From Nemertoderma westbladi (lineage: Eukaryota; Animalia; Xenacoelomorpha): 64,000 bases of DNA. Both the position numbers and the translations under genes were made by a program. The notes under the pieces are model-generated. The model was not told the origin of the DNA. It made no database searches and saw only the letters and a list, made by a program, of their open reading frames with translations. Numbering within the stretch: the first letter of the stretch is position 1; every line of letters starts with the position of its first letter. This document shows, piece by piece, positions 1 through 64,000 of this stretch. The stretch covers positions 1 through 64,000 of the forward strand of contig JAUCBJ010008125.1 of the NCBI GenBank assembly GCA_032718475.1. The letters are read 5' to 3'.

Positions 1-448
1 ATAAGGTAGAAGAGCAATATCGCACGAAGCAATGTCAGTGTGAAGAGGCAAGTCGTTTCCAAGGTCTACCCAGAGCTTGGTTTAGCTGAGACACGAGGAT
101 CTGAACTTTGCATTCCTAATACTCTGCCTACCAATAATACTTGAATATAGTAGTGGCTTTATTGTACTTTAAGAAGTACGGACATTTCATCTTACTGTAG
201 TCACGTATTTATAATATGATACGGACAGTAAGGAAAGAGAAAAATAATTATTTTCTCGCCGTCGCACTAAATATATATTATAAGTAATTACGTACGTAAT
301 AAACACTAATATATTGCACTAATCTACTAAATAATCACTAAAATAACATTCTACTAAATAAAATTGAATAAAAACGATTATAATAAAATACATAATAAAG
401 TTCGCATATAAAAATATAACAAAATAGATAAAATAATATAGTCATACA
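1..448 (-). repeat. Possible 3' LTR (partial) of the BEL/Pao element
   Basis: On the minus strand a short purine-rich run (GGAGTGGG, 449-456) just after the integrase stop is followed by TGTATGAC..., a typical LTR start. No matching 5' LTR was found in the window. Confidence 0.35.
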
Positions 449-463
449 CCCACTCCAGACGTA

Positions 464-1690
464 TCACGTGGGGGAGTCCCTAGATGTTTGAGGAATTAGG
501 GAGGTGGTTGTGGGAAGAGTGTCTTGCCTTCCATAGTTCCCGGAGAGTTCTCTGTCTCTTTCCAGTAAACATAAACGACCAACTGGGCAATTGAGTTGTT
601 GCGTCTCAAAGATTATGCCTGGCTTCTTGAAGTTACGCCGCATGACGACAAGTTCTACTGAGCGCACTAAACCATCATCCGAGATGTGAGTCTCGATGAT
701 ACGACCTGTCTGCCACCGTTTACGGGGGAGGTCTGAATCTACAATAAGCACCATATCTCCGGCGCTGACGTTTTCTTGCTGTGCAAACCACTTAGTTCGA
801 AGTTGTAGCGTGGGCAGATAATGTTTCTCGAAATGGTCAGCGAAACGATGGGATAGCAACTGCATAAGTTGCCAAGTTCGACGGCAGTATTCGTCTCCGT
901 CGGCAATCTCCGATCGTGGGAGCATGGCTACAGGTTTCTTCAGTAGGAAGTGCGCGGGTGTTAGCGCTTCTAGGGAATCGGGACTCGATGAGACTGGCAT
1001 AAGCGGTCTCTCGTTGAGATAGGCAGCTATTTCCTCCATTAACGTCCGCAAAAGTTCGTCGGTGAGATACGCGCGGCATGGCACTATAAAGTGAAATGCG
1101 GTTTTGACACTTCGAATTAATCTCTCCCAACTTCCTCCCCACCAAGGGGCGTCGGCGGCGTTGAAGGTCCAGCTAGACGCTGTTATCCTTAGCTGGTCGT
1201 CCACCTGTCTTTGGTTCCAGTCCTTCACGTAAGCCTGTATTTCGTTGTTGGCACCAATGAAGTTCGTTCCCTTATCCGATCTCATGGTATTACTCGTCCC
1301 GAAGCGAGCGATCTGTCGTCGTAAACTTAAGACGAAGCTGTTGGTAGATAGATCGTTCACCATATCGAGATGGATGGCTCTACAAGTCATGCACACGAAG
1401 ATGACACACCATCTCTTGACTATAGTCCTAGCACGATATACTTCAATAGGGCCAAATAAATCTACACCAGTATTAGTAAAAGGTGGTTCATAGAAGCTTA
1501 CTCGTTCCCTAGGTAATTCTGCCTCTCGCTGTGTTAAAGGCCTACTGAATGCTTTCCTACAGGGTATGCAGTTCCTAAGAACTTGGTTCAGAGCTCTATG
1601 GGGTTTATCAAAATAATAGCGAGTTCGAATTTCGCTAAGAACTCGTTCTCTACCAGCATGATAAAGTTTACTGTGAACATCTACAATCAT
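464..1690 (-). pseudogene. BEL/Pao integrase
   Basis: H..H..CxxC zinc motif, GVDLFGP, RSDKGTNF, PWWGGSWERLIRSVK, LTPAHFL, and W..GRI...DGLVR C-terminal domain. In frame with the upstream segment across a TGA at 1712-1714. Confidence 0.92.
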
Positions 1691-1711
1691 CTTGATTTGT
1701 ACTTCAAGATT

Positions 1712-2683
1712 TCAAATGAGTATGGGGAATTTAGTGTCAAAGGATAAGGGTGCATTGGTGAGCCTTCCTCCAACACGTATTAACCCATCTATCATTGTGC
1801 TCGAGAATCGATCCCTTAAGCACATCTGCGGATTTCTCAACAACAGGAAATACTTTTCGGAATCCTCATAACATTGCAGGAGTCTCAGTATCTGCTTATT
1901 GGTTTCTTCATGCTCCTGGTGACTAATTTTATCCTTTAGAAAACGATCAGATGTCTTATATTTGGGTAAATTTATAATAACATGAACTTGTGCAGATGTC
2001 AATGGAGTGGTATCACTAGTGGTCTTCGTCCTGGAGTAGTGATGATGAAAACATCGTCTTAAATATGTGACGGCTTTACAGAGCCGATTCCAGGAACTGT
2101 AATGATGCATTGCTCTCTGCAGCATGGGTGAGATTCCTTGCGAGACGTCTGGTATTCCAGATTTCCAATCTTTATCTCTAATTTCCACAACAGACTTATT
2201 TGTGTTGAGGGATTGTGGATCCGAAGCATCATTCCCGGAAGTATGTAATATAGATAGATCGAGAGTCGGTTTAAATAATTTCGATTTACTCGCCCGGGTT
2301 TTAGGTTTGACTGTCTCCGCTCCCTTGGCTTGTCTAATCTCTGCCGTAGTAAGGTGAGGAGGCCATTCATCTTCTTCCTTGCTCAGGAAGTCGGGTCCAC
2401 CCAACCAATCTGGAGTATCTATCAGTTCCTGTGGAGTTGCTCCCCTGGAGGCGATATCGGCTGGATTAATCGTACCAGGGCAATGTCTCCATTGATCTAT
2501 CTTTATGCGACTAAGAATAATAGCTACCCTGTTAGTAACAAAAACGCTGAACTGACAGACTTCATTGGTTAGATACTCCAACACGAGTAAAGCGTCGGTC
2601 CAATAAACCGTTTTCTCCAGTGGGTAGTCGATTTGTTCCGTTACGTTCCGGCCGATGGCTGTAGCGTATAAAGCCGCCTTTAA
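1712..2683 (-). pseudogene. BEL/Pao RNase H C-terminal half and linker
   Basis: YWTDALLVL, FVTNRV, QWRHCPGTINPADIASRG, WLGGPDFL, GLIRVGGRL. In frame with pol across a TAG at 2684-2686. Confidence 0.88.
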
Positions 2684-5407
2684 CTACGCTTGAGGAACCT
2701 TTAACTTGTTGTTAATCAATGCCTTAGAGGTAACCAAAGCGACTTTGATTCCATCCGGGGTTTCGACTCGCAGATATGCTACTATACCTATTCCCATGTC
2801 GCTGGCGTCTCCAAACACACGGAGTTGATAGGAATACGTAGGAAGAACATGGCCAAAATATGCACGGGAAATTATAAAGCTCTCGATGGCAGGTAGAGAA
2901 TCTTCCCATTTCATCCATTTCTTTAACAATTCTCCCTTAAGCGGATCGTCCCATGAGTGGTTTTCAAGCCACATTTGTTGTACTAAACTCCGAGCAATCA
3001 ATATAACTGGGCTAATGAATCCCAATGGGTCGAAATAAGTGCTCAGGATACTTAAACAAATCCGTTTGGTCCGAACTGGATTATCTCGCTGTTTTAACTG
3101 AAAAAACAGGATGTCTCTTTCAGTGTCCCACTTCAAGCCAAGCGTCTTGGTTTCAGGAAGATCGTCCTTTATTAAGTCCAGGTCTTTCGCTCCGCGGTCT
3201 TCTACCGGTATCGCTTCCAGAAACTCACGGGAGTTGCTGGTGAATTTCGTCAGTCGAAATCCACCTCTTTTCAAACACTCTACCGTTCCTTTCGCGACAG
3301 CTATGGCTTCTTCTACTGATGGAAGGGACCTAAAATTGTCGTCCATGTATATATTTCGTTTGATGTTATCTATCACCTCTTTTGAGAAGGAGTCTCGGTT
3401 GTCATTCGCAGTGGTTCGCACCACGGAGCAGGCGTTGGAAGGGCTTGATATGATTCCAAAAGCCTGGATGGTCATCCAATACTCTACCGGTTTCTGATTG
3501 AGGTCTCCTTCAGGCCACCACAGAAATCTCAGGCTGTCTCTATCTCTATCCAGCGCCTTGACTTGTAAGAACATTCCTTCTATATCGGAGGCGAACGCGA
3601 TGGAATATTGTCTTAATCTCAAAAGTATTCCCAACAAAGATTGGAGTAAGTTGGGTCCGGGTAACAACTCGGAATTAAGGGATTGGCCCATATATAGAGC
3701 AGAGCCATCGAATACGACTCGGACTTCATGGGGTTTACCGGGTTTGGGAACGTAATGATGTGTTAAGTAATACGTTCTCTCAGTCACTGGTGTTCCTTCC
3801 GGTACTCGCTCCGCGTATCCCTTTGTTATAAATTTCTTCAGCTGAGTTTGGTACATTTCTTTAGCTGAAGTATTAGCCGTAAGGCGTCGATGTAATTGAG
3901 CGATTCTTTTCTCTGCCAAGGGTCTGTTATTTATAAATCTAGGTTCTCGTTTTCGAAATGGTAGGCCGATTTCATATCTACCTTGTTCCTTTAAAAAACG
4001 TGTAGTTGTTTCCTGGATTTGCTTGGCTCTTTCTTCTTCTATCGATAGGGCCTTATCATATGAATTGGGCTCTACCAGTTCTTGGGTAAAGAATCGTACG
4101 GCTAGTTCGTCCCGAGTTCTAGCGTTGCAGCGCTCTATCTCATCGTTTAGTTCGTCACTGTAAGCGATGGGTTCCGATGGGTGAATCAGTTGACATAGGT
4201 TTACCTGATTTTTCCAAGTTTGGTTTTCCGTAAGTAGGTCGATGGTGTTCTCTTGATCGAAGAGTTGGTAGATGTCGTCATTATCTGAAGAGTATGGTGT
4301 TTCCTCAGTTAGTTCATCCACCTCACTGCTCTCCTTGCTCCAATCACTCACCTGGTATACTCGTTCTTGTGGCCTTCTCTCTTCGAGAGTCCTGCGGGAA
4401 GGGCCAGTAAAGTACCAACCTACTCTAGTTCTTACCGCATAGGTTTGCAGTGGCTGCGGTTGAGCAGGCCGTTTCTCTAATGTTTCGAGCGCCTCGTGCG
4501 CGTTTTGGCCGATGAGTATTTGCACTCCAGGATAATCTGTCTGGAATCGAGGTATCTTAAGATGTTGGATGCTCTCATCCTCGTCCCAATTATAAAGGTC
4601 TGCTTGAGTAGTAGCGAAGTTCTTTATAGCCACCATTTTTACCGACCTTATACCTTGTGCTCCTAACTTATCCTGGGGGGTGGACAACACACCTACATAG
4701 TAATCTGCCGTTAGGGTAGATTTCCAAACCTGCATAATTCCTGACATATTCAATTTAGTCCGGAATTTGGGTTGTCCAGCAAAGATATCTTCGGCTAATT
4801 CTTGATCAATGAATGTTCCTGTGCTGCCGGAGTCAAGGAGGGCGTTCACTATGTAACTTTTGTTAGGACCATGAACTCTTACCTGCACTGCAGGAAATTC
4901 TCTGATTCCTACGTTGGAAGTTGGAGCTTTCCAAGATGGTTGTTTGGCAAAAGTAGTTGGGGGAAACTCATTGTTGGTGTCCTTTTCATAAATAAGTGCT
5001 CGATACACTGCGGTATTGATTAGATAACAGGATTCGTTGGCGTCGGAGAATTCGTCAGTATAGAATCCTTCCATCTCAGACTCCTGATCAGTGTCGTTTA
5101 CATCACTGAATTGGACATGTAGTTCGGGCTCACTTACCTGACTCTGTTTGTCTCGTTCGAACTCACTGTGTAACAAGATGTGATGTTTCGCGCCACACTT
5201 TGCACACTTTATGTCGGAGTAACAGGTTCGCCGTTGGTGTCCTGGTCTGAGACAATTATAGCATAACCGCTTATCCCATACGACTGCACGTCTGTCTACA
5301 AGGGATTTCTTTAGAAATTCAGCACACGCACTCAAACGGTGGGTCCCGTCGCACAGCGCACAGTTAGGTTTTATGTTACTCACTTTACCTTGGGTAACTT
5401 GATGCAC
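2684..5407 (-). pseudogene. BEL/Pao zinc knuckles, aspartic protease, reverse transcriptase, RNase H N-terminal part
   Basis: CALC..H....C, CYNC...H....C, CAKC...HHILLH; ALLDSGS; RVVFDGS, SDIEGMFLQV, FGIISSP, YMDD; STYFDPLG, FGDAS. Confidence 0.93.
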
Positions 5408-8400
5408 TCTCGTTTTTCTTCGGGTTTTCTTCGGTGCATTCTGTTAGGAGACTGAGGAGGGGTCTTGGCAACCTGTTCTCTCCTATCGTTGTTTCGAGCC
5501 TTGTATTTACTTACGTCTTTTGAGGTTTTGTCAACATAGTAAGATCGATCGGTGTCTTTCCCGCTGTCCTCTTCTTGAGAGGCTTGGCTTTCGCCGTCGT
5601 CAGTGTAACACACCGGTGTTACTCTTCTCCTAGAAGCGGGTTTCTCACTTACCTTATTTTCCGATGTTTTCTCTCTGGACTGCTTGATGAGTTGTAGTTT
5701 TACTTCACCATCTAAGAAGGACATGAGATCAGCCATGGTAGGACTTCGTCGTTGTTGTTCATTCATGTACAACACTTTCTTGTCCCAGCGTGTACATACT
5801 CCACCCTTTGGTAAAGTAGAGACTACGGCTCCAATAACCATGGAACTCTGATATTCATGCGACTTACCTAACCAGTCCAATTGTCTACAGATCTCTTGAA
5901 TCTCATCGGAAAACTCTATAATCCCGCTACTAAGGAAGTGTCGGGGGGCTACTAATTTTGCATACAAATACTTAGCTATGTTATCTTTGTTACCATACCT
6001 GATGTTTAATGTATCCCATACTTGTCTTAATCCTTCTGGATGTCCAATAAACTTTAACGCCATTAACCTGGGAGGTCCTTCCAAACACTTGATGAGGAAC
6101 CTAAGTTTCTCTCCGTTAGATAGTACAGAGTTTTGTATGCTATCTTTGTAATATTCATTGAAAGGTAGCCATTTCATCTCATCTCCATTGAATTTAACGA
6201 TCTCTCCCACTTTGACCGCTTGGCGGGCTTCTGTTCTAGCCATCTGACGCGTAAAGCTTTCTTGGGCCATCGTGTTATTTAATATCGAATTATCGGTATA
6301 TAAATTTCTCGGATCATTATCAGGTCTATAGGGAACATCATTAACAACAGGTCTATAATCACCCTTAATAGGGTTTGCTATAGGAGTTTCTACTTCACTA
6401 GCAGTATAGATGCGTGTAGGCTCCACACCTTGCGCATGTAATACTTCAGACCTAACAGGTTGACACAATTTTACAGGGGGTATTGGTATCCCTTTTTGTA
6501 TATTGACTAACTTGTCGCGTTCCAGTGCGATACTTTGCTGCACTTCTTGCAACTCTGCCCTACCTTCCCTTACTGTTCCCTTAAGTTGGTGGACAGTCTC
6601 CTGCATCTGTCCGAGCAGGAGGTTCATCCCCCGCCGTCCCTCCTCTACCCACTCGACAGCCGAAGCGGGAGTCGCCAACATTGTAGCGGGCCGACGCTGG
6701 ACGACGGGAGACAAATCTTTGATTTCTCTCTCTGCTATCAGGACAGGGATATTCTCATGGACTGTTCTACCGGGTACAGGCAGTGTAGTACTATGTAAAG
6801 GGAATTTAGAGTTAAGCTCTGGAAGTACAGGGGTCTCTAACACAGAAGTGACTTTGGGAACGACAGGCCTAATTATTTCAGGCTCATCAACTATTGTAGG
6901 GAGTCTTTTGACCTGAATAGTTTGGTATGTGGGTTCCGTACTACCTAAGTCTGTGCTAGCTAGCTGTCTTCTAACAGCTGGGGGCAAATCAGGCAATTTG
7001 TGATGGTGAGATGTTTTTCTACGCCTGCTTAGACGAGATCTATTTCCTCCGCCTTCAGGATCGGTGGTTTCGCTTTCCTCCGATGATGTGTATCCCTGGC
7101 GTTTGGGAGTAGATCGTCTCATCATCTGCATTTGACTAGAAGTTAACTGTTTATTTATGTTGTCTTGCGTCTCCTGCAGATTTTCCAACTCCAGTTGGGT
7201 AGTCTCCTCAGAGGCTCTCCGTTCTGCTTCTGCCACTGCCTTTGCTGCTTTTCTTTCTGCTTCTGCTTCTGCCGCCGCTGCCTTTCTTTCTGCTTGTGCT
7301 GCTTTTCTTTCTACTTCTGCTTCTGCTGCCGCTGCCTTTCTTTCTGCTTCTGCTTCTGCTGCCGCTGCCTTTCTTTCTACTTCTGCCGCCGCTGCTTTTC
7401 TTTCCGCTTCCACTTCGGTCATTGCCGCTGTTACTGCAGCTGCCTTTCGGTCCTCTATCCGTTTTTTCTTTACTAGTTCTTCTTGGACTCTAGTGAGGCG
7501 AAGTTTTTCATCAAACTCAGCTTGGTTGGCCGCTAACATTTCAGCATCGATTGAGTCTAACACACGCTGGGTTCCTTCACTATTAGGGGAAAGTCCAGAC
7601 AGCCGTCTCCTCAACTCTTCGTCTCCTAGGAATCGCTGATAGTTGGACAGATATATGTCGATGGCGTCTCTCGTTTGTGGTCTCTCTGCGGTCTCTCTGC
7701 GGTCTCTTCACCTTCCACTTGAGAAAGGGTGACATCGGTTGGTTTTTCATAGGTTAGTCTCTCAGACAGCTGGGATTTCCACTGGTCCGTTTGTTGTACT
7801 TTGAGGCCTACCCGCTGGAACCAAGTTTTGACAGTAACCTGCAGCGACGTGTCCTGTCTTCTTTTGGAAGTTTCCTCAAAGGCTGAGAGGATTAATCTAA
7901 TGCGTAAGGTTCTTTCGCGTACTTGATATAGCAGCTCTTCCTGCTCTTGAGGTCCTTGGGGTTGTCGAAACAGTTGTTCTTCCAATCGCTCCAAGGAGAC
8001 GAAGAATCCCTGCACATATCCTGCTGCCGACCTCTTCCAAACAGCTGGATCCATCGTATCTTTAGCCACTCCCATCCTGTGTATATCTTCCCAAGTAGCT
8101 TCGGACAAATCTAACGGGAGTCCGGGTCCGGGAAAGTTCCATTGTGACTCGACAATAGACATCAATTCTTCCCTGGCGTATCCCGCATAATTATCTTGGG
8201 TCGCTCGCTTATTTCTCGCCCAATCGGCTTGATGTTCCTCCACCGCAATCAATATAGTAGTTAGCACTGCGGCAGGAAGGGTGAGAAGGGGGTCCGAGTA
8301 GGCTTTAGCCGCCATCTGCAATCCGCGGTCGGGGGTCAGCTCGACAGTATCCGAATTACTTAGAGCTATCGGATCGCTGGGAACAAATTTCTTGACTAGG

Positions 8401-8634
8401 CTGTTGCTGCTGTGGGACAGCTGCTTCCTGGTTCCGTTTGACTTGGGCCCGAGTGCCGATGATAGACCTACGGTGTTGGATTAGCTTAGGGTCTGATACT
8501 TCTACTGGAGGGATGACCTTTCTTTCAGTAGGAGGTGAGCTGAACTCCTTTCTTAATCGCTCCACACTCCTATCTGTGTCACAGATGGTTGTATCGATTA
8601 GACTGTCTGACAGGTTTTGCTGGGTGTCAGACAT
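5380..8634 (-). pseudogene. BEL/Pao Gag, split into ORFs 8356-8634, 7626-8321 and 5380-7614
   Basis: KFNGDEMKW..F, EKLRFLIKCLEG, LNIRYGN are BEL Gag-type motifs. Adjacent frames overlap without stops, consistent with frameshifts. Confidence 0.8.
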
Positions 8635-9974
8635 GTTTAGCTATACAGTTGAATGCTTACTGCTATAGTTACAGTTAAAGCAAGTCTAGTAATTCAGTAT
8701 GACCGTTGGCCTAGTACCGGTAATTTATTGCAGTATATTAGAATACTGGTATGTACTTATAATATATATAAGTATTGTAAACTAGTTTTGTCACAGAGTA
8801 CCGGTATATAAATTTAGCACAAATATATATAAATATATAATAGGCCTATCGTGAATACCGGTATACAGCTTACACTTATATTATATATAAGTATAATTAT
8901 GAACTAGAATTAATTACAGAATACCGGTATGATTTTAGCTCAAATTTATAGAAATAAATATAATAAGCCTATGGTAAATACCGGTATGTCAATTATTTTA
9001 GAATAATTGAATTTCTGAATATTTTAGGGTTACTTGGTTACTTTAACTTACTTTATTACCGTTATTTAAGCAGTAGTCCAACTGATATTGAGACCTAGTT
9101 GTTGTATGGCAGGCCTACTATTTATAAATCGTTTGAGTTGATTTATAATAGATATATACCCGTTTAAAAGGGGTTTTGTCAATATTTGAAATAAATGTTA
9201 TTATTTCTGGGGGAGTCACTACACAGAAGCTGTGCGCTCTCAGTGAAGTGCTACCTATGGGACACTAAAACAGATAATTCTAATTTACCTAAGTTACTTA
9301 ATACTACAAATTGCTTACGATACGGGTGAGATTAAATCTCTAATTAAACACAACAAAATATTACGTACGAATTTTTAGTGTAATTTTACAGGAAGTCTAC
9401 AAACCAGTCTAACAAAGGGTTAGAATTCGGTTTATTACAACGGACAGGGTACTACGGTATTTGAAATAATAAGTAGTAGTAAATATATTGCACTGTCCAG
9501 ATAGGAAAATACCACCGCCTGACGACCTATAACCGTATCGCTATAGGTACTACGTTATGTATCACGGAGTGTTCCTACCTAGAAGTTAATTACCGCGGAC
9601 TACCAGATCCAACGTGCCTATTAACCACTTTACAACACAAATATACTGCCTACACACTAATTACTTTCGGAAAGCACTGTACACTAAACCCTAAATTAGG
9701 TACAAGTACTGGTACAACAAATAATCAGTAGTTAAATATACTTGAACAGTTAAAAGAACCACGGCATCTGCTGGAGTGACCGAAGCACAAAGTCACCAGT
9801 ATTTTCCTACGCCAAGCAGCCCGTGTAGTACCGGGGTTAATTTAACTATAACGGTATGTGTAACAAACACAATTACTGTAGGAATAAACTTGGGGACATG
9901 AATGTTGCGAATAATCGCATAAACTCTGAATAATAAATATTACGCTACCCGTACAGAATACTCAAACAAAATAC

Positions 9975-10500
9975 AAACCAAACGCTGGCAGACTACCACC
10001 AAGCCTAAATAAACTACAGTATGTGCAGATTCCAAAATGGTTAGTTAGTATGCGTTCTAACACGGTAGTACAACTTATTCTTTAAGAGGGGATTGACCTT
10101 ACAGCTATGGCTGCCCCAACTTACTAACTGGCACTCTATCGGACAAACTCTACACACGCAGCAATCTCTTCAGACCTAATAATAGCTAGACAACAATCCA
10201 GCCTACAAAATATCTGAGTAATAACTATTACGGTACCTGAACAGACCACACAAACAAACACAGTCCAAAACGTTGGCAGAATACTGTCAAGCCTAAATAA
10301 ACTACAGTATGTGCAGATTCCAAAATGGTTAGTTAGTATGCGTTCTAACACGGTAGTACGACTTATTCTTTAAGAGGGGATTGACCTTACAGCTATGGCT
10401 GCCCCAACTTACTAACTGGCACTCTATCGGACAAACTCTACACACGCCGTAATCTCTCCAAACCCAACAACAATCTAACAACAGTCCGGCCTACAATTAT
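9975..10500. repeat. Direct duplication with ~288-bp period upstream of BEL gag
   Basis: AAGCCTAAATAAACTACAGTATGTGCAG...CGGACAAACTCTACACACGC occurs at ~10001 and ~10289. Confidence 0.9.
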
Positions 10501-10675
10501 CTGAACAATCTGAGCAGACTTACACGTCTTCAGCTCAATATTAACTTACATGTAAATAAAACTGACAGAAATAAGTAAGCTCCAAAAGAAACAAGGGGTG
10601 TACAGTCCCTAATCTCTTAAACAGCCTACCGGTATGCAATAATCAAAATCGAATAATACTAATGTACTTATACTG

Positions 10676-10805
10676 GAAGTACCGGTTAGGACAGTTGGGC
10701 CTACGGACCTACAGAAGTACCGGTTCTGGCAGTTGGACCTACGGACCTACAGCAGTACCGGTTCTGGCAGTTGGGCCTACTGACCTACAGAAGTACCGGT
10801 TCAGG
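10676..10805. repeat. ~37-38-bp tandem repeat, about 3.5 copies
   Basis: GAAGTACCGGTTCTGGCAGTTGG(A/G)CCTACGGACCTACA units. Confidence 0.85.
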
Positions 10806-12783
10806 TTTACCGGTCGACCGGTACTTTCTACTTTATTGCTTACTGCAATAAAGTCAATAACTGTTATTGTACGCGCTTTTGAAGACCTTTAGCAGTTTAA
10901 CCTGCCAAAATTTATATGTCTTTTGGTTTATAAATAGACTTTAGAAGATGACAAATATTTAATACCAATAAACACAACATTAGCAGAAGCCAGCCTAGTG
11001 CGCGTCCATTCACCCGCTGGATATACCCGGGAGACTGGATTCTGAGGGCTTAGATTATTATTGCAGTGTAAGCTTACTGTATTGTATTATTCGATTGATC
11101 GTTAATAAATAATTTCTGACTAATATTATTCACTTTCGGGAAATATTAACAGTTCCTTTAGGACGTGGCGCTCTATCTAGGTAAACAGAGATATGACTTA
11201 TACTAATCATAACGGTAAGTCGGTAAGGCTTATGATTCACGTATGAGGCGCATTCTTTAGGAGATGCTTAGTTATCAGTCATAATCATGCACACTACCGG
11301 TAACACACAATACTGCCCACTAATTTGCCGACCGTCAATGATTTTTATCATATATAAAGAGAACAGCAACGGACCAATGTAGTGCTTATCAAATAGCATT
11401 AAATTCACTACATACACAATAATATAAGTCGCAATCGCTATATATAACCCGTCTCTCTAACCTGTAGTGTATCAAGAAAATTGGGAAATTTGGGTTCTTT
11501 ATAAATATTCTCCAAATAATATTCAACCAAACAATAGTAAATAGCAGTATAATAATGTATATTGAACCGATAATGTAAGACTGAATTGCGATCAATTGAT
11601 ATGATTAGATAAGATATGATAACAGTTATACGCTCTATAATTTAAGCCTACTAATGTTTCTTCTAAAGTATGAAAACGAATTGACTCTAGAGCCGGTGTT
11701 CCTGGCCTAGATACCAACAACACAACAGTATCCCAAAAAAACAGTAAGACTGAACACTCCTAGTATGATCGGCCGAAAAGCTCCACATCGACAGAAAAAA
11801 TCGCTCTGATTGGCTTAAGCTAAACAAAGAACCATGTGGCCAATGGCTGTTTCCATGTCAGCAACCAGCTGTTAGATGTCGTAATATGAATCATCACGGC
11901 TAAGCTGTGAAAGGTATTTGGTGCATTGCAGGTTTTTTGCCTTACCATGTCCGCCAAAACACGTATATAGAAGAATGACTTTTATGTCCGTTAAAACACT
12001 TATAACGGTACCTTGCGGGCGAGGGGAAATTATATATAGTTAGAGAGCCTTTTAGAGTATTCCAGCGCCTAGGGGGGAAACTGGATTGCGAAGCAAAAGG
12101 GCCAGTTATATCCCACAGAAGCTTTTACACACGCTCTTATGCATAATACTGTAACTGTACTTAAGTGTTGGTAAAAAAAACGTAAAAAAAGTAGACTTTT
12201 TGAAAAAATTAGCAAAAACTACTGTAGCTAGTATAAAAAATGAATGTCATGGAAACTACTTACCTATGCAGCTATGCGCATAACAGCGGCAGACAGCAAA
12301 GAAGTTACTGCAAAATCAAATGTTGCAACTAATGACTCATTAGTTGCATAGTTTATTTTTTATGCAACTTTATGTCTTAAGTTTTTATTTTAGTTTATGT
12401 CATCAGTTTTGTAATAATGCCATCTTCCTGGGTTGTTTCATCTAGATTCTCCAAGAATAACTCAAGAACAGAGTTGACAACGCCAGTGAGAACAATGACG
12501 ACAGATTCCCACCCAAAAGCTCAGGTTAACATTATTCCATATCTACATACCTCCACAAAAATTAGCTACGTGTAGTTTGACATATCCACTACGCACTATG
12601 TCAATACTATGCAGTTTCCGTAAGCACCACTATTAAATCCAAGGGTCGCTAAATACAATCTAAATTTCTTACTACAGTACTATTTAGAAAATAAGACTTC
12701 ATTAAATTTATTTCACAAAGTACAGTACACGAAATATTCAAATTCTCGAAGAAATACCACATATTATTAGAAATATATTAGTT

Positions 12784-12920
12784 AATTATTAAGTAATTTA
12801 AACAAGACTTAGGATGATCCAACTCTATAGCAAATGGAGCTTTCCGCTCCTTGCAAGATTTCCGCTCCATTTGCTACAGAGTTGGATCATCCTAAGTCAT
12901 GTTTAAATTACTTAATAATT
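12784..12920. repeat. Hairpin / collapsed MITE with ~57-bp arms
   Basis: AATTATTAAGTAATTTAAACAAGACTTAGGATGATCCAACTCTATAGCAAATGGAGC is nearly the reverse complement of 12864-12920. Confidence 0.85.
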
Positions 12921-13130
12921 GATACATTCTCATGGATGTTAAAAAACATATAAACCAATATAGTAACTCCTAAAACTACAAAACCTACTGTATAGTAATC
13001 TTTATTGTTCCCTGGTGGCACCAAATATTAAGTAGATTGTATTATTCATGTAAAATCGGCATGTCGTCAGTTAAACAAATCTCAATATAATATTGAGATA
13101 CCAAACATGTACCGGTGTAACAGGAAAATA

Positions 13131-15172
13131 CAGTCGGGGTCTCAAAGTGCATCTGTTCTTTGAGATTTTCTCAAAGAACTAAAAGTGTCTCAAATTTCTA
13201 AAAGTGGTCCAAGAAAATGACAAAGTGTCCTCAAAGATTTCAAAGTAGTACTGTCAGTCATTTCATACAGTCCTGCCTGAAGCTGGCTATGGTATGGGGT
13301 ATATTGACTTTGACTACTAAAGGGTAAAATATAAGAAATAAAAACCTCTATGAAACAATAAAGATGCCTCCAAAAAATACTGCAGTAATAAATATTTGTT
13401 ACTGAAAGTAAGAATTAAACTTACTGCAGTAATAAAAAATTGTCTTTTTCTGCAGTAACAAATAATTTGTTACTGCAGTATAAATTTTTATTCAATTATT
13501 TATTAATATTGATTACTGCAGTATTAATTTTTATTCAATTATTTATTAATTTATTAATATTGATTATTGCAGTAATAAATATTTGTTACTGCAGTAATAA
13601 ATATTTGTTACTGCAGTAATAAATATTTATTACTGCAGTAATAAATATTTATTACTGCAGTAATAAATATTTGTTACTGCAGTAATTGTTATATGTTACT
13701 GCAGCAACTAATATTTAATACAGCAGTATTTTTTGTAGGAATTTTTATTGTTTCATAGAGGATTTTATTAATTTATATTTGGGCTCTTTAGAGACGCCGT
13801 AATTGCGGGCTATCGGAATGTGTTGGTATTTGTGTCATAGACAGTTTGTCTGTTGCCCTATCTATATTAATGTATAGTGCTAAAACTGTACTGTTTAAAT
13901 TTGTTTAGCCCACGTGAACGCCGAATACCTTTACCAATGCATTTCAATGGTCAACCACCATAGCCATACTTTGCCGCACTGTAAATTGTGTTATCGATAG
14001 AGGCAGGAATAAAGATAAATGATTCAAGCGCACTAATTGGCTGTTCCCATAGATGTTTTAGGCATTGTTGGTGCGCAATGCATATGGTCAGAGCGACCGC
14101 CCAGTCTGCCAAAATCTATTATGTAATCAAATGGTACCACAAGCCAAGCAAAGCATGTGACAGTTCTTTCCGACTCTGCACCTGTTTGTTTGAAGGTCGC
14201 CGACCGTGGGTCGCTACTCACTAGCTGTGATTGATAGTTTAAACTGGGTGCCGCTTTGCTAGAAGGCGGTACACATCAATTGAATATGAGGCAAACATTT
14301 AAAATATGCTCAAATATAAACGCCAGCGGCAGGGGATATTTTAATATCTCTATTAAGCTAAAACAACACAAGAGTGTAGCCGTTCTATTCTACTTGAAAG
14401 TCGAAAGCCTTTTTTAGTTTTTAAGAAGGAATTCTCGCGCTCTCGTTAACATAGTTATCATATTAATTAAACAGTAAAGGTAGTACGGTTTGACCTGAGG
14501 TGAGTAATGAAATGAATAACAAATGTTATTACAAGCTTTCTCCCAACAGGGCTTCTTTAGGTCATTATAATGAAACTGCGTATACACAGAGAAACTACAG
14601 AGAAGTTTCTCTTATATTAATTGTTAATCTGATATTGTATTATGTTATTAAAATAATCAATCTTGTCAAGCATTAATCTTGTTTCACAAATTATGTTTTA
14701 TGTATTATTTGAATGAATATTTTTTAGAAAGACTTTAGGGTGCCGTAAATTCAATTTGTACTTGCGACCGAAAACCCATCCTGTAATGACCTCAGGAACC
14801 TCAATTTGATAAATTAATGGGAATATAGCTTCTATGCAACAACTGGCCAACACACAAGTATCACTTTGTTGCCCGCATAATATTGTTCCCCGAAAATGCC
14901 TCAGCCTCTCAGTTAACTTACCACGAGCTGTCAATCAGGAATACCTCGGAGTTTATTTTCTCAAAGAATTAAAAGTGCCGCAAACTACCTCAAAGTGACA
15001 TTTCTCAAAGAATTCAAAGTGCCTAAAAGCAGGAAATCACTTTGAGATTCCCAACTAAAAGTGTCTACAAGAATTCAAAGCGGCCGTTGGGAGTAATGTA
15101 ATGACTTTTAGACACTTTTAGAAAAACTTTGAGAAAATCTCAAAGAACAGATGCACTTTGAGACCCCGACTG
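13131..15172. mobile_element. Non-autonomous Tc1/mariner-type DNA transposon
   Basis: Perfect 46-bp TIRs (CAGTCGGGGTCTCAAAGTGCATCTGTTCTTTGAGATTTTCTCAAAG at 13131-13176 and its complement at 15127-15172), flanked by TA on both sides. No transposase ORF. Confidence 0.9.
13317..13791. mobile_element. Nested foldback MITE with internal ~22-bp repeats
   Basis: Inverted arms CTCTATGAAACAATAAA / TTTATTGTTTCATAGAG; core of GCAGTAATAAATATTTGTTACT units. Confidence 0.75.
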
Positions 15173-15397
15173 TATGTCCCCCCGGAGAATGTGCCCCCGG
15201 GCATTTCTTCCTAGGAAAAAATGCCCCCCTTAGAAAATTATGCCCACCCCCCTGATTACACTATTTTATTGAAGACTGTCTGACTCTGAGATTGTATGCA
15301 CAACTGATCTCAGCCTATAAAGAGACCCCATACTAACACCAACCATTACTTTGGGGACCGTTCTATAAACACTTTTATATATACCGCTTATTATATG

Positions 15398-15718
15398 AGT
15401 AGTATACAATACATGGTTCCTCGCACAAGGTCACCCGTAGTCCATCATTACCATCCATTTCTGGTACTGCAGCCAATCAGAAGCCACCATTTCAACCTTT
15501 TGCAGTGGTCGTTATTATTTCAACCAATCAGATGTCAGCATTTCATCCGTAACCATGGTAACTTCTCATGTTCCCGCTTATTCCGCTAGAGGCGTTATTA
15601 GTCACCCAACGCTAGTACTGCATCCAATCACCAACCTTTATTTTACAGGTGTTCGGGTGTCTACACTTAGCATCAGGTAACTTCTATTATTTTTCAAATC
15701 GCAATTTTTCAGCAACCA
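15398..15718 (+). repeat. Polinton left terminal inverted repeat
   Basis: Reverse complement of ~33326-33646, with only about 4 mismatches seen by eye. Confidence 0.95.
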
Positions 15719-16638
15719 GTATTTTCATATTCACCAACCTTTATTTTACAGACGCTAGGGGTGTCTACAGGTAACTTCTACTAATTTTCATCAGTAACTA
15801 AATTTAATTTTGCAATTTTTCAGATAACAAAATATTCAACCGGGTTCGAACTCGGGACTGCTATAACTCCTCACAACTCACTACTCACTCTTCCATCCAA
15901 CCTCGAGAGAAAAAGGCGATAATTATCCGTGTTATAACAAAATATTCATTCGATGATATGATATGATATTGCACTGTACAGCACGTAGCCTAACCTAACC
16001 ATCTATTCGTATACCTACCATAGCTATGATGGTTACTCTTCCTTTCACTTTTTTCTCTCCCTCTCTCTCTCTTTAGTGTTGTTTGTTATTGATTGATTGT
16101 TGTCAACTCAATGATTTCCTATCCACCCACCCGCTACTTGGCCACGTTGCTGTATCCTTGTGTTTTACTGCAATTCTCCACTCACTCTTCCATCCAACCT
16201 CGAGAGAAAAAGGCGATAAATATCTGAGTTATACCATAGTCATTGAATTCTTCATCTTCATCACTGGTAGCAGATGTTTATAAATAGCTTCTAGTTCCTT
16301 AACATAATTACTATAGCGTAGAATACATTAATTCGACTATTAATAATAATCGATTTCTTTTATCGATGTAACTGGTCGATCAACTAAGTTGAATATAAGT
16401 TAGAATGACAGGGCTAGCATTGATCACGTTGCATCTGTTACACGTTACTGCTATTTCACTCTCTAACTCACGCTAATGTAATAAATTTAGCTGTACACGT
16501 TGCATCTGTTACACGAAGCAACTATATTCCTCACTGTAAGTCACTCTGTTTTATTAAAGCAAGCATATAAACCGAAGTTTTACATTCTAATAATCATTTA
16601 TTTAGTTTTTATTTTTCAAAATAGTTTTCATTCTAATT

Positions 16639-17683
16639 ATGGATTTATTTAAAAAAACTTCAAACAATACTTGGAAATTTACATTTAATAAATATACCTG
16701 TAGTATTGTTTATGGCAAGTACTTTATATTACTCTCAAGCGATAGCAATGTATCAACATGCTTCTCTTACCAGGATACACTCTACCTTCTAGACGTCTTA
16801 GAAATATTAATCAACCGACAAAAGGAATCACCAGTTTCAAGAGGTAATATTTATCCTAATATAGAATTTACAAGAGGAAAGTTAAATATTTCCACCTGTG
16901 TTATTACTGAAAACGTATATATTCAGAAGCAAGGCAAATGTCAAAATTCTAAACAAATCACTCATTAATTTATTGCTTCAGAGTAAGACAGAAATATTAG
17001 AATTGTTATCACCACCACTCGAAATAATAAATCAGTGTTCTGTTGTTAATTTAACCAACCCATCTTTTGTTGGTTTTGTAAGCAAATATAAAGGAGCAAC
17101 TTATATGGGACTATGGGAGATTTCAGCTAGATATTCTGATGCTATTGGTCTTAGGTATTATAATGGGTTTAACTTAACAGCATCGGAAGTAAATTCATTG
17201 TGGTATGAATGGAATTATGAAATTAGTAACGAAGGTGTCTTTTCAGAGCTAGATACGGACGATAAAGCTTTATCTGACCGACTTAAAGTAAAAATAAATG
17301 TACAAGAAAAAAAAGTAATTATTACAGACAAGGAAAGCAAATATTTACAGTTACATTACGATAAAGACATACCATATATAGAGTTTCTCTACGATATGAT
17401 GTTAAATGTTTCATCAACTGATATAGCAGACGGTTTCGCGATTCTATATCCACCAACTTGGAAGTTTAAGGTTAATAAGTCATTTCCAGAAGTAGTTTCA
17501 TCCACATTTAATCCAAAGACATATATCGAAGAGACCTCGAGTGATAGAAAGCGCAGATCTACATCTCAAACATCTTCCATTCCCGACAATGATTCTATAC
17601 CTACAAAGAAAATAAAAGCTACAAAAGCAAGTGAAGAGGTAGCAGATTACAATAAGGAACATATAAAAACAGTATCAGATTGA
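16639..17683 (+). CDS. Polinton protein with a PC4/Sub1-like domain, probably one gene frameshifted near 16915
   Basis: ORFs 16639-16968 and 16898-17683 overlap at a TATATA run. FVSKYKGATYMGLWE...GFNLTASEVNSL resembles the PC4 core VSVRDFKGKVLIDIRE...GISLNPEQWSQL. Confidence 0.6.
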
Positions 17684-18239
17684 TTTATTATTAACTAGAG
17701 ACTTTTCTTTTTCAGTTTCACACTGACTTGTAAAGGTAACTTTTTATCACAAAGCGTGATTATTATAAAGTATTTGCATGTAAAGGTGACTTTATTGAGT
17801 AAATATTGGTGATAGTTTATATTTAATGTGAGCACGGGATTAGGAATAAAACATTCGCATGTAAATGCATGAGTTTACACCACCATAATAAAACATTTGC
17901 ATGTAAAACCTACTTTATCAATGAAAATTAAAAACGTATTATACACATCTTGGTTTAGACTTGATTTTATTATAAAGAATTCAGTTGTAAAAGCAACTTT
18001 ATTTATGATATTAGTTTCCAATGTAACTGTTATTTATGATTGGTTGGTATAAGTAGAAACTTGAAATATATATATATATAAAGAGCTCAACTGATTCATT
18101 CGAGCTCATTCTGAAAATATTAAATTAATTAAAGTTTAGATATTATATTTTATTTGTGTTGAGTAGCTTATGAATTTTTTTGATTATATATATAACAATA
18201 TTCATATTAATTTTAAATTGTTTTTAGGATAATAAAGAG

Positions 18240-19067
18240 ATGGATAAACAATTGAAATGTCCATTTTGTCCTCTTCAAATTTCTAAACGAAATTATTTAA
18301 CACATGTGAAATCTCATTTTGAAGAATACAATTGTTTTAATTGTCGAGTGAAATGTTCACGTGAAGAAATATGTAAACGACATGAAACGACTACAGGATG
18401 TAAAGAAATGAAGTTTTGCGTGTATGAAAAAACTTGCCCTACTTGTAATAAAGAGTATTTATATGAGAATTACTTACGTCACGACTGTCACCAACGTTAT
18501 TATCATGTTAGACCACCACCACAACGGAACCAAAACAATACTATCGTATCTAGAAAAAGACTGAAATCTGGTCAAGGTTCATCAATTTTTAACATTGAAC
18601 GAGCCGCACACGATAACCGTTTAGAAATCTATGTTTACAATCTTCCAAATGATGAAGATTTTCCTGATATTCATTCATCATTAATTAAAATTCTACCTCA
18701 CATCCAAACTTTATTATTAGGAAAACTTAGCGAAATGAATGTACTTAGACCCTGGCTAGGTGTGAATATACTCATGTATCGATCACATTTTTCAGAGGGT
18801 GATCAAGAAGAAGCTTTCTATTTTAGTTCTCCAGGTGGTTCAGTTAATACCGTAGATTCACATGAAAGTTTTGACACATGGTTTGAGTATGTATTAGAAA
18901 AATTAATGCAAAAAATAGCCATGTTTAACACTCGTGGCTCAGGGTGGCGTGTTAAATCTTTATTAAGGGTTGAAATTAAAGTAGCTGAATCCAAGTGTAG
19001 GTCGTTACTATATAAGGGACACGGTTATATGGAGTTACCTAAGGCTCTATCAGTTAAAAACGGCTGA
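18240..19067 (+). CDS. pPolB N-terminal region (zinc fingers plus terminal-protein region), cut off by a frameshift
   Basis: CPFC..H...H and two further CxxC units; KIAMFNTRGSGW and YMELPKAL motifs typical of Polinton pPolB N-termini. Confidence 0.85.
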   Translation: MDKQLKCPFCPLQISKRNYLTHVKSHFEEYNCFNCRVKCSREEICKRHETTTGCKEMKFCVYEKTCPTCNKEYLYENYLRHDCHQRYYHVRPPPQRNQNNTIVSRKRLKSGQGSSIFNIERAAHDNRLEIYVYNLPNDEDFPDIHSSLIKILPHIQTLLLGKLSEMNVLRPWLGVNILMYRSHFSEGDQEEAFYFSSPGGSVNTVDSHESFDTWFEYVLEKLMQKIAMFNTRGSGWRVKSLLRVEIKVAESKCRSLLYKGHGYMELPKALSVKNG

Positions 19068-22000
19068 TAATGATTGTTTTAAATGGGCAATTATAGCTAC
19101 AACATTTAGTAGCAAAGTGAAGAACAACAAATATCGTACTTCGCAGTACAAAAATTATATGGGTCATTTTATTTTTGACAACGGGAACAAAGATTATCCA
19201 ACAGAATGGCAGCTTGCAATTAAACTTTTTGAAAAACAGAATTCAGCATATATAATTAATTTATTACTCTACAACAACAATCGAGTATCTATATTAAGAC
19301 AGGCACCATTTAGTAAAATCACTCCAGATAAAGAGTTATTGAATATATTACTTGTAAAAAATAAGAATACAAGTAAACAATCATATTATGTTTGCATAAC
19401 TAACTTGAATCGTTTGATGAATACGAGAGCTCTTCATACTAATGGTAGGAAATATTGTGAACGGTGTTTGGCGCCTTTCTACACCAATGATGTTCTAGAA
19501 CGTCACCGTCTTGTTTGTTATCGAGGAAAAAGTCAAGTTGAGAAGCTACCATCTGAAAAAAGAACTCACATTAGCTTTAGAAATTTAGACAGAACATTAC
19601 CAGCATTGTTTGTAATATATTTTGACATAGAATCTATTTTGGAGCCAGCCACCAACAGTAAATTTATTCAGAATCATATTCCATGCGCTGTAAGTTATTT
19701 AATTGTTCCTAGTGTCGAATTAATCAATCCACCAAAATTTTATTTGAAGACCTTTACAAAAACAATCGACAACAACTGTATTCAAGACTTTTTAGACTCT
19801 GTATATAATGACATCACCCAATTATATAAGTGGTCGGAAGACCACACAAGAGAGAGAATGATACTTAATGATGCAGATAAGTTAAGTTTTTGGAAAGCTA
19901 AAACTTGCTTTTATTGCAATGTTTTATTTAAGGATAAGTCTGAGAAAAACAAACATCACTCACATATTACTGGTAACTATATAGCGGCCGCTTGTAACGC
20001 ATGTAACCGCTCTTTATCGTTGAAACGACACATGTATATACTCGCTGCACACAACTGCAATCTCTACGATTTGCATTTTCTTTTGCAAGTTGGTTTTAGC
20101 AATAATAAATATTCCGATTGGGATATAAAGGTGATCCCTAAAAATTCTGAAAGGTATATTTCACTAAGCATGCATATACCGGTGAAAAACTCAAAAACAA
20201 AGATTGAGCTACGTGTCTTAGACACATATCAATTTTTATCCTTTTCCCTAAGTACTTTAGTTGATTGTTCAACAAAGGATATAGACAGCGAGGATATAAC
20301 ATCAGTTCTACCAATTACTGAACAGCAAATGAAATATTTTTATCCAAATTTAAATAATGCAACAATTAAACGAAAAGGTATATTTCCCTACGAGTATCTG
20401 ACAGATTTAAATAAATTCAATGATTCGAAATTACCATCAATAGACAAATTTTATAGTAAATTAACACAAAATACCTGTACACCCGAGGAATATAGTTTTG
20501 CCAATGCATCATGGAGTCAGTTTGACTGTGTGAATCTCAAGGATTATCTTTTAGCATACTTAAAACTCGATGTTTGTCTCCTCGCTGATATATTTGAGAA
20601 CTTTAGGAGAGTGTGTAGACAAAACTACGAATTAGAAGTAGTTTATTATTGCAGTATCGCGGCTTTCACTTATGATTGCGCTCTGAAATACAATAAATGT
20701 AAGTTAGCATTAATAAAAGATTACCAAACATATAGAGATTTTGAAGCATCTATTAGAGGAGGGGTTTCATTCTGTCGAAAGCATTATATAGAATCAAATA
20801 TACCAGATACTGATAATTATGATCCAAGCAAGGAAGAGTGTCATATTTTCAATATAGATTTTAATTCCTTGTATTCTGGTAATTTAAGTAAAAAGCTACC
20901 TGTTTCAGGTTTTGAACAAGTCAACGTTACATATTTAGAGAATGCTGCTCCAGAAGAACTGATAAAATATTTATCAAATCTTGATACTGAAGGTGATATT
21001 GGGTTTTTCTTAATTTGCGATTTGAAATATCCCAAAGATATTCACGATCGTACATTAGAACTACCCTTAGCTCCAGAACATTTAAGTATAAATGAGACAA
21101 TGCTTTCACCATATATGAGGGAACAATATAATCATGTTTGTAAACAAAGAGGCACTAATAGCAAGTATAAGATGTGTGCACCAAAACTTATGTTGACACA
21201 ATTCGATAAAGAATTCTATCATGTAAATTTAAAACTGTTAAAATTTTATATAAAACAAGGTTTAATTGTTACTAAGCTCCATAAATTATATTCTTTCCAT
21301 CAAGACTTTGTATTTAAACCCTATATAGATTTTAATATTAATCAAAGGCGGTTAGCAAAAAGTTACATTGAAACTGCTGTCGCGAAATTGCTCAATAATT
21401 CTCTGTTTGGTAAAACAATAGAAAAGATAAGAGATCGATGTAACTTTCGTATCGCTAATAGTAAAGAAAAATGTGACCAATTAGTCAAACGAATAAATCA
21501 TGAAAATTTCATGATTTATAACGATTCCTTATCGGGACATTTATTAGTAAAAGACTCTGTAACTCTCGATAAGCCGGTCTATATAGGTAGTACTGTCTTG
21601 GACTTGGCTAAATTGGATATGTATCAGCTGTATTACGATAAATTGCTACCTATTGAGAAAGAATTAAACTGCCGAATTGAAATTGTAGCATCAGACACGG
21701 ACTCTTTAATAGGTTGTTACTATAATACATCGCAGAATAATTTTTTAAAAGCCTTAATTAAAAATAATATTCTAGATACATCCAATTACCCCAAGGATCA
21801 CCCTCTCTACAGCGATAAAAATAAATCCAGGCTCTATTACTGTAAAGACGAACTAGCCTCACGAGAGATTAAACAAGCGGTATTTTTAAGACCAAAATTA
21901 TATTCAATTTTGGAATTCAATGAATCCAACATACGACGTGCGAAAGGAATAACAAGAGCTGTCGTGGATAAAAATATTTGTCACGAAGATTATTTGAGGG

Positions 22001-22242
22001 CATATTACGATAACGAAGAAATTTCCAAGGAAACACATCAATTTCAGAGTAAATTTCACAAAGTGTATACTATAGCACGAGACAAGTTTGCTCTCAGCGC
22101 ATTTGATGATAAACTTTATTGGGTTAATAAAAATCATTCGCTTCCCTGGGGTCACTATCAAACAAAGGTTGAAAAACCTATGAAAAAAAACAATATACCA
22201 ATTTATCGGGAACCAAACAATGAACTATCAGATAGTCAATAA
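19063..22242 (+). CDS. Protein-primed family B DNA polymerase (pPolB)
   Basis: DNDCFKWAI, ExoI YFDIES, ExoII HNCNLYD, KGIFPYEY, ExoIII YLKLDV, IRGG, motif A DFNSLY, motif B KLLNNSLFGK, motif C SDTDS, RPKLYS, KGI. Confidence 0.97.
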   Translation, partial: ADNDCFKWAIIATTFSSKVKNNKYRTSQYKNYMGHFIFDNGNKDYPTEWQLAIKLFEKQNSAYIINLLLYNNNRVSILRQAPFSKITPDKELLNILLVKNKNTSKQSYYVCITNLNRLMNTRALHTNGRKYCERCLAPFYTNDVLERHRLVCYRGKSQVEKLPSEKRTHISFRNLDRTLPALFVIYFDIESILEPATNSKFIQNHIPCAVSYLIVPSVELINPPKFYLKTFTKTIDNNCIQDFLDSVYNDITQLYKWSEDHTRERMILNDADKLSFWKAKTCFYCNVLFKDKSEKNKHHSHITGNYIAAACNACNRSLSLKRHMYILAAHNCNLYDLHFLLQVGFSNNKYSDWDIKVIPKNSERYISLSMHIPVKNSKTKIELRVLDTYQFLSFSLSTLVDCSTKDIDSEDITSVLPITEQQMKYFYPNLNNATIKRKGIFPYEYLTDLNKFNDSKLPSIDKFYSKLTQNTCTPEEYSFANASWSQFDCVNLKDYLLAYLKLDVCLLADIFENFRRVCRQNYELEVVYYCSIAAFTYDCALKYNKCKLALIKDYQTYRDFEASIRGGVSFCRKHYIESNIPDTDNYDPSKEECHIFNIDFNSLYSGNLSKKLPVSGFEQVNVTYLENAAPEELIKYLSNLDTEGDIGFFLICDLKYPKDIHDRTLELPLAPEHLSINETMLSPYMREQYNHVCKQRGTNSKYKMCAPKLMLTQFDKEFYHVNLKLLKFYIKQGLIVTKLHKLYSFHQDFVFKPYIDFNINQRRLAKSYIETAVAKLLNNSLFGKTIEKIRDRCNFRIANSKEKCDQLVKRINHENFMIYNDSLSGHLLVKDSVTLDKPVYIGSTVLDLAKLDMYQLYYDKLLPIEKELNCRIEIVASDTDSLIGCYYNTSQNNFLKALIKNNILDTSNYPKDHPLYSDKNKSRLYYCKDELASREIKQAVFLRPKLYSILEFNESNIRRAKGITRAVVDKNICHEDYLRAYYDNEEISKETHQFQSKFHKVYTIARDKFALSAFDDKLYWVNKNHSLPWGHYQTKVEKPMKKNNIPIYREPNNELSDSQ

Positions 22243-22765
22243 GAATGTAAGGTGCCAGCAAGTGTCAGCGATTAATTTGAAAGAATTAAAAAATCAATTA
22301 TCTGGTAAACACATACTCAAACCAAATCAGTTTATATATAAGATATTTGGTGCCACATTATTAATATTTAAAAATGGTCGTATTACATTATTAGGCAGTA
22401 AGTATAATTTCCAAAAAGTAAAAAAACATATATTTGATAAAACTAGTATTAATTTGATTTTAAAATCTGTTAATTTATGTACTTATATTTTTAGTATTAA
22501 GTCTGTAGTCTATAGGTTATTGATAAACAATACAGGGTTTTATGTTGTCTTTGATAATGTGCAACTTCAAGTTATATATGAACCTGAAATTTTTAATAAT
22601 TGCAAAATAAGAATAAATAATACCGTAGTCATTTGCTGCTTTCATACCGGTAAATGTACTTTAATGTGTTCACCTAGCAAATTTCACATTTATTACCCTA
22701 TATTTAGTAAACTTGTTAATTATTTATTAATGTTTGGTGTTGTGACTTTAGGTGTTGGTGATTAG
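22220..22765 (+). CDS. TATA-binding-protein (TBP)-like protein, 181 aa
   Basis: Two TBP-type repeats: QIVN...INLKEL...ATLLIFKNGRITLLGSK and SVN...YEPEIF...VICCFHTGKCTL...YPIF. Length equals a bare TBP core. Confidence 0.85.
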   Translation: MNYQIVNKNVRCQQVSAINLKELKNQLSGKHILKPNQFIYKIFGATLLIFKNGRITLLGSKYNFQKVKKHIFDKTSINLILKSVNLCTYIFSIKSVVYRLLINNTGFYVVFDNVQLQVIYEPEIFNNCKIRINNTVVICCFHTGKCTLMCSPSKFHIYYPIFSKLVNYLLMFGVVTLGVGD

Positions 22766-22849
22766 AAGGTGAAAATTAAACATTATTATTTTTCAATCAA
22801 TCAATCAATCGATAGTTAGGGAAAACTAACCTCGTTTGAATAAGCATGA

Positions 22850-23820
22850 CTCTCACGGGTTGACTGCGTGCCTAGCTGCGTGGCTGGCTGCGTGCCGCGA
22901 GGCTGACTACATGACCGACCGCGAGGCTGACTGCGTGCCGCAAGGCTGACTGCATGCCGCGAGGCTGACTGCGAGGCTGACTGCGTGCCGCGAGGCTGAC
23001 TGTGAGGGTGGCTAGATGGCTGCAAGGTGGACCGTTTCCCAGCAGTGTGGCTGACTGCGCGCACATCCGATTGTAACTGGCTCACGATAAAGTATACATT
23101 GACTCAGTTTGTTACTGCGGGTACTGTTACATTAATACTGTGGTACCGGTACCGTACTGCAGTACAATGCTAATTAAAGGAAATCAGCATGCTCTATCTG
23201 ACTATACTGTTACATCAAGAACAGCGACAGTACTGCAGTACTGTATTGTTTGGGTAGGTGATCTAATCCCTATATGTGAGAGCTACGCGTCCCTTCTAGG
23301 TTATGACAGCAGTATGCTAATCAAGGTTCGGGTAGACAGCAGTATCCTTATAGTTGAAAAAAAACAAATGTTATTACATCAGATTACCGCTGTACTGATA
23401 AAATGGATGACAGTTGTGGATAGGAGTTGCGAGGTTGACCACATCCCTCGCAGTGTGGCTGACTGCGTACAAATCTGATTGTAACTGACTCACGATATTG
23501 TATACATTAGCCTAGTTTGTTACTGAGGGTACTGTTACATTAATACTGTAGTACTGGTACCGTACTGCGGTACAATGCTAATCAAAGGAAATCAGTATGC
23601 TCTATCTGATTATGCTGTTACATCAACAACAACAGTACTGCAGTACTGTATTGTTTGGATAGGCGATCTAATCCCTATATGAGAGACTCCTGCGTGTAAT
23701 CCAGATCATGACAGCAGTATGCTATTGCTTCAGATTACTGCTGTACTGATACCAGTAGACTGTGACTACAGTGTTGGAAGAGTAAAACACTACCGGTACT
23801 GATAAAGCGGATGACAGTTG
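22850..23820. repeat. Polinton internal non-coding repeat region
   Basis: GC-rich GGCTGACTGCGTGCCGCGA units at 22860-23060, then a ~407-bp-period direct duplication (CAGTGTGGCTGACTGCG at ~23043 and ~23450). Confidence 0.85.
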
Positions 23821-24190
23821 TGGTTAGGCTTATAATAAATTATTGAATTTATCAGTACCGGTACCAACAGGTTAACACTACATCCTATACAGTTTATGTT
23901 GCATTTCTGACTAATATTACTAGTCAACTACTGTATGTGTTATTAGTTTGCGATGTATAGGATGTTTCGCAATACCAGTATATCTATATTAGAACGATAT
24001 CGAGAATACTTACTGTACATGTTACGTCTACGTCATATTGTTAAATGTGCATGGTTAACCTACCGCGATTGACTCTTTTAGAGAACTTGTTGTAAAAAAA
24101 ATTATATTTTATTATATTTTTATATTAACATCAAGATCATCACCAAAATAAAATTATATTATCCCATCACATTACATGCTTAGAGTAAAC

Positions 24191-24790
24191 CTACAGTACA
24201 TCTTCCACCGCAGTTATTTCTTTCTGTTTATCATCATCATCAGTCGCAGTTAAACGCTTTCTCATGAAAAAGTGTAGAGCCTCAAACCAGCCAACACGTT
24301 TTGCTGAGCAGTATCGCAGACAGTTATCCCTTATGTTTAAGTGGAACGCGCATTTACTTTCCATTGTAGTGAATCGGTCGTGAAATCGACAAGGTGTTAA
24401 ATAATCGTGATATTGCTTATATATTCCCAATTTCTCCACCGAATTTGGCTCGAGAACATCGAGTTGGGAAACTAATATTGCCCGCTTCATCAACCCAAAT
24501 ACATGAATATTTTTTTTATATTTTAAATGTCTCTTCATATATTTTTTAAAGTCATCTTGAGAAATGTCCCCATAGTCCCAGGGCAAGTGAGAAGTCATAT
24601 CTCGTAAATTGTTTACGTGAGCTGCATCTAAAGCTGATAACTTAATATTAGACGGGCCTTTAATTAAAAACGTCTTTACATTAGTTTTGGTGTAATTAGA
24701 ATCGTATATTGCAAATTCTTTAAATACTACCGGATACTCTTTATTGTCTATCTTATAATATTGAAAATCAACAAAAATAATATTATCCAT
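24191..24790 (-). CDS. Polinton accessory protein, possible DEDD/DnaQ-fold exonuclease-like
   Basis: IIFVDFQYY...FKEFAI, LPWDYGDI, IHVFG..K and a C-terminal C..H/C..H..C cluster. Confidence 0.55.
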   Translation of the reverse strand: MDNIIFVDFQYYKIDNKEYPVVFKEFAIYDSNYTKTNVKTFLIKGPSNIKLSALDAAHVNNLRDMTSHLPWDYGDISQDDFKKYMKRHLKYKKNIHVFGLMKRAILVSQLDVLEPNSVEKLGIYKQYHDYLTPCRFHDRFTTMESKCAFHLNIRDNCLRYCSAKRVGWFEALHFFMRKRLTATDDDDKQKEITAVEDVL

Positions 24791-24821
24791 TTTATCTGAT
24801 AAACAAAAGTTAAATAATTAA

Positions 24822-25274
24822 TTACAAAGTTTGTTGGTTTAATTTATAATAATTAACAAGCCATTTATATAATATAATTTCATTGATTTCCACATTATTT
24901 GTAAACGCTCTCATTGGATAGATTGTGTAAATACGATTTACCAAATAATAAAGACAGTATAGACCGCATGTGGTCCTCCTGGGGTCTTGAAATTGTTTGC
25001 GTGTAGTACGCCACCTTGCGGAATTTTTCTCAAGCCATTTTTCAATGCATCTGTTTGGATATTTTGGTCCAAACGAGTCAAATACTTCGGCCTCATTATC
25101 TCGTATATATATCGCGATCCAATGAATCCCAGGCAGATGCTGTTTATCGGTATTTACTATCAAACCATAATCCTGCCGCTTATTATTATCTAATTTAGGT
25201 AATTTATTAGCTGGAAACGCGCCCAAATAGTGACCACCCACTGGAAACATATCAAGGTCCTCTGTAGATAACAT
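24822..25274 (-). CDS. Adenain-like cysteine maturation protease (PRO)
   Basis: IVNTD...GIHW, FDSFG, Q.....TCGLYC catalytic His/Asp/Cys. Confidence 0.95.
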   Translation of the reverse strand: MLSTEDLDMFPVGGHYLGAFPANKLPKLDNNKRQDYGLIVNTDKQHLPGIHWIAIYIRDNEAEVFDSFGPKYPNRCIEKWLEKNSARWRTTRKQFQDPRRTTCGLYCLYYLVNRIYTIYPMRAFTNNVEINEIILYKWLVNYYKLNQQTL

Positions 25275-25276
25275 AC

Positions 25277-26536
25277 TTAATCGATATGTATTTCTTTCCT
25301 GCTATTTAAACTTAATGATTGATCATAAATATTAAAAACGATTACATTTATGGTTTCAACCAACGGTTCGGCAAATCTTAATTTTAATTGACCGTTAGTA
25401 TATATCGACGGTTGCGGATCTCTAACGTTGCCGTCGGCGGTTAGGTCCCAGGATAGGATGGGACAATTACCTAAGTAGGTTTCATGGTCTATATTATTAC
25501 CCCCATAACCGTTAATATATGTATTAATGTTCTTCATTAATTGAGTATACTCAAAAATATATGTTCCATCTGTAAAATTAGGTTCGTATATTACACCCCC
25601 TACTGGAAGACCGTCTACAATCAGTTCCGCGCGTCTAAGGTTAAAATGTTCAAATTTCAAGGGATTGCTAATTAATTCTCCCGAATAAGCGTTATTTGTT
25701 ATGAAGCCAATAATAACTAATTTGGGTTTTTTACCATCAAATATGTTTGTTTGAGTGTAATTTGTGGTTTGAGCGGGAATAGTAAATGTTGTCACCTCCT
25801 TTTTTTGAAATTGATATTCAATATCGTAGCTCTCTAAACCTTTTAGGTGACTGCTTTCTATTACTGGATTAACCTCCATTCTAGGGATTAGAATTTTTAT
25901 TTCATCTAATTCTAGTCGAAGATTTGTCACGGCGTTTGCGTTTGGAGTGATTTTAAAAATAAACGAATTTGATACTTTTCTAAAATGCATTCTTAAATCA
26001 TACCCAGGTTGTATTATTTTAGTTTCAGTATCAAAATCAATCGTCAATCCACTTACAAATTGCATTTGTTTACTAAAGGCATCGGCAATAGGATGCGCGC
26101 CGGGATCAATTTCATTTCCGTGTTCAGATAAAGGTTGATGAAAGCCACCCGCACCCAGTAGCCCATTTTTATCCTCGTAAGTTGTAAATAATAAATTGGA
26201 TAAGTACGACTTGTAGAAATAATGGTTATTGCTATTTTCAACCTGCTTCTCATTAAGGTCTATTTTAATATCACTCCACATAGTTTCAGCTGGGTAATTC
26301 AGCATATAAATATGGGAGTTTTCAAGTCGTCTATCCCAACGTACTGTACATTTTGTAATTAATAACGCGTCTTGCAGTTTCGTATAGAATTCATTGGATC
26401 TGGGTACAAGGAAGGTGACCTCCCTAGATTCACTTCTGAGATTAGATACGGGGTAAATTGTTTCATAATGCTTTGCTTTAAATTCAGTCTGTATTGGCTG
26501 TGTAGAAAATAAATCTAATTCCTTAATAATTGACAT
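25277..26536 (-). CDS. Double jelly-roll major capsid protein
   Basis: ELDLF...IQT, PKLVIIGF...AYSG...NPLKFEHFNL, LKLRFAEPL; size and position typical of the Polinton MCP. Confidence 0.9.
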   Translation of the reverse strand: MSIIKELDLFSTQPIQTEFKAKHYETIYPVSNLRSESREVTFLVPRSNEFYTKLQDALLITKCTVRWDRRLENSHIYMLNYPAETMWSDIKIDLNEKQVENSNNHYFYKSYLSNLLFTTYEDKNGLLGAGGFHQPLSEHGNEIDPGAHPIADAFSKQMQFVSGLTIDFDTETKIIQPGYDLRMHFRKVSNSFIFKITPNANAVTNLRLELDEIKILIPRMEVNPVIESSHLKGLESYDIEYQFQKKEVTTFTIPAQTTNYTQTNIFDGKKPKLVIIGFITNNAYSGELISNPLKFEHFNLRRAELIVDGLPVGGVIYEPNFTDGTYIFEYTQLMKNINTYINGYGGNNIDHETYLGNCPILSWDLTADGNVRDPQPSIYTNGQLKLRFAEPLVETINVIVFNIYDQSLSLNSRKEIHID

Positions 26537-26538
26537 TA

Positions 26539-27099
26539 TTAAAAAATACTTTTTTCGCAGTGTTTCAGTTTGCCTTTTATATTTCTCTTTTTACTACGTC
26601 GATGATGTATGTTCATAGACATTGGTCTAGCGGGTCGCTTTAAATCTCTATAAACTTTTTCTACAACCGACCTTGTTGACGGTTTCATTTTATTTAATGC
26701 TTTATTAATAACCGTATTAGCCTGCTGATGTAAGACCCGCTTACCTTTTGGTATTACGTGTTGTCTCATAAATTTTGTGGTAAATGGTAAAGCTTTCTGT
26801 AAAACTTTTTTAGCTAATGGCTTACCAAATTTTTTCAATGTCGATAAGGCGTCTGTAAATATACCTTCTCCGTGTTGATTTGCCCGCATACCTCTAGGAT
26901 AACGCTGAAAACGACGTTGTTTTAAGTTTGGACCAAATGTGCCAATTTGTTGACCGTAAGGGTCAATATATGAACCACCACGAAAAACAGGAACTTGCGT
27001 CGAGCCTCTGGTACTTCTTCCGCCTTTAAAAACAGCAAGATTAGAGTCTGAACCCCCATATTGAGGTTTACTGTATCTTTGAAATAAATCAGAATCCAT
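26539..27099 (-). CDS. Basic virion core / membrane-lytic-type protein
   Basis: K/R-rich; QYGG, FKGG, FRGG and QHGEG glycine motifs followed by an amphipathic helix. Confidence 0.65.
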   Translation of the reverse strand: MDSDLFQRYSKPQYGGSDSNLAVFKGGRSTRGSTQVPVFRGGSYIDPYGQQIGTFGPNLKQRRFQRYPRGMRANQHGEGIFTDALSTLKKFGKPLAKKVLQKALPFTTKFMRQHVIPKGKRVLHQQANTVINKALNKMKPSTRSVVEKVYRDLKRPARPMSMNIHHRRSKKRNIKGKLKHCEKSIF

Positions 27100-27100
27100 T

Positions 27101-27955
27101 TTAATTTATACGTTTAAAGTGTAATGTAATAGAAGTTGTGCCGTATTCAAAATTCAAATCTTTTCCTTCTTTGTCTGTTATTTCAATATGAATGTATGTT
27201 ATCTTATATGATTTTTTTACAGGGATATAATGAATTGTATCCTTGACAAATTCTTTATTTATTACGCTACTATATTTCACATCATCAGGTATCGCAACAC
27301 GACGAAGTAAAGCTAAACCAAAATCGTTAATATATTGATTTTCAATTATATTAGTAGCCACGTACATGTTCGAATTAGGTTCTGGAATAGAGTTGGGTGG
27401 TTGAGGGCATAAAAATACCATCTGGTAAGCCTTTTCTCCATTTCCGATAACCTTTATTAAATAACCCTTTATATTATTTTTCGTCTTCAAAATAATTTTA
27501 AAATTTGGATTTAAATTCGCGCCGAGATTATTTTCAGTAATTCCAAAATAATAGGCTAATTGTTGGCCTATAAATAACTCTCGCACAGTTTTCCCTAAAA
27601 TAAATTGCAATCTATTTTGCTGAGTATTTTCAACTATTTGTAATTTATCTTTCAACGCTCCTGTGTTAAAATAATCTATAATGTCATTGATACTGTAGAA
27701 TAAACCAGATGGAAGTGTATCCTCAAAAATTTTTTTCCCTTTTTTTAATAAAATAACATTCTCTACATTGTTATACATGGACGGCAACGTTGCTAAGTAA
27801 AATATACTTTTTATACCTACCACCCAGTTTTCGTTTGGATTTATAGGTAAGGCGCCGTGGAAATTTATCTGATAATTACTAGCGCTATTGCGGGGAAAAT
27901 CAATTGGACAGGAATTACTTGGTAGTCTAACGTAGAACTCATCCATCACCGCCAC
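27101..27955 (-). CDS. Minor capsid (penton) protein, copy 2
   Basis: FYVRLPSNS...FPRNSASNY, WVVGI, MYVATNII...LLRRV, YIPV, ITLHFK. Confidence 0.85.
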   Translation of the reverse strand: MAVMDEFYVRLPSNSCPIDFPRNSASNYQINFHGALPINPNENWVVGIKSIFYLATLPSMYNNVENVILLKKGKKIFEDTLPSGLFYSINDIIDYFNTGALKDKLQIVENTQQNRLQFILGKTVRELFIGQQLAYYFGITENNLGANLNPNFKIILKTKNNIKGYLIKVIGNGEKAYQMVFLCPQPPNSIPEPNSNMYVATNIIENQYINDFGLALLRRVAIPDDVKYSSVINKEFVKDTIHYIPVKKSYKITYIHIEITDKEGKDLNFEYGTTSITLHFKRIN

Positions 27956-28811
27956 CCCGTATTAACTTAAGTGTTATAACAGTGCGACCTCCGCTGAAGT
28001 TAATTAATTGGCCTTGGCCATCACGTAAAGTAATTAAGATTGTTTTTAGTTTTTTATTCAACAATGGGAAATAGCAAATGCTCTCGTATTCGTGATTAAT
28101 ATATTTTCGATTTAATTGCGTTAAAGGGCAGGTTCTTAAGAGCGGAGCTAAAGCGTCGCCAACAAATGAGCTCTTAATAATATCTGTGTATATAAAGATA
28201 GTGTCTTTATTACGTGTTATATTTGTGGGAGCTGGAAAATCTAAAATGCCAATTTCCGAAATTTTTGGCCCGCTATAATTTAAAATTAATATCGGCTGTT
28301 CTATATTGCTTAATTCATCTACTGTAGTGGTACTGTATATATCCCAATTCGGAATATCCGGATGATTCCGATCCAATAACGGTTTTAAGCCTAGAATTTG
28401 TATTAATTCGCCGCGTAGACTTAATTGTATTTTTTTCAACTTTTTAGGAAATTTAAATTTAATTCTAGAATTATTTGTATTAAAAATGAATTCGAAATCT
28501 CTATATTTCGCTTCAGAATTAAACAGTTTATTTATATCATCAATAATCACTTGAATAGAGTTATGCATACCAGGAAATAAACTATATAATTTGGCATCTT
28601 TTGCATCTACCCCGATTGACAGCGAAATTTGAGTTTGCAGCGTAATATTACTGTATGTTGCTTGGTATTGAAGTTCGGCAAGTCCAATTTTGGCATTTGG
28701 ACCAATATATAATTCTTCGGCTAAATCAACAGTAAACTCACTAGGATTATTATTGGGATAAGTGTTCAATGAGCTATCTGAAAGTAGAGTGATATATGTA
28801 TCTGTGGCCAT
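27939..28811 (-). CDS. Minor capsid (penton) protein, copy 1
   Basis: YITLLSDSS...YPNNNPSEF, IGLAEL, IFIYTDII...VGD..APLLR, YFPL, ITLKL. Confidence 0.85.
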   Translation of the reverse strand: MATDTYITLLSDSSLNTYPNNNPSEFTVDLAEELYIGPNAKIGLAELQYQATYSNITLQTQISLSIGVDAKDAKLYSLFPGMHNSIQVIIDDINKLFNSEAKYRDFEFIFNTNNSRIKFKFPKKLKKIQLSLRGELIQILGLKPLLDRNHPDIPNWDIYSTTTVDELSNIEQPILILNYSGPKISEIGILDFPAPTNITRNKDTIFIYTDIIKSSFVGDALAPLLRTCPLTQLNRKYINHEYESICYFPLLNKKLKTILITLRDGQGQLINFSGGRTVITLKLIRGGGDG

Positions 28812-29060
28812 TATTATTATTATTTAAGCTCGCTCTCTCTACTTGACTCCTTTGTACATACAGTATAATGTTAAATTATAGACATCTGTGACCACGTTCA
28901 TTGCCAGCATCTTCTACAGTATATGCGTGGGATCAATATTTTACTGGCTTTATTTAAAGCGGATGAACTATAGATATAGTAATATCATTCGAGTTAATAT
29001 TATTGATTAATTACGGTCATATGCGAGCAAAATGAATTAATATACAGTATAAACCTAAGC

Positions 29061-29190
29061 TTATTGAATATGCTGTACCCAGGACTGTTTCTTGGATCCG
29101 ATGAATCGGACTAAATATTCTTTCTTCCCATTGCGTACACGTTCTTTAAGTTTGCCAATATTTTTTTTGTCAATTGCTAGATTAAATATT
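29061..29190 (-). pseudogene. Out-of-frame chromodomain-like integrase tail
   Basis: A shifted frame reads IFNLAIDKKNIGKLKERVRNGKKEYLVRFIGSKKQSWVQHIQ*. Confidence 0.65.
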
Positions 29191-30141
29191 ACTATTCGGG
29201 TGGACCTTTTGGAGTTCGTGAGAATAAAATGAGCCCTTTATTATAGCTCCGGTGCTGTCCTTAATATCGAACATTACCGCTGGTACTCTATCCAACCTGA
29301 CCCGATGAATAATAAATAATTCACGTGTCCATTGTTCTCGATAGCCTTTAGCAAAAGCAGTACGAGCAATAGATAATCGTACTGTATCTCCAACTTTAAA
29401 TTTTATTTTCTTGTGATTTATCTGTCTATATTTCCCATATAATCTATTCATTAATTCAGTTTCATTAAATTTATTAACTTCAATAGGTGTCATTTGTATT
29501 GTTCTATGATACGACCTATTATAAGCCGAGATAAGCTTAGGTAAAATTTTTATCCAAATATTATTTCCCCTTTGCGTGAAAATTTTGAACATCTTTGTTT
29601 TTAAGGTTCTGTTAAATCTCTCGACAATAGCCGCCTTATTCACAGAATACATTACGTAATACTGTATACCTAACGTATCTAAATATTTCCTTACAGATTT
29701 ATTTAGAAACTCAGTACCTTGATCTGTGGCGATTCTGTTTGGTTTTCCTTTCTGGAATATTTTTTGCAATATACTAATAATTTCAACACCCTTTTTTGTT
29801 TTCATAGCATAGCCAAAAGCAAGTCGACTGAAGGCTTCAATGCACGTTAATATATAGTTATAATTATTATTTTGCGACTTATATTGCTGCATATCCACCA
29901 GATCTATCATATATATATCTTTTATACCTCCCGTAAATATTTTAGATGTTGGATAATGTTGTCTACGTGGAGCGTGAAGGGTGTACGTCTTTTGTCCGCT
30001 CAACCATTTCTGGGCTTGCGCCGGTTTGATGTTTGCAGCTTTTGCTAATTTTGCAACACTCGCAAATCCCGCGGGGGATGAAGGATCTAAATAAATTCTT
30101 AACAGTTTTTTGTCTAAGCTTCGGCTTAAAATCGGTTTCAT
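29182..30141 (-). CDS. Retroviral-like (rve) DDE integrase
   Basis: YLDP..PAGF, YTLH, IDLVDM, TDQGTEF, VERFNRTLK, YNRSYHRTI, F.KGY...WT.ELF, GSFY..ELQ. Confidence 0.96.
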   Translation of the reverse strand: MKPILSRSLDKKLLRIYLDPSSPAGFASVAKLAKAANIKPAQAQKWLSGQKTYTLHAPRRQHYPTSKIFTGGIKDIYMIDLVDMQQYKSQNNNYNYILTCIEAFSRLAFGYAMKTKKGVEIISILQKIFQKGKPNRIATDQGTEFLNKSVRKYLDTLGIQYYVMYSVNKAAIVERFNRTLKTKMFKIFTQRGNNIWIKILPKLISAYNRSYHRTIQMTPIEVNKFNETELMNRLYGKYRQINHKKIKFKVGDTVRLSIARTAFAKGYREQWTRELFIIHRVRLDRVPAVMFDIKDSTGAIIKGSFYSHELQKVHPNSNI

Positions 30142-30375
30142 CTTGCGAGGTATCTTTTCGACAACCGCAAGTAATATGTATATTCAAATCTCTTATAAAG
30201 GGCATCACCGTAAGAACAACTGAAATTTTTTAATTATTTTCTTCGAAGTTGATGTTTTAAAGGGTTTTCTTTTTGTAGTATTTACTCTAGGTATATCTTG
30301 TGGTTTTAAATCAGCAGCTAACGGTTTACTCGATACTAAATATAATTTTCTAAATGTTACTCCCGTTTTAACCAT
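30138..30375 (-). CDS. Small Polinton ORF, probably frameshifted
   Basis: ATG at 30375 gives MVKTGVTFRKLYLV...; a second frame ends YYLRLSKRYLAR* with the TGA overlapping the integrase ATG. Confidence 0.4.
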
Positions 30376-30381
30376 TATTAC

Positions 30382-30765
30382 CTACCGTCCACGGTTAATT
30401 TTTTTCGCAATAGCAGCCCCCGCGGCCGCGGCACCGGCACTCGCGGCGAGTTTCGCACCAATGCCGAGTAAGGGTATTAGAAACGGTAGTATGCCTCCAG
30501 ATTGATTGCTTAACTTTTTTCTGTAACTTGATATATTTTTTGTTTTACGGTTGAGTGATTTCAATACCTTCTTATAGCGGCGAATATTTCTAAATGAATG
30601 AGGAGTCAATTGTACATTACCTTTTAGAACATTTAATGCAGTATTTATAATGAGCCGTATTAATTCGTTACTGGCGGTATGGTTAATAAAATAAGTTCTT
30701 TGTTGAGGGGTAGCGCTGCATAGAAATTCCAGTTCGTTACGATATTTCTGCACAAGTCTATTCAT
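30382..30765 (-). CDS. Basic Polinton core protein with probable protease cleavage site
   Basis: ALNVLKGNV.L and QSGGILPFLIPLL followed by a hydrophobic Ala-rich tail. Confidence 0.75.
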   Translation of the reverse strand: MNRLVQKYRNELEFLCSATPQQRTYFINHTASNELIRLIINTALNVLKGNVQLTPHSFRNIRRYKKVLKSLNRKTKNISSYRKKLSNQSGGILPFLIPLLGIGAKLAASAGAAAAGAAIAKKINRGR

Positions 30766-30802
30766 TGTTGCAACATTATTGAAAATTGTTACAAAATATT
30801 AA

Positions 30803-31483
30803 TTATTTATCATTATTATTATTATTATTTTCACTACGTTTATAGTCAGTGTAATTTTTAATGTAACAATTATGATTACGAAATATATCAGATCTAAATC
30901 TTAAATGTTCGGGTGTTTCCTGTCGTAAATCAATTAAGAAATGTGAAAATGGTTCAATTGTCGCATCTTGATAGGAAGCAACTAAAAATTTGGTCTGCCC
31001 TGGTAACATCTGCTTCGCGAAATTTAAAACCGATAGACTGTCTCTCGGATTTTTCATTAATACTAAAGTATGGCTATTAATTGATCTTGTGCGGTTATGC
31101 TTCCCACCGTAAAACATGTTTTGCGTTATAAAACAAATAAATATATTGGAATGATGAGCTACCTTAGTAAACAATACAGTTAAAGCTGTACTGGACTCAG
31201 TTTCTGTTAACAAATCATCTATAATTAATAAATCTCGACTATTCACTAAACTATCTATATTTTCAGGCAAGCCTTTGTAAAGGTGAGTAATACCAGGAAT
31301 AGTCGGGGGATTGCTCCCGTAACAATACAATACTCGCAAGGGGGCTTCGTTGAAACAACCATTCTTGTGTTTAATTAAATTGCTTACAAAGGTTGACTTT
31401 CCGGAGCCAGATGGCCCTGAAATTATCATACTTGTACCCATTTGAAAGTTTAAATTATATGGACCTGAATTAAAGTCAGCCAT
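30803..31483 (-). CDS. FtsK/A32-like genome packaging ATPase
   Basis: Walker A GPSGSGKS, Walker B LLIIDD, LFTK..HH, ITQN, KNPRD, IDL....PEHLRFR. Confidence 0.96.
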   Translation of the reverse strand: MADFNSGPYNLNFQMGTSMIISGPSGSGKSTFVSNLIKHKNGCFNEAPLRVLYCYGSNPPTIPGITHLYKGLPENIDSLVNSRDLLIIDDLLTETESSTALTVLFTKVAHHSNIFICFITQNMFYGGKHNRTRSINSHTLVLMKNPRDSLSVLNFAKQMLPGQTKFLVASYQDATIEPFSHFLIDLRQETPEHLRFRSDIFRNHNCYIKNYTDYKRSENNNNNNDK

Positions 31484-31693
31484 TTATTATTATTATTAAG
31501 ATATATCAACAATACAATATAATATAATATCAATATCAATAAACCAACACCATTACTATGTATATAACAATAATTGATGCAACTACAATATTAGAGTACT
31601 GTATATTTAATTAACATATGATACCACTACACTATGTCACGCTCGCTGCAGCAAAAGGTGCTATTTCCAATTATAGTATAGACTGATGTAATT

Positions 31694-32146
31694 TCAAGCA
31701 TGGTGAGCATCTTTATACGCGAAATAATGATAGGTAACATCGGCGGATTGGAAATCACTTCCCGAAAATTTCGCGCTAATGATTTTTTTATGTTCGCTTC
31801 TAAAAAAATAAGGAATATAGTAGCAACAGCGTCGTACTACGTTTCTATAAAAAATATTCTCCAATATTGTAAATAAATCTCCCGGATCATTACTTTTCGC
31901 AGAAATATAAGTTATATTGCGAAGCTCTTTCCAATAATAGGGTTGGTATCTTGCCAACTTTATATTAAACTTAGATATGGGTGCGCGACAAATAGGACAA
32001 ATTTTAGAACAATAATTATTCATTTCGGAATATTGTGCAATACATTGTACGCAAGTTGCATGTTTATTTTCACATTTATAATAATCTCGATGTTGTTGCA
32101 ATAACTTAGAATAGCAAACTGGACATTTTTCATTTAAAATATCCAT
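31694..32146 (-). CDS. RING-finger protein (putative E3 ubiquitin ligase)
   Basis: CPVC...CENKHATCVQC...CPICR, a C3HC4-type pattern. Confidence 0.8.
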   Translation of the reverse strand: MDILNEKCPVCYSKLLQQHRDYYKCENKHATCVQCIAQYSEMNNYCSKICPICRAPISKFNIKLARYQPYYWKELRNITYISAKSNDPGDLFTILENIFYRNVVRRCCYYIPYFFRSEHKKIISAKFSGSDFQSADVTYHYFAYKDAHHA

Positions 32147-32314
32147 TTTCCAAATTTTAAAGTAAATTGAAAATAATTACCACAATACACAACAACAACA
32201 ACAACAAACAAAACTGTTATACTGTATATACAAATACTACTACAATTTTCGATTATTTAAAAACAACAAAATTTTATATATAATCATAAAATATTTATAA
32301 TATAGAGGGAAAAG

Positions 32315-32761
32315 TCAAGAATCAATGATATTATCAACATATTCAACATTATCCGCTGATTCTTCAGGTTCGACAAAGGATTCTTTTGAAATCATTACAA
32401 TAAAGAAAGACATAATTTCGTAGGGGCTATGCCGATTTAGCCGTATTTCAAACTTTTCACCAGCTTCGTTGTATTGTGTAATAACAATAAATCCCTCTAT
32501 CATGGATAATAGTAAAATGTTGCTTAATTTTCCTCCCCCATGCTCAGCTTTCAGGTTGTAATCTAAAAGATGAATACTATTATCAGAAGCATCAATATCA
32601 ATTGAGCTTAAAACTTTCCTGGCTTTTTCAGAAAATTCAATTTTATATTTATCATCTCCCTGACGGTAAATTGTATAATCAATAACAATATAGGCTTGAC
32701 CATCTTCTGCAAAAAATGAATGCCTTACCATTGGCATAACCATATTGGAATCAGAAGACAT
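32315..32761 (-). CDS. Polinton hypothetical acidic protein
   Basis: 148-aa ATG-initiated ORF with a TATA-like run upstream at ~32860. Confidence 0.65.
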   Translation of the reverse strand: MSSDSNMVMPMVRHSFFAEDGQAYIVIDYTIYRQGDDKYKIEFSEKARKVLSSIDIDASDNSIHLLDYNLKAEHGGGKLSNILLLSMIEGFIVITQYNEAGEKFEIRLNRHSPYEIMSFFIVMISKESFVEPEESADNVEYVDNIIDS

Positions 32762-33325
32762 TATTTAATTTATTTTATTGTAAATCAAACAAACAAAGTA
32801 AAAACTTTTAAACTAAAACCATTACAAATGATTAATTGCGATTAAAGCAAGAGATTATATATATAAGATATTTTCAAAAATAATACAGGTCTTAAACTGA
32901 GAAATAGCCTAAATTCGGTTTATTGATTGGTTGATTAGCTGGTGGGTAACTACTGTATAAACAAAAAAATTATTGCGTAATAATCACTAATGCTCGTATA
33001 CGCGTAGCTAGAACGTGACGGAATCTCATGTATCATACTAGTTGGTTTGTTGATTTGGCGACAGCAGTCGTGGAGTTGGCAATCAATATAATATAATATA
33101 TGCATGATGCGTGTAGTTGGTGGCCACGTTGTCAGCATATACAGTATACAGTGGTTGGTTGCGTGGTAGTGGCGGTAACGTGGTGAAAAGGTGAATAACC
33201 GTAGGGTTAGGCAAACATCGCTGTTGGTTGAGTGGTTGGGTGGGTAACAGCTGTGGATTGAGTAGCGATGGGATGGGGGCTAGCCATGCATCGTGAGGTT
33301 AGGCTATGTGAAGATGAATATGCAA

Positions 33326-33646
33326 TGGTTGGTGAAAAATTGCGATTTGAAAAATAATAGAAGTTACCTGATGCTAAGTGTAGACACCCGAACACCTGTA
33401 AAATAAAGGTTGGTGATTGGATGCAGTACTAGCGTTGGGTGACTAATAACGCCTCTAGCGGAATAAGCGGGAACTTGAGAAGTTACCATGGTTATGGATG
33501 AAATGCTGACATCTGATTGGTTGAAATAATAACGACCGCTGCAAAAGGTTGAAATGGTGGCTTCTGATTGGCTGCAGTACCAGAAATGGATGGTAATGAT
33601 GGACTACGGGTGACCTTGTGCGAGGAACCATGTATTGTATACTACT
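33326..33646 (-). repeat. Polinton right terminal inverted repeat
   Basis: Mirror of 15398-15718; ends GTATACTACT followed by the TSD TATATG. Confidence 0.95.
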
Positions 33647-35084
33647 TATATGAAACACTTGGCAATATTTTTCATAAACATTTTTTTTTCATAAATAAGT
33701 AACACACATCACAAACCAATTGAGGGGAAGAGGAGGTTACAGAGGCAGGCTTTGTAACCAAAACAATAAACGGCCACTTTGCCAATAGAGGGAAAGAAGC
33801 ACGTTACAGAGGCAGGCTTTTCTAACCAAAACAATAGCCGGCCATTTTACCAATTGAGGGTCTATTGATGGACTATTCTTTAAATTTATCTTATTTTTAA
33901 GTATTTTTGATTTAATCACAATAAAATATAATTTATCCAGCGTTAGTCGTCAGCTTTGCAGCCCTGTTTAATTCAACAGCAGTTATTACTGCCTGACCTT
34001 AGCTGTATGCAATATATTACAGCAGGCCTATTCAGTTACCGGTAGTTGGAGGGGCAATCATTATGGAACACCGGGTACATACAGCATACAGACTCCTTAA
34101 ATTTGTGTCTACTGTACATACAGTACAAACCGAATGAACCTCTTTTTCAAAAAACATGATGTGGGGCACACATTAATTGCAGTACATATTCTCGTGTTTT
34201 TTTTTCAGATAGTACTGTAGGACTACCATCAGAGACCATACCGGTAGGTACATCATGCCAAATCATGGTCTCATCTCGAAAGGGGTTACAGTGCTCATTT
34301 ATGCCATTTATATACTGTATATTATTATAAACGCCGGAATTGATGATATTTTATAGAGATCCCCTTTAATATCGTGGCATTAATGTTTGCCAAAAATTAA
34401 CAATAGATGTTGCGATTCATCCACCACCATTTATTTATTATTCATTTCAATTCATACTGTAATAAATGTCGACGATTCTAAGCCAAGGCCTATAAAGAGT
34501 CAAGGGATCACATCACATGATAGGTGGCGGTGCAAAAACAGAGCCAGAAACAAAACTATTCAACATCGCTCGCTCAACCATTACAAACTTGGCGATATTC
34601 GATGACGGAGTATAGGGAATTTATTGACTGACAATGTTTCGTTTATTTAAGCACCCTTAAGGTAGAATGCAGTACAGTATTGGAGCAGGGTTTAGCACAG
34701 ACAGGTGATTCACATAAGCACGTTGAAACGTTCGTGGGGCCTCGCGCAGCACTCGAACTTGAGCAAGTTCGCAACACGTTCGATTTGATCTGAAGTCAAA
34801 AGTTCGAGAGGTATTTGCCCGTAACTTTCAAAAATATTGGAACTTATTCTGTAGTATGCCCATACACTATTTGGTTGAAAAGGGTTAGAATTGATTCAAA
34901 ACAAAAGTGACAAAAGTGATTTACGAATGAATTTTTCATTACAGATCGACAGACAGACGGACATGCAGATGGACATGAAATTTTGCCTTACAGTATTTAC
35001 TAATTACAGTATAATTGTGCGCTAAGGCTCGCCCTGTCTGTGTGGCTCGCCCCACATACTGTACAATATGTCGCTGAAGTTCCA

Positions 35085-35330
35085 CCTTGGTGTAGTGCGA
35101 GTGGTTGCATAGAATTTACATCTCTCCAAAGGTCGTGGGCTCGATCCCCGCATGGGGCCAGGGCAGTTTTCGTTTCGTCTCGAATGCTCGTCTGCTTTAC
35201 AGCCTTAAATGGTACCTAAATGAGTTGTACTGGAGTGTCTTGGGAGTATTATATTGTAGTTCTAGTGGGACATCACTGGAAATAAGTTCCCAGACGTTGT
35301 GCGTAATGTAATCCCAGGCGTGTAGTGGCC
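35085..35330 (+). mobile_element. tRNA-derived SINE
   Basis: A-box-like TAGTGCGAGTGG (~35093), B-box-like GGCTCGATCC (~35138), downstream TAAATGGTACC SINE-body-like motif; no clean cloverleaf. Confidence 0.6.
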
Positions 35331-36346
35331 AAAAGTTTTCAAAAAACTTTTTTGCATAAGTAGAACGAATCATGAACGTGGGGACAGGTTGGTGGGGACC
35401 TGACGCAAATTCCAGAATTAACAGGCGAATTAATACCTCGTATCTATGTTAAATGAACAATTACGGGAAAGGAGCAGGTTACGGTGGCACATTATTCTAA
35501 CCAAAACAGTAAACTAATATCAATAGAACATTTTACAGTTTTATTTTTGAGAGTAATCAGCTGATATTTGCGTCGAATTTCCCCTGGAGAGGAATGAATT
35601 TTGATTGAGTCGATCGATAGTTCACCCGTATCTCCAACGACAGGCAGTCAAAACCAATGAGTCAACACCTGAGTCTATGTTCTCCATTCTGAAAGAGACC
35701 TCGGCATTATTTACACTTGAAGTTTGTTTCCATAACCTTTAAAGTAAATATAAAATTTATACTGACGAAAGTCGTATAATGTACAGTAGATGTTAAAACT
35801 AGGCCTACTACAGTACTACAGTACTAAGCCATGTCTAAACCAACGGTGCTGTACATTAATTAGTTGGCAGACATGCTATGTACAGTAATATTGTATTGTC
35901 GGCATAAGGTATAAAGTTACTGTATTTTCTACATGTGGACATGGTATTTGAGTACTGATTAGGACTACTTCTTGTCTATTGCGCCTCCCAGATACAAATA
36001 ATTATCTGCTAAACAATTGCCAAAAAAAAACAAAAGAGGGTGTGGTCCCTAATGCAGATACAACAAATCATCAATATGGATGTTCATAATAATTATAACT
36101 CAAATCGCACCATAGGATTTCTACCCATCTAGTTTTTGGTCGCTAAGTAGCGCCAAACAGTCTTTATAAACACGGTACGTGATTGGTGATTTATAATGGA
36201 AAGGTTACCTTTAAAAATAGATCTCTATAAAACCATGCGAGGGTCTAAATTCGATTAGATTTATGTTTGGGACATAGATAATTAACTAAATTTTACATGC
36301 GAAAGTTTCTTGCCCCTTTTGATAGAAATAGACTGGTGTTATTACC

Positions 36347-36497
36347 ATGGAGGCTGCAGTACCTCTTGTGGTGGCAGTATTAGTATTGCTGGCGGCTGCG
36401 CCCAGTAACGCTGGTATCAGTGCCTATTTCGACCCACCGAAATTAGATAAAGACTCAGAATACGATTTCGTTTTACCTACACTAAATCCACGTCATG
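36347..36497 (+). CDS. Exon 1 (signal peptide) of the tectorin/zonadhesin-like gene
   Basis: ACCATGG Kozak context; MEAAVPLVVAVLVLLAAAPSNAG signal peptide; phase-1 donor G|GTTAGT. Confidence 0.8.
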
Positions 36498-36930
36498 GTT
36501 AGTTTTTAGTAAATGTACCGCAGCCGGGTGCTACACTGTACTACAATTACAAAGAGTGACTTAATATACATTATTCTTCCAACTGTATAAACTTATTAAC
36601 ACTTTCAAACTAAATTTTTTTTTGTATTTTTGGGTACCGGTTGGGTAATCTTAGAAATTTCATATAATTCTAGGCATATTGAGTCAATGGTCAATTACAG
36701 TATCCATTACGGTCAATTATTATGGCCAAATACCAAACAATATCCCGCACGAACTTGTGCATTATATAATAAATAATATAAATAATAAAAAATAGTACGC
36801 AAAATAGTATATTAAATGCATACGAAATAAATGCACGCGAATTTAAAGAGTGCAATAATCATCTTGATGATTGATGAATTAATTAATCTTTATCAGCTAA
36901 TTTTATCATTAAATTAACAATTTGTTTTAG

Positions 36931-37125
36931 ATGGGTGTTTTAGTGGTCGGACGGATTCGGGATCCCAACCTGATAACGATTGCCTGTTTCCTTTTGACTA
37001 TGAAGGCGAGACTTACAATACATGTACTGACGCGAATAGCCCTGGGACCTTTTGGTGCGCTACAAAGCTTCCTTATGTATTTGGATCCGGGGACTGGGGG
37101 AATTGCGAAGTAACTCAATGTGCAG
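36931..37125 (+). CDS. Exon 2, fibronectin type II domain
   Basis: Acceptor TTTGTTTTAG; phase 1-1; reads CLFPFDYEGETYNTCT...FWCATK...DWGNC; donor CAG|GTAGG. Confidence 0.88.
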
Positions 37126-37733
37126 GTAGGCATGCTCTGTGTCTTATTATCCACAGTCTACATCTACGAAGCTAAGGAAAATCAACTACTTTCGCTAAGA
37201 AAGATTTTCCGTAGCTGAGATGGTGTATTCATAGTGGGCTCTTTTACTTGTGTGGAGCAGATTTGGTGTTTTTTTATTCCAGCCAAAACTAGACTTTAAA
37301 AGTGCCCTGAAATTTTGCATGTACTACTGACCTGTACTACTGCGACATGTGGGATAGGTCACACACATGTCTGGGAATAAAAGCCTATGTATTTCAAGAT
37401 ATAGATATACTGTAGACTATCAAGATATACACTTGGGGTATCTCAACCTAAGTATAAGGGCCATAGCAGGGCCGAATGAGGTTAATTTTTAAAATCCAGT
37501 TACCAAGGCAACCAGTCTAAACAGATGTTCAAATTTATAAAATGATAATTTGAAACACAGGTTAAAGTTATTATTGTTTGGGACCAACCCCTACCCCTAC
37601 TATATCACTTTATTCTGCATCCGAATTACATTGTTCTATTTTTCAGTTTCCATGAAAACTGCTGTAAACAGACGTTTTGATACAAAATTTGATCATTTTG
37701 GACATGAACCTCACGATTAAATTTTCCAAAACT

Positions 37734-38790
37734 GGATAGGTGGAATTTGTCAGTTTGTGACAACACCTAAAAACGATGTCAACAGTCAGCAACAGTCAAA
37801 AAAATAGTTGATCGTTTTCAAAAATTGCCGCAATGAATGTGAATAACAGAAAATCGCAGTTTCCTAAAAGTAACTCGGCCAAGTTTCAGCTCCGCATATC
37901 GAAGGCAAGTAGTAGGAAAACAGTCAAACGTCTGGTGGGTACACACAAAAACACTCTAAATCATGAATTCAGTATTCTGCAATACTGCTTACTACCAGTT
38001 AGGCCTACAGTGTTGTATATGTAATTATTTATTTATTTATTTCAACCGCTGTCCGTTGGTCTGTCGACGAATTGAGGGCGAGTAAACATTCTTCCATGGA
38101 ATTAATTATATAGGAAGATAATGTAGGCCAAGATTGTAATACTGTATTTGTTGTTACCCAGACATATCCGTACGTTAAGCTTGCGATCCATCGAACGATT
38201 GCACTGCCACTTGTCAATGCTAACGACTAAATCGTCCTTCACAACACCCGCAAAGTCTTCCTTCACATACCAGTATCCAACCAACATATTACTGGAGTTT
38301 ATCGGTACGCCTAGATAGAGGATGGTTCGCAAGCTGGGCGTACAGCAGCAGGGGGGCCTACGGGTATCACTACAGTATTTCAACCGTGGCCTATAATTAA
38401 TTCCATCGAAGATTATGTTTATTTATTAGCCTTCAAACATTTGGCGACAGATCGACCAATAGACAGCAGGACGCACAACGATTGAAAGGAACACATAAAT
38501 TACATAGACAACACTATACAAAACTGGTAGTAAGAGCAGTATTGCGGAATACTGAATTCATGATTTTGAGTGTTGTCCAAACATTTTCTGTGTTGTCCCC
38601 AGACGTTTGACTGTTTTCCTACGACTTGCCGGAGATATGCGGAGCTGAAACTTGGCAGATTTGCTTATATTACTGCGATCTACTGTTATTCACATTCATT
38701 GTAGCCATTTTTGAAAAGGGTCAACCATTTTTTTGACTGTGGCTTACTGTTGTCACCGTTTTTAGGTGTTGTCACAAATTCCACCTATCC
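37734..38790. mobile_element. Mutator-like MITE
   Basis: ~270-bp imperfect TIRs starting GGATAGGTGGAATTTG; 9-bp flanks TCCAAAACT / TCGAAAACT (one mismatch). Confidence 0.8.
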
Positions 38791-39976
38791 TCGAAAACTT
38801 GGTACATGTGTTATCAGGACCACAAGCTGGAACATTTTGTAAATCTCATAAAACTTTCCAGAATTATCTAGTTACCATGGCAACATAAGTGTACTAAAGT
38901 TTACAAAATTCAGGTCTATATTCTTAACTCTATTTGTAGCAATACCGCAATAGATAGAAACTTGGGGTTTTTCAACTCAATGATAAGGACATTAGTCGAG
39001 CCGATTGAGGTTAATTCGAAAATCCAGTTACCAAGGCAACCAGTCTAAACAGATGTTTAAATTTATAAAATGATAATTTGAAGCATAAGGTTAAGGTAAG
39101 ATGTGACTTGGGACCAAAACCTACCCTCACTATATCACTCAATTTGGATACAATTCACGTTGTTCTATTTCACAGTTTCCATGACAACCGCAGCTTAAAC
39201 AAGTGTTTTGACACAACAATAGTTCATTTTGAACATAGACTAAACGATAACATTATCTGAAACTGGGTATGTGTTATCTGGACTCCTATTTGGAACTTTT
39301 TGAAAAACTTCTAGAAATATCTAGTTACCATGGTAACTGGAGTTTATTAAAATCTATTACATTCAAGTCTGTCTCTATTTGTACACCAACCATAATAGAT
39401 CGAAACATGAAATTATTCAACTCAATGATAAGGACAATAGGTTTATTGGCTTAATAGGCTTATTGAGGTCAATTAGAAAATTTAGTTACCAGGTCAACCA
39501 GGCTAAACAGATGTTCAAATTTATAAAATCATTATTTAACCATAACATTAAGGTATTACGACGTGGGACCAACCCCTACCCCCACTATATCACTTATTTT
39601 GAATCGAATTAACGTTGTTATATTTATCAGTTTCCATGATAACCACTGCAAACAGACGTTTTAACAAAAACATCCTTAATTTTGGACATCAACTACTCAA
39701 TGAAGATACCTTGAAGTCGATGTGTGTCACCTAGAACCAAGCCCCTTTCCCACTAAAGCACATATTCTGCATCCGAATTACATTGTTCTATTTTTCAGTT
39801 TCCATGACAAACCACTGCAAACCCGCATTTTGATAGAGAATCGGTTATTTGGACATAAACTACAATATTTTCTGAAACTCGGTATATGTTATCTGAACCA
39901 GAATCTGGACTGGATCTTTTTTCAAAGGTTTTTAAACCAACAGTTCCAGGGAACTCTAGTATCCATGGGAATGAAT

Positions 39977-40335
39977 ATAAGTTAATTATAGGCAAATGCT
40001 ACTAAGCTAGGCTAAGAAACGAACCAAAGTGTGGCCGTGTATTAATTTTCCTTAGCTTCGTGTTTGCATTTCCTTTAGGAAATGTCTTTTTGTATAAGTT
40101 AATTATTGGCAAATGATACTAAACTAGGCTAAGCAATGAACCAAAGTGTGGCCGTGTATTAATTTTCCTTAGCTTCGTGGTTGCATTTCCTTTAGGAAAT
40201 GTCTTTCTAGTATAAGTTAATTATTGGCAAATGATACTAAACTAGGCTAAGCAACGAACCATAGTGTGGCCGTGTATTAATTTTCCTTAGCTTCGTGGTT
40301 GCATTTCCTATAGGAAATAAATGCCTTTCTTGTAG
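39977..40335. repeat. ~118-bp tandem repeat, 3 copies
   Basis: ATAAGTTAATTATTGGCAAATG...GTGTGGCCGTGTATTAATTTTCCTTAGCTTCGTG...AGGAAAT repeated. Confidence 0.9.
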
Positions 40336-41177
40336 GAAACTATTATATAATTTTGTATATATGTATGTAGGTATTATGTATATATGTATGGATGCACATA
40401 CATGTATGTATATGTATATATTTTATAGTCATATATTTTTGTTGTGTTCAGGAAGAAATCTCTTGTGACAAATGATTATGTAAGAAAGTCAAAAAAGATT
40501 TATCGATTTCTTTAATAAAATGAGTTTCTAGTTTTAAAATAATATTTTCAGTCAATTTATCGGTTATTGAAAATAAAGAGAAATACGAAGGTGATGATCA
40601 TTTGTCATGGTTTCTAGTTTTTTTGTGGCTCCTTCGAATTGACTATCTAAACGCTTATTGATTTTATATTATTAGCTAACCGCATTAGTTAGCAAGCAAA
40701 AGTCGTATAAATACCCCTCTGTGTTCGTGTATGTGTGCATGTGTTATGATAAACAGATAAACAATATCCTAAATAAATTGAAGAAATATGCCAAATATGT
40801 CGTGCTTAGCACAGTTAAATTAATAGTGTGAAAGGCCAAGTAGGTCTACAGTAGGCTAAAGTTGTCTAAAACATAATCAACCACCTTCATGAACAAGAAT
40901 AGTCCAGGTGTGTATCACCGAAGGACTCCCCATAACAATTAATAGATCTGAGTCACCGTCAGCTGTAGACACAAATGTCGTTGAACCATCATATATGATC
41001 TGATTGCTGCAATAATTTCATCGAGACTGCATCAAAAAAAGAAAAAAAGTCAACAAAGATAACAGCCTCAAAAATGTCTGTCTTCCAGAATGGGCTTGAT
41101 GGTCCCAAGACCTATACGGCGGAACACGTTTTGGTTAAAACGTCAACTTTCTCTGAACAGAACCCTTGATGCGATTT

Positions 41178-42058
41178 AATACTACTACTAGGATCGGCAT
41201 GCTGCATTGCAGCTGCATTTTTAAGAATGCTGTGCCGGCTTGTCAACAAAATTGCGCCGCCACAACTCCCTATCACCCATGACATTTGCTAGATCATCCG
41301 CATCTTTAAGGGCAGTGTCCTTTAAGATGCGTCTCAAGAAAGTCATGGGCTGTCCACCATGCTTATTCACTCCATGAGGCTGCCAAAGTACAAGATTATG
41401 CACTGGCTGGTCCTCACGGCGAAAGCAATGTCCTGCAAAGCGGGGCGATTTTGTTCTAGTGTCAAGCTTGGGGGAACCAATGAGACACCTCCAATGTTAT
41501 ATAGTGTCTGGTTGGAGATGTGTGCATTGTACTTGACACAATGAACCCGGCGTAGCATTCTTGTGAATGTGCCATCCAGAGATTTGGTGTCCTCAGCAGT
41601 TAGAGCCCAGCATGGACTCCCGTAGAGGAGTACTGGAACTACTGCTGCTCTAAATAATCGGACCTTAAGTTTCCGATTAATTCTAGGTGACTTCCAAATC
41701 CTGGAAAGCCTATTCAAGGCTGCCCTTTATAGGATTTAATAGAAGACGTTTGTATAGCTTTGCAGCATTCGAGATCAACGAGATTCCTGGAAAATATCCG
41801 TAGATTGGACTCTACGTGTTCTATACATGTCCACAATAATGGGGTGAATGAGATCCAAACGCTCAGGAATTTTAAACACCTCAGGGGGAATACCATATAC
41901 TCTACTGGCACGATTGGTCTTAATACTCTTTGCTGCAGCCTTGATTTCAGCAAAGGAGATGTTTGGGAGTATAGACCATGACACACGATACTTGTCTCAG
42001 TACTTGTGTATGCTGGTTGTGTCAACAACGTGCTGACTCTAAAGATCATGTCCAATCC
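41178..42058 (-). mobile_element. RTE-like non-LTR retrotransposon remnant with the RT core deleted
   Basis: ISFAEIKAAAKSIK..RAS..YGIPPEVFK (pre-RT region) abuts RIWKS...KLKVRLFRAAVVPVLLYG..CW...LDGTFTRMLR (post-RT region); (TAG)n tail at ~41181-41190. Confidence 0.82.
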
Positions 42059-45000
42059 TGCTCTGCTATCTCCCAATTCTCATCGGACCTTCGTCTTGAT
42101 CTGCAATCTCCACATTATCATCAGACCTTTGTCTCGCTCGGCTATCTCCCCATTCTCAATGGACCTTTGTCTCGCTCTGCTATCTCCCCATTCTCAATGG
42201 ACCTTTGTCTCGCTCTGCTATCTCCCCAATTCTCATCGGACCTTCGTCTTGATCTGCAATCTCCACATTATCATCAGACCTTTGTCTCGCTCGGCTATCT
42301 CCCCATTCTCAATGGACCTTTGTCTCGCTCTGCTATCTCCTCATTCTCATCAGTGCTTCGTCTCGCTCTGCTATCTCCCCAATCTCAATGGACCTTTGTC
42401 TCTCTCTGCTATCTCCCCATTCCCACCTGACCTTTGTCTCGCTCTGCTATCTCCCCAATCTCAATGGACCTTCGTCTCATTCTGCTACCTCCCCATTCTC
42501 ATCGGACCTTCCTCTCGCTCTACTATCTCCCCATTCGCATCAGACCTTCGTCTCGCTCTGCTATCTCCCCATTCTCATTGGACATTCATCTCGCTCTGCT
42601 ATCTCCCCATTCTCAATGGACCTTCGTCTCGCACTGCTATCTCTCCATTCCCATTTGACCTTCGTCTCACTCTGCTATCTCCCCATTCCCACCTTACCTT
42701 CGTCTCACTCTGCTATCTCCCCATTCCCATATGACCATCGTCTCGCTCTGCTATCTTCCCATTCCCATTTGACCATCGTCTCGCACTGCTATCTCCTCAT
42801 TCCCACCTTACCTTCGTCTCGCTCTGCTATCTTCCCATTCCCACCTGACCTTCGTCTCACTCTGCTATCTCCCCATTCCCATTTGACCTTCGTCTCACTC
42901 TGCTATCTCCCCATTCCAATCGGACCTTCGTCTCACTCTGCTATCTCCCCATTCCCACCTGACCTTCGTCTCGCTCTGCTATCTCCCCATTCCCACCTGA
43001 CCTTCGTCTCGCTCTGCTATCTCCCCATTCCCACCTGACCTTCGTCTCGCTCTGCTATCTCCCCATTCCCACCTGACCTTCGTCTCGCTCTGCTATCTCC
43101 CCATTCCCACCTGACCTTCGTCTCGCTCTGCTATCTCCCCATTCCCACCTGACCTTCGTCTCGCTCTGCTATCTCCCCATTCCCACCTGACCTTCGTCTC
43201 GCTCTGCTATCTCCCCATTCCCACCTGACCTTCGTCTCACTCTGCTATCTCCCCATTCCCATTTTACTTTCGTCTCACTCTGCTATCTCCCCATTCCCAT
43301 TTGACCTTCGTCTCGCTCTGCTATCTCCCCATTCCCATTTAACCTTCGTTTCTCTCTGCTATCTCCCCATTCCAATCGGACCTTTGTCTCTCTCTGCTAT
43401 CTTCCCATTCCCATTTGACCTTCGTCTCGCTCTGCTATCTCCCTATTCCCACCTGACCTTCGTCTCACTCTGCTATCTCCCCATTCCCACCTGACCTTCG
43501 TCTCTCTCTGCTATCTCCCCATTCCCACCTGACCTTCGTCTCACTCTGCTATCTCCCCATTCCCACCTGACCTTCGTCTCTCTCTGCTATCTCCCCATTC
43601 CCCCATGACCTTCGTCTCACTCTGCTATCTCCCCATTCCCATTTGACCTTCGTCTCGCTCTGCTATCTCCCCATTCCCATTTGACCTTCGTCTCGCTCTG
43701 CTATCTCCCCATTCCCATTTGACCTTCGTCTCGCTCTGCTATCTCCCCATTCCAATCGGACCTTTGTCTCTCTCTGCTATCTTCCCATTCCCATTTGACC
43801 TTCGTCTCACTCTGCTATCTTCCCATTCCCACCTGACCTTCGTCTCGCTCTGCTATCTCCCCAATCTCAATGGACCTTCGTCTCGCTCTGCTATCTCCCC
43901 ATTCCCATTTGACCTTCGTCTCGCTCTGCTATCTCCCCATTCCCATTTGACCTTCGTCTCGCTCTGCTATCTCCCCATTCTCATTGGACCTTCATCTCGC
44001 TCTGCTATCTCCCCATTCTCATTGGACCTTCGTCTCGCTCTGCTATCTCCCCATTCCCATTTGACCTTCGTCTCTTTCTGCTATCTCCCCATTCCCACCT
44101 GACCTTCGTCTCGCTCTGCTATCTCCCCATTCCCACCAGACCTTCGTCTCGCTCTGCTATCTCGCCATTCTCAATGGACCTTTGTCTCTCTCTGCTATCT
44201 CCCCATTCCCACCTGACCTTCGTCTCGCTCTGCTATCTCGCCATTCTCAATGGACCTTTGTCTCTCTCTGCTATCTCCCCATTCCCACCTGACCTTCGTC
44301 TCGCTCTGCTATCTCCCCATTCCCACCTGACCTTCGTCTCGCTCTGCTATCTCCCCATTCCCACCTGACCTTCGTCTCGCTCTGCTATCTCCCCATTCCA
44401 ATCGGACCTTTGTCTCTCTCTGCTATCTTCCCATTCCCATTTGACCTTCGTCTCGCTCTGCTATCTCCCTATTCCCACCTGACCTTCGTCTCACTCTGCT
44501 ATCTCCCCATTCCCACCTGACCTTCGTCTCTCTCTGCTATCTCCCCATTCCCACCTGACCTTCGTCTCACTCTGCTATCTCCCCATTCCCACCTGACCTT
44601 CGTCTCTCTCTGCTATCTCCCCATTCCCCCATGACCTTCGTCTCACTCTGCTATCTCCCCATTCCCATTTGACCTTCGTCTCGCTCTGCTATCTCCCCAT
44701 TCCCACCTGACCTTCGTCTCTCTCTGCTATCTCCCCATTCCCCCATGACCTTCGTCTCACTCTGCTATCTCCCCATTCCCATTTGACCTTCGTCTCTCTC
44801 TGCTATCTTCCCATTCCCATTTGACCTTCGTCTCGCTCTGCTATCTCCCTATTCCCACCTGACCTTCGTCTCACTCTGCTATCTCCCCATTCCCACCTGA
44901 CCTTCGTCTCTCTCTGCTATCTCCCCATTCCCACCTGACCTTCGTCTCACTCTGCTATCTCCCCATTCCCACCTGACCTTCGTCTCTCTCTGCTATCTCC

Positions 45001-47985
45001 CCATTCCCCCATGACCTTCGTCTCACTCTGCTATCTCCCCATTCCCACCTGACCTTCGTCTCGCTCTGCTATCTCCCCATTCCCACCTTACCTTCGTCTC
45101 ACTCTGCTATCTCCCCATTCCCATTTGACCTTCGTCTCGCTCTGCTATCTCCCCATTCCCATTTGACCTTCGTCTCGCTCTGCTATCTCCCCATTCCAAT
45201 CGGACCTTTGTCTCTCTCTGCTATCTTCCCATTCCCATTTGACCTTCGTCTCGCTCTGCTATCTCCCCATTCCCACCTGACCTTCGTCTCTCTCTGCTAT
45301 CTCCCCATTCCCACCTGACCTTCGTCTCACTCTGCTATCTCCCCATTCCCACCTGACCTTCGTCTCTCTCTGCTATCTCCCCATTCCCCCATGACCTTCG
45401 TCTCGCTCTGCTATCTCCCCATTCCAATCGGACCTTTGTCTCTCTCTGCTATCTCCCCATTCCCATTTGACCTTCGTCTCGCTCTGCTATCTCCCCATTC
45501 CCATTTGACCTTCGTCTCGCTCTGCTATCTCCCCAATCTCAATGGACCTTCGTCTCGCTCTGCTATCTCCCCATTCCCATTTGACCTTCGTCTCGCTCTG
45601 CTATCTCCCCATTCTCATTGGACCTTCATCTCGCTCTGCTATCTCCCCATTCTCATTGGACCTTCGTCTCGCTCTGCTATCTCCCCATTCCCATTTGACC
45701 TTCGTCTCTTTCTGCTATCTCCCCATTCCCACCTGACCTTCGTCTCGCTCTGCTATCTCCCCATTCCCACCAGACCTTCGTCTCGCTCTGCTATCTCGCC
45801 ATTCTCAATGGACCTTTGTCTCTCTCTGCTATCTCCCCATTCCCACCTGACCTTCGTCTCGCTCTGCTATCTCGCCATTCTCAATGGACCTTTGTCTCTC
45901 TCTGCTATCTCCCCATTCCCACCTGACCTTCGTCTCGCTCTGCTATCTCCCCATTCCCACCTGACCTTCGTCTCGCTCTGCTATCTCCCCATTCCCACCT
46001 GACCTTCGTCTCGCTCTGCTATCTCCCCATTCCAATCGGACCTTTGTCTCTCTCTGCTATCTTCCCATTCCCATTTGACCTTCGTCTCGCTCTGCTATCT
46101 CCCTATTCCCACCTGACCTTCGTCTCACTCTGCTATCTCCCCATTCCCACCTGACCTTCGTCTCTCTCTGCTATCTCCCCATTCCCACCTGACCTTCGTC
46201 TCACTCTGCTATCTCCCCATTCCCACCTGACCTTCGTCTCTCTCTGCTATCTCCCCATTCCCCCATGACCTTCGTCTCACTCTGCTATCTCCCCATTCCC
46301 ATTTGACCTTCGTCTCGCTCTGCTATCTCCCCATTCCCATTTGACCTTCGTCTCGCTCTGCTATCTCCCCATTCCCATTTGACCTTCGTCTCACTCTGCT
46401 ATCTCCCCATTCCCCCATGACCTTCGTCTCACTCTGCTATCTCCCCATTCCCATTTGACCTTCGTCTCGCTCTGCTATCTCCCCATTCCCCCATGACCTT
46501 CGTCTCACTCTGTTATCTCCCCATTCCCATTTGACCTTCGTCTCGCTCTGCTATCTCCCCATTCCCACCTGACCTTCGTCTCTCTCTGCTATCTCCCCAT
46601 TCCCACCTAACCTTTGTCTCTTTCTGCTATCTCCCCATTCCCATTTGACCTTCGTCTCACTCTGCTATCTCCCCATTCCCATTTGACCTTCGTCTCGCTC
46701 TGCTATCTCCCCATTCCCATTTGACCTTCGTCTCACTCTGCTATCTCCCCATTCCCATTTGACCTTCGTCTCGCTCTGCTATCTCCCCATTCCCATTTGA
46801 CCTTCGTCTCGCTCTGCTATCTCCCCATTCCCATTGGACCTTCGTCTCGCTCTGCTATCTCCCCATTCCAATCGGACCTTTGTCTCTCTCTGCTATCTTC
46901 CCATTCCCATTTGACCTTCGTCTCACTCTGCTATCTTCCCATTCCCACCTGACCTTCGTCTCGCTCTGCTATCTCCCCAATCTCAATGGACCTTCGTCTC
47001 GCTCTGCTATCTCCCCATTCCCATTTGACCTTCGTCTCGCTCTGCTATCTCCCCATTCCCATTTGACCTTCGTCTCGCTCTGCTATCTCCCCAATCTCAA
47101 TGGACCTTCGTCTCGCTCTGCTATCTCCCCATTCCCATTTGACCTTCGTCTCGCTCTGCTATCTCCCCATTCCCATTTGACCTTCGTCTCGCTCTGCTAT
47201 CTCCCCAATCTCAATGGACCTTCGTCTCGCTCTGCTATCTCCCCATTCCCATTTGACCTTCGTCTCGCTCTGCTATCTCCCCAATCTCAATGGACCTTCG
47301 TCTCGCTCTGCTATCTCCCCATTCCCATTTGACCTTCGTCTCGCTCTGCTATCTCCCCATTCCCATTTGACCTTCGTCTCGCTCTGCTATCTCCCCAATC
47401 TCAATGGACCTTCGTCTCGCTCTGCTATCTCCCCATTCCCATTTGACCTTCGTCTCGCTCTGCTATCTCCCCATTCTCATTGGACCTTCATCTCGCTCTG
47501 CTATCTCCCCATTCTCATTGGACCTTCGTCTCGCTCTGCTATCTCCCCATTCCCATTTGACCTTCGTCTCTCTCTGCTATCTCCCCATTCCCACCTGACC
47601 TTCGTCTCGCTCTGCTATCTCCCCATTCCCACCTGACCTTCGTCTCGCTCTGCTATCTCCCCATTCCCACCAGACCTTCGTCTCGCTCTGCTATCTCGCC
47701 ATTCTCAATGGACCTTTGTCTCTCTCTGCTATCTCCCCATTCCCACCTGACCTTCGTCTCGCTCTGCTATCTCGCCATTCTCAATGGACCTTTGTCTCTC
47801 TCTGCTATCTCCCCATTCCCACCTGACCTTCGTCTCGCTCTGCTATCTCCCCATTCCAATCGGACCTTCGTCTTGCTCTGCTATCTCCCCATTCCAATCG
47901 GACCTTCGTCTCACTCTGCTATCTCCCCATTCTCATTGGACCATCGTCTCACTCTGCTATCTCCCCATTCTCATTGGACCTTCCC
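42059..47985. repeat. 38-bp tandem satellite, roughly 155 copies
   Basis: Unit GACCTTCGTCTCGCTCTGCTATCTCCCCATTCCCA(CC/TT)T; strongly pyrimidine-rich on the plus strand. Confidence 0.98.
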
Positions 47986-48067
47986 TTCATCTCGCTTTGT
48001 TTCTTCTTTGCCTTTATCATCCGAATTTTAAATAAGTTGTTTGTTTTAGTGAACGTTTCTTCCTTCA

Positions 48068-48418
48068 TGTCCGGGATAAAAAGTCTGGGAAGAAAAGTCC
48101 TTGACAAAAAGTCCAGGAAGAAAAGTGAGGGAAGAAAAGTCCCCAATGAAAAGTCTGGGATGAAAAGTCCAGGACGAAAAGTATTGGAGGTAAAGTCCGG
48201 GACAAAATGTTTACGAAGAAAAGTCCCAAATTGAAAGTCTGGGAAGAAAAGTCTGGGACAAAAAGTCTTGGATCAAAAGTCTGGGAAGAAAAGTCCAGGA
48301 AGAAAAGTCCGGGAAGAAAAGTCCCCAATGAAAAGTCCCCAATGAAAAGTTCCCAATGAAAAGTCCAGGAAGAAAAACCCGGGACAAAAAGTCCAGGAAG
48401 AAAAGGATGCAACATCCT
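48068..48418. repeat. ~12-14-bp AAAAGTCC(A/G)GGAAG tandem array, likely a transposon subterminal repeat
   Basis: Many AAAAGTC-cored units in a row. Confidence 0.8.
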
Positions 48419-48650
48419 AGATCCAGGACAGCTATAGTTTATATGACATTAACTATGGTTGAAAAATATGAATGTTTGAATAAAGGAGTAACAGTAGTTT
48501 TTAGTTACAATGACTAATGCCGGTATTTCATTGTAGTTAGGATAATTCCGAATAAATTATGGATTAAGATTTACCCCATATTATCACACAATGAAAGTTA
48601 TGAAATTTATTTGTATTTATTATAATGTTCATACTATTTTTTTTATACAG

Positions 48651-51600
48651 GTGACAAGCCTACTACTGTACCATACTGTCAGGCTGGTGGAGTGTTATAC
48701 AACGGCTACTGCTATCAACACATTCAAGAGAAAGCTTCTTGGTCAGCTGCTGAAAAAACCTGCACGAGTAACTACCCCAATGCTGATGGTAAACTTGCTG
48801 TGTTTACATCCTTGGAAGCTCTAGATTATGTTAGTTCAAATGCCTTCAAATTGTCCGGGCAGCAAAATGAACGAGTCTGGGTCGGATACAACGATAAAGA
48901 AGAAGAAAATACTTGGAAGAGTATTGATGGAGATGTAATTGATAAAAGCCAGTATTTTTGCAGTCAATCTGTATTATCTAATCTATTGGATAACGTTTTT
49001 GGAACAGCAGACTGCGCTGCCCTTAATGGCAACAATGAATGTTTGAAAGCTACAAATTGTGAGATAGAACAACGATTTTTATGTAGGTATGATGCCCAAA
49101 GTTGCACAGACCAGGAGTATATTTTCATTGACAAAAAAGCAAAATATAAAGACGCTGTAAAAGAATGTGCTAAAAGGGGGATGGTTTTACCATTCCCATA
49201 CCCTCAGGATCTTACTGGGGTGAAGAGTGTGATTGGACCCAAGGAAGCAAAGGTATGGGTCGGTGGAAAATTAGATTCGGAAATAGTAACAAATGCCCAA
49301 GGAGAAATAATTTCAGGTACCAACTCAAACTACTGCGAGGGTGAACCAAATGACGAATACCAAAGCAAAGAAAATAGTGGAAAACAAAAGCAAGGTGCGA
49401 AATGTCGCATATTAGATGGTGATTGCGTGAGCGACTATGATTGCAATAAGAAGTTTGCATACGTTTGCATGGCACCAAAATGCTCCAGTGAGGAGCATGT
49501 CCAATCACTAGAATGCCCTGGGCGTAAGGGAACTCATAGACATATATGTGTCTCAGATAATGCAGGTGCTACCTATGCCCCAAGCATTTCCTGTGAAGAA
49601 GGCACTTCAGTTGCAATATTGAGTGCATATCTGAAACCTGGTGGGTTTTATAATGCTGATCTAAAAGATGCAAATGGTCCGGACAGTTGCGCAGATCAAT
49701 TAACAGAAGCCAATTATTTTGGATGTTCATCTATTGATCTCACCAGCTACTTTATTAAGGAATGCGATGGGGTTGGTGTAAATAAAGTTTGTGCACCATC
49801 CAGTTTCAAAGAAGATATTTTGGATAGTGATTTCATTCAGTGTACAAGTCCCTCATATATGTTAGATATTTATTACATGTGTTATGCTGAGAAATACCAT
49901 GAAGATCTTTGCAACAATTTTCCAAAAAAACAAGACAAGTTGCAGTGTTCCTCTTCAGAAACACCAGTAATATTACAAGCAACTTATGGTCGGAGTTCTG
50001 ATGATGCTGGTCCATCTCGGTGCAATTACAAATCTATTAAAGAAGATGACACTTGCTATGATGTTGGGACGGCAATAACATTACAAAATCTCTGTCTCAC
50101 ATCCGGAAGTTGTACTGTTACAAATGACAAATCCATCCTATCCAGTGGAAAATGCAATTTTGGTAATCAAAACTTGCTCAGTATCGACTATGCCTGCATG
50201 GAAAAATCTGAGATATGTCCAGTCAATGAGAATGCAATAGACTGCACAAGATGCAGAAGGCCAGACCGCAATAATAATGGTGTTTGCTCTGCAGCTGGAG
50301 ATCCACACTATAGTACATTTGATGGAAAGAGATATGATTTTATGGGGATTTGCACATACACATTAGTGAAAGCTAAATCTGGTATAATATTTGAAGTCGC
50401 TGCTAAACAGCAGAGAAGGGCTGGCAAGCAGACTGTGTCTTATCTTGATTACTTGGTTGTAATCATTGGAGGTAACCAAATCCAGTTGAAACAGAACAAA
50501 GTAGTTTTATTAAATGGTAATAAACGTTCAGTACCATTTAGTGTCGATGATAATACCTGCGTGATGCGGTGTGGAAGAAATATAGTTATAAGAACACAAT
50601 ATGTTTCAGAGAAAATGATAGAAGTTGGTTTTGATGGGAATACAAAAGCCTATATAGAAGTTGATAGTGAGTTGAAAGACGAAATACAAGGATTCTGTGG
50701 TAATTTCAATGATAATAAAGATGATGATAATGTCGGCAGTGATGGATCTACTACATACAGTGATGTGAATGAATATGGAAAAAGCTGGATAACTGAAGGA
50801 TATACAACCGAAGAAGCAAATACTTGTAGCAAAGTAGATGAAATACCAACATGTCTAGATGATGATCCCAATATACAAATTTGCAAAACAGTAAAAGACT
50901 TACCAGAATTTGCTGATTGTAAGGCCCTTGGATTCTTCGATTCCATGATAGCTGAATGTGTAATGGATGCTTGTGTTTATGATGGGAACATTAACGTAAT
51001 CTGTAGTGCAATCGATGCTATTGCTGCAGAATGCAGGTCTAATGGGAAAGTCATAGAAGATTATTACAAAAATGACTTAGAAAAGTGTAAACCAGACTGT
51101 GGTGAAAATGGTGAATATGTATTAAATCTTGAACCTTGTGTTTTTACATGCAATGAGGTCCTTGATCTTCCAGCAAATAAAGAAATACCAACATGTGATG
51201 CTGGTGATAATGACGAAAAACTAGATGGCTGTCAGTGTAATGAAGGATTTTTTCTCAATGGTGATGGAAAATGTGTTTCTAGAGAAGAATGTGGATGTCG
51301 TGACTCAAACAACCAGTTGAGGAATTTTAATGAGAAATGGACAGAAAGTTTTTGTAATGTTAAATGTAATTGTGGAAAGGATGGTGAAGTTGAATGTTCA
51401 GCAATGCAATGTAGTTCTAATGCAGAATGCAAAATGCAGAAAGGGAAACGTGATTGCATTTGCAATGAAGAATACCAGGGCAATGGAGAAATATGTGTAC
51501 AAAGTAATAATTGCATTGTTCAATGTGGTGATAATTCAGGGACTGAATGCCTTCCTGATGAGTATTGTGATCCAAAGGCTATGATTACAACAGCAGGTTT

Positions 51601-54600
51601 CCCAAATGTTGTCAGTACTGTAATGGGCCAGTATAGGTTAAATTGGAAAACGAAAACACCAGAGGGTCAAGCGGGCCTTACAATTGAAGTAAATTCACTT
51701 ATGCTGCAGTGTTTTAATCTGATAGTGCGTACCTATGAAGCTGGAGAAGAATCTTCTGTAAACATTCCAGAAAAAATCATACAAGAAATTGGAACTACAT
51801 ATGTGAATGGGGATATAGTTGAGTTTGTACTTCAAAATATTGATGGATGTGAGAATTTTCCAGAATATGCGTTTCAACTTTACTACAGAACAAGAGTAAA
51901 TGATGCATGTAATTCACTCCATGGTTGTCCAACCAATAGCAAATGTGTTGCAGAGGTGTTCGATAATAAGTACAATTGTGTATGTGATAAAGGATGGTCT
52001 GGTGCGAATTGTGATGTTCAATTATGTGGAGGGTGTCAGAATAAACAGGAAGATTTGGCCGAATGTCAAATGTCTGGTGATCCTCACTATATCCAATTCG
52101 ATGGAGGAAAGGTTGATGTAATGGGTGATTGTTACTACACATTGTCAAAATCATGTGATGACAGTCTAGATACTAGTTTCTTAATAGAAGGATTGCATTC
52201 TATACTTCCACAAGAAGGTGATGAAATTAATGTTTCGTATCTTAAAGAAATGGCTGTTACCATAAAAAATCTCAATATAAAACTTGGGGAGCGTGGAGCA
52301 AATGTAAATGTTATCAATAGTGCAGATGATAAACTTAGTTTAGGAGATGTAATGCTTCCAAGCTTTCCTGCTGATGATATTTGTATTCTACAATGTGGGT
52401 CATCGGTACAGGTGAGAACATCCTGGGGTTTAACAGTTGATTACGATGGGAAACACCGAGGTAGAATATTCCTTCCGAAAGATCAATTTGGTGGTAAAGT
52501 ATGTGGTTTATGTGGAAATATGGATGATGTTGACAATGACCAGGTAGACAAAAATAATGCTGCCATTGCAGAAGGAAATTCATTTGGTGCTGCCTGGGAA
52601 AGTGAAATAAATGTAGTTGATGGATGTAGTAGTAGTGGAGAAATTTTACTAGATACTTGCACAGATGAGGAAATTAAAAAAGCTTCAGAAAATACGTGCA
52701 ATTCCATTGATGACAAGTGTGGTAATTCTGAAGTTGACAAATCGCATTGCAAGTATGATATTTGCGCTTATGGTAATAAAAATGACATCATAAAATGTAA
52801 TGCATTGGAAGTAATTGCTGAAAATTGTAAAGCAACGGATTGGAGATCCGAAGAACTTTGTCCAATGGAGTGCCCTGAAAATAGTGAATATTCACAGTGT
52901 GTCAGTGAATGTGAGCCATCATGTTACTTTAGAGATCCAGTTTGTTTGACTGATGATGAACCACCAAGATGTTTTGAAGGGTGCAAATGCAATGATGGTT
53001 TCGTTCTGGAAGGAAACATATGTATTGAGCCAAATGAGTGTGGTTGTGTAGATATATTGGGTGGTTATCATAAAAAAAATGCTGAAGCCAGTTATCTGTT
53101 GGATGACTGCAGTCAGACATGCACATGCCATAGTATTTTTGATCAAAGTTGTGAACCATATAATCTTTGCAATAATAAGGCAACATCTGAATGCATTTTG
53201 AAAGATGGAAAACGCACTTGTGAATGTAAAGAAGGGCATTGGTTGAATGATGACAATGACCAATGTGTTGAAGATGAGTGTACAGCAAATCCAAACAAAT
53301 GTAATGATGGAACATGTAATATAGTAAACAAATTGGAAAAAATATATAAGTGCACATGTAATCCGGGATTTACTGGGCGTAATTGTGACATACCATTGTC
53401 ATCTGCTTGCTTTGACCCTCTATCAACAAATATTTGCTATGCATTTGCAAATGGAAATATATTGAGTTTACATTCTCATCCCGAAAAAGAATTACAATGT
53501 GAATATTACCTGCTCAACAATGAAAAGGTAGAAAATATTGAATCAAAGGATATTATAAAGATTTCTTATAAACTTGATAGTGGTACATCTAATATTGTCA
53601 GTATTGTGGCCAATGTGGGAGATACGACTGAATATGAGATCACACATGAAGGAGTTGTTTTATTGAATTCAATAATTATAGACCTGCCAACATACCAACC
53701 AGATGTCAGTGCTTGGCTTTGTGATGGAAAAATTTCTCTTACAATTAAAGATGCTGTTCAGATTACATATTATGGCAGTGGATCATATTACTTATTTAAG
53801 ATTATAGTTAGTGATTCATTCAAGGCAGATACACTTCAGACTGGATTATGTAACCTGGTGGAAATGGATCCATCTACAGTCCAAATAGTACCCTCAGAAT
53901 GCACCGAACCAGAAGATAATACAGAATGTACCCAAGATTCAGAGAGATGCAAAAAATATTTTAGTGATAGCGAGGGTGACGTTTTCACAAATTGCGATGA
54001 AGATAAGTATTTAAATGGCCTAAAAACTCTATGTAATAGAGACTTATGTTATGGAAGAATACCAGAAGAGGCTAATCTTCCAGGTTGCGACCTTATCGAA
54101 GCTGGTTTCCAGGTCTGTCAGAAATCAAATTGGGATGGTATCCTTGATGACGGTCAATGTATTAATGCAAAGTCCTCCGAATCATGTCCACTAGTGGATA
54201 CTGATAATAATTCTGAAAAATGCCTTACAAGTTGTGAACAAATGCAAAACACTTGTTATTATAATGTACTAACATTTGGAGAAGATGAATGTGGTACACC
54301 ATGTACAGTTACAGAAAACCTATGCGATTGCAAAGATGGTCTCTATTGGTCTAATAGTAATTGTGTGCCTGAACCCGAGTGCGGCTGTACAGATGAAGAC
54401 AATGTTTACCATGAAAAAGGAGATGTATGGTTTACCACAGATTGTAAAAAGCAAGCAAGGTGTGAACTGAATGGTAAAATTGAATATATAATAGAAGATG
54501 ACGAAACGGTGTGTGACAATGGTGATTCAATATTTGATGGAAAACGGGCTACCTGTAAAATAATTGAAAACAAATGGGGTTGCGAATGCATTGAAAATTA

Positions 54601-57600
54601 TGTTGGTGATGGATTAACATGTGAACTGCAGGCCTGTTACGATAACCCATGTGGAGAAGACACAGGTGTATGCAATATTGATACTGAGAGTAATACATAC
54701 ACCTGTAGCTGTAAGTCAGGACAAGCTGGTAAAAATTGCGATCAACAGTACTGTGGCGGTTGCTTTACTCCAAAAGATAAGGCCAACACATGTTACATTT
54801 GGGGTGATCCTCACTTCCAAACATTTGATGAAGTGGGCTATGATTTCATGGGCTTGTGTAGTTATGAATACATATCACCCTGTGATACTGAAATGCAATC
54901 ACATATAGTTAGAGTAGTTGGAAATCATATCGCAGGAGAAGATAATGATAAAGTAAGCTCTCTTAATGATGTCCTTATTAGCATTACCATTAAGAATAGT
55001 GGAAATGATGAAATAAATAACAAAGAATTGGAAATTAAACTTGGCCAAGATAAGAAGGTGTACCTTAATGAAGAGGAGGTGACACTCCCTGCTTTTCCTA
55101 TTTCGGGAATTTGTTTATTACAATGTGGTACAGAAGTGGCAGTCAGAACAAATTTTGGATTCCAAGTAGGATTTAATGGTAAAGACACAGCAAAAATATC
55201 TGTTGACACTAACCTTGATACAGGAGATTCAGCTAATCATTTCAGTTATTGGGGCGGCAATATATGTGGAATGTGTGGAACTCCCGATGGTAATGGTAAT
55301 AATGACATGTTCAAAAAGGAAGGCAATGAGGAGGTAGATGCTGAAGAATTTGGAAACAGTTATTTGTCAGCTGATGAAGATTATAGTGAATGTGTTGCAG
55401 GAACACCGCCAGATTGCTCTGGTGATGATGATGCTAAGGTATGTGAAAATGTCATACTAGGTGACGACTTTACAGATTGTAGGAACCAGTTTAACCTTTC
55501 GCCATATGTAAAATCTTGTCAAACAGATGTGTGCAGTCTTACTCTGGATCAAATATGTGACACACTACTACTCCTTGAGTTAGAATGTATAAAAGAGGGC
55601 ACACCACCCGGAAATTGGAGAAATATGGAGGAGCTGCAATCAATTGCTGGAGATGATGGAGTTTGTCCATGGAATTGTGGTGATGGAATGGAATTCTCAG
55701 ACTGTGTTCCTAAGGTACAAAAATCATGTTTTAGTGGAGAAATACTCATACCTAGCACTGATGAAGGCGACTGCATTCCAGGATGTAAATGTTCAGATGG
55801 TCTTGTTCAGTCCGGTTTGAATTGCATAGACCCTAAGGAATGTGGTTGTACGGATGGGAATGGTTTTTACCATGACCTTGATACTACTTGGGTAAATTCT
55901 GACTGTACAAAAAGGTATTCATGTCCTGAAAATTATAGAATTATTGAAAGCGATTTAACATGTAACGATAATGCAAATTGTGAGAACAAAGACGGGAAAA
56001 GGGGATGCTATTGCATTGAATCATATGCAGGAGATGGAGAAGAATGTACAATCATCCCAGGCACATGCAAACAATGCCTGGCAATCGAGGAGGAAGTAGA
56101 CTATAAATTCTGCACAGCAGGAAGTGCATTAAGACAGGAAACATTTGATGGTAAGTTATATGATTTCCAAGGTACTTGCACTTATACAATGGTAGAATCT
56201 AAGGAAAGTGACCCATATCACCCCTACAGTGTTAAAGCAACTTTTGCAAACAGGGGTAACAATTTAAAAGTTTCTTTCATTGATTATGTCGATATAAGTG
56301 TATACGGTGTGGATGTGCGAATTGGCAAAGCAGGGACAACCTTCGTTGACGGGGAGAAAGTAATTCTCCCACATTATGTAGAAGTGAGTGACAATAGCAA
56401 GGCAATATGTATTCAGGTCTGCGGATTTAAGGTCACATTCACAGCAGGAATGGGTCTGGTAGTGAGTTTAGAACATTTAACTCGTCTATCCATTGGGTTA
56501 CCAAAAGACAGTGATGACACCAATATTCAAGGCTTCTGTGGAAATTTTAATGGATTTCCTTCCGATGATAATGAAGATCATGAAGGAAATGCAGTTTCTG
56601 ATGAAGCTCTGTATGGAAACATTTGGCAGGTTGGTGATTGCAGCTATGAGGAAGATTCGTCATACATTGCCCAATGTGATCTATCTGTTGAGGAAAGACT
56701 TACTGAAAAATGTAATGTGTTAACTTCGGAATCATTTGAAGACTGTGAACATACAGATGAGCTTAAAAAGGCTTGTATAGATGTTGGGTGTATATTTGAA
56801 AAAGAATGTGATGAACAATCCGATATTCTTGCATGTCATGCCATTTCCGATGTTGAGCAGAACTGCAAGAGAGCCGGCAAAAGTGTTGGGGATTGGAATT
56901 CAGATAAAATTTGTCCACAAATCTGCCCAGCTAATATGGAATACAAGGAATGCGGACCTGTATGTGAGCCCACTTGTCAATATAAAACTCCTGAATGCCG
57001 GGATGGGTGTGTTTCTGGTTGTTTCTGTGTGGAGGGTTACATTAGGGATGGGTTATTGTGTAAGGAATTGGAAGAATGTGGTTGCGTTGATGACGATGAG
57101 GTTTACCATCCCAAGAATAAGAAATGGCTCTCTGATGATTGTAATGAAGTCTGTTCTTGTGAAGTTAATGAAAATAATAACAAACAATTTCAATGTAAAC
57201 CAACTCCATATCCATGTGATAATGAAAATGGAGTTTGTAAAGAAAACTATGGCATTCGTGGTTGCTATTGCAATGAAGGGTACACTTTGACTTTAAACAA
57301 TAAATGCATTCAGACTGACGAATGTAGCTCTTGTATTCGCAATGAAGATAATGATGAGACATGTGAAAAATGTGAAAGCGAAAATGGAGAAATAGTTTCA
57401 CCTATGATACCTATGATGAGTTCATTACAGTCAAACCAATACTGGCATATTTATATTGATGATTCAGCAGCAATTGCTTTGAATGTATTATACTTGAAGA
57501 CTAAACACGGAACCGTCAACATTGAATGTAATTATGACTATGAGAATGGACATTTCTCTAAAAGCAGAGCACTAACTGATGATGATACGATGACAAGCAT

Positions 57601-59146
57601 AGTCATTGTGGGATCTCATCTAAAAGTTTCCCTCAATGCAGAAGAATGTATTCCAGATGTATTTTCGTTGGCTCTCTTCCGTTTTACATACTCCAAACAC
57701 GATGAAACAGCCTGCTCATCAAATCCTTGTAAAAATGGAGGCGTTTGTGAGACGGATTGCTTCAATGAATACAAATGCACCTGTGCTGAAGGATGGCTGG
57801 GAGATACCTGCGAAATACCTGATGGTGCTGCTCTCATCTGTAAGTCCAATACAATGGTTTTGTCCCTTTCCAAGGATCTTGCCCTAAAAGACATCGATGA
57901 CAGCATAGATTTCTCTGATATATATAGTCTACATCTACTGGATGAAAGTTGTGAATTGAAATATAACAGTAACGAAAAGGCATATACTATTGAAGTAGAC
58001 CTTGATGCTTGTGATACACGAAAAACAGTTGAAGATGGTGAAAAAGTTGTCTATACTAATGATGTTTATCGAGAGACTCGTAAATCGATGGGTGATGATG
58101 AAAGAATACGCAAACGGAGAGATGATGATGATGATACTGATCAAGAAAATGAATTAATGCCCTGGGAATCAAGTGCTGAACAAAAAGATATAACACGTGC
58201 GTCTGGATTCCATGTCGCATTTAAGTGTACATATGACGCACATGGAAGAGTAGTTGCATCTTTTGATCCAAGAGGAGAATTAGATTTGTCTAGTGAGGAG
58301 GAAGGTTCATTTAAATTCGCAATGGCAATTGCTAAGTCGGAATCCTATGGGTCTTTCTTTAACAATTATCCAATCGAAGTTAATTTAGGTGATGATATGT
58401 TCTTTGAGATTCGGTTTGTTTCAAAGGTTGCCACATTAGAAATATCTGGACAAAGTTGTTGGGCCACACCATCTGATGATCCTAAAGACTCAAATTTCTA
58501 TAGAATACTACATAATGGGTGTGCTAAAGATGACACATATGAAGATCTTGGTCGCACCCCTGACAAACACAAACACCGTTTTAAGGTTCAGGCTTTCGAA
58601 TTCCTTGAAAAGTTGGGAGATGCTATGTGGTTGCACTGCAATGTCATTGTATGTGATTCAGCGGATGAGGATAATAAATGTGGGAAAGGATGCCTCGATG
58701 ATGACAACAATAATGGCGGAGACAATGACAATGGGGATAATAATGACAATGGTGATAATAATGACAATGGAGATAATGACAATGGAGATAATAATGACAA
58801 TGGAGATAATAATGACAATGGAGATAATGACAATGGTGATAATGACAATGGGGATAAGGACAATGGAGATAATGACAATGATATGCCGCCAAAGACGAGA
58901 AAAAGACGGTCTCTATCAGAATACCGTGGACAAGTTAGTGCTCCAGGCCCCGTCTTCATTAACACAGGAGACAAGAGTAATACGATGTCCGGATGGTACA
59001 AGATAGTAATGATGGGTACGAGTTCCGTTGCTGCCGTGTTAGCCATTGTGTTATCCGCTATTGCTGTCATCTATGTGTCACGTCGTTGCTCTACCTCCGT
59101 AAAATACTCCAAAGTTCCTCTGGAAGACTTAACAAAGAACGATTGA
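48651..59146 (+). CDS. Terminal 10.5-kb exon of an alpha-tectorin/zonadhesin/FCGBP-like membrane glycoprotein
   Basis: Acceptor T-tract-ATACAG ends at 48650, phase 1, in frame with ORF 48692-59146. Two C-type lectin domains, two SUEL/Gal-lectin-like domains, five VWD-C8-TIL units with EGFs, ZP module (CWATPS, GC..D, FKVQAFEF, LHCNV.VC), RKRR, transmembrane helix, short tail. Confidence 0.93.
58698..58882 (+). repeat. Coding low-complexity (DN)NDNG repeat
   Basis: GATAAT(AAT)GACAATGG(A/T/G) units between the ZP module and the furin site. Confidence 0.9.
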
Positions 59147-61228
59147 AATTCTCATACTGTAAATCACACTGTGGTTGGTAGAAAATAGGACACATTTTAT
59201 TCATTGTGTGTTTAGTGCAAAACTATTTGATATCCGTAGGAATGTGAACTGAACTGAATTTAAGTAGGAGTAGAAGATGATTTTAGTATTATATTAACTT
59301 ATTTTTATTCTAACTTTTAATCACTATTAGCATAATAGAAAACTATTATTAATTGATTTTACATGTACCGTACATTATGTTGTGGTTAAGAATTGATTTA
59401 CGTTTTACGTTAAAATATAGATTAACCATACATAAGTTAAGTCTCATGTCATCACTGTGTTTATAAAATTACTAATTATTTCGCACTATTTTGTAAAAAC
59501 AACAAATAGATTGGAAAGCGCAGAATCGCAAACAAAATCGAATTAACCAGGCAATTGTAATCAGTTCAGATCAGTTTCATTCAAATTTGTATTCAGCGAC
59601 ATGCAAAAAACATTTGACTAAAATAGTGAATTTGAATGAAGTTTCGGAGTTTATTAATTCAAGGAATTTTGGTGATGCATTCAACATTTAAATGTTCTTT
59701 TGGTACAGTAGGAGTAGGCCATTAACGACAAGCGTTTTACAAACCGAAACTAGTAAAAATGGGTCCGACCCACCCACAACAGAACTGTAGTACGTGACAG
59801 TATTATTTGGATACTAACTGTATATACTAACTGTTTATACTAACTGTTTATAACTTTATACAGTTTGTTGACATGCTTTTATTGTGCTCGAAATATTTCT
59901 CAATAAACGTATTACCTATAATTGTAAGACTTTCTCTATGTATTCTTTATAAGGAATTCGACGCGATCCCCCAACCTGACTTGCTGCCACCACCGCCGGG
60001 AAACGGTATTCTTTAATCGAAAATAACAACTCTTTTAGCCGTCGCTCTAAGGCACCATTACGGTAAAAAATCACATCTTTCATTGGCACACAGACTTCCT
60101 ACGAAGCATAAGGTTGTCTCTAGAGGGCCTTGACTAACCACCCCCCCCCCCCCCCCCCTCTCAACCGGGCTCAACTGACTTTTTAAAAAATGAATAACAA
60201 ATGATTTTCTAGATTTTCTCGCTAGTCTTGAGATTCGTAAATTTTATTCTTCAAGACGTTAGTTACACATCTCGCGGATCCGTCTATAAATATATCGGTA
60301 TGATAAAAAATTCATAAAAAATGTTTTATGCTATTAATAATATTTATGTAATATTGCATGAGAAAAGTAAGTGAGAAATAATAAAATATAATAAAAATTT
60401 CACATAAGTGAGAAAAGCAAATTAAAGGTATTAATTTAATAGATAATTACATAACATGAAATATTACATAACTACGACGGTATGTGTATTAGCGATTTGT
60501 AAATAAGTGGCGTATTGTTATTCTTTTAACACAATGTTTAAATAAAGCTGTATCTGTCTCATTACTCGCCCAGTATATGGAGGATAGAGGTGAAGCTATT
60601 AATTATATTATAGACTGTTATAATTTCAAACAACAATTAAATTACGAATTTAAGTTATTCAATTTATGCGAACGTCGCCTTGTTTTTAAATATTTTTTTA
60701 CTCCGAGAATTTTGGGAATTTAAGGCACCTTAATCACTTTATTATATATGTAATTCCATTCAGTATGAGATCTTTTTAGTAGTATGGTAAAGTACTTTAT
60801 GTAACCGGTATATTCTTCTTGAATAAATTTATAAATATCTGATCGAAAAATAAAGTTTATGAAAGTAAAGTAAATGAGTTAGATATCACAATAAATGGCA
60901 TTCATACATAAACAGCTTATTGTGGTGCAACATAATGATACGATTTGTTTTCTTTTAATTTAAAAAAATTGATGATAAAATTACAAACATGAAGATACCT
61001 GAACATCAATAAATCTGACATCAAACATAAAATCACCTATAATTAATATGAGTTAAAGTACTTCAATGAGTTTATTATTATTATTAATGTAAAATAATTA
61101 AGTATCAACAATGAAACAAACACTAAAATGTGTTCGAACACAAATATAATATAAAAAGTAACTTATTTACATAACAGAGGAATAAAAAGTAATTTATTTA
61201 CATAACGGAGGAATAAAAAGTAATTTAT

Positions 61229-61987
61229 TTACATAACGGAGGAAAGGCGTTTGTAGAAGGCAACGACACGTGGATGGGCTCGAATACAGGAAGGATCGAA
61301 ATCGGTGACTCGAAGCGACTCGAGACTGCGCGCCCGGGAGAGAGCCACGTAGGCCTGGCCGGTCTCCCAGACGCGCCCTAACGACATCTCCACGCAATCC
61401 AGACTCATCCCCTGACTGCGATGTATCGATACGGCGGCGGCGAGTCGCAGCGGGATCTGCCGGCGGGTCGCCCGGACCCCGTCGCTGCCCGCGGCGACAC
61501 GAAGCTGCGCGGGGACGCTGCGACTTCCCCCCGACAGGAACCGCACCACGGGTCCCACCGAACCGCGCAACCCGACTACAACTCCTCGCGAACCGTTCAC
61601 CAACCCGCTCTCCACGCTAATGTTCTTCGTTAGCATCACCTGCGCGCCGATCTTTAGTCTAACGACTCGGTCTACGTCACAACGAGTCTCTGACGTCATC
61701 CAATTGTCACTGTCAACGGAAACGAACTCGACTGGCTCTCCGGGTAGGTCGTCCAGGTGTTTCCTATTAATAGAATCCACGTCATCGTTGTGCGAATAGA
61801 GACGAGTAGGTTGGATATTCCCGTCTCCTATTGGCTGGGTGGCTGAGTGTTTGAGTTTGGAGGCCGTTGATTGGCTGCAGTATCCGTATCGCAGCTGATT
61901 CAACATGCGTATGAAATCTTTATCAGTTTGTCGTTTCACCTCCGTTAGTTGGAAATAACGTTTAATAGTGGAACGCCACGCTTCTAC
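61229..61987 (-). CDS. PIF1: ATP-dependent DNA helicase PIF1, last coding exon
   Basis: Acceptor CATTTCCAG|GTAGAAGCGTGG; LTEVKRQTD, LKIGAQVMLTKN...GLVNGSRGVV, RRQIPLRLAAAVSIHRSQGMSLD, GQAYVALSRARSL, and a cellular PIF1-type ending RAHPRVVAFY. Confidence 0.9.
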   Translation of the reverse strand, partial: VEAWRSTIKRYFQLTEVKRQTDKDFIRMLNQLRYGYCSQSTASKLKHSATQPIGDGNIQPTRLYSHNDDVDSINRKHLDDLPGEPVEFVSVDSDNWMTSETRCDVDRVVRLKIGAQVMLTKNISVESGLVNGSRGVVVGLRGSVGPVVRFLSGGSRSVPAQLRVAAGSDGVRATRRQIPLRLAAAVSIHRSQGMSLDCVEMSLGRVWETGQAYVALSRARSLESLRVTDFDPSCIRAHPRVVAFYKRLSSVM

Positions 61988-63164
61988 CTGGAAATGTGAG
62001 ATTAAATAACATTATTAAACATTACACTAACCACGGTACAGGACAGGGTTAACAAAACATTATTATGAAACAATAATAAAACATAATTGGCACTTAGGTG
62101 TATCGAAAAAAAAGAAGATAAAAATAATATGAACTAAATTAATGACATTTCCGTTTCGTTAAATTTTTCGTTGCGTTAATTTGAAAACAATTGATAAGAA
62201 AATTGTATGATTATTCTCGATGATATAACCACCGTTAAATATTTCCTTCAAAACAGCAACAGCGTGTGCCTATAATTAATACCAGAAGATGGTGCCAGAA
62301 TTGATTTAATGAAACGGAAAAACCAGCTGGGCCTCTAGTCGGAAGGGGCCAGGGGAGAGGGTGATTGTTATAGACCGCAGCTAGAATGGGTTACTGAGAG
62401 AGTTTGGGGATAAAATCAAGACGTGGAAGATGCGTCGTAGTCGCGTAAATGATGTCACATTATAATAGTGTGACTAAAGCTTAGTAAAGAACACTTACAT
62501 GTCTTTATTGAGGGAAAACTAGCACTTTATATTGCAGTTGTATTTCATTAAGTTTATGTTAAGCAATATAGATAGACTATAATAATATTTTAAACATATC
62601 AATAATTATGATCAATTTGGATTGAGGTGTTAATGTAATATAAATGAATAAATGAAATTATCTCTCTGTCCAGAAGTTAATGTAGTGAGGTGTATACCCT
62701 CTGTATGGCAGGCTCTCCCATGAACTTCTTGAGACCCCTCTTAAGTACGCTGGCCTTGAAGATATGCGGATTATGGATAAAACTTTTGCTTTTATTTTAT
62801 TAACCTAACTGTGAAAAATTAATATGTCCTGAAGACTCAGACTCAATCATCACGCGTCGATCTTTTATCTCTAGTATTTATAAATGTATTAGAATTGAAA
62901 CAGATACCTACTTTTCTTAATCCCGGTGATACCCAGATGACTATTTTGGAAAATAACGGAGACCGGAGCCAGAGATCAAAGACTGCTCTTATGTTTGTAC
63001 TTATAATTTGGTTATATAACAGCAAAAAACAGTTACACGTATGAACTGAGAACTATTTTCTACGGTTGAATTACAGTAAGAGTAAATCCAACCGACGCAA
63101 GTACTCGTACAGTTGGGTTATTGTTAATATGTTACATTAATTTGTTACTTAATTTACAACTGCT

Positions 63165-64000
63165 ATCCGGCCTATATTCTTTGGGGCAAACTTGTTTGCA
63201 TTCAAGAAGAGTGGGCCGGGAATCCGTCCCATAGCTGTTGGGGTTACCCTTCGTCGTTTGTGTGGCAAGTTCTCTGGAACCTTAGCTGCAGAGAAACGGA
63301 CAGAGTCATATGGATCGGTTCAGCTGGGTATTGGCTGCAAGTTAGGTGCGGAGGGGGCTGCCCACGCAGTAAGGGCGCTGGTCAATGGGGAAAATCCGGC
63401 GGGTTTCGTGTTGCTAAAAATAGATTTTAGTAATGCATTCAACTCAATCCGCCGAGACTCAATGCTGGAGACTGTCCATGCTGCTCATCCCGCGATTTAT
63501 AATTACACCCTTGCTGCCTATGGGGAGGCAACCTTTCTCCTTAATGGTGACCAAGTCCTACTCTCTGACGAGGGCGTACAACAAGGGGACACAGATGGCC
63601 CGCAGCTGTTCGGAGACACAGAAAACCCAACCATCCAGGCATTGGAATCGGCTTTCAATGTCTGGTTCCTGGACGATGGAAACCTAGCTGATGACCATCG
63701 GGTTGTGCTGAGGGACCTCTCAAGGTTGATCGATGATGGGAGGAAACTTGGGCTGATGATTAACCCCACAAAGAGCGAGTTGTTTTTCTTGGGGCCCGAG
63801 ACAGAAGAATCACGTGCCCAGATCCAGATGGAGTTCGATGCTATCTGTGGCGGCATCCTATGCCCGCCGCTGGATCAGCTGACCATTCTTGGCGCCCCCA
63901 TCGGAGAATCTGCCATCGCCTCTTGCCTCACAACCAAGGTCGGCGACCTCACCACTCTAGTTAGCCGGCATCCACTCCTTGACGCACATCACGGCTTTTT
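63165..64000 (+). mobile_element. 5'-truncated CRE-clade-like non-LTR retrotransposon RT, open to the window end
   Basis: FFGANLFAFKK..GIRPIAVGVTLRRL, QLGIG...GAE, KIDFSNAFNSIRR, GVQQGD, WFLDDG, GL.INPTKSE, ILGAPIG. Confidence 0.85.

Follow-up and report, generated by a model that had tools for sequence, protein, structure and literature searches.

A TBP-like gene and a possible late promoter switch in a Polinton of Nemertoderma westbladi

Gene content of the element

The window, a 64,000-nucleotide stretch of Nemertoderma westbladi contig JAUCBJ010008125.1, contains a Polinton/Maverick element of 18,249 bp (15398–33646) with AGTAGT termini and 326-nt inverted repeats that are 98% identical (Table 1). 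It encodes a protein-primed PolB, an rve integrase (INT), and ATPase, protease, and major and minor capsid genes, which together with AGT-ended terminal inverted repeats (TIRs) and a 6-bp target duplication identify it as a member of this group. No RNA polymerase families were detected among 16 ORFs of the element scanned against Pfam, in agreement with the initial annotation of an 18-kb element devoid of such an enzyme. Families of the herpesvirus-type viral pre-initiation complex were likewise absent from the ORFs scanned, none of 337 six-frame ORFs was TFIIB-like, and PHROGs and PDB sequence searches returned nothing informative.

Table 1. Features of the Nemertoderma Polinton (positions within the window).
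Feature	Position	Strand	Remarks
Polinton/Maverick element	15398..33646	.	Target duplication TATATG (6 bp) at 15392–15397 and 33647–33652
Left terminal inverted repeat	15398..15718	+	Repeat detection, 98%
TATAAA	16566..16571	+	73 nt upstream of first ORF (g1a)
g1a, 109-aa ORF	16639..16968	+	Different frame from g1b, overlapping; family not assigned
g1b, 265-codon open frame	16886..17683	+	Contains by-eye PC4-like stretch 17042–17200
TTATATATATAA box	18184..18195	+	55 nt upstream of polymerase unit
Zinc-finger/N-terminal part of protein-primed PolB	18240..19067	+	Overlaps main PolB frame (break in Nemertoderma copy)
Main frame of protein-primed PolB	18985..22242	+	Both PolB parts form a single ORF in relatives
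TBP-like gene, 181 aa	22220..22765	+	Overlaps polymerase stop; own TATA box absent
199-aa gene, final gene of capsid cassette	24191..24790	-	TATAAATT at -58
Adenain-type maturation protease	24822..25274	-	Peptidase_C5, 26.7 bits
Major capsid protein (MCP)	25277..26536	-	23% to L021 MCP, E 3e-30
Basic core-type protein, 186 aa	26539..27099	-	Position matches relatives; name inferred
Canonical TATAAAAG	26574..26581	-	45 nt before MCP ATG, within core-protein gene
Minor capsid-type protein 1	27101..27946	-	Comparison with relatives
Minor capsid-type protein 2, capsid-cassette head	27939..28811	-	Comparison with relatives
CTTAA + (TAA)n leader of minor capsid-type protein 2	28812..28828	-	Abuts ATG; TACAAAGG at -45
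rve integrase (INT)	29182..30141	-	Pfam; TATAAG at -56
56-aa basic ORF	30205..30375	-	Coupled via TAATG/TGATG overlaps
127-aa conserved Polinton gene	30382..30765	-	Placed after ATPase; comparison with relatives
Packaging ATPase, second-cassette head	30803..31483	-	Pfam and relatives
Third tract, (TAA)5, translated as an Asn run	30813..30827	-	ATPase 3' end/C-terminus; about 50–60 nt upstream of 127-aa gene
CTTAA + (TAA)n leader of ATPase	31484..31500	-	Ends in TAAATG
RING-HC (C3HC4) protein, 150 aa	31694..32146	-	C3HC4 spacing
TTATATATAAAA box	32272..32283	-	136 nt upstream of RING
148-aa gene	32315..32761	-	No family assigned; Pfam scan
TTATATATATAA box	32855..32866	-	104 nt upstream of 148-aa gene
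Right terminal inverted repeat	33326..33646	-	Repeat detection

At the left end, g1a probably represents the 5' portion of a single gene, broken in the Nemertoderma copy. The PC4/Sub1-like motif initially placed at 17066–17200 could not be substantiated: the pattern is visible by eye only, in the succession of strands and helix and a handful of residue matches; g1 had no match to Pfam PC4 (PF02229) at E ≤ 10 or to Polinton PC4 profiles, and a shuffle test gave p=0.106. The P-T/G-K-K-G motif of all four Polinton PC4 repeats is absent from g1, and a direct search for g1b homologues yielded 0 of 541. The top Atlas matches of g1 (DUF3435, NDC10_II, and DUF3504; scores 0.82–0.87, below 0.9 and thus leads only) point weakly to tyrosine-recombinase-derived domains. 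The RING protein scores below the cut-off against Pfam zf-RING_2 (E 0.002); its C3HC4 pattern is real, and it is probably an E3 ligase. Nothing ties it to the transcription-control system in which it had been included, and RING-like ORFs are present in three loci without TBP. We infer that g1 (DNA binding or replication help) and the RING gene (ubiquitin ligase) are separate accessory genes outside any switch.

The TBP-like protein

The TBP-like gene of the initial annotation is borne out, with a match to Pfam TBP (PF00352) of 38.2 bits (cut-off 22.9) over two stretches. Modeled with a 55-row TBP alignment, the protein adopts a saddle fold (pLDDT 81.6) whose top Foldseek matches are all TBPs, a fold search that is partly circular because the input was an alignment of cellular TBPs; modeled from the single sequence, it reached a pLDDT of only 37.7. 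TBP-fold proteins of large DNA viruses also match the model. In the alignment, the intercalating phenylalanines F50, F125, and F141 are clear, and F38, which adjoins a 5-residue deletion, is an ambiguous fourth. The acidic TFIIB stirrup YEPE (120–123) is retained, and a deletion falls in the N-terminal stirrup, the side of TBP that faces TFIIA. The canonical TATA-reading floor residues are not found in the alignment: seven conserved columns (V/T/N/P/L/V/T) are occupied by T56, L58, T88, N126, C139, T147, and M149.

The relationships of this protein are difficult to place. Its branch in the TBP tree is saturated (length 10); one tree groups it with the TBP of L038 and the compact TBPs P0002, P0003, P0005, and P0006 (support 84–90), and another places it elsewhere. 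A direct search for homologues gave none among 39 candidates, the single match in 1.84 billion representatives was P0002 (E 7.5e-4), and no locus could be confirmed in viral contigs, which were scanned with alignments of MCP and PolB and three of TBP. A sister subfamily, represented by contigs of run X1, retains the TBP gene after the polymerase. In its second TBP repeat five of the seven listed changes are synonymous and F125, N127, and C128 are retained; in the first repeat all three listed codon changes are non-synonymous, at a contig depth below 5. The altered floor residues, kept in this subfamily, suit a changed DNA preference. The X1 contigs have no cover over 22.7–24.1 kb, to which we attach no weight.

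Promoter elements and (TAA)n leaders

TATA-like boxes precede the outer genes, as the initial annotation stated: all four outer units carry one, at −73, −55, −136, and −104 from the ATG, and the 12-mer TTATATATAWAA has exact copies at three sites in the 64 kb, each upstream of an outer gene. A longer TA run lies at 18067–18081, near the polymerase-unit box. Canonical boxes are also found before MCP, where TATAAAAG has a score reached by 2.2% of background windows, and before the 199-aa gene; with the TATAAG of INT, these TATA-type boxes mean that the two promoter classes are not clean. No box common to the two cassette heads, ATPase and minor capsid-type protein 2, was found at −35 to −60, with candidates no better than 29–44% of background windows. 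The ATPase has no TATA in this interval, its −45 region offering only AT-rich TATT/TATATT variants where the minor capsid gene has TACAAAGG, and a k-mer search for a common late box returned (TAA)n words only.

The element has three (TAA)4+ tracts where 0.06 would be expected, and none lies off the virion strand. Two of them run directly up to an ATG (post hoc P about 2e-4), and both belong to cassette heads, each with CTTAA at −17; the minor-capsid leader contains TAAAT. The proposal that virion genes share a (TAA)n leader therefore stands for these two heads but for only 2 of the 10 virion-cassette genes, the third tract being coding and MCP and the 199-aa gene having TATA boxes. A TATA box sits 25 to 30 nt upstream of the transcription start (PMC5294985), and the tracts occupy the initiator position of relatives, not their TATA position. 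As (TAA)n lies too near the ATG for TBP, it is more likely an initiator or 5' leader than a TBP site. If transcription began 30 nt past (TAA)n, the minor capsid protein would lose its conserved N-terminus, which begins at residue 5; the next Met is residue 83.

Comparison across related loci

Searches of the fetched stretches of 125 related loci, mostly partial contigs, found TBP in three, PC4 in three, and both together in none, an outcome that the initial annotation had itself named as refuting its model. L021, a complete Polinton, has PC4 and ordinary TATA boxes and lacks TBP; tandem PC4 genes occur in L021, L036, and L047, all TBP-less. No TBP was found in L001–L022 (other Polinton/PLV groups, except L021). 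TBP and TFIIB occur together in other Polinton lineages (L039 and L077), and L077 also encodes an unclassified protein without a Pfam match whose C-terminus appears by eye to be beta-beta-beta-alpha. A putative TTAAAG box in L039 and L077 was likewise seen by eye only.

Among loci without TBP, 14 of 26 have a TATA box 37–54 nt before the ATPase ATG (shuffles 7.7%), and in 6 of these 14 a TCAKY initiator follows 30–33 nt after the TATA, placing starts 10–21 nt before the ATG. None of four TBP-bearing loci has a TATA at this head, a difference that is not significant (p=0.10) and comes from elements that are not independent. The three other loci that carry TBP have no (TAA)n leaders. Related Polintons thus mostly drive ATPase from an ordinary TATA–initiator promoter, with TBP-bearing lineages as the exception, a pattern that we did not find reported in the literature searched.

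Proposed mechanism and alternatives

We tentatively propose, at somewhat less than an even chance, that a lone altered viral TBP serves the TATA-less cassette heads via host TFIIB and RNA polymerase II (Pol II). The TBP-like protein would bind A/T boxes of variant sequence, some 45 nt before the ATPase and minor capsid heads, and recruit host TFIIB and Pol II, with the outer genes using host TBP at canonical TATA boxes. The (TAA)n tract would give both head mRNAs their initiator and a short 5' leader free of structure, and would not be the TBP site. Because its gene lacks a box and overlaps the stop of the polymerase gene, the TBP-like protein would be made from the polymerase transcript, and virion genes would then be delayed. 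The early/late switch of the initial annotation survives in one part, an element TBP for TATA-less virion genes, as the ATPase comparison weakly suggests; its PC4 part fails, and the deletion in the TFIIA-side stirrup and the initiator position of (TAA)n also speak against it as framed. A three-gene TBP/PC4/RING system is unsupported.

Possibly, the TBP-like protein is functional without any late switch, boosting all element promoters or, as a decoy, drawing off TFIIB or the regulators of host TBP, with host TFIID serving the heads via the initiator and (TAA)n being no more than an A-rich leader for translation, lengthened by slippage. The lack of an upstream box common to both heads, the canonical TATA boxes of MCP and the 199-aa gene, the coding third tract, the A/T-rich TAATG/AAATG contexts before outer genes too, and the 12 of 26 ATPase heads that lack TATA where no TBP was seen all fit this reading. 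We nevertheless consider it rather unlikely, given that tracts with CTTAA at an identical offset mark precisely the two cassette heads and that the altered floor residues are retained in the sister subfamily.

Compatible with the other readings, g1 may be a very divergent tandem PC4-fold protein that has nothing to do with TBP and binds ssDNA while the protein-primed polymerase replicates the element by strand displacement. Its co-orientation directly upstream of the polymerase unit, the tandem PC4 genes of TBP-less Polintons, and the action of the phage T5 PC4 homologue in DNA replication (as outlined in PMC7549692) are consistent with this role, which the statistically absent PC4 signal and the Atlas leaning toward tyrosine-recombinase-derived domains make doubtful.

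A helper large DNA virus whose RNA polymerase reads the virion heads in the manner of virophages, with (TAA)n/TAAATG as a poxvirus-like late initiator and the element TBP adapting that polymerase, is improbable. The TAAATG end of the ATPase leader and the TAAAT of the minor-capsid leader resemble the poxvirus late motif TAAAT(G/A), which overlaps the start site (PMC5294985), and the structural matches to TBP-fold proteins of large DNA viruses would agree; however, a composition of 67% A+T makes TAAAT common, relatives show Pol II-type TATA–initiator spacing, the TFIIB-type stirrup is retained, and no helper is known. A link between TAAAT and promoters is absent from the main text of PMC11296320. 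Least probable of all, and very unlikely, is a single module of element TBP and PC4-like coactivator (with RING) reading (TAA)n promoters: although the by-eye g1 pattern can be aligned over its full length to a genuine PC4 repeat from a Polinton, PC4 genes occur in related Polintons, L077 has its by-eye beta-beta-beta-alpha C-terminus, and TBP-bearing contigs are incomplete, every PC4 test was negative, no locus of 125 has both genes, complete L021 combines PC4 and normal TATA boxes with no TBP, (TAA)n is too near the ATG for TBP geometry, and g1 lies 4.5 kb from the TBP gene.

Relation to known systems

The proposed single-TBP mechanism touches the question of how Polintons without RNA polymerase time their capsid genes; in coral, structural genes cluster apart in expression (PMC11131425). 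A 181-aa TBP with altered specificity offers a handle for testing and would give an orthogonal TBP–promoter pair; the PC4/RING extension contributes little. The element resembles Polintons and adintoviruses in all core genes, TIRs, and the 6-bp duplication, and differs in carrying TBP, a rarity found in 3 of 125 related loci, and in having no TFIIB-like ORF. A TBP is labeled in a Polinton-like virus in the legend of Fig. 5 of Starrett 2021 (PMC8502044), without a mechanism. With the cellular TBP family the protein shares the two-repeat saddle, three clear Phe positions with F38 as an ambiguous fourth, and the YEPE stirrup, but it has 16–19% structural identity to cellular TBPs, a very long branch, a shorter N-terminal stirrup, and many changed base-contacting residues. 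With PC4/Sub1 (PF02229; phage T5 PC4, L021, L036, and L047), g1 shares a by-eye strand/helix order and no significant score. Like the poxvirus late TAAAT(G) initiator, (TAA)n is an A/T motif that immediately precedes the ATG and covers the presumed start; unlike it, the run is confined to two genes, and poxviruses use their own RNA polymerase.

The closest parallel is the vTBP late system of beta- and gammaherpesviruses (KSHV ORF24, EBV BcRF1, and HCMV UL87, with TATT boxes). There too, a virus without RNA polymerase encodes a TBP fold with retained Phe and a more polar floor, and TATA is found at early genes and not at structural genes (PMC4893493, PMC12529657); the floor of KSHV ORF24 is polar, and its V213 position is likewise occupied by T (PMC12529657). 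The Polinton differs in its bare 181-aa core without a Pol II-binding extension or six-protein complex, in the absence of a common TATT box, and in keeping the acidic TFIIB stirrup, which ORF24 lacks. It is conceivable, if on the doubtful side, that Polintons independently arrived at the smallest version of this vTBP-like strategy: a one-protein late switch in which a bare viral TBP, preferring DNA sites of its own, would borrow TFIIB and Pol II from the host to turn on two virion cassettes, both bearing a CTTAA(TAA)n initiator-leader private to the family, with g1 perhaps an unrecognizable PC4-fold helper.

A divergent TBP gene behind the polymerase

The element carries the features of a Polinton: inverted repeats (326 nt, 98%) with a target duplication, a protein-primed PolB with an rve integrase, and ATPase, protease and capsid genes, the last comprising the major capsid protein (MCP) and two minor capsid-type genes. 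Two genes are each split across overlapping frames; in X1, a run of contigs (type guessed) holding a sister subfamily, the length differs within the first overlap, which fits a single gene broken in the window copy. No RNA polymerase family turned up in a scan of 16 element ORFs. A neighbouring gene with VWD/C8/TIL/ZP domains suggests an animal host.

Sequence comparison and modelling identify the predicted product of the TBP-like gene as a real, constrained and divergent viral TBP; the initial annotation had called the gene TBP-like. It scores 38.2 bits against Pfam TBP (cut-off 22.9). Folding as a single sequence failed (pLDDT 37.7), while a 55-row TBP alignment gave pLDDT 81.6, with best Foldseek PDB matches that were all TBPs, a partly circular result. 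Compared with 50 other TBPs, the protein keeps F50, F125, F141, probably F38, and YEPE at 120–123; the floor columns V/T/N/P/L/V/T read T56, L58, T88, N126, C139, T147 and M149, with a shorter first stirrup. Floor and stirrup columns of TBPs contact DNA, TFIIA or TFIIB. PMC12529657 gives the roles of V213, T215, E188 and the Phe, Pro and Asn positions. The gene overlaps the polymerase stop, lacks a TATA box and is retained behind the polymerase in X1, where ten codons have listed changes; five are synonymous, all among the second repeat's seven (depth <5).

Features of the window and of related loci (L-numbers)
Feature	Position	Strand	Remarks
Polinton	15398-33646		AGTAGT termini, TATATG flanking both ends
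Subterminal duplications	15874-16236, 16425-16515		66-nt unit and CACGTTGCATCTGTTACACG word, each duplicated, upstream of first gene
Frame overlaps	16886-16968, 18985-19067
PC4-like stretch	17042-17200
Three 37-nt repeats	17760-18003		TTATTATAAAG...GTAAA...CTTTATT, upstream of polymerase promoter; might act as enhancer or binding sites
TBP-like ORF	22220-22765
Non-coding stretch	22766-24190		1.4 kb; GC-rich short repeats, duplicated 180-nt unit; TACTGCAGTA words recur in host flank (13.3-13.7 kb); could be a host repeat that inserted here
199-aa gene	24191-24790	-	start resembles by eye the 'FVDLQGF...KE(F/V)A' gene after MCP in insect-type Polintons L015/L018/L019; no BLAST match
Skewed tandem repeat	42-48 kb		6 kb, precedes host frame
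Host frame	48626-59146		3,506 uninterrupted codons; C-type lectin, VWD/C8/TIL, EGF and ZP domains (tectorin/mucin-like)
L038 TBP	1759-2280	-	lone, directly upstream of ATPase; PLA2-like gene nearby
L039 TBP and TFIIB-like genes	10909-12104	-	adjacent, divergent from MCP gene
L077 TBP and TFIIB-like genes	9452-10656	-	adjacent, divergent from MCP gene
L077 acidic protein	12544-13470	-	low complexity; compact C-terminal domain PC4/Whirly-like by eye; no Pfam match

Promoters of the element and its relatives

The initial annotation assigned TATA-like boxes to the outer genes and a shared (TAA)n leader to the virion genes. The boxes are present in all four outer units (-55 to -136), three of them with an exact TTATATATAWAA absent elsewhere in the 64 kb, but the leader, though real, is missing from eight of ten cassette genes. 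(TAA)4+ tracts number three against 0.06 expected; two adjoin the ATGs of the ATPase and first minor capsid gene, the heads of two minus-strand cassettes, each preceded by CTTAA at -17. The remaining cassette genes are mostly coupled, with overlapping or adjacent stop and start codons, and MCP and the 199-aa gene have boxes of their own (TATAAAAG at -45, 2.2% of background windows; TATAAATT at -58, 0.3%). The two heads share no common box at -35 to -60.

For comparison, 125 loci were gathered: at least 103 metagenome loci from an ATPase motif scan (flanks for 80) and 22 more from two viral-contig motif scans. From 36 called ATPase starts, L022 (another group) and seven with <70 nt upstream were dropped, leaving 28. 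In ordinary Polintons of this group (L021–L102), a textbook TATA-initiator promoter is common at the ATPase head, some 45 nt ahead of the ATG: among the loci listed, TATAWA lies at -35 to -60 in 14 of 26 heads without a seen TBP (7.7% in shuffles). It occurs in neither called head with TBP, and in none of four once the window and L038 are added by hand (Fisher p=0.10 against 14/26). TCAKY follows 30–33 nt behind TATA in six of the 14, which places their starts 10–21 nt before the ATG, coinciding with the window's CTTAA(TAA)n. Within 40 nt of the start codon, (TAA)3 occurs in 0/28 ATPase, 0/14 minor capsid and 0/10 MCP starts of the loci listed; the leader is thus private to the element's family rather than travelling with TBP.

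PMC5294985 places TBP 25–30 nt upstream of the start. Were TBP to bind at -17 to -1, transcription would begin within the coding sequence and the minor capsid's conserved N-terminus would be lost; (TAA)n is therefore best read as initiator plus leader.

Tentatively, we propose that the altered TBP, presumably made together with the polymerase, would act at the TATA-less ATPase and minor capsid heads, using host TFIIB and Pol II; no TFIIB-like ORF was found among 337 six-frame ORFs. Somewhat less likely, the protein boosts promoters in general or is a decoy, and host TFIID acts at the heads. That a helper-virus polymerase reads the heads is improbable.

PC4, RING and known systems

The TBP/PC4/RING module of the initial annotation is very improbable. 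The annotation's observations are partly confirmed and its interpretation partly supported, but the PC4/RING system is not supported. The PC4-like stretch aligns by eye with a genuine Polinton PC4 repeat, at p=0.106 against shuffles and p=0.14–0.84 in local alignment; it had no Pfam match at E≤10, none to a three-sequence PC4 profile and an HH probability of 0.1–0.2%. A search with its ORF found no homologues, and the Atlas clusters returned were DUF3435-type (scores <0.9). Small PC4 profiles reach only a limited distance, so the stretch may have a PC4 fold. The RING protein has C3HC4 spacing; of three related loci with RING-like ORFs, none had a TBP match.

Among matches listed, TBP occurs in three of the 125 loci (L038, L039, L077) and PC4 in three (L021, L036, L047, no TBP seen); the anticipated co-occurrence was found in none of the loci listed. 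This comparison has low power: 18 of L021–L125 reach 8 kb, the TBP loci are incomplete, and an unclassified protein of L077 may be PC4-like. In L021, which is complete, PC4 is present and TBP absent, and both ATPase and minor capsid are preceded by TATA boxes. The three PC4 genes are tandem two-repeat genes near the element end, with a conserved terminal Cys/His motif.

The ATPase and MCP heads of L039 and L077 show no TATA at -35 to -60, and the TFIIB-like gene of L077 matches Pfam TFIIB (E 4e-9). L038 is a third TBP arrangement.

Literature outside subscription papers yielded no description of a Polinton TBP late switch, and excerpts of PMC11161782, PMC11131425, PMC11296320 and PMC11662393 contain no TBP/PC4 promoter mechanism; supplements of PMC8502044 and PMC11131425 may annotate TBP/PC4. 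PMC4893493 offers a comparison with the herpesvirus viral TBP, phage T5 PC4 is known here as cited in PMC7549692, and a figure legend of PMC8502044 labels a 'TBP' in a Polinton-like virus.

Follow-up and report, generated by a model that had tools for sequence, protein, structure and literature searches.

The window, by which we mean the whole 64,000-nt stretch of a Nemertoderma westbladi contig that was analyzed, carries a complete Polinton/Maverick element (Table 1). Polintons are marked by long terminal inverted repeats (TIRs) with 5'-AG...CT-3' ends and by a 6-bp target-site duplication, and here 314-nt TIRs, AGTAGT/ACTACT ends and a TATATG duplication were found. The repeats differ at 3 of 314 nt, which suggests that the insertion was recent. 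Two small open reading frames (ORFs), the gene for protein-primed DNA polymerase B (pPolB) and a gene resembling that of the TATA-binding protein (TBP) lie on the plus strand. A RING-like ORF, an ATPase, a pX-like ORF, an integrase, putative capsid genes, a protease and others run convergently on the minus strand. The spacer between the two blocks, possibly a regulatory region, contains a duplicated stretch of ~180 to 280 nt and GC-rich repeats of 19 nt.

In this copy, a frame break near 19060 divides pPolB into ORF 18240-19067 and ORF 19159-22242, and the tail of the integrase, presumably a chromodomain-like motif, is out of frame; either decay or an assembly error may have broken these frames. 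Six catalytic motifs, which we take to be ExoI-III and Pol A-C, occur in order in the pPolB region, which had no polymerase match in Pfam, PDB or PHROG. The same three resources lent no support to the putative major capsid ORF, which sits where a Polinton would be expected to encode its double jelly-roll capsid protein, and ORF 16639-16968 had no usable match in the ESM Atlas. Across the 17 ORFs of the element, Pfam gave no match to the TFIIB family at E ≤ 1, a search that a remote homologue may escape, and no match to an RNA polymerase was found in the 18-kb element. Pyrimidine-rich, splice-acceptor-like stretches ending in AG (18215-18240 on the plus strand and 24790-24815 on the minus strand) lie immediately before two start codons, that of the first pPolB ORF and that of ORF 24191-24790, respectively.

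Table 1. Features of the Polinton and its ends (positions in the window)
Feature	Position	Strand	Remarks
Whole Polinton/Maverick, 18,249 bp	15398..33646		Ends AGTAGT...ACTACT
Left TIR, 314 nt	15398..15711		3 mismatches to right TIR
Right TIR	33333..33646		Pairs with left TIR
Target-site duplication TATATG, 6 bp	15392..15397 (left), 33647..33652 (right)		Same on both flanks
pPolB	18240..22242	+	Motifs taken as ExoI-III, Pol A-C
TBP-like gene	22220..22765	+	Core only, without N-terminal extension
Overlap of TBP start and pPolB ORF end, 23 nt	22220..22242	+	pPolB ORF ends at 22242
ATTAAA, candidate poly(A) signal just 3' of TBP stop	22775..22780	+	Inferred; possibly common to pPolB mRNA
Spacer between convergent plus- and minus-strand gene blocks	22864..23724		Repeat-rich, non-coding
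Adenain-type maturation protease	24822..25274	-	Pfam Peptidase_C5, 26.7 bits (cut-off 21.3)
Putative major capsid protein, 419 aa	25277..26536	-	Label from size and position only
Two putative minor capsid genes	27101..28811	-	Weak tblastn to one ORF of metagenome locus L035, E = 2.6e-6 and 3.6e-4
rve integrase	29182..30141	-	Pfam rve, 42.4 bits (cut-off 32.6)
Packaging-type P-loop ATPase	30803..31483	-	Pox_A32, E = 9.5e-4, below cut-off; 32% identical to L035 ATPase
RING-finger-like ORF, right arm	31694..32146	-	Pfam matches below cut-off

The TBP-like ORF is intact over 181 aa, from its ATG to a TAG ending at 22765. An earlier note, made from the letters alone, had placed its start 23 nt inside the 3' end of pPolB; these coordinates agree with ours, and all the TBP-like motifs it named are present in the ORF. 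A stop-free run of more than 107 codons arose in none of 2,000 base shuffles of the ORF. The two TBP-like repeats of the earlier note were recovered as two stretches matching Pfam TBP (PF00352) at 38.2 bits (E = 1.3e-9; curated cut-off, 22.9). Likewise, a profile built from 120 other TBPs scored the protein at 33.4 bits, whereas the highest-scoring of 1,000 residue shuffles reached 8.8, and detected no second TBP-like frame in the 64-kb window. The sole match among 1.84 billion representatives was a 171-aa protein with the source name TBP (E = 7.5e-4). In the ESM Atlas the three best clusters were TBP clusters at 0.95, a weak result (recognition 1988), and these clusters were at least half viral as judged from the few members with a record.

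Direct searches with the protein reached little further. No TBP was returned by phmmer against PDB at E ≤ 10, none of 39 word-sharing candidates scored in a direct homologue search, and a search of viral contigs with the TBP, pPolB, alignment A2 and the L035 TBP as queries gave no relative. The protein is at most 27% identical to each of 44 TBPs placed in a tree with it. A single-sequence structure model was uninformative (pLDDT 37.7). The model built on the TBP alignment reached a pLDDT of 65.5, with residues 81 to 124 poor and the middle unreliable; it matched only TBPs in PDB at E ≤ 1e-3, and TBPs in BFVD as well, matches that are circular because the model was made from a TBP alignment. 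Judged by its sequence, the protein is a very divergent, two-lobed member of the TBP family.

Residues were assigned yeast numbering through a collinear animal TBP and checked against Table 1 of PMC12529657, from the retrieved part of which we also took the 17 DNA-facing positions. Seven of these are identical in the window protein (N69, F99, L114, F116, N159, F190 and F207), one is conservative (L189, here Ile) and nine are changed (V71N, A101Y, V122T, T124L, V161C, P191N, L205C, V213T and T215M). Two pairs of equivalent positions in the two lobes, V122/V213 and T124/T215, changed in parallel (to Thr/Thr and Leu/Met). Beyond the DNA face, G119, G125, Y185-E188, R196, G210 and K211 are kept. 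Where the earlier note counted at least three intercalating Phe residues, all four are retained (F38, F50, F125 and F141), as are the two base-contacting Asn residues (N7 and N85), with N85, the N159 equivalent, being the least certain anchor of the numbering. MAFFT alignment A1 had put N95 forward as the second Asn; spacing and alignment A3 favor N85.

The protein thus resembles cellular TBPs (PF00352; yeast 1ytb, human 1cdw) in its two lobes, four Phe, two Asn, YEPE loop and basic character (pI 9.7), and differs from them in lacking an N-terminal tail, in N-lobe losses of five and eight residues, in a nine-residue gain in the C-lobe and in replacement of P191, G192, G216, T124 and T215. Pattern scoring of 231 other TBPs shows the first three of these to vary hardly at all (230 have Pro at P191 and 230 have Gly at G216), and DNA binding could therefore be impaired. 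The five-residue loss falls in the N-lobe hairpin, between F99 and F116, a region that carries R105/R107, which contact TFIIA and phosphate. The eight-residue loss shortens helix H2 and the linker, although the remaining helix is still basic. P191 helps to favor T at the first TATA position, according to the retrieved text of PMC12529657. H2 carries a basic patch used by TFIIA, TAF1, Mot1 and Brf (PMC7221094, seen in excerpt), and contacts to these regulators would presumably be lost with its shortening. The C-lobe Glu pair E121 and E123 is kept, and corresponds to E186/E188, described in the same excerpts as TFIIB contacts. Read from the sequence, the pattern would be one in which the bending residues and the TFIIB loop are kept, the base-reading face is altered and the regulator side is trimmed. 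Canonical eukaryotic TBP orthologues have a near-invariant DNA face and a full-length N-lobe regulator surface, neither of which was found here; because 9 of 17 DNA-face positions are changed and the hairpin and H2 are shortened, we class the protein as TBP-like rather than as an orthologue.

The stretch recurs, whole or in part, in six of seven listed sequencing runs from four studies; the best run may be the window's own source, and none of the listed runs with the stretch is on file as an RNA data set. In four runs, 197, 88, 3 and 6 contigs aligned to 22243-22765, and no indel was listed in this interval across them; summed contig depths are not copy numbers and show only that many variant contigs exist. 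The best-supported 40 of 63 differences, which are not a random sample, fell at codon positions 1, 2 and 3 in the ratio 9/4/27 (third-position excess, p = 1e-5), with 22 synonymous and 18 non-synonymous. The resulting pN/pS was 0.20 unweighted and 0.28 with transition weighting (p ~5e-5), as uncorrected counts on non-independent contigs, compared with 0.09 to 0.12 for pPolB (23 rows). Among the rows listed, the codons of Y120, F125, N127, C128, C140, G53, R54 and G59 had synonymous changes only; E121 is replaced by Asp in some copies. The TBP gene is thus under purifying selection, and it is less constrained than pPolB. A TBP match by profile search, linkage to a Polinton and purifying selection, on which the earlier note had made its reading depend, were all found, and we conclude that the Polinton carries a genuine TBP-like gene, strongly diverged and under selection.

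pPolB is likewise joined to TBP in a subfamily with ~84% identity (46 differences over 293 nt), where the junction is 18 nt longer. The adjacency to pPolB that might be looked for in homologs holds in this subfamily, but it fails in another Polinton. Among 80 metagenome loci kept of 125, one, L035, has Polinton-type genes near a TBP relative; it carries an ATPase, an integrase and a minor-capsid-like ORF, and its 177-aa TBP (P0122) lies head-to-head with the ATPase. Polinton TBPs therefore occur outside this genome as well, and they do not always overlap pPolB. Like the window protein, P0122 is a core-only TBP of ~170 to 180 aa, encoded among Polinton genes, with an FHTGKC stretch (FHTGK occurs in 3 of 236 TBPs compared); unlike it, P0122 keeps the canonical FPG. 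At 4651-4657 the L035 TBP and ATPase overlap in their start codons, so that the promoter of each gene would sit inside the coding sequence of the other.

The phylogeny against other TBPs that the earlier note had called for was built by a quick method from 45 of 237 proteins, and it could not place the window protein, whose end branch is 8 changes per column long and which did not group with the L035 TBP. We therefore claim no donor. Short, core-only TBPs (~170 to 180 aa) like the window protein also occur elsewhere in the tree: P0002, P0003, P0004, P0123 and P0124 (171 to 180 aa, on short contigs) form a clade with an SH-aLRT of 98 in this quick analysis, which stands apart from the eukaryotic and archaeal groups and is possibly another viral TBP family.

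Searches for a promoter motif gave no target of significance. The best upstream motifs were equalled in 4 to 39 of 40 trials with random windows, so that none stood out, and shifted-start controls matched the best words in 1 to 4 of 100, the winners being plain AT-rich words as expected of intergenic DNA. One candidate, ANATACAT, chosen after the fact, lies 19 to 100 nt upstream of 5 of 12 minus-strand genes, which accounts for five of its six occurrences. Similar words are found at the end of the element, including TATACA and ATACAT within its first 20 bases. No instance of the related pattern A[ACT]ATACA[TG] occurs in L035. The proposal in the earlier note that the element supplies its own promoter-recognition factor is consequently only partly sustained: it fits the retained Phe, Asn and Glu residues, and no significant target motif accompanies it.

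On balance, we lean toward the hypothesis that the Polinton TBP binds to non-canonical, AT-rich boxes within promoters of the element itself, bends the DNA and would recruit host TFIIB and RNA polymerase II (Pol II) there. Synthesis of the protein would be early, from an mRNA of the pPolB strand that probably shares the pPolB poly(A) site. Its four Phe and two Asn could still kink DNA from the minor groove, while the changed DNA face (V122/V213, T124/T215, V71N, V161C, L205C and P191N) would shift its specificity away from TATAAA. E121 and E123 may dock host TFIIB, which we propose as the partner because no viral TFIIB was detected; that the Glu pair is kept and none of 17 ORFs matches the TFIIB family is why we think a reading through host TFIIB and Pol II the most likely. 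The shortened N-lobe hairpin and helix H2 might loosen control by TFIIA, TAF1 and Mot1, and, by analogy with the herpesvirus late-gene TBP mimics, its likeliest targets would be the capsid, packaging and integrase genes of the convergent block. Several observations weaken this hypothesis: the searches established no promoter box common to the genes, P191, G192 and G216 are replaced, the gene is less constrained than pPolB, E121 is Asp in some copies, a divergent TFIIB may lie among the ORFs left without assignment, and most viral TBPs are thought to use a viral TFIIB, having drifted at the two Glu residues in its company (PMC7221094, in the excerpts retrieved). A stronger version, in which a TBP re-specified in both lobes acts as a one-protein promoter switch, reading a private non-TATA box and nucleating a TFIID-independent Pol II complex on host TFIIB, is tenable, though we hold it to be somewhat doubtful.

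The same residues could belong to a decoy or repressor that binds TATA-like DNA or titrates TFIIB without forming a productive initiation complex, thereby damping host genes or early promoters of the element. In its favor are the kept TFIIB-contact Glu pair beside an altered N-lobe regulator surface and many altered DNA-face residues, and the lack of a significant target motif. All four Phe and both Asn are retained, however, the parallel changes in the two lobes look like re-specification and not loss, and a herpesvirus TBP mimic with a changed DNA face is an activator (retrieved text of PMC12529657). We regard a decoy or repressor as unlikely, if worth keeping in mind. Host DNA-bending factors aid protein-primed initiation in adenoviruses, and a role in replication, with the protein bending the terminal origin in the TIR for initiation by pPolB, would accord with the overlap of the two genes, the link kept in the diverged subfamily and the TATACA and ATACAT words at the terminus. 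It would give no reason to keep a TFIIB-contact loop whose changes are synonymous or conservative only, nor does it suit L035, where TBP adjoins the ATPase and not a polymerase, and we find it improbable.

A further alternative is that the protein recruits a Brf-type TFIIB paralogue for Pol III, or raises all transcription of the element without timing. Brf1/2 use the same Glu (PMC7221094, in excerpt) and no late-only motif was found; Brf also uses the N-lobe basic patch, however, and H2 and the linker are eight residues shorter here, which makes this alternative highly improbable in our estimation. Extreme divergence, as in the long end branch, and the broken pPolB and integrase frames of this genomic copy would be natural in a captured host TBP decaying without function. 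Against this stand the intact TBP frame, the third-position bias, a pN/pS well below 1 and the lack of any listed indel, by which decay is largely refuted and retains hardly any probability.

The Polinton protein can be compared with two known kinds of viral TBP. The beta- and gammaherpesvirus mimics (KSHV ORF24 and relatives; PMC12529657, retrieved text) likewise keep the four Phe, have an altered DNA face and use host Pol II. As described there, KSHV ORF24 is a 752-aa multidomain protein within a six-protein viral complex and is without the TFIIB-contact acidic residues, whereas the window protein is a bare 181-aa core that keeps them. TBPs of large double-stranded DNA viruses (NCLDV and mirusviruses) share divergence and an altered N-lobe regulator signature with it, but almost all of those genomes encode a TFIIB-like partner (PMC7221094, in excerpt), none of which was detected in the 18-kb Polinton.

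The earlier note left novelty to a literature and database search, and the novelty proves to be limited. A TBP-labelled gene appears in the legend of Fig. 5 of Starrett et al. 2021 (PMC8502044) for MELD viruses with an adintovirus-like PolB; there too, a linear element of medium size combines a Polinton-type PolB with a TBP-like gene. The passages found give no more than this label, without analysis, and the section concerned deals with non-animal datasets. The retrieved supplement text gave no match to TBP or TATA; the window element, by contrast, is integrated and multi-copy, and comes with selection and residue analysis. A term search for TBP found nothing in the retrieved text of PMC11131425, PMC12220804 and PMC11161782, and that of PMC10675990 mentions it only for mirusvirus-like elements. 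What does stand is that literature searches outside subscription content found no functional study of a Polinton, Maverick or adintovirus TBP.

To our knowledge, the control of Polinton genes is essentially open. Polintons are the presumed forerunners of several groups of eukaryotic DNA viruses. Although such an element is often regarded as a transposon, its possession of a TBP under selection suggests that its genes follow a programmed, viral cycle of transcription, and a strategy of large viruses is thereby found at a scale of 18 kb. With its naturally rewired DNA face and intact TFIIB loop, this small TBP also offers a direct and easily assayed test of the residues that set TBP specificity. 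If the promoter switch were true, the protein would be a minimal orthogonal system of eukaryotic promoter recognition and would give a first handle on the timing of Polinton capsid genes.

The element lies among other repeats and one long gene. By its left end, at 13123-15180, 54-nt inverted repeats set 1950 nt apart around a 22-nt palindromic array are probably a non-autonomous DNA transposon, and genes of a BEL/Pao LTR retrotransposon (DUF1759, Peptidase_A17, integrase zinc finger and DUF5641) extend over several minus-strand ORFs at 464-8634. A single uninterrupted plus-strand ORF of 3321 aa (49181-59146) has VWD, C8, TIL, EGF and ZP domains in a tectorin/zonadhesin-like arrangement and is unusually long for an animal gene without introns. 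Just upstream of it, at 42060-47983, a 38-nt unit whose GC and AT skews are extreme is repeated in tandem ~156 times. A fragment of a Pif1-type helicase, possibly Helitron-derived, lies on the minus strand at 61229-61906.
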